Below, piece by piece: positions 1-64,000 of a stretch of 64,000 nucleotides of DNA (within the stretch, counting starts at the first letter, position 1; the number at the start of each line of letters is the position of its first letter). The notes beneath the pieces are model-generated. The model was not told the origin of the DNA. It saw only the letters and a program-made list of their open reading frames with translations, and made no database searches. The translations under genes and the position numbers were made by a program. Source of the stretch: Tubulanus polymorphus (Eukaryota > Animalia > Nemertea); the NCBI RefSeq assembly GCF_964204645.1, contig NC_134030.1, positions 3,886,778 to 3,950,777 on the forward strand. Direction: 5' to 3'.

Positions 1-1344
1 AGTTGTATCAAAGTATGTGATATAACCTACTAATTTATTACATGAAAAGAGGCTACTTGTAGTTTCTCAGCCACTTCGCAATTATTGTTGCAAAGAGGTC
101 CCAAAATCCGACCAGCACCACCAATAGATTTCTACAGAACAGTTAGTGTTGTAATTTTTGTGGTTCCAGTTTTTTTTTCACTGTCCGAGATAATAGAAAA
201 TTCCTAAATTTTGAGTCCTTCAGTGCTGAAATTCCATTTTATCACAAATTTTAAGTTTCCTAATCTTAACTTTGCAAAAATTTGAACTTTTCCTATTCTA
301 TTTCTTGTCAAAGATTTCATTCCAGTTCTCAAAATTATTTGCAGTTTTTTAATGTCTGCGAAATATCGTCAGTTATTTTCCTGGTTTCATATTTATTATT
401 GCCCAAAATCATATCTCATATGAATAATTATTACTATTATTGGATTTTTTTTGCTGATTGATTATAGATCTTTTGGGGTTTGGTTTGATATTATGATTGA
501 TCAAGGTGATCCATCTAAAACTGTTTCATAAATTTTTAAATATTCATATTTGAAAACAATTTCGTTGATACTTCTAAACTAGTAATTCTACAAAAATTCT
601 AAAAACAATTTTACACGTATCTTACGACTATTCTAGAAATGAGAATTATATCAATTTTAATGTAACTATTTTATCTGAATTTTTAATCTATTAAAGTAAC
701 TATTTTATATCTGAATTTTGAAATACCTATGATATCTAAAAACTATTTATCTGAATTTTAATCTATTAAGGTAACTATTTTATATCTGAATTTTAAAATA
801 CCTATGATATCGAAAAACTATTTTATCTGAATATTATACTATTTAATTTGTGTGTATTTTATCTCAAAGTATCTTTAAACTATTTTATTTGTATGTATAT
901 AAAAAAAATATTTCATTCGTGTATATTTTAAAACTATTTAATTTGTACATATTCTTTTAGAACAATGTTTTTTTTGTATTATAATACTAGCTAAAAGTTC
1001 AATTTGATGAAATATTTTATATTTGACTATCACTGTGTATATTCTAACCTCAGTGATTTCATGAATGGAATAACTGAAGGTCCAGGTTTTATCACTGAAT
1101 ACTCTTTGACACAATTACGTGGTCCACAACACAGATATAAATAGTGGTTATATAAAAGGCCCATGTTGTATATAATGCACGCATAAAGAGCTTTTACTCA
1201 TAGTTGATATAGGCTCAGTAAACATGACATGTGTTCGAGAACTTTTTCTCGTACTTTTTTTACCTTTTTTCTTGAGAATTTTTTTTTTCAATTTTCTATT
1301 TTACAACGGAAGATCTACTCATTTTTCGTAGATGTTTCACTATC

Positions 1345-1828
1345 ATGGAATGCGATAAATAATAAGAAACAGTCCGAGTGTATTTTTGATAGGATATTTT
1401 CAGCTTTCCGACGTATGAAATTGACGTAGGTTATTTAAGTCTAGGTTCAGAAAATCACTACTAGGTGGCATGTCAGATTATTACCGTAGTTCAATTACAT
1501 CAAATGAATATGATAACATAACCACTTGTAGTACGAACAGTAACAATAAACTTAATTTTCCTGCACAAGATACAGAAAGTAGTAAAAGTCCAATACTATT
1601 TCTGAATTAGAATTTCCTCTAGCCTAAATGCTAGCGGTCATGTTATCATTTTTATCCAACGTCGTCACGGCTTTTTCAAAACTCGTCTTTGATCGTAATG
1701 ATAATCTATAGTATTTTTGGAAATGATATAGATCAACACAAATTTGATGTCATCATAACAAAATATGTCGCTGAAAACATCGTATGAAAAATACACTCCG
1801 ATTGTTTTTTTTATTTATTTCGTTCCAT
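1345..1828. mobile_element. Putative MITE/non-autonomous DNA element with ~60-bp imperfect terminal inverted repeats (copy 2: 35542-36022)
   Basis: ATGGAATGCGATAAATAATAAGAAACAGTCCGAGTGTATTTTTGATAGGATATTTTCAGC (from 1345) matches the reverse complement of 1768-1828, ATGGAACGAAATAAATAAAAAAAAACAATCGGAGTGTATTTTTCATACGATGTTTTCAGC. Confidence 0.55.
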
Positions 1829-2256
1829 ACAAAACCGTACTCAGCTCCACAGTTTGATTCGGATACAAGACTTACAAGAATTTAGATACATAAAATTACA
1901 TAACTGTTGAACTGGGTTTTGTTAAGTTGTGAGCATGACGTTTATAATTCACTAGTGTGTTTGTTTTAAGTTAGCCTTATCTTAAATTAGTTAGATTTGG
2001 TTTAGTTATTTGTATCAATTTTTGCTGTTTGAATTTAATTCGTTCCAGTTGATTTAAATCTAGTTTAGTTTAAGTTTTAGTTAGTTTAGGTCAAGTTGAT
2101 TTACTAAATGCAGTTAACTTAAAACCTCTGATAAACTGAGGGTCAATTTATCTTATGATAAGTTACACTCAGGTACATTATTAATCAATAATCCCGTTTA
2201 AGATCTCATTATTTTATGCAGTTTAGAGATTTTCACTGAATAGAATAGTAACAATA

Positions 2257-3295
2257 GAACTGAGGATAAATTCATCATTGTTGAAATTACTCTCAAGATC
2301 ATCATTAAAACAATCAATGAACTGAGGGTAAATTCATCATCGTTGAAATTACTCTCAGGATCATCATTAAAACAATGAATGAACTGAGGGTAAATTCATC
2401 ATTGTTGAAATTACTCTCAGGATCATCACTAAAAAAATGAATGATCTGAGGGTAAATTCATCATTGTTGAAATTACTCTCAGGATCATCATTAAAACAAT
2501 GAATGAACTGAGGGTAAATTCATCATTGTTGAAATTACTCTCAGAATCATCATTAAAACAATGAATGAACTGAGGGTAAATTCATCATTGTTGAAATTAC
2601 TCTCAGGATCATCATTAAAACAATGAATGAACTGAGGGTAAATTCATCATTGTTGAAATTACTCTCAGCATCATCATTAAAACAATGAATGAACTGAGGG
2701 TAAATTCATCATTGTTGAAATTACTCTCAGGATCATCATAAAAACAATGAATGAAATGAGGGTAAATTTATCATGGTTGAAATTACTCTCAGGATCATCA
2801 TTAAAACAATGAATGAACTGAGGGTAAATTCATCATTGTTGAAATTACTCTCAGGATCATCATAAAAACAATGAATGAACTGAGGGTAAATTTATCATGG
2901 TTGAAATTACTCTCAGGATCATCATTAAAACAATGAATGAACTGAGGGTAAATTTATCATGGTTGAAATTACTCTCGGGATCATCATTAAAACAATGAAT
3001 GAACTGAGGGTAAATTTATCATGGTTGAAATTACTCTCAGGATCATCATTAAAACAATGAATGAACTGAGGGTAAATTTATCATGGTTGAAATTACTCTC
3101 AGGATCATCATTAAAACAATGAATGAACTGAGGGTAAATTTATCATTGTTGAAATTACTCTCAGGATCATCATTAAAACAATGAATGAACTAAGGGTAAA
3201 TTTATCATGGTTGAAATTACTCTCAGGATCATCATTAAAACAATGAATGAACTGAGGGTAAATTCATCATTGTTGAAATTGCTCTCAGTTCATTG
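2257..3295 (+). repeat. 62-bp tandem satellite, 17 units, each with a stem-loop
   Basis: Monomer GAACTGAGGGTAAATTCATCATTGTTGAAATTACTCTCAGGATCATCATTAAAACAATGAAT, with starts at 2257, 2319 ... 3249. Confidence 0.95.
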
Positions 3296-3795
3296 AAAAT
3301 ATTTTAGCGTTAACACCAGTTTTAATTACCCCTCCCCCTGTTTTCTTGTTAATTGATAGTTACATCACAAGTTATAGAATAGATGATTGGGTTTTTTTGG
3401 GACCTAAGTGTGTTCACTTTTTATCTGTAATTTGTCTGTTTTGGAAGCGCTTCAATGGATTGTCCTGAGATTTTGGTTTATGCACATATCTACCCTAGAC
3501 ACGCATCTGCAGCCCAAAACTGACAGAGAATCAAGATAGCTGACTGGTAGCCATCATGGGAATAGAATTATATACAATGTTTTCATCAGTTTTGGTACCT
3601 ACGCATTTTATTGCAATCAATTGAAAATTTCTAGCATTGGTTTTTGTTGTGTTTACCAAGGGCATTGAATATTGAAATTGTCAGATTCTCAAGCATTGCA
3701 CAGAGTGGGCATGGTGTCCCTGCACCCTTTGTTTTTTTATTTTCTCACCGCTTTCAAGGTTCTCGTACACATTTCATGCAGCTTTTTCATTCAAT

Positions 3796-4163
3796 ATCGA
3801 TGTCATCCTCACTTGCCAGGTTTTAATTGTCATCTGCCGAAGCCCATGCCAACACGATCCTTGGCCGCAAACTCTTCATTGGTCTCTTACATTGCTCAAG
3901 ATTTCCTGGTTAGACAGGTTACCACTGAGCGGCCACCAGTCTATGTATTAAGTGAATCGGATGCGTTGTTTTTCGCCGGCAGTCTTGCAGCTGGCATCTG
4001 ATTGACTGGATATATAGACTGGTGGCCGCTTAGCAGCAACCTGTCGACCCGAGAGATCTTGGACAAAACATAATGGTCCAATGAAGGGTTTGCGTGCAGG
4101 GTTTGTGTTAGCGTGAGTGCCGGTGGGCGGCAATAAAACCCTGGTGATTGAGGATGTATCGAT
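3796..4163 (+). ncRNA. Long imperfect inverted repeat / candidate hairpin RNA (~170-bp arms, ~29-nt loop)
   Basis: 3796-3964 aligns to the reverse complement of 3994-4163, e.g. CAAGATTTCCTGGTTAGACAGGTTACCACTGAGCGGCCACCAGTCTATG vs CAAGATCTCTCGGGTCGACAGGTTGCTGCTAAGCGGCCACCAGTCTATA. The fold-back is directly visible; transcription is inferred. Confidence 0.5.
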
Positions 4164-5299
4164 GTACATATCAACGTATGAATAGCCAAACATTATAGGC
4201 GGCATTATTATTGGGAGGTTCACCTGGCCTTATATACTGCGCGGTAAAAAAACCACTCTTTCTGTGGTTGTGTAGTACCAGTAATTGATGATCATCGAGT
4301 GAGTGATTGGCCTGGCCCAGTTATTCCAATTGGAAATCACTTTGGTTTTGATTATGATTGGTATAAAATATTTCATCAAATCGATTGACACATTTTATCC
4401 GTACTAACACTACTTGTACATATTGTAAAGTTGTAAATAGCTTTTTATTTATATTTCTTTTATTTTATTGTTTTATATTCTTTTCTTTTATTTTATATTA
4501 TATTTCTTTTTAGATTTTTAATTGATTTCGATTTTCTAATTGTAAATATTTTTTAGATATCCTTTTAACTTTGGATTTTTAATGATTATTTAAACTTTTT
4601 AAAAGTAATTTTAAAACTTTTTAATTTTCTTAACATCATAATGTCTATACATCGAATAGGACTATTTTAGTGAAAATTTTGATATAGATTTAATTGATGA
4701 TTAATATTTTTAATTTTATTGAATAATTTTAGTATTCAAAACAACAGAATGAATGCATTCCATCTTAGTTTGATACTGATATTTCTTTTCACTGGTTTTT
4801 CATTGACTAATGTCGAATCTATTGTTTTAGCCACATTTGTACCTATAAGTTTGGATTAGCCCTGCCTCCTTGACATTGCTGATGGTTGATTTCAGATTTT
4901 CAGCGTCTGATTACATTTGGTATTAATTCAATGCTACATTCTGTTTTGTTGGTTTTATTTCATATGAACATTTTTAAAGATGACCTTTGTCGAATACTTA
5001 GTAGTGCAGAGGTTAAAATAATTATAGAATTTTATAGAATTGTCTAAAATACTGTACCTAGTAACATATGAGTAGTGTTGCTAGTGTACCTCTATTTACA
5101 AGTTGTCCGTGGTACGATGTAAAACTGCCTCTTTTAAACAATACGTTTTAGCAATACATTTTATCAGTGATTTTTATCTGTTTGTCCTGTGGTATGACGT
5201 TAAACTGCCTCTTTTTAACAGTTTTTATCATTTTTTATCGTTTTTACCCATATGTTTTATTGTTTTTACCCATATGTTTTATCATTTTTATCACCCCTT

Positions 5300-5850
5300 C
5301 TTTTTCTACCTGTCTCTATTCTATCCCTTTCTGTCTCTATCCTATCCCTCTCTGTCTCTATCCTTTCCCTCTCTGTCTCTATCCTTTCCCTCTCTCTATC
5401 CTTTCCCTCTTCTATCTAACCCACTAACTCTCTCTTCTTCTCTCTCTAACCCACTAACTCTCTCCTCTCCTTTCTTCCTCTCACCACTCTCCTTCCTACT
5501 CCCTCCTCTCTCTCTTCTCTCTCCCTCCTCACTCTCCTTTATCTCTCTTTCTTTTCTCTCTCCCTCTCTCTCTTGTAAATATTGTAAATTTGTAAATAGT
5601 AGTATTTATTTCTCTTTTTGTATCTTTCTTGTAAATATTGTAAATTTGTAAATAGTGGTTTTTATTTCTCCTTTTTTAACTTTCTTGTAAATATTGTACA
5701 TTTGTAAATAGTAGTTTTTATTTCTCTCTCTTTTTTTAACTTTCTTGTAAATGTTGTAAATTTGTAAATATTAGTTTTTATTTCTTTTTTTTAACTTTCT
5801 TGTAAATTTGTAAATAGTAGTTTTTATTTCTCTTTCTTTTCTAAACTGTC
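5300..5850 (+). repeat. CT-rich low-complexity tract followed by AT-rich TTGTAAAT repeats (copy 2 ~39215-39820)
   Basis: Pyrimidine runs (CTCTCT, CTCTGTCTCTATCCT), then ~55-60-bp repeats of TTTCTTGTAAATATTGTAAATTTGTAAATAGTAG. Confidence 0.85.
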
Positions 5851-6302
5851 TCTTTTAAACAATACGTTTTATCAATAGATTTTATCAGCGATTTTTATCT
5901 GTTTTGTCCTGTGGTATGACGTTAAACTGCCTCTTTTAAACATACGTTTTATCAATACATTTTATCAGTAATTTTTAAATACATTCGTAGCATTGATACC
6001 ATTGCAATACATTAGTCCCTCCTCCTTTTGATTAAGTACACCCAATCATTTACTAACAAGTGATGGTTAAATACACTTGCAAACTAGCAGATCAGAGATC
6101 TCAGGACGCAACATCACTTCAATCCTTATTTCTTGACATATACCTGGTAATATAAAATGCTCTTTTTAGCTTGTGACAAAATGTCTTTGATATAAGAAGC
6201 TACTATTTGCTTAACTAGAATCTTCTTTCAAATATTATAATATCACTGGTTTGCAATATACTTAACCCTCATTGGTCGCAGCTGTTACAATCATCTCAAC
6301 AA

Positions 6303-7800
6303 CGATTGAGCATACTTTCCCCTTATTAGTTTGAAGTATAATTCCCCCTCACTGGTTGCAGTTCACTTCATTTGTTGCAGCTATGAACAGTTCACTTCAT
6401 TTGTTGCAGCTATGAACAATCATCTCAATGATTGAGCATACTTTCTCCTCATTAGTTTGAGATATAATTCCCCCTCACTGGTTGCAGTTCACTTTAGTTG
6501 TTGCAGCTATGAACAATCATCTCAATGATTGAGCATACTTTCTCCTCACCGGTTTGCAGTATAATTCCCTCTCACTGGTTGCAGTTCACTATTGGTTGCA
6601 GCTATGAACAATCATCTCAATGATTGAGCATACTTTCTCCTCACCGGTTTGCAGTATAATTCCCCCTCACTGGTTGCAGTTCACTTTATTTGTTGCAGCT
6701 ATGAACAATCATCTCAATGATTGAGCATACTTTCTCCTCACCGGTTTGCAGTATAATTCCCCCTCACTGGTTGCAGTTCACTATTGGTTGCAGCTATGAA
6801 CAATCATATCAATGATTGAGCATACTTTCTCCTCATTAGTTTGAGGTATAATTCCCCCTCACTGGTTGCAGTTCACTTTATTGGTTGCAGCTATGAACAA
6901 TCATGTCAATGATTGAGCATACTTTCTCCTCACTGGTTTGAAGTATAATTTCCCCTCACTGGTTGCAGTTCACTTTATTTGTTGCAGCTATGAACAATCA
7001 TCTCAATGATTGAGCATACTTTCTCCTCATTAGTTTGAGGTATAATTCCCCCTCACTGGTTGCAGTTCACTTTATTTGTTGCAGCTATGAACAATCATCT
7101 CAATGATTGAGCATACTTTCTCCTCACCGGTTTGCAGTATAATTCCCCCTCACTGGTTGCAGTTCACTATTGGTTGCAGCTATGAACAATCATATCAATG
7201 ATTGAGCATACTTTCTCCTCATTAGTTTGAGGTATAATTCCCCCTCACTGGTTGCAGTTCACTTTATTTGTTGCAGCTATGAACAATCATCTCAATGATT
7301 GAGCATACTTTCTCCTCACCGGTTTGAAGTATAATTCCCCCTCACTGGTTCCAGTTCACCTCACTGGTTGCAGTTCACTTTAGTTGTTGCAGCTATGAAC
7401 AATCATCTCAATGATTGAGCATACTTTCTCCTCACTGGTTTGAAGTATAATTCCCCCTCACTGGTTGCAGTTCACCTCATTTGTTGCAGCTATGAACAAT
7501 CATCTCAATGATTGAGCATACTTTCTCCTCATTAGTTTGAGGTATAATTCCCCCTCACTGGTTGCAGTTCACTTTATTGGTTGCAGCTATGAACAATCAT
7601 GTCAATGATTGAGCATACTTTCTCCTCACCGGTTTGCAGTATGATTCCCCCTCACTGGCTGCAGTTCACTTTATTTGTTGCAGCTATGAACAATCATCTC
7701 AATGATTGAGCATACTTTCTCCTTATTAGTTCGCAATATAATTCCCCCTCACTGGTTGCAGTTCACTTTATTGGTTGCAGCTATGAACAATCATCTCGGC
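6303..7800 (+). repeat. 97-bp (94-bp variant) tandem satellite, ~15 units
   Basis: Monomer TGATTGAGCATACTTTCTCCTCATTAGTTTGAGGTATAATTCCCCCTCACTGGTTGCAGTTCACTTTATTTGTTGCAGCTATGAACAATCATCTCAA. Confidence 0.95.
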
Positions 7801-8679
7801 ATACTTTCCCCTCGCTGGTTCATTGGTTGCAGTTTTCAGCTTTGGTTTGATGATGATGAATGCTGGTTTTGTAAACAGGTCTACGCGAGCAGTTGTCAAA
7901 ATGTTGAAGTCTTTGCCAGACTTGGGTTTGATCTCTCTAAGAAAAAGCTAAAAGGGTTTCGATTAGAATACAGCACCTAATATTAAAAGTCTAGAAAAGA
8001 CTGATTTACATTTGTAAAAACGCTGTGAAAGGTGTATCGCTAGATTTCTCACATGACTCCTCTCTCTCCTCTGACAAATAAGTAAGACACAAATCTTTTG
8101 TTGACTGCTGAATCAATTGATAGTAGTGAAAGTTTAGTGTTCAGATACAATGAAAGTGTGAAGTTGAGTTTTAAACGTTATGTTAGGTAGGTGTACATGC
8201 CTCCTCTCTCTCTCTCTCGCCTCTCCTCTCTCTCATAAACAATTAAATAAGACACTCAATTGTTTGTATACATTTAGTTTTTTGCTGTGGTTTTCTCAAT
8301 AGAAAAGTTTGAACTGCTCATTGATTGCAGCTCATTTCAAACTATGATAAAAGTGAGGTAAAAGTGGGTGAATTACTGCTAAATCAATTGGTAGTGATGA
8401 AAGTTAAGTGTTAAAAACACTGTGAGTGAATTAATTACTGCTTAATCAATTAGTAGTGATGAAAGTTAAGTGTTAAAAACACTCTGGGTGAATTACTGCT
8501 AAATCCATTGGTGGTGATGGAAATTAAGTGTTACAAAACACTGTGACTAAATTACTGCTAAATCAACCTGACCTTCTTGAATTGTCAAGTAGAACTGTGA
8601 GGTACAAGGAATTGGCAGTGACTTACAACACTGATAGCTGCCTTATTCAAATACTGCTCGTTGCTGCTGTGTGTTTTTG

Positions 8680-11655
8680 ATTTAGAGGTGATATTGAGAA
8701 TTGTATCTCTTTCCCTTACCTTCGCGTATTACTACATTAAACATTATTACAATAGAATTATTACATTAAACATTATAACATCATGAATCATTACATAATT
8801 ACATTATCAAATTACACTGATGACCTCCTTTAATACTGCTGTTTGCTGGTGGTGTTAATTGATACACTCCGTTATGGGGTGATATTGAGTGCAGGAGTCT
8901 CCTCCTTCCTTCTTCAACTGTCATGTAGAAACGTGACAAACGGACTGAATTATCAGTGTGTTACATCACTGATGACCTCCTTTAATATTGCTGCTTGCTG
9001 CTGGGTGTTAATTCTTTGATTTAGAGGTGATATTGAGAATTGTATCTCTTTCCCTTACCTTCTTGAATTATTACATTAAACATTATTACAATAGAATTAT
9101 TACATTAAACATTATAACATCATGAATCATTACATAATTACATTATTAAATTACACTGATGACCTCCTTTAATACTGCTGCTTGCTGCTGGGTGTTAATT
9201 GATACACTCCGTTATGGGGTGATATTGAGTGCAGGAGTCTCCTCCTTCCTTCTTCAACTGTCATGTAGAAACTTGACATACGGACTGAATTATCAGTGTG
9301 TTACATCACTGATGACCTCCTTTAATACTGCTGTTTGCTGCTGGGTGTTAATTGATACACTCTGTTTTGGGATGATAATGAGTTAAGGAGTCTCCTCCTT
9401 CCTTCTTCAACTGTCATGTAGAAACGTGACAAACGAACTGAATTATCAGTGTGTTACATCACTGATGACCTCCTTTAATACTGCTGCTTGCTGCTGGGTG
9501 TTAATTCTTTGATTTAGAGGTGATATTGAGAATTGTTTCTCTTTCCCTTACCTTCTTGAATTATTACATTAAACATTATTACAATAGAATTATTACATTA
9601 AACATTATAACATCATGAATCATCCTCCTTAAATACTGCTGCTTGCTGCTGGGTGTTAATTGATACACTCTGTTTTGGGGTGATATTGGGTGCAGGAGTC
9701 TCCCCCTTCCTTCTTCAACTGCTATGTAGAAACGTGACAAACGAACTGAATAATCAGTGTGTTACAACACTGATGACCTCCTTTAATACTGCTGCTTGCT
9801 GCTGGGTGTTAATTGATACACTCAGTTTTGGGGTGATATTGGGTGCAGGAGTCTCCTCCTTCCTTCTTCAACTGTCATGTAGCAGTTTGACAAACGGACT
9901 GAATTATCAGTGTGTTACATCACTGATGACCTCCTTTAATACTGCTGTTTGCTGCTGGGTGTTAATTGATACACTCCGTTATGGGGTGATATTGAGTGCA
10001 GGAGTCTCCTCCTTCCTTCTTCAACTGTCATGTAGAAACGTGACAAACGAACTGTATCATCAGTGTGTTACATCACTGATGACCTCCTTCAATACTGCTG
10101 CTTGCTGCTGGGTGTTAATTGATACACTCTGTTTTGGGGTGATATTGAGCGCAGGAGTCTCCTCCTTCCTCCTTCAACTGTCATGTAGAAACGTGACAAA
10201 CGAACTGAATTATCAGTGTGTTACATCACTGATGACCTCCTTTAATACTGCTGCTTGCTGCTGGGTGTTAATTCTTTGATTTAGAGGTGATATTGAGAAT
10301 TGTTTCTCTTTCCCTTACCTTCTTGAATTATTACATTCAACATTATTACAATAGAATTATTACATTAAATATTATAACATCATGAATCATCCTCCTTAAA
10401 TACTGCTGCTTGCTGCTGGGTGTTAATTGATACACTCTGTTTTGGGGTGATATTGAGTTCAGGAGTCTCCTCCTTCCTTCATCAACTGTCATGTAGAAAC
10501 GTGACAAACGGACTGAATTATCAGTGTGTTACAACACTGATGACCTCCTTCAATACTGCTGCTTGCTGCTGGGTGTTAATTCTTTGATTTAAAGGTGATA
10601 TTGAGAATTGTTTCTCTTTCCCTTACCTTCTTGAATTATTACATTAAACATTATTACAATAGAATTATTACATTAAACATTATAACATCATGAATCATTA
10701 CATAATTACATTATCAAATTACACTGATGACCTCCTTTTATACTGCTGCTTGCTGCTGGGTGTTAATTGATACACTCCGTTATGGGGTGATATTGAGTGC
10801 AGGAGTCTCCTCCTTCCTTCTTCAACTGTCATGTAGAAACTTGACATACGGACTGAATTATCAGTGTGTTATCACTGATGACCTCCTTCAATACTGCTGC
10901 TTGCTGCTGGGTGTTAATTGATACACTCAGTTTTGGGGTGATATTGGGTGCAGGAGTCTCCTCCTTCCTTCTTCAACTGTCATGTAGCGGTTTGACAAAC
11001 GGACTGAATTATCAGTGTGTTACATCACTGATGACCTCCTTCAATACTGCCGCTTGCTGCTGGGTGTTAATTGATACACTCCGTTATGGGGTGATATTGA
11101 GTGCAGGAGTCTCCTCCTTCCTTCTTCAACTGTCATGTAGAAACTTGACATACGGACTGAATTATCAGTGTGTTACATCACTGATGACCTCCTTCAATAC
11201 TGCTGCTTGCTGCTGGGTGTTAATTGATACACTTCGTTTTGGGGTGATATTGAGCGCAGGAGTCTCCTCCTTCCTCCTTCAACTCTCATGTAGAAACGTG
11301 ACAAACGGACTGAATTGTAAGTGTGTTACAACACTGATGGCCTCCTTTAATACTGCTGCTTGCTGCTGGGTGTTAATTGATACACTCTGTTTTGGGGTGA
11401 TATTGAGTGCAGGAGTCTCCTCCTTCCTTCGTCAACTGTCATGTAGAAACGTGACAAACGGACTGAATTGTCAGTGTGTTACATCACTGATGACCTCCTT
11501 TAATACTGCTGCTTGCTGCTGGGTGTTAATTGATACACTCTGTTTTGGGGTGATATTGAGTTAAGGAGTCTCCTCCTTCCCTCTTCAACTGTCATGTAGA
11601 AACGTGACAAACGAACTGAATTATCAGTGTGTTACAACACTGATGACCTCCTTTA
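8680..11655 (+). repeat. 141-bp satellite with interspersed AT-rich variant unit (higher-order repeat)
   Basis: A-unit ACTGCTGCTTGCTGCTGGGTGTTAATTGATACACTC...CAGTGTGTTACATCACTGATGACCTCC is interrupted by B-unit TTCTTTGATTTAGAGGTGATATTGAGAATTG...CATTATAACATCATGAATC. Confidence 0.95.
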
Positions 11656-11677
11656 ATTTTAAATTTGAATTCTAAAT

Positions 11678-13365
11678 TATTCAAAAGAGCTATCCATTGA
11701 TAGCTTTGTGGTGGTTGTATCATTAAAATGGCGCTGGTGTTGAGTCTGTGTACATATTGTAATATATGTCGGTGAATTGGGATTGATTATTTTGTTTCCT
11801 GATCGTCCTTATTGCGACTTTACGTTTTAAATGTATGAATATTCAAAAGAGCTATCCATTGATAGCTTTGTGGTGGTTGCATCTTTGAAATGTCGTTGGT
11901 GTTGGTTCTGTGTACATATTGTATCATATGTCGCTGAATTATGATTGATTATTTTGTTTCCTGATCGTCCTTATTGCGACTTTACGTTTTAAATGTATAA
12001 ATATTCAAAGGAGCTATCCATTGATAGCTTTGTGGTGGTTGTATCTTTGAAATGTCGCTGGTGTTGGTTCTCTATATATTGAATCATATGTCGCTGAATT
12101 ATGATTGTTTCTGCTTCCCGATTGTCCTCATTAGGACTTAATGTTTAGAATTTGAAAATATTGAAAAGAGTTATCCATTGATAGCTTTGTGGTGGTTGTA
12201 TCTTTCAAATGTCGCTGGTGTTGGTTCAGTGTATATATTTTAATATATGTCGGTGAATTGGGATTGATTATTTTGTTTCCTGATCGTCCTATAACGACTT
12301 AATGTTTTAAATGTATAAATATTCAAAAGAGCTATCCATTGATAGCTTTGTGGTGGTTTGCATCTTTGAAATGTCGCTGGTGTTGGTTCTGTATATATTG
12401 AATCATATGTCGCTGAATTATGATTGATTCTGTTTCCTGATCGTCCTTACAACGATTTAAAGTTTTGAATGTATAAATATTCAAAGCAGCTATCCATCGA
12501 TAGCTTTGTGGTGGTTGTATCATTGAAATGTCGTTGGTGTTGGTTCTGTGTACATATTGTATCATATGTAGCTGAATTTTGATTGATTCTTTTTCCTGAT
12601 CATCCTTATAACGACTTAAAGTTTTAAATGTATAAATACTCAAATCAGCTATCCATCGATAGCTTTGTGGTGGTTGTATCATTGAAATGTCGCTGGTGTT
12701 GGTTCAATGTATATATTGTAATATATGTCGGTGAATTGGGATTGATTATTTTGTTTCCTGATCGTCCTTATTGCGACTTTACGTTTTAAATGTATGAATA
12801 TTCAAAAGAGCTATCCATTGATAGCTTTGTGGTGGTTGTATCATTGAAATGTCGCTGGTGTTGGTTCTGTGTACATATTGTATCATATGTCGCTGAATTA
12901 TGATTGATTCTGTTTCCTGATCGTCCTTATAACGACTTAAAGTTTTAAATGTATAAATATTCAAAGGAGCTATCCATCGATAATTTTTTGGTGGTTGTAT
13001 CTTTGAAATGTCGCTGGTGTTGGTTCAGTGTATATATTGTAATATATGTCGATTAATTGGGATTGATTATTTTGTTTTCTGATCGTCCTTATTGCGACTT
13101 TACGTTTTAAATGTATAAATATTCAAGGTGCTATCCATTGATAGCTTTGTCGTGGTTGCATCTTTGAAATGTCGTTGGTGTTGGTTCTGTGTACATATTG
13201 TATCATATGTCGCTGAATTACGATTGATTCTGCTTCCCGAATGTCCTCATTACGACTTAACGTTTAGATTGTAAAAATATTCAGAAGAGCTATCCATTGA
13301 TAGTTCTGTGGTGGTTGAATCTTTGAAATATCGCTGGTGTTGGTTCTGTGTATATATGGTATCAG
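11678..13365 (+). repeat. ~162-bp tandem satellite, ~10 units
   Basis: Monomer begins ATTCAAAAGAGCTATCCATTGATAGCTTTGTGGTGGTTG, with period ~160-163. Confidence 0.95.
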
Positions 13366-14183
13366 CAAATTATCATTACATACGGAGTTGCGTTTTAAGA
13401 TTGTTATATTCAAAGATGCTATTGTTTGATAGCTTAACTTTGGTTCTTTGCACCTGAAGGTTGTCAGGTGTTATTAGAAAACACTAATAGTGGGGTTGAA
13501 TTAAGTTACTGCTTTCATTAGGCAGTCAAAGAAATTGTCCAAAAAGACCAATGAGGTTAAATTACATTGCTGCGTTATATCATGACTCAACTCATCTTCG
13601 TCGCTGACTGAGTGACCCTTTTTCTCTTGCGGAGGCCACCTTGTTTTACCGCAAGAATTCTGGTCCACGCTAACAAAGCTGAATATCGTTCAAGTCTTTG
13701 GGATGACACCCCCTTGAACAACTATCAGCTGGATTCTCCTTTTCTGGATACATGTTAACTGATATTCAATTTTTATCATTTTCTTCTTGCAAAAGTTCTT
13801 AATCAATATATAGGTGTAAAAGAATAATAGGTATGACAGAGTATAAAAGAATACTAGATATAAAAGAATGATGTAAAATAATTATAATGTCCTTTGAACT
13901 TTACATGTCAACTAAACAGTATTGGAAATACTGCTGCCTGTTAATTACTACATTCTGTTTTAAGGGTGATGATTAAAATTTGGATGAATCATTACTTTGT
14001 TCAGTAGATGCGTTAGATAGCCCTTGAAGCAGCTAAACTGGGTCAGAGTGTTTTATCAATGCTGATAAACTCTAAACCTGAGTTAATAAAGCTTCAAAAC
14101 ATTGCAGCCAATTCTTTAAAAGTCTTGTCCATTATAGACTTAAAAGTGAAGATCGATCATCATAAACACCGGTGAAAACAATT

Positions 14184-14262
14184 GACGTCTCACTTAGCAC
14201 CTGACGTCTCACTTTGCACCTGATGTCTCACTTTGCACCTGATGTCTCACTTTGCACTGATG
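14184..14262 (+). repeat. 19-bp minisatellite x4 (TGACGTCTCACTTTGCACC)
   Basis: Direct tandem repeats; also at ~48176-48254. Confidence 0.85.
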
Positions 14263-14559
14263 CATCCATGCACTAACGCAATTGCATGAAATGGCACTAA
14301 ATACATAAAGACACACAGATTGTGTTTATGTATTTTTCAGGGTATACACATGCACACCCGCGGGTCCATGTAGCGTGCTATCTTTCTTTGTTCGTGTGTG
14401 GAAATAATTTGTGATAAGATTAAACACCCATTTTGTAGAGAAAAATGTGAAAGGTTAATGATTAATTGTAAAAGTGGTAGAAATTAAATGTGAAAATATC
14501 AATGTCTGAAATAATATAGTGAAGATTAAGTCGCAGTGATTATAGAGAGATTGTCGTGT

Positions 14560-16555
14560 CAGATCAACCAGATCAGTTGTACTGAGTTATCTCCCTCAAA
14601 GTCAGGAGCAACGTGACAAAGAGTCACAGTGAAAGTTAACAGTTCCAGAGGAACATCGAGTCATGAGTCTGAACTGACTATAAATCAGGTATGATATTGA
14701 AATTGTATAAATCAATTTTCAAAGTCTCAAAATTGAAAATTATTCATATTTTGTGTTTTCTTGTAGCAAATATTGAGAGGTCCACAGAACTGAGTCACCA
14801 GAGATGAGACAATCACCAGCCATCCGTTAGATGAATGTCGCCACTGAGATCAGTGGTACTGATTCATCTCCGTCAAAGTCAGCAAAAAAGTTACAGTCGC
14901 AAAGGAAAGTTAACAGTTCCAGAGGAACGTCGAGTCATTAGTCTGAACTGACTATAAATCAGGTATGATATTGAAATTATAGGGATCAATTTTCAATGTC
15001 TCAAAATTAAGAATTATTCATGTTTTGTGTTTTCTTGTAGCAAATATTGACGAATAAAGTGTCACCAGAGATGAGACAATCACCAGGCATCAGTTAGATG
15101 AATGTCACCACTCAGATCAGTAGTAGTGAGTAATCTCCGTCAAAGTAGGGAACAAAGTTACTGAGTCACGAGGAAAGTTAACAGTTCCAACGGAACGTCG
15201 AGTCATTAGTCTGAACTGACTATAAATCAGGTATGTTAAGATACAGATAACATTGATTTCTTGTTTTAGGAAAAGTCCCAAACATTATGATGGTTTGTTA
15301 CATGTTTTCTTATAGCAAATCGTTAGACACGCAATACCAGAGGAATGATCAGTCATTGAACAGACTATAAGTCAGTCATAAAAATGAAAATTACTCATAT
15401 TTTTTGTTTTCTTGTAGCAAATGTGGAAAGGTTTACCGCAGAACTGATTGTCACCAGAGATGAGACAATCACCGGGCATCAGTTAGATGAATGTCACCAC
15501 TGAGATCAGTAGTACTGAGTCAACTGCCTCAGTCAATCTGCAAAGTAGAGTCACAAAGTTAACAGTTGCAAAGAAACGTCGAGTCATTAGTCTGAACTGA
15601 CTATAAATCAGGTATGATATTGAAAATTACATCAATTTTCAAGTCTTACATTATTCAAAATTATTCATATTTTGAGTTTTCCTGTTGTAATAAGGAAATA
15701 TCTAGAGATGGTATGTTACTACAAGATGGAAAAATACCTGCAGGGATTTACATGAATATTCCTTAGTTGAAAGGATGAAAGAATGGATGAGTCATGAATC
15801 TGAATTGACTATAAATCAGGTATATATTGTAATAGATAGATTAATTTTATTGATTTAGTGATTGTTGAAACTATCCTTTAAAGTTCGTTGTTTGATTGTC
15901 TTGTAGGTGAAAATATGTGAAACATCTAATTAAACACGATGTTGGCTTTGATATTCAGATGGCATCTGTTGACCATTTGAGAATACCTGCGTTGCTGGAA
16001 CTTGTAGAACACTAATGCGTTGCTGGAACTTGGAACTCTAATGCGTTGCTGGAACTTGGAGAACACTAATGTGTTGCTGGAACTTGGAACTGTAATGCGT
16101 TGCTGGAACTTGGAGAACTCTAGTGCGTTGCTGGAACTTGAAGAACTCTAATGCATTGCTGGAACTTGGAGAACTCGAATGCGTTGCTGGAACTTGGAGA
16201 ACACTAATGCGTTGCTGGAACTTGGAGAACTCTAATGCGTTGCTGGAACTTGGAACTCTAATGCGTTGCTGGAACTTGGAGAACACTTATGTGTCACTGG
16301 AACTTGGAACTCCAATGCGTTGCTGGAACTTGGAGAACTCGAATGCGTTGCTGGAACTTGGAGAACTCTAATGCGTTGCTGGAACTTGGAGAACTCTAAT
16401 GTGTTGCTGGAACTTGGAGAACTCTAATGTGTTGCTCGAACTTGGAGAACTCTAATGCATGTTAAGACTTGGAGAATTATTGTCTGGGTGCAACTGACCC
16501 TGTATGTGAACATGTGTGTTCAATTTGAATTTTATTTTAATTTAAATAAAACAAG
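14560..16555 (+). ncRNA. Candidate spliced non-coding transcript or pseudogene built from ~270-bp repeated exon+intron modules, ending in a minisatellite exon
   Basis: Repeated GACTATAAATCAG|GTATGA-type donors at 14689, 14963, 15231, 15612, 15820 and TTTTCTTGTAG-type acceptors at 14766, 15040, 15315, 15417, 15906. Introns are 78-87 nt. The 14767 exon has stops in all three frames. AATAAA at ~16545. Confidence 0.5.
15990..16470 (+). repeat. 26/28-bp minisatellite (GCGTTGCTGGAACTTGGAGAACTCTAAT)
   Basis: Direct tandem repeats; copy 2 at ~49983-50570 is longer. Confidence 0.95.
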
Positions 16556-17523
16556 TTAGAATATCTTTGATTGTTTCTAAAGAGTATTTGATGTTGTTTT
16601 GAGGTGGAACTGAAATGCAGCAGTCAGTTCCGTAGTGTGTTTGAATATTGACATAACATGATGACTGACCTTGATTTATTTGTGTTGACTTCTGTCAGTG
16701 TTTGTTAATTACGACTGTTTTAATTCATTTGTTATTGCAAATACATATTTATTTCAATAAAATGGCATGAGGATCTGTAGAGGAGCCGAGTCAACCTGGT
16801 GTTGAATAAGTAAAACGAGGTGGTTAGTACTTTATAGGTGTGACTTGTGTATTTGAAGTACAGGTACGAGCTTTTAGATTTATTGATTGCATGGTGTTTA
16901 AATGTTTAAATAAATTATATTGATTTTATGGTGTTTGATAATTGGTTGAAGTCTTTGTTTACTTATGTTTACTTATATGATACATGTACGTATTGAACTA
17001 TTGATCACAACTACTGATCTATTCGTGGTTTAGTTGTTCGCTACAAATTGTTTTGTGGTTCTGTAATCTACAGTAGACTCGGCTCTTGACTCGAATTACA
17101 TTAATCAAGTATAGTATCACATTGACTCGACTCTCCCTCTCTCTCTCCTCAACTGACTTGTTTGAATGGATTTAAGTTAGAACTCGGGCTACTCATGGAC
17201 ATGTAAACTAGTTAAAGTCCAGATTGTATTTACACTTTTATAAAGTGTAATGAGAGATAACTTCAGTAAACCTTACAGTCTTACTCGGACTTTCACTTCA
17301 ATTCGTGCCAATCTTGGTCTCAGTTCGTCCCAGTAAGGGTGAGCCGGTTTACTGTAGTGTTTGTCACCTTACCCCAGACCTGCTGGATTACAATCTTATT
17401 TAAAGATGAATATTATAGACAGCAGATTGATACAGTTTTATTTTACAAACAGAAGATGTGTTAGAAATAAACTAATCTAATAGAGGTTCATAGTATACTG
17501 CGAGATGAGTTGATCCCTACACT

Positions 17524-17670
17524 GTACAGAGGTGTCCCGGGTTCGAATCCAGTAATAAATGACGCTGATTCAGAGTGGTCCTGATGCTGAATAGAAGATG
17601 TACAGGGATGTCCTGGGTTCGAACCCAGTAATCATCGACACTGATTCAGAATGGCCCTGATGCTGAATAA
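17524..17670 (+). repeat. Two ~75-bp tandem units, each with a Pol III B-box (GGTTCGAATCC/GGTTCGAACCC); tRNA/SINE-derived fragment
   Basis: GTACAGAGGTGTCCCGGGTTCGAATCCAGTAAT... is duplicated; also at ~51628-51775. Confidence 0.55.
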
Positions 17671-20180
17671 GGGATCTATTTAATTGTTTTTGCGACCTCG
17701 CACAAATCTTAGCGCGCAAAAATTTGTTTTTTCTCGTGGAGGATGAAAAAATATCCGTATTTCCCGATCAGCCACCAGAGTTGTTCTAGAAGAACATGGC
17801 TGATTATTCCAAGCGAATAACTTTCCTTTTCGACTTGATTAACAACCAACAATCATTACTCACTTAATATTGAATGTAAACATTGCATTAACCTTGGGAT
17901 TAACGAACTTGTCGTCGAAGCGTTCGTTATCGCGCAGATAACTTAACAGTACAACATTAATCTGACGACATAAAACTGTCAAACTCGCGAATTACAGGAC
18001 AGTGAAGAATTATGACACGGGATTAATTGTATACAACATACGTCACAGGACGGAATAATACAGCGATATTGTACGTGTCCTTTTATTCATAATTCATCGT
18101 AAACTACTCGCATCCCTTCTCGTATTCAGAAACAAACATTGATTATTATCATATCGACCGGCTTATAAATTGCGACTGTTTCTCCTCGGAGATACTATTC
18201 CTGTCCCAGTGGCTTAATTTCACAAGACTGTACAACTGCCGATTGTCATCAATCGCCGTCTCGATCGGCACAGTTGTTTCCGGGTCAGCGAACGCTTACT
18301 ATTTAATTTGGCAAAATCTGTCTCTGGATTCGATTGAGAACTCGAAAAGAAAATAAATTAGTGAAAATTGTTACATCGACGCAAAATTTGAATTTATCGG
18401 TTCGGAAACATCGTAATCCGGCTTTTATGACTCGAAACTATCTACTAGCCTTAATAAACATATATCATTTAATGCCCCCCGATGAAAAAAGCCGCTCTCC
18501 GGCCGAATAAAGCAATTTGCTACAGTGCGACGAGCTGCTCAATTTGGCGACAGGATTATCGACAACTCGTCTCAAATCATGGGAAGCAATATTTCCCTGA
18601 GGAGTATGCGATCAACTGACAGCGTTCTCATTTCAGCATAGTGATCCGTTTAAAACGTATAATATCGTTAGCTACTTCTACGATACATACGCTAATTATA
18701 TACTTAATGCTTTCGATCATATTGAATTCCATCTGTCAAGACGAACAACGAAACAGTTAAAACGGCTCTCATATTGTTGACGTGTTAGAAAAATAAAGAA
18801 CCGAACGATATTTTGTGATGATCTGGTTTTCAGAAATCAAGAGAAGATATTTCGCAATTAACACAGTTTTCTAAAAACAGATATCATCCCTATAAACTAC
18901 AAGTTTATTAGCGATGAGATTTCATATCAAAATCTGCAATAAAAAATCCAGGCCAAATATATGTACCCGATACGGGTGGATAAGAGTAGATACATTTCCC
19001 ATGATATTGTACTTGGGGGGAAATGTAGGCTACGTCGAGAGCGTGTCCATTTTATAGGAACGGTCGTATCTGAATCTGTCCAAATGTGGTATTATAGCGA
19101 ACATGACTGATTGCTGCTGAATTAAACTTTCGGGTTTATATGTGGAACTGACCTTTAAAACTCGCCCTGAATTATAGTAAATGAAATCCGTCTGTCAGAG
19201 ACACATGTAATCATCAACCCGAGTACAACATTGTCTCCATTTGAATTGTATTTCCCGCAGAAATCAATTCCTAGATCCGATTATCAGATTGTTAATGAGC
19301 TATGAATATTATATTGGAAGGGTTGCGTTGCCATTTCACTCGCGTTTATAGTGTTATATCATCGTATGTCGGGATTGATTTCCGAACTGGGTTCGATGCG
19401 GCCTTCTTGTAAAGCACCTCTCACACGGTCCATAAATTGGGTGGAGGGAAGAAAATCACATTTTAAGTACATCCAAATTTTATTTCAACGTCAAATTCCA
19501 TGGGTTACATATCGTACAATTAAAGAAACAACGCATAAATGATATAGACGACAGACTTGGCTCGTATTGTAACTTCATTGTTTCTTTTTGAATTCTATGA
19601 TCAATCCCGATTGATAGGTTACCTCGAAAATCAGGTTTTTTACATTGAGTTCGGAGATGTTTAAGCATTCTCCGATAGCAGTTGAAAACTCCATCGACTG
19701 TTTCTAGATTACTCGCGTGCCACAGTATGAAAGTCGAACCACCGAGTTAGTTCACAAATTCACTTCTTGATATGCATAGGGGCACCACCCGACAATAGGT
19801 AAAGACTACTGACAGGAATCACAGGGGCCTGACACAATAGGTATCCTCGAGTGGGAGCCACCACTGGGTTTACTCACTCACAATACGGGGCTGTTGTTTT
19901 TTGTCCCTTCAAAGTAGAAATTATACCCTCCGAAACTTTATCATCTGGAGGGTTCTTAAACATTTCTGTCGGACCAAAATTCGTGTTTCAACATGGGCCA
20001 GTTCACACCATCTATTTTCCTAAATTAGAGATCAAGTAAATCATTTCACATAACAATTAATATCATGAATTAGGCCTACCCCTCATTACAATCTGAAATA
20101 TAAAAAAAGAAACACTCTCGAGGTGAACTATCTAGTCCCGTTAAGAAAAAAAATTGCCAGCCAAATGTATGGTTTATTCT

Positions 20181-20263
20181 AGCGGGATTCGAAACTGCGA
20201 CCTCTAGCAATAAGCAGGGGAAGCTAACAAGGCAAGCGTGCTAACCACTGGGCCATAGATCTC
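20181..20263 (-). mobile_element. tRNA-derived SINE head / tRNA pseudogene (copy 2: 54291-54373)
   Basis: Minus strand GAGATCTATGGCCCAGTGGTTAGCACGCTTGCCTTGTTAGC...GAGGTCGCAGTTTCGAATCCCGCT has an A-box (TGGCCCAGTGG) and a B-box-like GTTTCGAATCC. The acceptor stem does not close. Confidence 0.6.
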
Positions 20264-20492
20264 AGGTAATCTGTCCGGATTGTAAATTTGCCTGCTATGT
20301 GATTTTGTATGTCTCTGCTTAAAATCGACAATTTTCAGAGTAAATCGTAGACAGTTTTTAAACGGATGAGTTAACCGGGGTAAACTGAAGACACACCACG
20401 ATGAGCATTAATTGAATTTGCGTGGTTTCGAACCAAATGAAATTTTTATGTGGTATTGATGAGGTTCGAATCCCATCAGGAAAGGATTTTCT

Positions 20493-20603
20493 TGACGTGG
20501 CGGGAATATTAGTACTTTTCATTGGTCAGGATCAGTGACGTCACACTGTCAGTATAAATACTCAGGTCAGCTGATCCCTCCTTCCAGTTCGGCCATCTTT
20601 CAG
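20493..20603 (+). promoter_or_regulatory. Pol II core/proximal promoter and short non-coding exon 1
   Basis: TGACGTGG (20493, UPRE-type), ATTGG inverted CCAAT (20521), TGACGTCA CRE (20536), TATAAATA (20553), Inr-like CCAGTT (20584), GCCATCTT YY1-like (20592), donor CAG|GTAAGC (20604). Confidence 0.8.
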
Positions 20604-21342
20604 GTAAGCAAACGTCGTCCATTTTATTTATTTCTTTCGATCAAATCTATTTATTAATCTTACTTGTAAATTTCATACATAGACCTTAGGTTTCGCATAC
20701 GGTTTTGTTTAAGACAATTTCAAAAGTTCCGAAAGTTCGGATTATATCATATACGTGTTTAATTATGACATTTCCATTGTGATGTTCTTTTTGCTCAAAA
20801 TTGTCCAAATCGTATTTTTAATATTTAGAAGTAAATTACAACATTTGACTTTCATTTTCGTTCTCGTAAAAATGAAGACGTTATTGTGATTTTATTGAGG
20901 AATTTTATTTAATTTATTTATGAAATTTTCGGAAGCAGTTATTCTGCTGTTCAAATCTACGCGCTAATGCGGCTAGTTGACATGCCTAGGTGTAATACAC
21001 AGACCGCTCAGTCTATTCAACCATGACTCGAATCCATAGAAACCTTTTATTCGAAGCGTCGTTCAACTTAATTCTGGTGGCTTCTATATTTAATATTTAG
21101 AAAATAATGATGCCCAATAATTTAATGTTATTATTATCTAATGCAAACTCGAGTTAGCTATTTCTTAGAATCAATAATTTTCGATTTTCTTGATTTTTAT
21201 AACATTATTGTTTTTACATTGCAGCAGCAGCAGCAGTGACAGCAGCAGTACAAGACAAACATTGATACCAGCAAATTTATTACAACTTCAACTTAAACTT
21301 TAAACGAATTCAACTTCTACTTCAGCAGCAAGCAACACGACC

Positions 21343-21442
21343 ATGTCTTCAAAATATGACATTTTTTCCGGATTGTTAAAGGTAGTGCGCGCCGAGGTCC
21401 TGACACTCGACCCTGTATCCCTCGGCGCGTTTTGTGATTTGA
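21343..21442 (+). CDS. Coding part of exon 2 of a predicted 282-aa protein (MSSKYDIFSGLLKVVRAEVLTLDPVSLGAFCDL-)
   Basis: Acceptor TTTTTACATTGCAG (21224), ACC-ATG Kozak context, donor GA|GTAAGT at 21443 in phase 1, which matches the 31250 exon. Confidence 0.7.
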
Positions 21443-22044
21443 GTAAGTACAAACTCTACTTCATCAAATTCTCGATTATTTTTAGTGACAAGCATCTAAA
21501 ATTATTTGATTTCCAACATCTGAAATTGTTTGATCTCAAATTCACAATTATTTTATCTCAAATCTCCGCATTATTGGATACTAAATTTCAAATTGTCTCA
21601 ATCTTCTATCATCAAATGTCAATTTCTTTCAATCCACTTTTTAATTTCGGAAAACTCAATTTATGTCTCACACTGATTTCATTTCAATTTATTTTGAAAA
21701 TATCATTTTATGTTTCTAGTCTTTTATTCTTTTTCAAATTACTCGACTTAAACTCAATTTAATTTGCTAATAATTCTAATGGTGAATAATTGAATAATTT
21801 TAATTGAATTGAATTGAATAGTGAGTAGAGGTTCTGGTGGATGAGAATGAACTTGAGGAAGTAACTTCATTTCCTGGTTCCTGGTTTTCAAATATCGTCG
21901 AAATTGTGAAATATTCATCATGTTTTTCATATGCAATGCTGTATCCAGTCAATAGAGATAAGTTACAACATAAACAGTTCAAACTAGGCCTCCAGACCAA
22001 TGCACTTCATGGAAAATCCTGATTTATATGTTTAATAAATCAAG

Positions 22045-22285
22045 TAACTGGACTGCGCGGTTCAGTCCATTTTAGTCAGTAAGTAAGCAGACTGCAGTTT
22101 AGTCCACATTTTAATCAGTAACTGGACTGCGGTGTAGTCAATATTTTAGTCAATAACTGGACTGCGCTGTAGTCCATCGTTTAGTCAATAACTGGACTGC
22201 GGTTTTGTCGATAGTTTAGTCAATAACTAGACTGCAGTTTAGACTGCTGTTCAGGAACCGGACAGCTGTTTAGTCCGTATCCAGA
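22045..22285 (+). repeat. Degenerate ~40-bp repeats (TAACTGGACTGCGGTTTAGTCCA), palindromic
   Basis: TGGACT...AGTCCA arms; related motifs at ~25075-25125 and ~28460-28510. Confidence 0.7.
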
Positions 22286-22789
22286 TAACCGTCACATTAT
22301 GGGACCAACTTTTTAGATACCGCTAAAAAGTAGCACTAGTATTTACGGTACTTTCGTTTTTCTCTGCGACTCCAGGATCCAACAACATGTGATTTTCTTT
22401 TTATTAATCATTGATCAAACGTCAGGAAATTCAGGATCACTTTTTTAATTAATTGGTTAAACTTCATTCTTCGTATCTCTAGGTAGTTGCTCGCGACAGT
22501 TTGAGATCCCGAGATTATGGCTGGAAGGAGGTATATCTCACGACTGCTATCATGAGCTTATCTGCGAACTAGTCTCAAGCCGCACCCACTCAATGTTTAT
22601 TTTAGATCTAAACTAGGATATGATGTTTGATACGAATGTCTTTCACTAGCTCGGCTCATAGTCCGAATCTTCATCGTCTATTTGTTGGCGAATCCTAAAT
22701 ATTGCGGCCTTGCGGTAAATAGAGTTTAAACACGATTTATTTCTAACGGATTCATTATTACGGTCAATGGTTGCCGCCTCGTTCTGAGT

Positions 22790-24520
22790 CATTTTAGTTG
22801 TGACCTTCCGCAGGACGTGGTTCTTACTTTAACTGAGCAGATCATCCCGTCTGTGCCTACATTTGTTGCTATAATAACGCCCAGCTGCCATAGAATTCTT
22901 CAATGGTGTATCTGTTAGTTTTTACAAACGCCCAAGATTCCTTGTTTCCTTGTGGACTGCGAGTGACATTAACTACCAGCAGCCATGACACGTATTCATC
23001 AATGAATCGTCTGCAACATCACTGGTTCAGTTTCAATCATCCTTACGTGCCGTTCGTTTCGTGAAGTTTTGGATCGACTATTTCGTCATTTTCGTTGTTC
23101 TTGTACGGAAGTAGATTGATTTGTGTCGTCAACAGTTGCAGACTGAAGTACTCAGTAATTTCTTGCACAAGTTGAAGTTTTCTGCATCGATCATGCAGCA
23201 GATGTCTGTTGGCAGGTGTCTGTTGGTAGGTGTCCATATGCAGATGTTTTTTTTTTGCAGTTTCAGCGTGAAATCATTAGCCATCTCTTCATTTACTTAT
23301 AGGAGGTTTACATGTTTGTTATCAGTCAGCATCCCACATTATTAACATCTCGGACCAGTTATCCAGTCCAAATCGATGAATTTCACCAACAGCACCCCCT
23401 AGAAAGAATTTATGCAATATTTTCAGCTGTTTCGAGGTAATTCCAATCAGAAACATTTGTTAACGCTTTTATCTTTTCCACTCTATTGTGTACAAATCAT
23501 TTCAATCTTTGTCGACCAAATCCAACATTCATGTTTGAGTACATAGATCCATATGTGTTGGTAATTAGCTCGCTATATTCTACTCCTTAACATTGCTTGT
23601 TATTCTTTCCTCACCTTAAAATTTTCGTTTAATTTTTCGAATCTGCAGTTTTACATCCAGGGTAATATACATGAAGCAGCCGATTACAACTTCAGGACAT
23701 GCGTCAGTGAAGATTACAATTTCCGCTTCTTGTTATGGGTCGACAACAAATCGTCTATCCAGTGTTTTCAGTAAGAAATTAACAAGCCAGGTCCCTTTGA
23801 AAAACAGGAGGGTCACATCGTATGTGACAGTCCCTGAAAAAACAGTGGGGTCCTTAAAAAATGACAGACGCGTCTGAGACCCGGGACCTGGCTCTTATTG
23901 AAAACACTGCTATCATCCATCGCTTTTTCGTTACTACATTCAAAGGAATTTCTGATCTTTGTCCATTGGCCCGTTTTTACTCTTCGTCCCCTTCAATGTT
24001 CACTGTCCATTGCTTAATCATAAGGGCTTTCATGGTGCAACGATCCTACTAAGTCCCAAAGGATCAAATATCGATGACCATTTTGACAGAACGTTTCCTT
24101 TCGTTTCTTTGTACTCAATCGACGTATCTTTTTTACATGTATGAATCATGATATTACTTTCCATTTCTTTTTGATTGGTTCAGCATCCTGTTGATCGATA
24201 AATCAAGTAGCACTGTTATTGCGGTGGACCGGTGGTCAACAATTTCTGTCGATTCTTTTTCATAATCCTTATCGCTTGCGGATTCTAGACTAAAGTTTCT
24301 TCAATTCTCTCGAATATCGTTAAAATTTTCTTGTATGTTTTTTAGAATTCCTCCAGCAACGATTCGAGAACTGTAACTTGTTTTTCATCGATATCTTCTC
24401 TGAGGAGTGCTCCATTTTTCTCAACATTTTTTCAGATGTTGATAATAAACATTGTTGTTGTTGTTTCTTCAGTTCTGCCCGAATGGCTTCACCTTCAGAG
24501 GGCTCACCCATCCATGAAAA
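22790..24520 (-). mobile_element. Decayed, internally deleted BEL/Pao LTR retrotransposon (pol remnants)
   Basis: Minus-strand motifs in the correct order: TKGNVLSKWSSIFDPLGL (~24100-24050), EIVIFTDAC (~23725-23695, RNase H), FVHNRVEKIKALTNVSDWNYLETAENIA*ILSRG (~23496-23395), WQLGVIIATNVGTDGMICSVKVRT (22890-22819, DUF5641-type integrase tail). Stops and frameshifts throughout. Confidence 0.88.
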
Positions 24521-26044
24521 TAATACTAAAAAATACTACTGTTGGTTATGACCAGGAATGAAGTTTTGCAGAGAGATGACGAAGTGACGATGTGCAATCC
24601 ATTGATTCTTTACTAAACTGAATTGCTGCTTTATTTCTATATTAAAAACTACAAAAGTATCAGCTTATTATCTCATGGACGGTGCGCGATCGGACGGTGT
24701 GAGCGGAAGTTGCGATTAGCACAGATGTTGCCGCGGGATCCGGATAAGTGCCAGTAACACGCTTATCTCTGTACTGAGGAGAATCATTCACAAAATCGCT
24801 ACTTTTGGTTTACAGTTCCAACTTCTCTTTTTGTCAGAACGTCAAAATTCACTTCTTTTTTTTACTCTCTTTAGTATTTGTATGATTGTAATTAGGTTGC
24901 ACCAACATTGTGTAGGAAACTCAACATGTAATATGCCATAAGTACTATTTATACAGATCAATCTATCCAATATTCTTAATTATTCAGTAAAAATGAATAT
25001 AGCGAAAATCTGACAAAAAAAATTGCTACTTTTCAGCTGCACCAAAGCATACGGTCCCATACAGTGGTTTAGTCAGTATCCGGACCACAGTTTAGTCAGT
25101 ATCCGGACCACAGTTTAGTCAGTAACGAAACTGTGTGATTCATTACGTTCTGAGAACAGATTTTATCAAATTTCCTCTAGCTGTTCTTCAGATAGGCCTA
25201 CCCTTTGACTAAATGTTTTATTTTCAGAATTCTTTTATAAAAAGTATATCCTCCACCGTTATCCAGGCCTGACATTTATCAAGGTCTATCCTGTTTTACA
25301 CCTTACAAGTTCGACAGCGACATATGATATTGTTTTTTCTGTAAACGGCTGCAGCTGTATTCATAGTGAATTATTCCACTGAATGATTCTATACTTGAAT
25401 GGTAAGTAGTGACTTATTTGAAATACTTAATGAATTCATTTGAAAAAGGCCTAAATTCTAAATATCATTAATTGTTCGCGTTTTAACGATGTTTGATTTT
25501 TATAGATAAAAATCTTATTATAATTTGTAGTGAATGGATTTGATTGTATGAAGGTACAGCAGTGGACAGTGTCGTGTGAAATGGTTTTTACACCTGATGG
25601 TTGTTTCTGAAGGTACAGTAGCCGGCAGTGTCATGTGAAATGGTTTTTAACCCTGATGGTTGTTTCTGAGAATAACAGTTGAAGTTTTTCGTTTGATGAT
25701 GAAAATACAGAAGAAATATGAATGAAATTTTTGGTCTCATTTTTCTGTTTGTCATGCAATGAAAATGAATTAGACTTACTTAGCAAAAACCATAGGGAAA
25801 TGTACAGTACTCGAAGGAAATATCACAATTTTTGGAACTAAAATTCGGTGAAAATTCATTTTAGAAAAAAATATTTTCAAATGTATCGCATTTTATTGGA
25901 TTTTTTGCCCTTAATGATACTGTAGACTTCGCTTAAACTGGTAGACGGTCTATATCTGGTATAATCTGTTCAATTCGATGAAATAAAGATGAAATGTTGT
26001 TCTAAATACATATGTTTTGCCTTTTATGGTATTGCTCTGTTCGA

Positions 26045-26325
26045 TGATGATAATAATAACAATATTATGCGTCTGATGTACCGGTAGCCCTAAATCCAGC
26101 AGCAGCTCAGAGCGCTTTACATTTTACGGTTTTATTGCCCCAGCCATTTAATGGTCTGCTGGGGTGAAGTAACATCCGAGCAGCTGCTAGGCGCTCAGGG
26201 GTCATCTATCAGGCCAGGTACCCAATTACTCCTGGGTGCAGAGAGGCAATGAGGATAAGTGTCTTGCCGGGGACACAACAGTAATATACGGGGTTCGAAT
26301 CCATGACGATCTGGTTTCCCAGAAC
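26045..26325 (-). mobile_element. tRNA-derived CORE-type SINE with L2-like tail (copy 2 ~60135-60400)
   Basis: Minus strand reads B-box-like GGATTCGAACCCC, then CORE-like GTTGTGTCCCCGGCAAGACACTT, then ...TGTAAAGCGCTCTGAGC, then a (TTA/TCA)n tail. Confidence 0.65.
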
Positions 26326-27514
26326 GCTTTCCGTATCCCATAAATGTTCACTTCATTTCCGTTTATTCCTAAACCGGTAAATTGTAATGGCTGTTTCCCT
26401 ATATTATAGAATACATTTATGTACTATCAACCTTCTATCTCTGCTAGCAAAAATACATAAAAACATACATACATCTTTATGTATTTTTGCTGCTAGTGAT
26501 TAGGCCTTATGTTCTATTAATGCACACGCATGACTGGTCATAGTTTCCATTACTCAAAGAGGACATCACAAGTGAACTGAATCGGAGGAAAATGTTGCGG
26601 GATAAAGAAACGTGAAATGTCCAGTCTATTGAAGGACTTGTGTTTGTGTGTAATTAGAGAAAAACCCTCAGAGTGCCCATCATTGTTACTTAAAAGCAGG
26701 AAAATCAGTAGAAACTTTGGAGCTCAATAGAGTGAAAACTGTAAGAGATAAAGCTGGTAATTGAAAAGTTTGTAGGGTATGACCCTTGGATAATTTTGGT
26801 GATGATTATTCTTACTGAAAGTGAAGTCCTATGCAAATGAGCTAATTCGCATAAATCATAATCAGTGACCTATTTATTTGAAAACCCCCTAAATTGTAGG
26901 TATCAAAATGAACAAATCGGGTATCTAGCCTCAGCTAACAGCTGACAATGGAATATTCTATGTCTACGGTCAGAAATATATATTTTATGGGTAATTATAA
27001 TTAGTAAATGAGCTAATAATTAAATCATGTGACCTCCGGATAAGTACCCGCTACTTTCAAATGCAAAAAAACTCAAATATTTCGAATAGCAACACCATAA
27101 AAACGCAGCATAAAAACTTACTAATGGGTGCTGCCATTTAATCAAACCATTTAGCGGCAGGTTTCTCCGCTGAATTCTATGCGACTAAACTGCTATAAGA
27201 AATGTCGACGAAAGTCGACAGGGCACTGAAAAAGTTATAGAAGGAATTTGGGGATTCACTACATGGTCAGATTGTATAAAATACAAAGAAATTGATTATT
27301 TTGACCGCTATTAGGCTCAATAAAACTTCATCAATTGATTTTTGCAATTCTTAAAAGCTGGTAACAGCCTAATTAGGTAGAAAAATGAAGGTGCCAAACT
27401 GTAGCGGTTTAGGCGGAGGTTCATGCAATCCAACCGTAAGTTTTAACTACAGCACTCAACCTTACCCTAACAGTTTTCCTAGTGGTAAAAGGGACCCTAA
27501 ATCTCACCCTCACC

Positions 27515-27902
27515 CTAATGAGATGAAAAACGCCGAGATATCGCATTTGCCCCCTCATCCGAGAAACAACCGTTTGCCGCAGCCACAACAATGCACACGA
27601 TCCGCTGCACAATTAATTGCGCGACCCGTGAAATCATATACTGCATCGAATGCACCAAGTGCAACCTGCTGTACGTCGGCCTAACCGGAATGTCTTTACA
27701 AGAACGCGTCACACATCACGTCTCGCGCATCAGAACGAATAATTCGTCTCGCACCACTTCAACCAGGTCGACCACACCTACCAACACTTTCGGGTGTATG
27801 GTCTCCAACACCTACCAGGCTCGACGAGACCGATCCGCGAAGCAGCCAAACGAGACTGGATACTACGACACGAACACGCCCCGAAGCATCAATGTCCCGT
27901 AG
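27515..27902 (+). mobile_element. Penelope-like element 3' fragment, GIY-YIG endonuclease (frameshifted)
   Basis: INCATREIIYCIECTKCNLLYVGLTGMSLQERVTHH...HF...H...WI...PRSIN is the GIY-YIG/CCHH signature of Penelope-like elements. A small deletion near 27745 shifts the frame. Confidence 0.9.
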
Positions 27903-28663
27903 ACCGCCTCATTACAACATTTAATTCATGCTTTTCTTTACAGGGATAACCCGCTGCCCTTGCACTAATGGGGTCTCCTTACCTTCGGTTTGGTCCCGTA
28001 ACCCTTAACTCTAATCCTAACCCTCTGGACCCTCCAGGCCCTAACCCCATCTAAACCCGATTGTTGGATATTTATGTTTATATATCTATATATGGGCAGT
28101 CATGCGTTACTGCATTGGTCGGACATTGTCACGGGTTACCACGGGAGATTTATATAGTCAGTAGAATACAGTCCTTTATTGAGAAAACGTGTTAGTTTTT
28201 TGAGGGAAGGATTTTGCCCCCTTTTTACAGCGTCTTGACACCGATATGAACCAAATAAACCCAATAAATGACTTAATTGTTACTTTTATTAGATTGTATT
28301 ATAATTTGAAGCTGCATTCGCAAAATATCCACTATTTACGCTTAAAAGGTTTGGAATTTAGGGGTGTGTCACGGATGCCAGCCTCCAGCTTTGCTTTTTA
28401 TAAGCCAAGTAGGTCTAACAGGACAGCGGTTAAGCCATTAACTGCACTGCAGGGTAAGTCAGTAACCGGACTGCAGGTTTAGTCCAGTGACTGGACTGCT
28501 GTTTAGTCAGTAAACAATGGGTTGAAGGGCTGCAGCTGTAATCATAGTGAATTATTCTACTGATGGATCCAATATTCAAAATGTAAGTAATATCCTTCAT
28601 TGTTTACTGTTTCTATTGTTTATTCGGTTTCTATTAATAAAAACATGTTTATAATTTGTAGTA

Positions 28664-29047
28664 AAATGGTTTTAAGCCCAGGTGGTTGTTTCTGGAGGTA
28701 CAGCAGCGGGCAGCGTCGTGTGCAATGGTTTTTACCCCGGGTGGTTGTTTCTGGAGGTACAGTTGCGGGCAGCGTCGTGTGAAATGGTTTTTACCCCTGG
28801 TGGTTGTTTCTGGAGGTACAGCAGCGGGCAGCGTCGTGTGAAATGGTTTTTACCCCTGGTGGTTGTTTCTGGAGGTACAGCTGCGGGCAGCGTCGTGTGA
28901 AATGGTTTTTACCCCTGGTGGTTGTTTCTGGAGGTACAGCAGCGGCAGCGTCGTTTGAAATGGTTTTTACCCCTGGTGGTTGTTTCTGGAGGTACAGTTG
29001 CGGGCAGTGTCGTGTGAAATGGTTTTACCCCTGGTGGTTGTTTCTGA
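28664..29047 (+). repeat. 59-bp minisatellite, ~6.5 units (copy 1 only; a related ~2-unit version at ~25535-25670 is in both copies)
   Basis: GTGAAATGGTTTTTACCCCTGGTGGTTGTTTCTGGAGGTACAGCAGCGGGCAGCGTCGT in tandem. Confidence 0.93.
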
Positions 29048-29602
29048 AAGTAAAAGAAAACCTGCGCCCACTGTGAGATACTTGTAAAACTGATGTTGAT
29101 TCTACAAATTCTGTTGTTTGCTGATTGGTCGGTTTCTACTGGTTTTCCATTTCAGTTTAGTGAAATTCTTTTATATAATTGGTCAGAAAACACTCTTGGA
29201 ATTCTGCTATTGTTATTATTTTTTTCCCTTTCGAGAGAGCAAAAGTAAAAAAAGATGTATGTCCTCTTTAGATTCGACTGCTACCATACAGGACGCCGTG
29301 GACATTGTTGTAGTGGTGCCACATCATGTTCGAATGTCAGAAAACCCATTATCACTGTATTGCAGCTATAATTTTTGTGTTGTTATTTATATTATAAAAA
29401 GTTAAGTCAATGAAATATAAGAAAATTTGTCATAAATTAATCAGTATTTTTGGTTTGAAATACAATTTAGGAAAATATTCTTAACGTATATTGTATTTTT
29501 GTGGAAGATATGAGGAACGGGTGATCGTGTTGTTATAGAATGCCTTTCTTCATATGATGATGTCATTTCTAGGCAAGAATTTTCATTGCTTGCAATTTCA
29601 GT

Positions 29603-30006
29603 TTAAAGCCTGCAGCATACGGCATGACATTTGTTTCACCAAAACAGAAAACACGTTTTTCACAAAACGTTTTGAATAAATGTTTTGAAAAAACTTTCAA
29701 TGGACACGGCATAACGAAAAAGCGCAGAAAATATTTCTTGCACCACGGAATCCATGGAGACAACAATGATCTCAGTTATTCACGTCAATTTTTGTAATGC
29801 CATGTGATGCATTGTTGCTCGGTGATTGGTTATTCAGCCATGGATTTTGCAAAACACAACATGCACCGCACATGTGACGAAAAACGTTTTTCTGTTTGGC
29901 GTTTTGTGTTTCGACTCCCCCGCACACGGCATAACAAAACACATCGAAAACGTTTTTCACGAGGAGAAAACTTTTTTTTTTGCGGTGCCGTATGCGATGG
30001 GCTTAA
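29603..30006. mobile_element. Putative MITE (PIF/Harbinger-like termini)
   Basis: Left end TTAAAGCCTGCAGCATACGGCA vs reverse complement of right end TTAAGCCCATCGCATACGGCA; internal ACACGGCATAAC and AAAACGTTTTT subrepeats. Confidence 0.55.
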
Positions 30007-31249
30007 CTTCATACTCTCGCAGTTAAAATAAAATCCTAAATTTTTATGTAAGGTATAACGTGGCTTAAAGATGAAGCCTATTTTATTTGGAAGTTACCGC
30101 ATTTAAGATGGCTAATGGGCGGCCATTTTTAATTTGTGTATGGGTCCTGCCCGCGTATATGGGTTCCGCATTACTATAATTAATATAATCATAATTTTTG
30201 CACTTGCAAGACCCAATCTGGATTTTTTGTTACAAAGGCACATGTAATAATTTGCTCACATGCGAGCGGCTTGAGATGAAGATATATGTATCTGTATATA
30301 AATCTATGTTGTAATACCATATGAGGTAGACGACTGACTGGCAGCCATCTTCAATTACAAAATCATACATTTTGGCTTAGAAATATAGATTTATTTTATG
30401 TGGAGCTTTGATAAATCAGATGAGAATGTTAGATGATATTGTGTATCGGTAGATGTATTCAAGTCATACTGCCATTCAAGATAATTTTCTTGGCCTATAG
30501 CCTAACTGTGAATATATGTCATATAGAGCAATATGATATCTCATGAATTGATTAATTTTTGCACATCACTGAACCGCATAACGATATTCATCACAAAATA
30601 ATTGATACTCGACCTTGGTGTGGGTAGTCTGAATACCAGTCAATGAATGGGCAAAAATGGGTAGTAGATACTAGACAGGGTGGGTTATTTTGGGGATGTC
30701 TAGGCAAATGCAAAATTCTGGTTGATTATAATCTATTGTTTTGGTGGGTTATTTCATAAAACATCCCTGATATGCCCAGCTGAAAGTTTATAAAGTATAG
30801 TCTTGATTCGTTTCAATATCAAATCGACACTAGATTTTACCCCTACATTTTAGATACCAGTAACTAGCGTAGTACCCGTCCATGGATGGATTGTCATAAA
30901 TGTATTGGATATAGTTATAAAATGTACGCTGAAAGATTCCATTATCTGCTTCATTTATGATCTACTATACCGTTGTCTAACAATACGGTTATTACAGATA
31001 ATGAGAGTGGTAAAATTGTTTTTACAACAGCGTTAGAGGGTGGCAACCATCTCTTGCAACCAGCGACATGACAAATATGGTTGTTTCCGAATGTTCAACT
31101 GGCCCTTCGTTCATTCTTCCATCACATCACCTTCCATTACCTATCAATGAATATCGCCTGCTGCATTATTTTATAGGTTACTTTTTACAGATATCAAAAA
31201 TTGTATGCGTACTATTCGTGATCCTTAATGTTTGGTTTTTTCATTCCAG

Positions 31250-31998
31250 ATTTGGATGTTTTAACAGCAATACAGAGAAACAAGTCTGAAGCAGCCCGCG
31301 AAGCTCGTAACATCTTTGGAGCTTTCGTTAACAGGTGCGTTGACTCCCTTCGCGAGCCTGAGGAGCAAGCTCCTCCTTTAGTTATTGTGCCACCTTTTGA
31401 GCTTGCTCTTCCGCAGGAGGCGGACCCTGCTCCTGTACATCTGGAGCAGGAGGACGCCCCTGCCGTGGGGACCCCGACAGAGGCCCCACCGCTTCAGACG
31501 CCCGCACTGCGTCGGTCGCCCCGTAGAAATATAAATCCAGATATCAATTATGCAATAGGTTCGGGGCGTCCCAAAACAAAAAAGGGCAAACGTGCGGCTC
31601 GTCCTCCTCCACCGAGACAACCAAATTTTGAGGAGGAGAGCAGTGATGAGGAATTCGCCACTCCTGGAGCGACATCACCACCAGGGCCCGCAACACCACC
31701 ACCACCACCACCACCATCAACTGGACCAGCATCAACGATACCACGAATAAGACGAAACAAAAGAAGAATTGAAGAAGAAAATGAAAATAATGAAACACCT
31801 AATATTACGCCCGCCCAGGCGTCAACATCGGGCGCTCCAGTGGGGGCACCACCCTCCCCCGCTGTTGAGCTTATCGCGCGCGGCCCTGGTTGGTCTAAAA
31901 ACATTGATTACCACGATCCCATCAAAATGCTCCGCGATGTTGAAGGGGCCTTTAAAGGAAAATTTCAAATGGTTAAACGTCGGCGAACATCAAAGTAA
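31250..31998 (+). CDS. Terminal coding exon of the predicted 282-aa protein: death-fold-like N-terminus, Pro/acidic/basic disordered tail, C-terminal NLS-like KRRRTSK
   Basis: Branch-like CTTAAT, polypyrimidine tract and TTCCAG| acceptor in phase 1. GC-rich 749-nt open frame. AATAAA at 32192. Frame conserved in copy 2. Confidence 0.78.
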
Positions 31999-32429
31999 AT
32001 CAGCCCCTTCACTTGCCATCACCCGGGCAACAACATCAGCCCACGCACGTCTGCAGATCGGCACTTCTTGAAACTCAGTTTTCCCTTCCTCCTTCGTCGA
32101 TCTGCAGGTCACGCAGTGTTAAATATCTGTCAACACTCCTTGAACCAGTGGGCGTGCAGTCCTTCCTTACTTTTATTTTGAAAAATATAAAAATAAAAAA
32201 CCAGACCTTTATTTAATCATTGTTTTTATGGAGTTTTTACGGTTTCTCCAAAAAAATTTAAAATGATACAAATATAAAAAAATTCATGATCATTTCATCA
32301 ATTTATTTATTTTTTGGATTAAAAGAAATTTTTTTCCATCATCTCCCATTCTCATTCATATACATTTTAAATCATTTATTTATTTATTTTTTTGACTGTA
32401 CGTCCCACTGTGTTCCATACCATTTTTGC

Positions 32430-32785
32430 AACACCTTATTCATTAAGGTCCATTTTGCTTCTCACGATACTGAAGCATTTACCATTTTTGGATTTCCTCT
32501 TGCAAAACCTTATTAACTATGGTTCATTTTGCTTCTCACAATGCTGAAGCATTTACCATCCTCGCATTACCTCTTACAACACCTTATTAACTAAGGTTCA
32601 TTGTGCTTCTCATGATGCTGAAGCATTTACCATCCTTGCATTACCTCTTACAACACCTTATTAACTAAGGTTCATTGTGCTTCTCATGATGCTGAAGCAT
32701 TTACCATCCTTGCATTACCTTTTACAACACCTTATTAACTAAGGTTCATTGTGCTTCTCATGATGCTGAAGCATTTACCATTTTT
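32430..32785 (+). repeat. 74-bp tandem repeat, ~5 units (copy 2 ~63405-63835, ~6 units)
   Basis: ACACCTTATTAACTAAGGTTCATTGTGCTTCTCATGATGCTGAAGCATTTACCATCCTTGCATTACCTCTTACA. Confidence 0.92.
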
Positions 32786-33694
32786 GTATGGTCTTTCTTA
32801 TGAGTCATCTATTCTAACGCTATGGTCGGCCGTTGCAAAATCTCTTTCGGGATATGCAGGGAATCAATTCCTATAATAACTCCTATGGAGTTTGAAAAAG
32901 GTGGATTTTTCAAATCAAAAGGAACAGCATTCACATGTGATTCCTTATCGAACTAGGAAGGTGCAGAAGGAATAGCTATGTTTCACACACATAATGCGTT
33001 TCCTTATGAAGCTGAAAATAACGTGGAGAAGGAACAGCTATGTTTCACATAATGCGATTCCTTAGGAAACTACATTGAAACAGATTGTTCAATGTTCCAT
33101 GTTGCCCCCTCCCCACAAATACTATGACGTTTATACGTCAATTGTAAAACCATTATATCGTTATTAACATACTTGTTTTTCTAATTACAGAATTAAAGAT
33201 TAATTTAATGTGACATGAAAACTTGAATGATTGAAATGTTAATATCTAATGCTCAACAACGCATGAAAATCCTTCACATGTGAGCGGAAGGATTGAAAAT
33301 GTTTACTCAGGAAGGAAAAGGAATATATATTTATATACGTGAGATTGCCTGGATTAAAAATTGCACAAGAAAGGAAACCACAGCAAAGACTACGGTAATC
33401 AATTTCATCACATTTCTAAGGTGCGAAAGTTCACTGGATCAGTGATCAATCCATGAATTTATGAGTTCTTAATTGAACATGGAAAATCTGCAAAAATGCA
33501 ATGATAAAGAATCTTGGATAAAAAAAGAATAAAATAAAGATCTTGGATTAGAGATTTAGTCGTAATCACTTCAGTGATCAGGTTTTATTGATTGATATTG
33601 ATCTCTACTTATTCTAACGATCACCAGGATGATGATTTGAGTTTAAGATTCTTGTTAGATTAATCTGCATCTCTTGTTGAAATCAATAAGGCAT

Positions 33695-33870
33695 ATGAGA
33701 GAGGAGGTCTGAGATATGAGAGAGGCAGTTGGGGAGGTATGAGAGTGGAGGTTCAGGAGAGTGGAGGTTCAGGAGAGAGGAGGTTCAGGGAATATGAAAG
33801 TTTATGGAGATATAGTAGAGAGTGTATGGAAGTATGATAGAGGAGTTTAAGGAGATATCATAGAGGAGAT
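33695..33870 (+). repeat. Purine-rich GA low-complexity tract
   Basis: GAGAGTGGAGGTTCAG repeats. Confidence 0.75.
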
Positions 33871-36451
33871 TGTCTTAAAGGAAAATTGTTAAGTTCATAA
33901 CAATCGAGCAACTCGGTAATAGACACCGCTCTGATAAAGTAACGTCTTCTGGTCCTCGATTGCGGTCTGAATTGCAAGAATTGTGTTAAGCAATTTAAAT
34001 ATGGTTGATAGAGCGTGGAATTGTTTCCATGTAGGCATGCAATGCACAAAACACACATCAGATTAAGGCTGTTGAGAGGGAATTATCAATAGATTTAAGA
34101 AATCGACGATGAATTTGGTTTCAAGAGGTTGATCATTCATATGGCAGTTAATCAGATCAGGTTCTCAGGCACTTCCTTGGTCCCCAAAAACTGCATAAGT
34201 TGTATCAAAGTATGTGATATAACCTACTAATTTATTACATGAAAAGAGGCTACTTGTAGTTTCTCAGCCACTTCGCAATTATTGTTGCAAAGAGGTCCCA
34301 AAATCCGACCAGCACCACCAATAGATTTCTACAGAACAGTTAGTGTTGTAATTTTTGTGGTTCCAGTTTTTTTTTCACTGTCCGAGATAATAGAAAATTC
34401 CTAAATTTTGAGTCCTTCAGTGCTGAAATTCCATTTTATCACAAATTTTAAGTTTCCTAATCTTAACTTTGCAAAAATTTGAACTTTTCCTATTCTATTT
34501 CTTGTCAAAGATTTCATTCCAGTTCTCAAAATTATTTGCAGTTTTTTAATGTCTGCGAAATATCGTCAGTTATTTTCCTGGTTTCATATTTATTATTGCC
34601 CAAAATCATATCTCATATGAATTATTATTACTATTATTGGATTTTTTTCGCTGACTGATTATAGATCTTTTGGGGTTTGGTTTGATATTATGATTGATCA
34701 AGGTGATCCATCTAAAACTGTTTCATAAATTTTGAAATATTCATATTTGAAAACAATTTCGTTGATACTTCTAAACTAGTAATTCTACAAAAATTCTAAA
34801 AACAATTTTACACGTATCTTACGACTATTCTAGAAATGAGAATTATATCAATTTTAATGTAACTATTTTATCTGAATTTTTAATCTATTAAAGTAACTAT
34901 TTTATATCTGAATTTTGAAATACCTATGATATCTAAAAACTATTTATCTGAATTTTAATCTATTAAGGTAACTATTTTATATGTGAATTTTAAAATACCT
35001 ATGATATCGAAAAACTATTTTATCTGAATATTATACTATTTAATTTGTGTGTATTTTATCTCAAAGTATCTTTAAACTATTTTATTTGTATGTATATAAA
35101 AAAAATATTTCATTTGTATATATTTTAAAACTATTTAATTTGTACATATTCTTTTAGAACAATGTTTTTTTTGTATTATAATACTAGCTAAAAGTTCAAT
35201 TTGATGAAATATTTTATATTTGACTATCACTGTGTATATTCTAACCTCAGTGATTTCATGAATGGAATAACTGAAGGTCCAGGTTTTATCACTGAATACT
35301 CTTTGACACAATTACGTGGTCCACAACACAGATATAAATAGTGGTTATATAAAAGGCCCGTGTTGTATATAATGCACGCATAAAGAGCTTTTACTCATAG
35401 TTGATATAGGCTCAGTAAACATGACATGTGTTCGAGAACTTTTTCTCGTACTTTTTTTACCTTTTTTCTTGAGAATTTTTTTTTTCAATTTTCTATTTTA
35501 CAACGGAAAATCTACTCATTTTTCGTAGATGTTTCACTATCATGGAATGCGATAAATAATAAGAAACAGTCCAAGTGTATTTTTGATAGGATATTTTCAG
35601 CTCTGACGTATGAAATTGACGTAGGTTATTTAAGCCTAGGTTTCGAAAATCACTACTAGGTGGCATGTCAGATTATTACCGTAGTTCAATTACATCAAAT
35701 GAATATGATAACATAACCACTTGTAGTACGAACAGTAACAACAAACTTAATTTTCCTGCACAAGATACAGAAAGTATTAGGTCCAATACTATTTCTGAAT
35801 TAGAATTTCCTCTAGCCTAAATGCTAGCGGTCATGTTATTATTTTTATCCAACATCGTCACGGCTTTTTCAAAACTCGTCTTTGATCGTAATGATAATCT
35901 ATAGTATTTTTGGAAATGATATAGATCAACACAAATTTGATGTCATCATAACAAAATATGTCGCTGAAAACATCATATGAAAAATACACTCCGATTGTTT
36001 TTTTTTATTTATTTCGTTCCATACAAAACCGTACTCAGCTCCACAGTTTGATTCGGATACAAGACTTACAAGAATTTAGATACATGAAATTACATAACTG
36101 TTGAACTGGGTTTTGTTAAGTTGTGAGCATGACATTTATAATTAATCACTAGTGTGTTTGTTTCAAGTTAGCCTTATTTTAAATTAGTTAGTTTTGGTTT
36201 AGTTATTTGTATCAATTTTTGCTGTTTTGAATTTAATTCGTTCCAGTTGATTTAAGTCTAGTTTAGTTTAAGTTTTAGTTAGTTTAGGTCAAGTTGATTT
36301 ACTAAATGCAGTTAACTTAAAACCTCTGATAAACTGAGGGTCAATTTATCTTATGATAAGTTACACTCGGGTACATTAATCAATAATCCCGTTTAAGATC
36401 TCATTATTTTATGCAGTTTAGAGATTTTCACTGAATAGAATAGTAACAATA

Positions 36452-37118
36452 GAACTGAGGGTAAATTCATCATTGTTGAAATTACTCTCAAGATCATCAT
36501 TAAAACAATGAATGAACTGAGGGTAAATTCATCATTGTTGAAATTACTCTCAGGATCATCATTAAAAAAATGAATGATCTGAGGGTAAATTCATCATTGT
36601 TGAAATTACTCTCAGGATCATCATTAAAACAATGAATGAACTGAGGGTAAATTCATCATTGTTGAAATTACTCTCAGAATCATCATTAAAACAATGAATG
36701 AACTGAGGGTAAATTCATCACTGTTGAAATTACTCTCAGGATCATCATTAAAACAATGAATGAACTGAGGGTAAATTCATCATTGTTGAAATTACTCTCA
36801 GGATCATCATTAAAACAATGAATGAACTGAGGGTAAATTCATCATTGTTGAAATTACTCTCAGCATCATCATTAAAACAATGAATGAACTGAGGGTAAAT
36901 TTATCATGGTTGAAATTACTCTCAGGATCATCATAAAAACAATGAATGAACTGAGGGTAAATTCATCATTGTTGAAATTACTCTCAGGATCATCATAAAA
37001 ACAATGAATGAACTGAGGGTAAATTCATCATTGTTGAAATTACTCTCAGGATCATCATTAAAACAATGAATGAACTGAGGGTAAATTCATCATTGTTGAA
37101 ATTGCTCTCAGTTCATTG
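36452..37118 (+). repeat. 62-bp tandem satellite, copy 2, 11 units
   Basis: Same monomer, starts 36452 ... 37072. Confidence 0.95.
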
Positions 37119-37625
37119 AAAATATTTTAGCATTAACACCAGTTTTAATTACCCCTCCCCCTGTTTTCTTGTTAATTGATAGTTACATCACAAGTTATAG
37201 AATAGATGATTGGGTTTTTTTGGGACCTAAGTGTGTTCACTTTTTATCTGTAATTTATTTGTCTGTTTTGGAAGCGCTTCAATGGATTGTCTTGAGATTT
37301 TGGTTTATGCACATATCTACCCTAGACACGCATCTGCAGCCCAAAACTGACAGAGAATCAAGATAGCTGACTGGTAGCCATCATGGGAATTGAATTATAT
37401 ACAATGTTTTCATCAGTTTTGGTACCTACGCATTTTATTGCAATCAATTGCAAATTTCTAGCATTGGTTTTTGTTGTGTTTACCAAGGGCATTGAATATT
37501 GAAATTGTCAGATTCTCAAGCATTGCACATGGTGTGGGCATGGTGTCCCTGCACCCTTTGTTTTTTTTATTTTCTCACTGCTTTCAAGGTTCTCGTACAC
37601 ATTTCATGCAGCTTTTTCATTCAAT

Positions 37626-37986
37626 ATCGATGTCCTCACTTGCCAGGTTTTAATTGTCATCTGCCGAAGCTCATGCCAACACGATCCTTGGCCGCAAACT
37701 CTTCATTGATCTATTACATTGCTCAAGATTTCCTGGTTAGACAGGTTACCACTGAGCGGCCACCAATCTATGTATTAAGTGAATCGGATGCGTTGTTTTT
37801 CGCCGGTAGTTTCGCTACGCATCCGATTGACTGGATATAAAGACTGGTGGCCACTTAGCAGCAACCTGTCGACCCGAGGGATCTTGGACAACATAATGGA
37901 CCAATGAAGGGTTTGCATGCAGGGTTTGTGTAAGCGTGAGTGCCAGTGGGCGGCAATAAAACCCTGGTGATTGAGGATGTATCGAT
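37626..37986 (+). ncRNA. Long imperfect inverted repeat / candidate hairpin RNA, copy 2
   Basis: Same fold-back. The loop region differs and closes as AATCGGATGCGT...ACGCATCCGATT. Confidence 0.5.
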
Positions 37987-40281
37987 GTACATATCAACAC
38001 ATAAATAGCCAAACATTATAGGCGGCATTATTATTGGGAGGTTCACCTGGCCTAATATACTGCGCGGTAAAAAAACCACTCTTTCTGTGGTTTATAGTAC
38101 CAGTAATTGATGATCATCGAGTGAGTGATTGGCCTGGCCCAGTTATTCCAATTGGAAATCACTTTGGTTTCTGATTATGATTGGTATAAAATATTTCATC
38201 AAATCGATTGACACATTTTATCAGTACTAACACTACTTGTACGTATTTTAGATTTGTAAATAGCTTTTTATTTATCTTTCTTTTATTTTATATTATATAT
38301 TATTTTATATTCTTTTCTTTTATTTCATATTGTATTTCTTTTTAGATTTTTAATTGATTTCGATTTCTTATTGTAAATATTTTTTAGATATCCTTTTAAC
38401 TTGGGATTGTTAATGATTATTTAAACTTTTGAAAAATAATTTTAAAACTTTTAAATTTTCTTAACTTCATAATATCTATAAATCGAATAGGACTATTTTA
38501 GTGAAAATTTTGATGTAGATTTAATTGATGATTAATATTTTTAATTTTATTGAATAATTTTAGTATTCAAAACAACAGAATGAATGCATTCCATCTTAGT
38601 TTGATACTGATATTTCTTTTCACTGGTTTTTCATTGACTCATGTCGAATCTATTGTTTTAGCCACATTTGTACCTATAAGTTTGGATTAGCCCTGCCTCC
38701 TTGACATTGCTGATGGTTGATTTCAGATTTTCAGCGTCTGATAACATTTGGTATTAATTCAATGCTACGTTCTGTTTTGTTGGTTTTATTTCATATGAAC
38801 ATTTATTAAAGATGACCTTTGTCGAATACTTAGTAGTGCAGAGGTTAAAATAATTATAGATTTTATAGAATTGTCAAAAATACTGTACCTAGTAACATAT
38901 GAGTAGTGTTGCTAGTGTACCTCTATTTACAAGTTGTCCTGTGGTATGACGTTAAACTGCCTCTTTTAAACAATACGTTTTATCAATACATTTTATCAGT
39001 GATTTTTATCTGTTTGTCCTGTGGTATGACGTTAAACTGCCTCTTTTTAACAATACGTCTTATCAATACATTTTATCAGTGATTTTTATCTGTTTGTCCT
39101 GTGGTATGACGTTAAACTGCCTCTTTTTAACAGTTTTTATCATTTTTTATCGTTTTTACCCATATGTTTTATTGTTTTTACCCATATGTTTTATCATTTT
39201 TATCACCCCTTCTTTTTCTACCTGTCTCTATTCTATCCCTTTCTGTCTCTATCCTATCCCTCTCTGTCTCTATCCTTTCCCTCTCTGTCTCTATCCTTTC
39301 CCTCTCTCTATCCTTTCCCTCTTCTATCTAACCCACTAACTCTCTCTTCTTCTCTCTCTAACCCACTAACTCTCTCCTCTGCTTTCTTCCTCTCACCACT
39401 CTCCTTCCTACTCCCTCCTCTCTCTCTCTTTCTCCCTCCTCACTCTACTTTCTCTCTCTTTCTCTTCTCTCTCCCTCTCTCTCTTGTAAATGTTGTAAAT
39501 TTGTAAATAGTAGTATTTATTTCTCTTTTTGTATCTTTCTTGTAAATATTGTAAATTTGTGAATAGTGGTTTTTATTTCTCTTTTTTTAACTTTCTTGTA
39601 AATATTGTACATTTGTAAATAGTAGTTTTTATTTCTCTCTCTCTCTCTCTCTTTTTAACTTTCTTGTAAATATTGTAAATTTGTAAATATTAGTTTTTAT
39701 TTCTTTTTTTTAACTTTCTTGTAAATTTGTAAATAGAAGTTTTCATTTCTCTCTCTTTTTTTAACTTTCTTGTAAATATTGTAAATTTGTAAATAGTAGT
39801 TTTTATTTCTCTTTCTTTTCTAAACTGTCTCTTTTAAACAATACGTTTTATCAATAGATTTTATCGGCGATTATTATCTGTTTTGTCCTGTGGTGTGACG
39901 TTAAACTGCCTTTTTTAAACATATGTTTTATCAATACATTTTATCAGTAATTTTTACATACATTCGTAGCATTGATACAATTACAAAACATTAGTCCCCC
40001 CTCCTTTTGATTTGATATTTGAAAGAAGATTCTAGTTAAGCAAATAGTAGCGTCTTATATCAAAGACATTTGTCACAAGCTAAAAAGAGCATTTTATTTT
40101 ACCAGGTATATGTCAAGAAATAAGGATTGAAGTGATGTTGCGTCCTGAGATCTCTGATCTGCTAGTTTGCAAGTGTATTTAACCATCACTTGTTAGTAAA
40201 TGATTGGGTGTACTTTACTATCACTGGTTTGCAATATACTTAACCCTCATTGGTTGCAGCTGTTACAATCATCTCAACAAC

Positions 40282-41350
40282 GATTGAGCATACTTTCCCC
40301 TTATTAGTTTGAAGTATAATTCCCCCTCACTGGTTGCAGTTCACTTCATTTGTTGCAGCTATGAACAATCATCTCAATGATTGAGCATACTTTCTCCTCA
40401 CTGGTTTGAAGTATAATTCCCCCTCACAGGTTGCAGTTCACCTCATTTGTTGCAGCTATGAACAATCATCTCAATGATTGAGCATACTTTCTCCTCATTA
40501 GTTTGAAGTATAATTCCCCCTCACTGGTTGCAGTTCACTTCATTTGTTGCAGCTATGAACAATCATCTCAATGATTGAGCATACTTTCCCCTCATTAGTT
40601 TGAAGTATAATTCCCCCTCACTGGTTGCCGTTCACTTCATTTGTTGCAGCTATGAACAATCATCTCAATGATTGAGCATACTTTCCCCTCATTAGTTTGA
40701 AGTATAATTCCCCCTCACTGGTTGCCGTTCACTTCATTTGTTGCAGCTATGAACAATCATCTCAATGATTGAGCATACTTTCTCCTCACTGGTTTGAAGT
40801 ATAATTCCCCCTCACTGGTTGCAGTTCACTTCATTTGTTGCAGCTATGAACAATCATCTCAATGATTGAGCATACTTTCTCCTCACTGGTTTGAAGTATA
40901 ATTCCCCCTCACTGGTTGCAGTTCACTTCATTTGTTGCAGCTATGAACAATCATCTCAATGATTGAGCATACTTTCTCCTCATTAGTTTGAGGTATAATT
41001 CCCCCTCACTGGTTGCAGTTCACTTCATTTGTTGCAGCTATGAACAATCATCTCAATGATTGAGCATACTTTCCCCTTATTAGTTTGAAGTATAATTCCC
41101 CCTCACTGGTTGCAGTTCACTTCATTTGTTGCAGCTATGAACAATCATCTCAATGATTGAGCATACTTTCTCCTCATTAGTTTGAGGTATAATTCCCTCT
41201 CACTGGTTGCAGTTCACTTCATTTGTTGCAGCTATGAACAATCATCTCAATGATTGAGCATACTTTCCCCTCATTAGTTTGAAGTATAATTCCCCCTCAC
41301 TGGTTGCAGTTCACTTTATTGGTTGCAGCTATGAACAATCATCTCAGCAT
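40282..41350 (+). repeat. 97-bp tandem satellite, copy 2, ~11 units
   Basis: Same monomer, more homogeneous. Confidence 0.95.
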
Positions 41351-41750
41351 AGTTTCCCCTCGCTGGTTCATTGGTTGCAGTTTTCAGCTTTGGTTTGATG
41401 ATGATGAATGCTGGTTTTGTAAACAGCTCTACGCGAGCAGTTGTCAAAATGTTGAAGTCTTTGCCAGACATGGGTTTGATCTCTCTAAGAAAAAGCTTAA
41501 AAAGGGTTTTGATTAGAATACAGCACCTAATATTAAAAGTCTAGAAAAGACTGATTTACATTTGTAAAAACGCTGTGAAAGGTGTATCGCTAGATTTCTC
41601 ACATGACTCCTCTCTCTCCTCTGACAAATAAGTACGACACAAATCTTTTGTTGACTGCTGAATCAATTGATAGTAGTGAAAATTTAGTGTTCAGATACAA
41701 TGAAAGTGTGAAGTTGAGTTTTAAACGTTATGTTAGGTAGGTGTACATGC

Positions 41751-41786
<36 letters not shown>

Positions 41787-42229
41787 CTCTCCTCTCTCTC
41801 ATAAACAATTAAATAAGACACTCAATTGTTTGTATACATTTAGTTTTTTGCTGTGGTTTTCTCAATAGAAAAGTTTGAACTGCTCATTGATTGCAGCTCA
41901 TTTCAAACTATGATAAAAGTGAGGTAAAAGTGGGTGAATTACTGCTAAATCAATTGGTAGTGATGAAAGTTAAGTGTTAAAAACACTGTGAGTGAATTAA
42001 TTACTGCTTAATCAATTAGTAGTGATGAAGGTTAAGTGTTAAAAACACTCTGGGTGAATTACTGCTAAATCCATTGGTGGTGATGGAAATTAAGTGTTAC
42101 AAAACACTGTGGCTCAATTACTGCTAAATCAACCTGACCTTCTTGAATTGTCAAGTAGAACTGTGAGGTACAAGGAATTGGCAGTGACTTACAACACTGA
42201 TAGCTTATTCAAATACTGCTCGTTGCTGC

Positions 42230-45200
42230 TGTGTGTTTTTGATTTAGAGGTGATATTGAGAATTGTATCTCTTTCCCTTACCTTCGCGTATTACTACATT
42301 AAACATTATTACAATAGAATTATTACATTAAACATTATAACATCATGAATCATCCTCCTTAAATACTGCTGCTTGCTGCTGGGTGTTAATTGATACACTC
42401 TGTTTTGGGGTGATATTGAGTGCAGGAGTCTCCTCCTTCCTTCGTCAACTGTCATGTAGAAACGTGACAAACAAACTGAATTATCAGTGTGTTACAACAC
42501 TGACGACCTCCTTAAATACTGCTGCTTGCTGCTGGGTGTTAATTGATACACTCTGTTTTGGGGTGATAATGAGTTAAGGAGTCTCCTCCTTCCTTCTTCA
42601 ACTGTCATGTAGAAACGTGACAAACGAACTGAATTATCAGTGTGTTACATCACTGATGACCTCCTTCAATACTGCTGCTTGCTGCTGGGTGTTAATTCTT
42701 TGATTTAGAGGTGATATTGCGAATTGTTTCTCTTTCCCTTACCTTCTTGAATTATTACATTAAACATTATTACAATAGAATTATTACATTAAACATTATG
42801 ACATCATGAATCATTACATAATTACATTATTAAATTACACCGATGACCTCCTTTAATACTGCTGCTTGCTGCTGGGTGTTAATTGATACACTCCGTTATG
42901 GGGTGATATGAGTGCAGGAGTCTCCTCCTTCCTTCTTCAACTGTCATGTAGAAACTTGACATAAGGACTGAATTATCAGTGTGTTACATCACTGATGACC
43001 TCCTTCAATACTGCTGTTTGCTGCTGGGTGTTAATTGATACACTCAGTTTTGGGGTGATATTGGGTGCAGGAGTCTCCTCCTTCCTTCTTCAACTGTCAT
43101 GTAGAAACGTGACAAACGAACTGAATTATCAGTGTGTTACATCACTGATGACCTCCTTCAATACTGCTGCTTGCTGCTGGGTGTTAATTGATACACTCCG
43201 TTATGGGGTGATATTGAGTGCAGGAGTCTCCTCCTTCCTTCTTCAACTGTCATGTAGAAACGTGACAAACGGACTGAATTGTCAGTGTGTTACAACACTG
43301 ATGACCTCCTTTAATACTGCTGCTTGCTGCTGGGTGTTAATTGATACACTCTGTTTTGGGGTGATATTGAGTGCAGGAGTCTCCTCCTTCCTTCTTCAAC
43401 TGTCATGTAGAAACGTGACAAACGAACTGAATTATCAGTGTGTTACATCACTGATGACCTCCTTTAATACTGCTGCTTGCTGCTGGGTGTTAATTCTTTG
43501 ATTTAGAGGTGATATTGAGAATTGTTTCTCTTTCCCTTACCTTCTTGAATTATTACATTAAACATTATTACAATAGAATTATTACATTAAACATTATAAC
43601 ATCATGAATCATCCTCCTTAAATACTGCTGCTTGCTGCTGGGTGTTAATTGATACACTCTGTTTTGGGGTGATATTGGGTGCAGGAGTCTCTTCCTTCCT
43701 TCTTCAACTGCCATGTAGAAACGTGACAAACGAACTGTATCATCAGTGTGTTACATCACTGATGACCTCCTTCAATACTGCTGCTTGCTGCTGGGTGTTA
43801 ATTGATACACTTCGTTTTGGGGTGATATTGAGCGCAGGAGTCTCCTCCTTCCTCCTTCAACTGTCATGTAGAAACGTGACAAACGGACTGAATTGTCAGT
43901 GTGTTACAACACTGATGGCCTCCTTTAATACTGCTGCTTGCTGCTGGGTGTTAATTGATACACTCTGTTTTGGGGTGATATTGAGTGCAGGAGTCTCCTC
44001 CTTCCTTCGTCAACTGTCATGTAGAAACGTGACAAACGGACTGAATTGTCAGTGTGTTACATCACTGATGACCTCCTTTAATACTGCTGCTTGCTGCTGG
44101 GTGTTAATTGATACACTCTGTTTTGGGGTGATATTGAGTTAAGGAGTCTCCTCCTTCCTTCTTCAACTGTCATGTAGAAACGTGACAAACGAACTGAATT
44201 ATCAGTGTGTTACATCACTGATGACCTCCTTTAATACTGCTGCTTGCTGCTGGGTGTTAATTCTTTGATTTAGAGGTGATATTGAGAATTGTTTCTCTTT
44301 CCCTTACCTTCTTGAATTATTACATTAAACATTATTACAATAGAATTATTACATTAAACATTATAACATCATGAATCATCCTCCTTAAATACTGCTGCTT
44401 GCTGCTGGGTGTTAATTGATACACTCTGTTTTGGGGTGATATTGGGTGCAGGAGTCTCTTCCTTCCTTCTTCAACTGCCATGTAGAAACGTGACAAACGA
44501 ACTTAATAATCAGTGTGTTACAACACTGACGACCTCCTTTAATACTGCTGCTTGCTGCTGGGTGTTAATTGATACACTCAGTTTTGGGGTGATATTGGGT
44601 GCAGGAGTCTCCTCCTTCCTTCATCAACTGTTATGTAGAAACGTGACAAACTTGACATACGGACTGAATTATCAGTGTGTTACATCACTGATGACCTCCT
44701 TTAATACTGCTGCTTGCTGCTGGGTGTTAATTCTTTGATTTAGAGGTGATATTGAGAATTGTTTCTCTTTCCCTTACCTTCTTGAATTATTACATTAAAC
44801 ATTATTACAATAGAATTATTACATTAAACATTATAACATCATGAATCATCCTCCTTAAATACTGCTGCTTGCTGCTGGGTGTTAATTGATACACTCTGTT
44901 TTGGGGTGATATTGGGTGCAGGAGTCTCTTCCTTCCTTCTTCAACTGCCATGTAGAAACGTGACAAACGAACTTAATAATCAGTGTGTTACAACACTGAC
45001 GACCTCCTTTAATACTGCTGCTTGCTGCTGGGTGTTAATTGATACACTCAGTTTTGGGGTGATATTGGGTGCAGGAGTCTCCTCCTTCCTTCTTCAACTG
45101 TCATGTAGCAGTTTGACAAACGGACTGAATTATCAGTGTGTTACATCACTGATGACCTCCTTTAATACCGCTGCTTGCTGCTGGATGTTAATTGATACAC

Positions 45201-45777
45201 TTCGTTTTGGGGTGATATTGAGCGCAGGAGTCTCCTCCTTCCTCCTTCAACTGTCATGTAGAAACGTGACAAATGGACTGAATTGTCAGTGTGTTACAAC
45301 ACTGATGGCCTCCTTTAATACTGCTGCTTGCTGCTGGGTGTTAATTGATACACTCTGTTTTGGGGTGATATTGAGTGCAGGAGTCTCCTCCTTCCTTCGT
45401 CAACTGTCATGTAGAAACGTGACAAACGGACTGAATTGTCAGTGTGTTACATCACTGATGACCTCCTTTAATACTGCTGCTTGCTGCTGGGTGTTAATTG
45501 ATACACTCTGTTTTGGGGTGATATTGAGTTAAGGAGTCTCCTCCTTCCCTCTTCAACTGTCATGTAGAAACGTGACAAACGAACTGAATTATCAGTGTGT
45601 TACAACACTGACGACCTCCTTATATACTGCTGCTTGCTGCTGGGTGTTTATTGATACACTCTGTTTTGGGGTGATAATGAGTTAAGGAGTCTCCTCCTTC
45701 CTTCTTCAACTGTCATGTAGAAACGTGACAAAAGAACTGAATTATCAGTGTGTTACAACACTGATGACCTCCTTTAA
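42230..45777 (+). repeat. 141-bp higher-order satellite, copy 2
   Basis: Same A/B units in a different order and number; longer than copy 1. Confidence 0.95.
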
Positions 45778-45798
45778 TTTTAAATTTGAATTCTAAAT

Positions 45799-47490
45799 TA
45801 TTCAAAAGAGCTATCCATTGATAGCTTTGTGGTGGTTGTATCATTAAAATGGCGCTGGTGTTGGGTCTGTGTACATATTGTATCATATGTCGGTGAATTG
45901 GGATTGATTATTTTGTTTCCTGATCGTCCTTATTGCGACTTTACGTTTTAAATGTATGAATATTCAAAAGAGCTATCCATTGATAGCTTTGTGGTGGTTG
46001 CATCTTTGAAATGTCGTTGGTGTTGGTTCTGTGTACATATTGTATCATATGTCGGTGAATTGGGATTGATTATTTTGTTTCCTGATCGTCCTTATTGCGA
46101 CTTTACGTTTTAAATGTATGAATATTCAAAAGAGCTATCCATTGATAGCTTTGTGGTGGTTGTATCTTTGAAATGTCGCTGGTGTTGGTTCTCTATATAT
46201 TGAATCATATGTCGCTGAATTATGATTGTTTCTGCTTCCCGATTGTCCTCATTAGGACTTAATGTTTAGAATTTGAAAATATTGAAAAGAGTTATCCATT
46301 GATAGCTTTGTGGTGGTTGTATCTTTCAAATGTCGCTGGTGTTGGTTCAGTGTATATATTTTAATATATGTCAGTGAACTGGGATTAATTAAAAATTTGT
46401 TTCCTGATCGTCCTATAACGACTTAATGTTTTAAATGTATAAATATTCAAAAGAGCTATCCATTGATAGCTTTGTGGTGGTTTGCATCTTTGAAATGTCG
46501 CTGGTGTTGGTTCTGTATATATTGAATCATATGTCGCTGAATTATGATTGATTCTTTTTCCTGATCGTCCTTATAACGATTTAAAGTTTTGAATGTATAA
46601 ATATTCAAAGCAGCTATCCATCGATAGCTTTGTGGTGGTTGTATCATTGAAATGTCGCTGGTGTTGGTTCTGTGTACATATTGTATCATATGTAGCTGAA
46701 TTTTGATTGATTCTTTTTCCTGATCATCCTTATAACGACTTAAGGTTTTAAATGTATAAATACTCAAATCAGCTATCCATCGATAGCTTTGTGGTGGTTG
46801 TATCATTGAAATGTCGCTGGTGTTGGTTCAATGTATATATTGTAATATATGTCGGTGAATTGGGATTGATTATTTTGTTTCCTGATCGTCCTTATTGCGA
46901 CTTTACGTTTTAAATGTATGAATATTCAAAAGAGCTATCCATTGATAGCTTTGTGGTGGTTGTATCATTGAAATGTCGCTGGTGTTGGTTCTGTGTACAT
47001 ATTGTATCGTATGTCGCTGAATTATGATTGATTCTGTTTCCTGATCGTCCTTATAACGACTTAAAGTTTTAAATGTATAAATATTCATAGCAGCTATCCA
47101 TCGATAGCTTTGTGGTGGTTGTATCTTTGAAATGTCGCTGGTGTTGGTTCAATGTATATATTGTAAAATATGTCGGTGAATTGGGATTGATTGTTATGTT
47201 TCCTGATGGTCCTTATTGCGACTTTACGTTTTAAATGTATAGATATTCAAAAGAGCTATCCATTGATAGCTTTGTCGTGGTTGCATCTTTGAAATGTCGT
47301 TGGTGTTGGTTCTGTGTACATATTGTATCATATGTCGCTGAATTACGATTGATTCTGCTTCCCGAATGTCCTCATTACGACTAAACGTTTAGATTGTAAA
47401 AATATTCAGAAGAGCTATCCATTGATAGCTTTGTGGTGGTTGAATCTTTGAAATATCGCTGGTGTTGGTTCTGTGTATATATGGTATCAG
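45799..47490 (+). repeat. ~162-bp tandem satellite, copy 2
   Basis: Same monomer. Confidence 0.95.
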
Positions 47491-48549
47491 CAAATTATCA
47501 TTACATACGGAGTTGCGTTTTAAGATTGTTATATTCAAAGATGCTATTGTTTGATAGCTTAACTTTGGTTCTTTGCACCTGAAGGTTGTCAGGTGTCATT
47601 AGAAAACACTAATAGTGGGGTTGAATTAAGTTACTGCTTTCATTAGGCAGTCAAAGAAATTGTCCAAAAAGACCAATGGAGTTAAATAACATCGTTCCAG
47701 TCTTTGGGATGACAACTATCAGCTGGATTCTCCTTTCTGGATACATGTTAACTGATATTCAATTTTTATCATTTTCTTCGTGCAAAAGTTCTTAATCAAT
47801 ATATAGGTGTAAAAGAATAATAGATATGACAGAGTATAAAAGAATACTAGATATAAAAGAATGATGTAAAATAATTATAATGTCCTTTGAACTTTACATG
47901 TCAACTAAACAGTATGGGAAATACTGCTGCCTGTTAATTACTACATTCTGTTTTAAGGGTGATGATTAAAATTTGGATGAATCATTACTTTGTTCAGTAT
48001 ATGCGTTAGATAGCCCTTGAAGCAGCCAAACTGGGTCAGAGTGTTTTATCAATGCTGATAAACTCTAAACCTGAGTTAATAAAGCTTCAAAACATTGCAG
48101 CCAATTCTTTAAAAGTCTTGTCCATTATAGACTTAAAAGTGAAGATCGATCATCATAAACACCGGTGAAAACAATTGACGTCTCACTTAGCACCTGGCGT
48201 CTCACTTTGCACCTGACGTCTCACTTTGCACCTGATGTCTCACTTTGCACTGATGCATCCATGCACTAATGCACTTGCATGAAATGGCACTAAATACATA
48301 AAGACACACAAATTGTGTTTATGTATATTTCAGGGTATACACATGCACACCCGCGGGTCCATGTAGCGTGCTATCTTTCTTTGTTCGTGTGTGGAAATAA
48401 TTTGTGATAAGATTAAACACCCATTTTGTAGAGAAAAATGTGAAAGGTTAATGATTAATTGTAAAAGTGGTAGAAATTAAATGTGAAAAAATCAATGTCT
48501 GAAATAATATAGTGAAGATTCAGTCGCAGTGATTATAGAGAGATTGTAG

Positions 48550-50660
48550 TGTCAGATCAACCAGATCAGTTGTACTGAGTTATCTCCCTCAAAGTCAGGA
48601 GCAACGTGACAAAGAGTCACAGTGAAAGTTAACAGTTCCAGAGGAACATCGAGTCATGAGTCTGAACTGACTTTAAATCAGGTATGATATTGAAATTGTA
48701 TAAATCAATTTTCAAAGTCTCAAAATTGAAAATTATTCATATTTTGTGTTTTCTTGTAGCAAATATTGAGAGGTCCACAGAACTGAGTCACCAGAGATGA
48801 GACAATCACCAGCCATCCGTTAGATGAATGTCGCCACTGAGATCAGTGGTACTGATTCATCTCCGTCAAAGTCAGCAAAAAAGTTACAGTCGCAAAGGAA
48901 AGTTAACTGTTCCAGAGGAACGTCGAGTCATTAGTCTGAACTGACTATAAATCAGGTATGATATTGAAATTATAGGGATCAATTTTCAATGTCTCAAAAT
49001 TAAGAGTTATTCATGATTTGTGTTTTCTTGTAGCAAATATTGACGAATAAAGTGTCACCAGAGATGAGACAATCACCAGGCATCAGTTAGATGAATGTCA
49101 CCACTCAGATCAGTAGTAGTGAGTAATCTCCGTCAAAGTAGGGAACAAAGTTACTGAGTCACGAGGAAAGTTAACAGTTCCAACGGAACGTCGAGTCATT
49201 AGTCTGAACTGACTATAAATCAGGTATGTTAAGATACAGATAACATTGATTTCTTGTTTTAGGAAAAGTCCCAAACATTATGATGGTTTGTTACATGTTT
49301 TCTTATAGCAAATCGTTAGACACGCAATACCAGAGGAATGATCAGTCATTGAACAGACTATAAGTCAGTCATAAAAATGAAAAATTACTCATATTTTTTG
49401 TTTTCTTGTAGCAAATGTGGAAAGGTTTACCGCAGAACTGATTGTCACCAGAGATGAGACAATCACCGGGCATCAGTTAGACGAATGTCACCACTGAGAT
49501 CAGTAGTACTGAGTCAACTGCCTCAGTCAAGCTGCAAAGTAGAGTCACAAAGTTAACAGTTGCAAAGGAACGTCGAGTCATTAGTCTGAACTGACTATAA
49601 ATCAGGTATGATATTGAAAATTACATCAATTTTCAAGTCTTACATTCAAAATTATACATATTTTTTGTTTTCCTGTTGTAATAAGGAAATATCTAGAGAT
49701 GGTATGTTACTACAAGATGGAAAAATACCTTCAGGGATTGACATGAATATTATCCCTTAGTTGAAAGGATGAAAGAATGGATGAGTCATGAATCTGAATT
49801 GACTATAAATCAGGTATATATTGTAATAGATAGATTAATTTTATTGATTTAGTGATTGTTGAAAATATCCTTTAAAGTTCGTTGTTTGATTGTCTTGTAG
49901 GTGAAAATATGTGAAACATCTAATTAAACACGATGTTGGCTTTGATATTCAGATGGCAACTGTTGACCATTTGAGAATACCTGCGTTGCTGGAACTTGTA
50001 GAACACTAATGTGTTGCTGGAACTTGTAGAGCACTAATGTGTTGCTGGAACTTGGAACTGTAATGCGTTGCTGGAACTTGGAGAACTCTAATGCGTTGCT
50101 GGACCTTGGAGAACACTAATGTGTTGCTGGAACTTGGAACTGTAATGCGTTGCTGGAACTTGGAGATCTCTAGTGCGTTGCTGGAACTTGAAGAACTCTA
50201 ATGCGTTGCTGGAACTTGTAGAACACTAATGCGTTGCTGGAACTTGGAGAACACTAATGCGTTGCTGGAACTTGAAGAACTCTAATGCGTTGCTGGAACT
50301 TGGAGAACTCGAATGCGTTGCTGGAACTTGGAACTCTAATGCGTTGCTGGAACTTGGAGAACACTTATGTGTTGCTGGAACTTGGAACTCTAATGCGTTG
50401 CTGGAATTTGGAGAACACTAATGCGTAGCTGGAACTTGGAGAACACTAATGTGTTGCTCGGACTTGGAGAACTCGAATGCTTTGCTGGAACTTGGAGAAC
50501 ACTAATGCGTTGCTGGAACTTGGAGAACTCTAATGTGTTGCTCGAACTTGGAGAACTCTAATGCATGTTAAGAATTGGAGAATTATTGTCTGGGTGCAAC
50601 TGACCCTGTATATGAACATGTGTGTTCAATTCGAATTTTATTTTAATTTAAATAAAACAA
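48550..50660 (+). ncRNA. Repeated exon/intron module transcript, copy 2
   Basis: The same donors and acceptors are retained. Confidence 0.5.
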
Positions 50661-53600
50661 GTTAGAATATCTTTGATTGTTTCTAAAGAGTATTTGATGT
50701 TGTTTTGAGGTGGAACTGAAATGCAGCAGTCAGTTCCGTAGTGTGTTTGAATATTGACATAACATGATGACTGACCTTGATTTATTTGTGTTGACTTCTG
50801 TCAGTGTTTGTTAATTACGACTGTTTTAATTCATTTGTTATTGTAAATACATACTTATTTCAATAAAATGGTATGAGGATCTGTAGAGGAGCCGAGTCCT
50901 TGGTGTAGAATAAGTAAAACGAGGTGGTTAGTACTTTATAGGTGTGACTTGTGTATTTGAAGTACCGGTACCGGCACGAGCTTTTAGATTTATTGATTTC
51001 ATGGTGTTTAAATGTTTAAATAAATTATATTGATTTAAAATGGTGTTTGATAATTGGTTGAATGAAGTCTTTGTTTACTTATGTTTACTTATATGATACA
51101 TGTACGTATTGAACTATTGATCACAACTACTGATCTATTCGTGGTTTAGTTGTTCGCTACAAATTGTTTTGTGGTTCTTTTTTCTGTAATCTACAGTAGA
51201 CTCGGCTCTTAACTCGAATCACATTAATCAAGTATAGTATCACATTGACTCGAGCTCTCCCTCCCTCTCTCCTCGACTGACTTGTTCGAATGGATTTTAG
51301 TTAGAACTCGGTCTACTCATGGACATGTAAACTAGTTTAAGTCCAGATTGTATTTACACTTTTATAAAGTGTAATGAGAGATAACTTCAGTAAACTTTCA
51401 CTTCAATTCGTGCCAATCTTGGTCTCAGTTCGTCCCAGTAAGGGTGAGCCGGTTTACTGTAGTGTTTGTCACCTTACCCCAGACCTGCTGGATTACAATC
51501 TTATTTAAAGATGAATATTATAGACAGCAGATTGATACAGTTTTATTTTACAAACAGAAGATGTGTTAGAAATAAACTTATCTAATAGAGGTTCATAGTA
51601 TACTGCGAGATGAGTTGATCCCTACACTGTACAGAGGTGTCCCGGGTTCGAATCCAGTAATAAGTGACGCTGATTCAGAGTGGTCCTGATGCTGAATAGA
51701 AGATGTACAGGGATGTCCTGGGTTCGAACCCAGTAATCATCGACACTGATTCAGAATGGCCCTGATGCTGAATAGGGGATCTATTTAATTGTTTTTGCGA
51801 CCTCGCACAAATCTTAGCGCGCAAAAATTTGTTTTTTCTCGTGGAGGATGAAAAAAATATCCGTATATCCCGATCAGCCACCAGAGTTGTTCTAGAAGAA
51901 CATGGCTGATTATTCCAAGCGAATAACTTTCCTTTTCGACTTGATTAACAACCAACAATCATTACTCACTTAATATTGAATGTAAACATTGCATTAACCT
52001 TGGGATTTACGAACTTGTCGTCGAAGCGTTCGTTATCGCGCAGATAACTTAACAGTACAACATTATTCTGACGACATAAAACTGTCAAACTCGCGAATTA
52101 CGGGACAAAGAAGAATTATGACACGGGATTAATTGTATACAACATACGTCACAGGACGGAATAATACAGCGATATTGTACGTGTCCTTTTATTCATAATT
52201 CATCGTAAACTACTCGCATCCCTTCTCGTATTCAGAAACAAACATTGATTATTATCATATCGACCGGCTTATAAATTGCGACTCTTTCTCCTCTGAGATA
52301 TTATTCCTGTCCCAGTGGCTTAATTTTACAAGACTGTACAAATGCCGATTGTCATCAATCGCCGTCTCGATCGGCACAGTTGTTTCCGGGTCAGCGAACG
52401 CTTAATATTTGGCAAAATCTGTCTCTGGACTCGATTGAAAACTCGAAAAGAAAATAATTATTAGTGAAAATTGTCACATCGACGCAAAATTTGAATTTAT
52501 CGGTTCGGAAACATCGTAATCTGGCTTTTATGACTCGAAACTATCTACTAGTCTTAATAAACATATATCATTTAATGCCCCCCGATGAAAAAAGCCGCTC
52601 TCCGGCCGAATAAAGCAATTTGCTACAGTGCGACGAGCTGCTCAATTTGGCGACAGGATTATCGACAACTCGTCTCAAATCATGGGAAGCAATATTTCCC
52701 TGAGGAGTATACGATCAACTGACAGCGTTCTCATTTCAGCATAGTGATCCGTTTAAAACGTATAATATCGTTAGCTACTTCTACGATACATACGCTAATT
52801 ATATACTTAATGCTTTCGATCATATTGAATTCCATCTGTCAAGACGAACAACGAAACAATTAAAACGGCTTTCACAATATGTTGACGTGTTAGAAAAATA
52901 AAGAACCGAACGATATTTTGTGATGATCTGGTTTTCAGAAATCAAGAGAAGATATTTCGCAATTAACACAGTTTTCTAAAAACAGATATCATCCCTATAA
53001 ACTACAAGTTTATTAGCGATGAGATTTCATATCAAAATCTGCAATAAAAAATCCAGGCCAAATATATATACCCGATACGGGTGGATAAGAGTACATACAT
53101 TTCCCATGATATTGTACTTGGGGGGAAATGTAGGCTACGTCGAGAGCGTGTCCATTTTATAGGAACGGTCGTATCTGAATCTGTCCATATGATGGTATTA
53201 TAGCCTAACGAAAATGACTGATTGCTGCTGAATTAAACTTTCGGGTTTAAATGTGACACTGGCCTATAAAACTCGCCCTGAATTATAGTAAATGAAATCC
53301 GTCTGTCAGAGACACATGTAATCATCAACCCGAGTACAACATTGTCTCTATTTGAATTGTATTTCCCGCAGAAATCAATTCCTAGATCCGATTATCAGAT
53401 TGTTAATGAGCTATGAATATTATATTGGAAGGGTTGCGTTGCCATTTCACTCGCGTTTATAGTGTTATATCATCGTATGTCGGGATTGATTTCCGAACTG
53501 GGTTTGATGCGGCCTTCTTGTAAAGCACCTCTCACACGGTCCATAAATTGGGTGGAGGGAAGAAAATCACATTTTAAGTACATCCAAATTTTATTTCAAC

Positions 53601-54602
53601 GTCAAATTCCATGGGTTACATATCATTCAATTAAAGAAACAACGCATAAATGATATAGACGACAGACTTGGCTCGTATTGTAACTTCATTGTTTCTTTTT
53701 GAATTCTATGATCAATCCCGATTGATAGGTTACCTCGAAAATCAGGTTTTTTACATTGAGTTCGGAGATGTTTAAGCATTCTCCGATAGCAGATGAGAAC
53801 TCCATCGACTGTTCTAGATTACTCGCGTGCCACAGTATGAAAGTCGAACTACCGAGTTAGTTCACAAATTCACTTCTTGATTTGCATAGGGGCACCACCC
53901 GACAATAGATAAAGACTACTCGCAGGAATCACAGAGGCCTGACACAAAAGGTATACTCGAGTGGGGGCCACCACTGGGTTTACTCACTCACAATACGGGG
54001 CTGTTGTTTTTTGTCCCTTCAAAGTAGAAATTATACCCTCCGAAACTTTATCATCTGGAGGATTCTTAAACATTTCTGTCGGACCAAAATTCGTGTTTCA
54101 ACATGGGTCAGTTCACACCATCTATTTTCCTAAATTTTAGAGATCAACTAAATCATTTCACATAACAATTAATATCATGAATTAGGCCTACCCCTCATTA
54201 CAATCTGAAATATAAAAAAAGAAACACTCGAGGCGAGCTATCTAGTCCCGTTAAGAAAAAAAATTGCCAGCCAAATGTATAGTTTATTTTAGCGGGATTC
54301 GAAACTGCGACCTCCAGCAATAAGCAGGGGAAGCTAACAAGGCAAGCGTGCTAACCACTGGGCCATAGATCTCAGGTAATCTGTCCGCATTGTAAGTTTG
54401 CCTGCTATGTGATTTTGTATGTCTCTGCTTAAAATCGACAATTTTCAAAGTAAATCGTAGACAGTTTTTAAACGGATGAGTTAACCGGGGTAAACTTAAG
54501 ACACACCACGATGAGCATTAATTGAATTTGCGTGGTTTCGAACCAAATGAAATTTTTATGTGGTATTGATGAGGTTCGAATCCCATCAGGAAAGGATTTT
54601 CT

Positions 54603-54713
54603 TGACGTGGCGGGAATATTAGTACTTTTCATTGGTCAGGATCAGTGACGTCACACTGTCAGTATAAATACTCAGGTCAGCTGATCCCTCCTTCCAGTTC
54701 GGCCATCTTTCAG
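54603..54713 (+). promoter_or_regulatory. Same Pol II promoter and exon 1, copy 2
   Basis: Identical motif set at +34110; donor at 54714. Confidence 0.8.
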
Positions 54714-55451
54714 GTAAGCAAACGTCGTCCATTTTATTTATTTCTTTCGATCAAATCTATTTATTAATCTTACTTCTAAATTTCATACATAGACCTTAGG
54801 TTTCGCATACGGTTTTGTTTAAGACAATTTCAAAAGTTCCGAAAGTTCGGATTATATCATATACGTGTTTAATTATGACATTTCCATTGTGATGTTCTTT
54901 TTGCTCAAAATTGTCCAAATCGTATTTTTAATATTTAGAAGTAAATTACAACATTTGACTTTCATTTTCGTTCTCGTAAAAATGAAGACGTTATTGTGAT
55001 TTTATTGAGGAATTTTATTTAATTTATTTATGAAATTTTCGGAAGCAGTTATTCTGCTGTTCAAATCTACGCGCTAATGCGGCTAGTTGACATGCCTAGG
55101 TGTAATACACAGACCGCTCAGTCTATTCAACCATGACTCGAATCCATAGAAACCTTTTATTCGAAGCGTCGTTCAACTTAATTCTGGTGGCTTCTATATT
55201 TAATATTTAGAAAATAATGATGCCCAATAATTTAATGTTATTATTATCTAATGCAAACTCGAGTTAGCTATTTCTTAGAATCAATAATTTTCGATTTTCT
55301 TGATTTTTATAACATTATTGTTTTTACATTGCAGCAGCAGCAGCAGCAGTGACAGCAGCAGTACAAGACAAACATTGATACCAGCAAATTTATTACAACT
55401 TCAACTTAAACTTTAAACGAATTCAACTTCTACTTCAGCAGCAACACGACC

Positions 55452-55551
55452 ATGTCTTCAAAATATGACATTTTTTCCGGATTGATAAAGGTAGTGCGCG
55501 CCGAGGTCCTGACACTCGACCCTGTATCCCTCGGCGCGTTTTGTGATTTGA
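55452..55551 (+). CDS. Coding exon 2, copy 2
   Basis: Same ATG and GTAAGT donor (55552); one L>I change. Confidence 0.7.
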
Positions 55552-56899
55552 GTAAGTACAAACTCTACTTCATCAAATTCTCGATTATTTTTAGTGACAA
55601 GCATCTAAAATTATTTGATTTCCAACATCTGAAATTGTTTGATCTCAAATTCACAATTATTTTATCTCAAATCTCCACATTATTGGATACTAAATTTCAA
55701 ATTGTCTCAATCTTCTATCATCAAATGTCAATTTCTTTCAATCCACTTTTTAATTTCGGAAAACTCAATTTATGTCTCACACTGATTTCATTTCAATTTA
55801 TTTTGAAAATATAATTTTATGTTTCTAGTCTTTTATTCTTTTTCAAGTTACTCAACTTAAACTCAATTTAATTTGCTAATGATTCTAATGGTGAATAATT
55901 GATTAATTTGAATTGAATTGAATAAAATAGTGAGTAGAGGTTCTGGTGGATGAGAATGAACTTGAGGAAGTAACTTCATTTCCTGGTTCCTGGTTTTCAA
56001 ATATCGTCGAAATTGTGAAATATTCATCAAGTTTCTCATATGCAATGCTGTATCCAGTCAATAGAGATAAGTTACAACATAAACAGTTTAAACTGGCTAG
56101 GCCTCCAGACCAATGCACTTCATGGAAAATCCTGATTTATATGTTTAATAAATCAAGTAACTGGACTGCGCGGTTCAGTCCATTTTAGTCAGTAAGCAGA
56201 CTGCAGTTTAGTCCATATTTTAATCAGTAACTGGACTGCGGTGTAGTCCATATTTTAGTCTATAACTGGACTGCGCTGTAGTCCATCGTTTAGTCAATAA
56301 CTGGACTGCGGTTTTGTCGATAGTTTAGTCAATAACTAGACTGCAGTTTAGACTGCTGTTCAGGAACCGGACAGCTGTTTAGTCCGTATCCAGATACCCG
56401 TCACATTATGGGACCAACTTTTTAGATACCGCTAAAAAGTAACACTAGTATTTACGGTACTTTCGTTTTTCTCTGCGACTCCAGGATCCAACAACATGTG
56501 ATTTTCTTTTTATTAATCATTGATCAAACGTCAGGAAATTCAGGATCACTTTTTTAATTAATTGGTTAAACTTCGTTCTTCGTATCTCTAGGTAGTTGCT
56601 CGCGACAGTTTGAGATCCCGAGATTATGGCTGGAAGGAGGTATATCTCACGACTGCTATCATGAGCTTATCTGCGAACTAGTCTCAAGTCGCACCCACTC
56701 AATGTTTATTTTAGATCTAAACTAGGATATGATGTTTGATACGAATGTCTTTCACTAGCTCGGCTCATAGTCCGAATCTTCATCGTCTATTTGTTGGCGA
56801 ATCCTAAATATTGCGGCCTTGCGGTAAATAGAGTTTAAACACGATTTATTTCTAACGGATTCATTATTACAGTCAATGGTTGCCGCCTCGTTCTGAGTC

Positions 56900-58610
56900 A
56901 TTTTAGTTGTGACCTTCCGCAGGACGTGGTTCTTACTTTAACTGAGCAGATCATCCCGTCTGTGCCTACATTTGTTGCTATAATAACGCCCAGCTGCCAT
57001 AGAATTCTTCAATGGTGTATCTGTGAGTTTTTACAAACGCCCAAGATTCCTTGTTTCCTTGTGGACTGCGAGTGACATTAACTACCAGCAGCCATGACAC
57101 GTATCCATCAATGAATCGTCTGCAACATCACTGGTTCAGTTTCAATCATCCTTACGTGCCGTTCGTTTCGTGAAGTTTTGGATCGACTATTTCGTCATTT
57201 TCGTTGTTCTTGTACGGAAGTAGATTGATTTGTGTCGTCAACAGTTGCAGACTGAAGTACTCAGTAATTTCTTGCACAAGTTGAAGTTTTCTGCATCGAT
57301 CATGCAGCAGATGTCTGTTGGCAGGTGTCTGTTGGTAGGTGTCCATATGCAGATGTTTTTTTTTTGCAGTTTCAGCGTGAAATCATTAGCCATCTCTTCA
57401 TTTACTTATAGGAGGTTTACATGTTTGTTATCAGTCAGCATCCCACATTATTAACATCTCGGACCAGTTATCCAGTCCAAATCGATGAATTTCACCAACA
57501 GCACCCCCTAGAAAGAATTTATGCAATATTTTCAGCTGTTTCGAGGTAATTCCAATCAGAAACATTTGTTAACAATTTTATCTTTTCCACTCTATTGTGT
57601 ACGAATCATTTCAATCTTTGTCGACCAAATCCAACATTCATGTTTGAATACATAGATCCATATGTGTCGGTAATTAGCTCGCTATATTCTACTCATTAAC
57701 ATTGCTTGTTATTCTTTCCTCACCTTAAAATTTTCGTTTAATTTTTCGAATCTGCAGTTTTACATCCAGGGTAATATACATGAAGCGGCCGATTACAACT
57801 TCAGGACATGCGTCAGTGAAGATTACAATTTCCGCTTCTTGTTATGGGTCGACAACAAATCGTCTATCCAGTGTTTTCAGTAAGAAATTAACAAGCCAGG
57901 TCCCTTTGAAAAACAGGAGGGTCACATCCTATGTGACAGTCCCTGAAAAAACAGTGGGGTCCTTAAAAAATGACAGACGGGTCTGAGACCCGGACCTGGC
58001 TCTTATCGAAAACACTGCTATCATCCATCGCTTTTTCGTTACTACGTTCGAAGGAATTTCTGATCTTTGTCCATTGGCCCGTTTTTACTCTTCGTCCCTT
58101 TCAATGTTCACTGTCCATTGCTTAATCATAAGGGCTTTCATGGTGCAACGATCCTACTAAGTCCCAAAGGATCAAATATCGATGACCATTTTGACAGAAC
58201 GTTTCCTTTCGTTTCGACGTATCTTTTTTACATGTATGAATCATGATATTACTTTCCATTTCTTTTTGATTGGTTCAGCATCCTGTTGATCGATAAATCA
58301 AGTAGCACTGTTCTTGCGGTGGACCGGTGGTCAACAATTTCTGTCGATTCTTTTTCATAATCCTTATCGCTTGCGGATTCTAGACTAAAGTTTCTTCAAT
58401 TCTCTCGAATATCGTTAAAATTTTCTTGTATGTTTTTTAAAATTCCTCCAGCAACGATTCGAGAACTGTAACTTGTTTTTCGTCGATATCTTCTCTGAGG
58501 AGTGCTCCATTTTTCTCAACATTTTTTCAGATGTTGATAATAAACATTGTTGTTGTTTCTTCAGTTCTGCCCGGATGGCTTCACCTTCAGAGGGCTCACC
58601 CATCCATGAA
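56900..58610 (-). mobile_element. Decayed BEL/Pao retrotransposon, copy 2
   Basis: The same motifs at ~+34100. Confidence 0.88.
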
Positions 58611-61435
58611 AATAATACTAAAAAATACTACTGTTGGTTATGACCAGGAATGAAGTTTTGCAGAGAGATGACGAAGTGACGATGTGCAATCCATTGATTC
58701 TTTACTAAACTGAATTGCTGCTTTATTTCTATATTAAAAACTACAAAAGTATCAGCTTATCATCTCATGGACGGTGTGCGATCGGACGGTGTGAGCGGAA
58801 GTTGCGATTAGCACAGATGTTGCCGCGGGATCCGGATAAGTGCCAGTTACACGCTTATCTCTGTACTGAGGAGAATCATTCACAAAATCGCTACTTTTGG
58901 TTTACAGTTCCAACTTCTCTTTTTGTCAGAACGTCAAAATTCACTTCTTTTTTTACTCTCTTTAGTATTCGTCTGATTGTAATTAGGTCGCACCAACATT
59001 GTGTAGGAAACTCAACATGTAATATGCCATAATTACTATTTATACAGATCAATCTATCCAATATTCTGAATTATTCAGTAAAAATGAATATAGCGAAAAT
59101 CTGACAAGAATATTGCTACTTTTCAGCTGCACCAAAGCATACGGTCCCATACAGTGGTTTAGTCAGTATCCGGACCACAGTTTAGTCAGTATCCGGACCA
59201 CAGTTTAGTCAGTAACGAAACTGTGTGATTCATTTCGTTCTGAGAACAGATTTTATCAAATTTCCTCTAGCTGTTCTTCAGATAGGCCTACCCTTTGACT
59301 AAATGTTTTATTTTCAGAATTCTTTTATAAAAAGTATATCCTCCACCGTTATCCAGGCCTGACATTTATCAAGGTCTATCCTGTTTTACACCTTACAAGT
59401 TCGACAGCGACATTTGATATTGTTTTTTCTGTAAATGGCTGCAGCTGTATTCATAGTGAATTATTCCACTGAATGATTCTATACTTGAATGGTAAGTAGT
59501 GACTTATTTGAAATACTTAATGAATTCATTTGAAAAAGGCCTAAATTCTAAATATCATTAATTGTTCGCGTTTTAACGATGTTTGATTTTTATAGATAAA
59601 AATCTTATTATAATTTGTAGTGAATGGATTTGATTGTATGAAGGTACAGCAGTGGACAGTGTCATGTGAAATGGTTTTTACCCCTGATGGTTGTTTCTGA
59701 AGGTACAGTAGCCGGCAGTGTCATGTGAAATGGTTTTTAACCCTGATGGTTGTTTCTGAGAATAACAGTTGAAGTTTTTCGTTTGATGATGAAAATACAG
59801 AAGAAATATGAATGAAATTTTTGGTGTCATTTTTCTGTTTGTCATGCAATGAAAATGAATTAGACTTACTTAGCAAAAACCATAGGGAAATGTACAGTAC
59901 TCGAAGGAAATATCACAATTTTTGGAACTAAAATTCGGTGAAAATTCATTTTAGAAAAAAATATTTTCAAATGTATCGCATTTTATTGGATTTTTTGCCC
60001 TTAATGATACTGTAGACTTCGCTTAAACTGGTAGACGGTCTATATCTGGTATAATCTGTTCAATTCGATGAAATAAAGATGAAATGTTGTTCTAAATACA
60101 TATGTTTTGCCTTTTATGGTATTGCTCTGTTCGATGATGATAATAATAACAATATTATGCGTCTGATGTAGCCCTAAATCCAGCAGCAGCTCAGAGCGCT
60201 TTACATTTTACGGTTTTATTGCCCCAGCCATTTAATGGTCTGCTGGGGTGAAGTAACATCCGAGCAGCTGCTAGGCGCTCAGGGGTCATCTATCAGGCCA
60301 GGTACCCAATTACTCCTGGGTGCAGAGAGGCAATGAGGATAAGTGTCTTGCCGGGGACACAACAGTAATATACGGGGTTCGAATCCATGACGATCTGGTT
60401 TCCCAGAACGCTTTCCGTATCCCATAAATGTTCACTTCATTTCCGTTTATTCCTAAACCGGTAAATTGTAATGGCTGTTTCCCTATATTATAGAATACAT
60501 TTATGTACTATCAACCTTCTATCTCTGCTAGCAAAAATACATAAAAACATACATACATCTTTATGTATTTTTGCTGCTAGTGATTAGGCCTTATGTTCTA
60601 TTAATGCACATGCATGACTTAAACTGGTCATAGTTTCAATTACTCAAAGAGGACATCACAAGTGAACTGAATCGGAGGAAAATGTTGCGGGATAAAGAAA
60701 CATGAAATGTCCAGTATATTGAAGGACTTGTGTTCGTGTGTAATTAGAGAAAAACCCTCAGAGTGCCCATCATTGTTACTTAAAAGCAGGAAAATCAGTA
60801 GAAACTTTGGAGCTCAATAGAGTGAAAACTGTAAGAGATAAAGCTGGTAATTGAAAAGTTTGTAGGGTATGACCCTTGGATAATTTTGGTGATGATTATT
60901 CTTACTGAAAGTGAAGTCCCATGCAAATGAGCTAATTCGCATAAATCATAATCAGTGACCTATTTATTTGAAAACCCCCTAAATTGCAGGTATCAAAATG
61001 AACAAATCGGGTATCTAGCCTCAGCTAACAGCTGACAATGGAATATTCTATGTCTACAATCAGAAATATATATTTTATGGGTAATTATAATTAGTAAATG
61101 AGCTAATAATTAAATCATGTGACCTCCGGATAAGTACCCGCTACTTTCAAATGCAAAAAAACTCAAATATTTCGAATAGCAACACCATAAAAACGCAGCA
61201 TAAAAACTTACTAATGGGTGCTGCCATTTAATCAAGCCATTTAGCGGCAGGTTTCTCCGCTGAATTCTATGCGACTAAACTGCTATAAGAAATGTCGACG
61301 AAAGTCGACAGGGCACTGAAAAGGTTATAGAAGGAATTTGGGGATTCACTACATGGTCAGATTGTATAAAATACAAAGAAATTGATTATTTTGACCGCTA
61401 TTAGGCTCAATAAAACTTTTGATCAAATAACCTAA

Positions 61436-61790
61436 TGAGATGAAAAATGCTGAGATATCGCACGTGCCCCCTCATCCGAGAAACAACCGTTTGCCGCAGC
61501 CACAACAAAATGTACGCGATCCGCAGCACAATTAATTGCGCGACCCGTGAAATCATATACTGCATCGAATGCACCAAGTGCAACCTGCTGTACGTCGGCC
61601 TAACCGGAATGTCTTTACAAGAACGCGTCACACATCACGTCTCGCGCATCAGAACAAATAATTCGACTCCAGTCGCGGACCACTTCAACCAGGTCGACCA
61701 CACCTACCAACACTTTCGGGTGTATGGTCTCCAACACCTACCAGGCTCGACGAGACCGATCCGCGAAGCAGCCAAACGAGACTGGATATT
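61436..61790 (+). mobile_element. Penelope-like GIY-YIG fragment, copy 2 (in frame, 3'-truncated)
   Basis: RTCPLI...IYCIECTKCNLLYVGLT...RVTHHVSRIRTNNSTPVADHFNQVDHTYQHFRVYGL...KRDWI. Confidence 0.9.
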
Positions 61791-62225
61791 GGTCTTGATT
61801 CGTTTCAATATCAAATCGACACTAATTTTAGATACCAGAAACTAGCGTAGTACCCGTCCACGGATGGATTGTCATAAATGTATTGGATATAGTTATAAAA
61901 TGTACGCTGAAAGATTCCATTATCTGCCTCATTTATGATCTACTATACCGTTGTCTAACAATATGGTTATTACAGATAATGAGAGTGGTAAAATTGTTTT
62001 TACAACAGCGTTAGAGGGTGGCAACCATCTCTTGTAACCAGCGACATGACAAATATGGTTGTTTCCGAACGTTCAACTGGCCCTTCGTTCATTCTTCCAC
62101 CACATCACCTTCCGTTACCTATCAATGAATATCGCCTGCTGCATTATTTTATAGGTTACTTTTTACAGATATGAAAATTATGCGTAATATTCGTGATCCT
62201 TAATGTTTTGTTTTTTTCATTCCAG

Positions 62226-62974
62226 ATTTGGATGTTTTAACAGCAATACAGAAAAACAAGTCTGAAGCAGCCCGCGAAGCTCGTAACATCTTTGGAGCTT
62301 TCGTTAACAGGTGCGTTGACTCCCTTCGCGAGCCTGAGGAGCAAGCTCCTCCATTAGTTATTGTGCCACCTTTTGAGCTTGCTCTTCCGCAGGAGGCGGA
62401 CCCTGCTCCTGTACATCTGGAGCAGGAGGACGCCCCTGCCGTGGGGACCCCGACAGAGGCCCCACCGCTTCAGACGCCCGCACTGCGTCGGTCGCCCCGT
62501 AGAAATAAAAATCCAGATATCAATTATGCAATAGGTTCGGGGCGTCCCAAAACAAAAAAGGGCAAACGTGCGGCTCGTCCTCCTCCACCGAGACAACCAA
62601 ATTTTGAGGAGGAGAGCAGTGATGAGGAGGAATTCGCCACTCCTGGAGCGACATCACCACCAGGGCCCGCAACACCACCACCACCACCACCATCAACTGG
62701 ACCAGCATCAACGATACCACGAATTAGACGAAACAAAAGAAGAATAGAAGAAGAAAATGAAAATAATGAAACACCTAATATTACACCCGCCCAGGCGTCA
62801 ACATCGGGCGCTCCAGTGGGGGCGCCACCCTCCCCCGCTGTTGAGCTTATCGCGCGCGGCCCTGGTTGGTCTAAAAACATTGATTACCACGATCCCATCA
62901 AAATGCTCCGCGATGTTGAAGGGGCCTTTAAAGGAAAATTTCAAATGGTTAAACGTCGGCGAACATCAAAGTAA
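62226..62974 (+). CDS. Terminal coding exon, copy 2
   Basis: Acceptor TTCCAG| at 62225; 749 nt; only 3-nt indels relative to copy 1. Confidence 0.78.
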
Positions 62975-64000
62975 ATCAGCCCCTTCACTCGCCATCACCC
63001 GGGCAACAACATCAGCCCACGCACGTCTGCAGATCGGCACTTCTTGAAACTCAGTTTTCCCTTCCTCCTTCGTCGATCTGCAGGTCACGCAGTGTTAAAT
63101 ATCTGTCAACACTCCTTGAACCAGTGGGCGTGCAGTCCTTCCTTACTTTTATTTTGAAAAATATAAAAACAAAAAACCAGACCTTTATTTAATCATTGTT
63201 TTTATGGAGTTTTTACGGTTTCTCCAAAAAAATTTAAAATGACACAAATATAAAAAAATTCATTAACATTTCATCAATTTATTTATTTTTTGGATTAAAA
63301 GAAATTTTTTTCCATCATCTCCCATTCTCATTCATATACATTTTAAATCATTTATTCATTTGTTTTTTGACTGTACGTCCCACTGTGTTCCATACCATTT
63401 TTGCAAAACCTTATTCATTAAGGTCCATTTTGCTTCTCACGATGCTGAAGCATTTACCATTTTTGCATTTCCTCTTGCAACACCTTATTAACTATGGTTC
63501 ATTTTGCTTCTCACAATGCTGAAGCATTTACCATCCTCGCATTACCTCTTACCATGTCTTATTAACGAAGGTTCATTTTGCTTCTCACGATGCTGAAGCA
63601 TTTACCATCCTCGCGTTACCTCTTACAACACCTTATTAACTAAGGTTCATTGTGCTCCTCATGATGCTGAAGCATTTACCATCCTTGCATTACCTCTTAC
63701 AACACCTTATTAACTAAGGTTCATTTTGCTTCTCATGATGCTGAAGCATTTACCATCCTTGCATTACCTCTTACAACACCTTATTAACTAAGGTTCATTG
63801 TGCTTCTCATGATGCTGAAGCATTTACCATTTTTGCATGGTCTTTCTTATGAGTCATCTATTCTAACGCTATGGTCGGCCATGTAAAATCTCTTTCGGGA
63901 TATGCAGGGAATCAATTCCTATAATAACTCCTATGGAGTTTGAAAAAGGTGGATTTTTCAAATCAAAAGGAACAGCATTCACATGTGATTCCTTATTGAA

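Follow-up and report, generated by a model that had tools for sequence, protein, structure and literature searches.

Results

A predicted spliced gene with a conserved architecture

The window analyzed here is a 64,000-nucleotide stretch of the genome of the nemertean Tubulanus polymorphus, and positions are counted from its first letter. On its plus strand lies a predicted gene of three exons. Reading by eye, we placed the promoter at 20498-20559, with an E2F-like TGGCGGGAA (20498-20506), the ATTGG of a CCAAT box on the opposite strand (20521-20525), the CRE palindrome TGACGTCA (20536-20543) and TATAAAT (20553-20559). All four elements are retained in 17 of 17 aligned paralogues, and the 141-bp segment that carries the promoter and exon 1 recurs at about 33 dispersed places with 88-96% identity. 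The noncoding exon 1 (20585-20603) would start about 30 nt past the TATA box and ends at a CAG/GTAAGC donor, whose GT(A/G)AG is likewise kept in 17 of 17 paralogues. Intron 1 (20604-21224) closes with a TTGCAG acceptor ending at 21224, and the acceptor TTTTTACATTGCAG is conserved among the paralogues (17/17). The 3′ half of this intron (20941-21224) stands out for its conservation (p-distance among paralogues, 0.07). A search of Rfam returned no match.

Exon 2 (21225-21442) begins with a 5′ UTR containing a CAG repeat, followed by a coding part (21343-21442) that runs from the ATG at 21343 through 33 codons and one further base (A, 21442) to a phase 1 GTAAGT donor at 21443. The ATG, open frame, phase, final A and GTAAGT are retained in 30 of 30 fetched loci, and the encoded peptide recurs at about 43 places in the genome. 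When the frame is read past the donor it is not conserved, and many paralogues have a stop after 11 codons. Intron 2 (21443-31249) is 9,807 nt long, contains a 35-bp minisatellite (22040-22242) and is colinear with paralogue introns of 5.7-6.8 kb. Beyond the acceptor AG at 31248-31249, the coding part of exon 3 (31250-31998) supplies two bases, 248 codons and the TAA at 31996-31998, for a coding length of 100 + 749 = 849 nt and a protein of about 282 amino acids. The AG occupies the same position in 27 of 27 fetched exon-3 loci with a recognizable acceptor, and 26 of them are open. An in-frame ATG at 31228, which would permit an unspliced reading, is missing from four of the seven tandem copies described below and from many paralogues. 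The 3′ UTR (31999-32205) contains a 10-bp inverted repeat, CTGCAGATCG...CGATCTGCAG, and an AATAAA at 32192-32197; its p-distance of 0.05 among paralogues makes it the best-conserved segment of the repeat unit. The exon and intron coordinates, the phase, the promoter and the length of 849 nt in both copies agree to the base with a preliminary description of the locus.

We asked whether exon 3 could be coding while the 5′ part of this model is wrong, with a different upstream exon, additional short exons within the 6-10-kb intron, or a false exon 1. Exon 1 is just about 20 nt long if the TATA box is used, the 11 type-B members of the family keep the exon-3 acceptor with no detectable exon-2 homologue, and the 3′ half of intron 1, being more conserved than the exons, might be regulatory or a promoter. 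Nevertheless, in about 30 type-A units exons 2 and 3 occur together, in the same orientation and always 5.7-6.8 kb apart, and their phases agree (1/1) in every copy. The exon-2 peptide is 79-85% identical among most type-A units, always with its ATG and frame, and intron 2 contains no other conserved open frame of at least 75 amino acids. We consider a wrong 5′ model quite unlikely. We infer transcription, the exon junctions and the exact 5′ end of the gene from the DNA.

Two copies in the window and seven in a tandem array

A second copy of the gene lies downstream on the same strand. Its promoter and exon 1 (54590-54713; C6:3941367-3941507, where C6 is the contig that contains the window) are 100% identical, and they are followed by exon 2 (55338-55551, with ATG at 55452 and donor at 55552) and by the coding part of exon 3 (62226-62974, 248 codons with TAA at 62972-62974). 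Intron 2 measures 6,674 nt in this copy versus 9,807 nt in copy 1, in line with the 6.7 and 9.8 kb reported earlier. Self-comparison of the window identified an insertion of about 3.5 kb on the plus strand (27328-30843) that is present in intron 2 of copy 1 only. It contains a Penelope-like GIY-YIG remnant (ORF 27591-27902; Pfam GIY-YIG, E 1e-4) and, according to TRF, a 59-bp satellite (28664-29046). Neighboring transposable elements had been described as frameshifted, and this remnant is the one that we checked. The coding sequences differ by five synonymous changes, an L>I replacement in exon 2, R>K and I>K replacements in exon 3, and in-frame indels of GAG and CCA, which exactly reproduces the earlier list of five synonymous changes, three replacements and two 3-nt indels. 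Because divergence is 0.94% in exon 3 versus 1.13% in intron 2, the evidence for constraint from the two window copies alone is thin; the case for constraint rests on the seven array copies and the paralogues.

Both copies are part of an array of exactly seven head-to-tail units that spans 217.8 kb (C6:3874689-4092518), with a unit period of 27.8-34.1 kb. One complete unit of about 34.1 kb occupies 19642-53750 of the window, its junction being at about 19641/19642, and homology at the left and right ends of the array stops at the same unit coordinate, about 19641. The array copies are 1-3% divergent, and about a quarter of each unit consists of internal satellites. In all seven, exon 2, exon 3, the splice sites and the promoter are intact, so the array is a macrosatellite in the sense of at least three head-to-tail multi-kilobase units with a complete open gene in each. 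The preliminary description, which had proposed a gene kept intact within satellite-laden units, thus holds for the whole array. Frequent frame-disrupting copies had been named as grounds for rejecting the gene, and neither these seven copies nor the fetched exon-3 loci with a recognizable acceptor show them. Indels among the seven copies are in-frame only, and 9 synonymous versus 7 replacement sites depart from neutrality (binomial p = 0.0075). We conclude that the array arose by local amplification of one block of a larger family.

A dispersed family of gene-bearing blocks

The gene had been presented as a feature of the array, but it is not array-specific: it belongs to a dispersed family in which about 44 exon-3 copies are intact and about 10 are decayed. 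The family blocks number about 45, spread over at least 10 contigs, mostly towards chromosome ends and in either orientation. They are colinear over at least 20-30 kb and are homologous in noncoding DNA and exons alike. The CCAAT/CRE/TATA promoter, ATG, phase, donor and acceptor are retained in each copy examined. At the 5′ side, the edges of homology vary among paralogue groups, with no single sharp terminus. A conserved fold-back is also present in the family block. Judged from the searches described below, the gene family appears to be private to this genome.

Each block of about 30 kb could instead be a giant element, mobile or passively mobilized, that carries the ORF as a cargo or accessory gene, in which case copy number would follow from transposition and not from a host function. 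The number, scatter, mixed orientation and long noncoding colinearity of the blocks would fit such an element, as would a gene without relatives outside this genome and the enrichment of copies near chromosome ends, where repeats accumulate. However, the 34-kb unit contains no transposase, reverse transcriptase, integrase or recognizable ORF of at least 75 amino acids, except for the one-copy GIY-YIG remnant, and no long terminal repeats, inverted or LTR-like, of at least 300 bp are present in the window. The unlike 5′ edges of the paralogue groups also speak against an element, as do the ordinary pol II promoter and the two introns of conserved phase, and we consider this explanation unlikely.

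Selection and mosaicism among paralogues

Paralogues that are 15-45% diverged in DNA sequence still have frames of 245-298 codons, and their indels are all multiples of three. A comparison of dN/dS across copies, the check that the preliminary description had named, gave values below 1: 0.38 in the core, 0.29 in the C-terminus and about 0.4-0.5 in the variable part, with an overall family value of 0.4-0.7 that corresponds to weak constraint. P-distances are 0.05-0.14 in the core and C-terminus versus about 0.15-0.25 for the whole block. Together with the in-frame indels and the start, stop and splice sites retained across diverged copies, these values point to purifying selection, which is moderate in the core and C-terminus and weak elsewhere. 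The earlier term "functional gene" goes further than these signs of selection; "functional" here means conserved in sequence.

Exon 3 is hypervariable and mosaic in two parts, its first ~35 codons and a low-complexity stretch. In the pair L024/L028, pS reaches 0.46 in the N-terminus versus 0.02 in the C-terminus; the pair L020/L024 has a pS of 0.04 in the core versus 0.49 in the N-terminus. The mosaic segments suggest gene conversion, and conversion among about 44 copies can help to hold frames open.

Taken to its limit, this process could leave the ORFs nonfunctional, kept open by youth and by conversion from an intact template, in a locus of noncoding repeat DNA that is possibly a small-RNA source. 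The close similarity of the array copies, the mosaic patterns as marks of active conversion, and the overall dN/dS would agree with that, and so would the conserved fold-back in the same block and the lack of any match to expressed sequence in the searched protein collections. The diverged paralogues with their long frames and indels in threes are difficult to explain in this way. Moreover, the core and C-terminal modules are 2-4 times less diverged than the surrounding block at a dN/dS of 0.3-0.4, no variation occurs in the start codon, the stop position or any of the four splice sites, and the array copies show a synonymous excess. We regard nonfunctional ORFs as most improbable.

A predicted disordered protein without known relatives

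The predicted protein is basic, with a pI of 9.3 for its exon-3 part, contains 17% proline and is mostly disordered. Numbered by exon-3 codons, it consists of a variable helix pair (1-35), an acidic proline-rich linker (36-85), a basic patch with SGRPKTKK (86-125), an acidic serine cluster, SSDEE (126-140), a stretch of low complexity with proline and NLS-like sequence (141-190), and a conserved C-terminal module of about 60 amino acids with a basic helix (191-248). Fold prediction gave helices within 2-33 at a pLDDT of 83-87 and disorder in the remainder. Surface positions of the helix pair differ strongly between paralogues; G105, R106 and P107 are invariant across the family.

Fold prediction and homology searches used the exon parts as separate input. 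No homologue was found in Pfam, PDB, ESM Atlas or 1.84 billion protein representatives, in keeping with the original description of the protein as unrecognized. Pfam returned no family for exon 2 or exon 3 and only low-complexity noise for nine family members. Word-index and exhaustive profile searches of collections that include public sequencing-run assemblies recovered no protein, not even fragments; if RNA-seq from this species is among those assemblies, the sampled tissues do not express the gene well. A match of the exon at 31250 to a known TE ORF had been named as a further ground for rejecting the gene. We rejected this identity for exons 2 and 3, which match no known TE protein domain (no Pfam family, and 0 of 1.84 billion in the profile search).

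In composition the protein is reminiscent of HMGA and other AT-hook proteins, which share its small size, disorder and proline richness, its acidic serine clusters and a GRP core with K/R on either side. Unlike HMGA, it has a single GRP that is preceded by SG and not RG, and the two share no sequence homology. An AT-hook identity was rejected, as the motif is S-G-R-P-K and not R-G-R-P and has no Pfam AT-hook match at E<=1. It is composition that guides our tentative suggestion that the protein may be a nuclear adaptor associated with chromatin or DNA, a role that is possible but doubtful.

Discussion

Our preferred explanation, to which we assign a probability of roughly 0.7, is that the locus belongs to a real, selected family of coding genes with one tandemly amplified member. 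The family would be a lineage-restricted multigene family of spliced protein-coding genes, in which a conserved 33-amino-acid N-terminal peptide from exon 2 leads into a variable helix pair. The variable N-terminal helices may pick a partner, and the conserved basic parts may act as a tether. Family blocks would swap segments through gene conversion, and the recent head-to-tail amplification of one C6 block into seven units of 2-3% divergence would have raised the dosage of one variant.

A more elaborate possibility, which we consider very unlikely, is that each block of about 30 kb is a self-contained conflict module, combining a diversifying DNA- or chromatin-binding protein with block-specific satellites and the conserved fold-back as an RNA locus. 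The hypervariable N-terminal helix would then serve in recognition and the basic GRP region as a tether, while blocks would spread from one chromosome end to another and recombine there, and the C6 array would be a recent dosage burst of one variant. The logic would be that of arms races between satellites and satellite-binding proteins, or of amplified drive genes and their suppressors in flies.

Returning to the selected gene family, its closest architectural counterparts are human DYZ5/TSPY and other ampliconic germline arrays. These also have units of tens of kilobases that each contain one complete, intact spliced gene, their units are kept almost identical, and the genome contains related copies outside the array. 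Here, by contrast, the protein is an orphan without a known domain, there are only seven units, and the contig is unremarkable and shows no sign of being a sex chromosome. TSPY has a recognized NAP/SET domain and known testis expression; expression of the present gene in the germline is a guess. Germline amplicon genes had been offered as an analogy alongside D4Z4/DUX4, and they are the better match of the two. The human macrosatellites D4Z4/DUX4 and RS447/USP17, the subject of reviews (PMC5687341, PMC3018141), do resemble the array in their head-to-tail arrangement, an ORF in each unit, a distal chromosome region and dispersed paralogues. However, the D4Z4 unit is 3.3 kb and that of RS447 4.7 kb, with intronless ORFs encoding a homeobox and a deubiquitinase, respectively. 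Those units are about ten times smaller than the 28-34-kb units found here, which have three exons, internal satellites and an orphan protein. The comparison with D4Z4/DUX4 is loose: the gene in the 3.3-kb D4Z4 unit is an intronless retrogene. We rejected a unit of that type, small and with an intronless retrogene for a known DNA-binding domain, for a repeat of about 31 kb with two introns and no Pfam domain.

The family also resembles subtelomeric families shaped by conversion, with dozens of copies near chromosome ends, mosaic segment histories, conserved flanks and regulatory parts, and a hypervariable coding segment. Classic subtelomeric families encode microbial surface antigens or adhesins. 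The present family differs from them in belonging to an animal, in its predicted disordered, nuclear-type protein, and in the dN/dS below 1 of its variable part.

Lineage-specific amplified families are common among newly sequenced invertebrates, and by itself this one opens no long-standing question. We see it as a real but unexceptional example of a young gene family that has been amplified. Gene-bearing macrosatellites are not peculiar to vertebrates or flies, as the spiralian genome of Tubulanus has one. With no homologues and with a 6-10-kb intron interrupting the coding sequence, these ~45 genes could escape standard annotation. Tubulanus would also have a large gene family of its own, encoding disordered proteins of predicted nuclear type and evolving through the duplication of blocks and mosaic conversion near chromosome ends, and this family offers a testable case of how orphan gene families are born, maintained and amplified.

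Results

The gene has three exons, the first of them non-coding, and the positions assigned to it in the preliminary description proved exact when we read the ATG, donors, acceptors, stop codon and their copy 2 equivalents in the sequence. In copy 1, a TATAAAT box occupies 20553-20559, with TGACGTCA at 20536-20543 and ATTGG at 20521-20525 on its 5' side. This E2F-like/CCAAT/CRE/TATA type of promoter might, as a guess, go with germline or cell-cycle expression. The exon 1 donor (CAG/GTAAGC) follows directly after 20603, and the exon 2 acceptor (TTGCAG) has its last base at 21224. The coding part of exon 2 begins with an ATG at 21343 and comprises 33 codons plus an extra A, ending at a perfect GTAAGT donor at 21443. 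Exon 3, which follows a pyrimidine tract and then the AG acceptor (31248-31249), consists of two bases and 248 open codons before the TAA at 31996-31998; an AATAAA lies downstream at 32192-32197. The corresponding elements of copy 2 are the ATG at 55452, the donor at 55552 and exon 3 at 62226-62974. We infer the transcription of the gene, its start site and its exon junctions from sequence conservation. Two unspliced readings were rejected: a 139-aa ORF that continues past exon 2 into the intron lacks conservation, and a 256-aa ORF would start at an ATG (31228) that is absent in four of the seven tandem copies described below.

The differences between the two copies are those originally reported, namely five synonymous changes, one replacement in exon 2 (L>I), two in exon 3 (R>K and I>K) and two 3-nt indels (GAG and CCA). 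Divergence is 0.94% in exon 3 and 1.13% in intron 2, and the constraint signal from these two copies alone is weak. Intron 2 measures 9.8 kb in copy 1 versus 6.7 kb in copy 2, as claimed earlier, and copy 1 alone carries an additional 3.5 kb in this intron at 27328-30843. This insertion contains a 59-bp satellite (28664-29046) and a fragment of a GIY-YIG endonuclease (ORF 27591-27902, Pfam E = 1e-4). Such endonucleases are typical for Penelope-like retroelements, and the fragment is a remnant of one. The observed/expected CpG ratio of the exons is ~0.9, consistent with a gene that is unmethylated in the germline; in many invertebrates, genes of this kind show restricted rather than housekeeping expression, of which the ratio is a weak hint here.

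The window is AT-rich eukaryotic DNA (GC 0.28-0.43) that does not resemble human sequence, and self-comparison revealed a unit of ~34.1 kb that is present twice. Contig C6 (NC_134030.1) carries seven copies each of the exon 3 protein, exon 2 and the promoter, spaced 27.8-34.1 kb apart. The left edge of the leftmost unit and the right edge of the rightmost one both fall at a unit coordinate of ~19641 of the window, so the array consists of exactly seven units, spanning C6:3874689-4092518 (217.8 kb). The preliminary description held the gene to be intact in both repeat units of the window, and this is true of all seven units in the array. Across the seven genes, nine variable sites are synonymous and seven are replacements, compared to a neutral expectation of ~1:3 (binomial p = 0.0075). 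All three indels among them are in frame, and they sit in trinucleotide runs, where this is mechanically expected.

Internal tandem repeats with periods of 28, 35, 62, 74, 97, 153 and 162 bp make up about one quarter of each unit. Outside these satellite arrays, no open frame of at least 120 aa other than exon 3 was present, and the remaining long frames are translated satellite or read-through from exon 2. A known transposable element ORF was rejected as the source of the gene: the exon beginning at 31250 matched none, domain searches came up empty, nothing else in the unit has coding capacity, and long terminal repeats are absent from the window.

A tRNA scan returned zero tRNAs, and SINE-like motifs resembling a tRNA T-arm lie upstream of the promoter. 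A ~76/153-bp repeat with such a T-arm (GGGTTCGAACCC) has two copies in the unit (window 17523-17669) and builds up long satellite arrays close to several contig ends; it occurs at many distal loci, for example G000:C3:41497-44254 (G000 denotes this genome) and C2:31659223-31661237. A second array lies on the minus strand at G000:C6:2048099-2135487, with a spacing of 38-45 kb and 93-97% identity to window segments 14780-17606. What remains there of the promoter (80%) and exon 2 (about 50% at the amino acid level) is faint, and the array may be a sister macrosatellite from which the gene has been lost. Additionally, a fold-back of ~370 nt occurs at 3796-4169 and, in copy 2, at 37990-38360; at least 15 paralogous blocks retain it as an inverted repeat, in every case ~7 kb 3' of the gene. 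We rejected the idea that the fold-back is a hairpin-RNA version of the gene, as it has zero similarity to any exon.

The exon 3 part of the protein has a pI of 9.3, is rich in proline (42 of 248 residues) and alternates between acidic and basic segments. Columns that are invariant in both subfamilies include RCV, PAPV..QE.APAV..PTEAP..QTP..RRSPR, Y..G.GRP, KRA and FEE.SSDE, along with PAVEL.ARGPGWS.NI...DP...LRDVEGAF.G. We searched and folded exons 2 and 3 separately. In the AlphaFold2 model of the exon 3 part, built with an alignment of nine family sequences, residues 2-33 form a helix pair with confidence (pLDDT 83-87), a helix near the C-terminus (223-244) is weakly predicted, and the remainder is disordered (pTM 0.18). 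Consistent with the earlier view of an unrecognised protein, neither Pfam, queried with both exons and nine family members, nor a word-index protein search nor the ESM Atlas gave a credible match, and an exhaustive HMM profile search of 1.84 billion representatives gave zero matches. Among PDB sequences, one match, to Dally-like protein (E = 0.049), was discarded as low-complexity. Judging by its composition, the protein may be a nuclear, chromatin-associated adaptor: it has a GRP core with Lys/Arg on either side, basic runs (KRRR and RRNKRR) and an SSDEE cluster.

Searching the 268-Mb genome with the exon 3 protein yielded 95 matches. Counted by locus, ~44 have intact, full-length exon 3 frames: seven on C6, ~26 of one group, type A, and ~11 of another, type B. 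A further ~10 loci are decayed or fragmentary. In type A copies, exon 2 and the promoter/exon 1 segment are present in the same orientation at constant spacings of ~0.85 kb and 5.7-6.8 kb. The ATG, 33-codon frame, phase-1 A and GTAAGT were retained at 30 of 30 fetched exon 2 loci, and the CCAAT, CRE and TATA elements, exon 1 donor and exon 2 acceptor at 17 of 17. Among fetched exon 3 loci whose acceptor could be recognised, the AG was at the identical position in 27 of 27 and the frame open in 26 of 27. The eleven intact type B genes (e.g. L013-L019, L021-L023 and L029) keep the exon 3 acceptor and phase, but no exon 2 or promoter homologue was detected nearby. These conserved frames and splice sites, together with the evolutionary pattern, led us to reject a decaying pseudogene family.

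Colinearity among paralogues extends far past the exons to both introns, a 74-bp satellite 3' of the gene, several kb downstream and segment 3289-6387, as well as, for type B and part of the type A copies, to 13365-17375. A conserved block no shorter than 20-30 kb thus surrounds each gene. It is conceivable that the gene is cargo of a giant non-autonomous mobile block. The telomere repeat is TTAGGG, and contig C1 ends near 32.06 Mb, which makes the family copies on C1 at 0.42-1.35 Mb and 30.5-31.56 Mb distal; many further copies lie near contig ends. Two loci have unusual structures. At G000:C8:15157718-15171173, the family's C-terminal module alone (residues 194-246) is carried by six open frames 2.69 kb apart, which range from 128 to 144 aa, with five at 144 aa; this small separate array is a truncated family member in tandem. 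At G000:C2:30385662-30391625, at least seven exon 2 copies within ~5.5 kb are intermixed with exon 3 fragments, resembling a family locus that is scrambled or in decay.

Divergence among paralogues is uneven along the block. Relative to a block-wide p-distance of roughly 0.15-0.25, the 3' UTR (0.05), the 3' half of intron 1 (0.07), the core promoter with exon 1 (0.08-0.11), the exon 3 core (0.05-0.14) and the C-terminal module (0.11-0.14) are less diverged. The first 104 nt of exon 3, both among type A copies (0.17) and between the C6 gene and type A (0.46), and the low-complexity middle (0.28) are above background. Conservation peaks within the whole block (93-97% identity) in two segments, the 3' half of intron 1 (20941-21224) and the initial ~150 nt of the 3' UTR (31999-32146), and exceeds that of the coding sequence there. 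The 3' UTR contains a 10-bp inverted repeat (CTGCAGATCG...CGATCTGCAG), and an Rfam search of the whole unit, including both segments, gave no credible match.

Among paralogues, dN/dS was 0.38 in the core, 0.29 in the C-terminus and ~0.5 in the N-terminus. Simple positive selection does not account for the variable N-terminus, since its synonymous sites have diverged to the same degree. For the paralogue pair L024/L028, pS was 0.46 in the N-terminus versus 0.02 in the C-terminus; for L020/L024, it was 0.04 in the core versus 0.49 in the N-terminus. Such contrasts within one gene pair read as a signature of segmental gene conversion, which would shuffle old N-terminal types onto homogenised backbones.

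Discussion

The preliminary description envisaged a gene amplified inside a tandem unit and likened it to D4Z4/DUX4. Amplification holds, in seven units, but the gene also occurs outside the array, with ~44 intact copies in its dispersed family. Likewise, the gene-bearing macrosatellite stands, whereas D4Z4/DUX4 is a looser architectural match than large gene-bearing arrays such as DYZ5/TSPY, which are the closest analogues. The dynamics of the family resemble those of subtelomeric families driven by gene conversion. We conclude that this is a real orphan gene family under weak to moderate constraint, one member of which has been amplified in a seven-unit macrosatellite.
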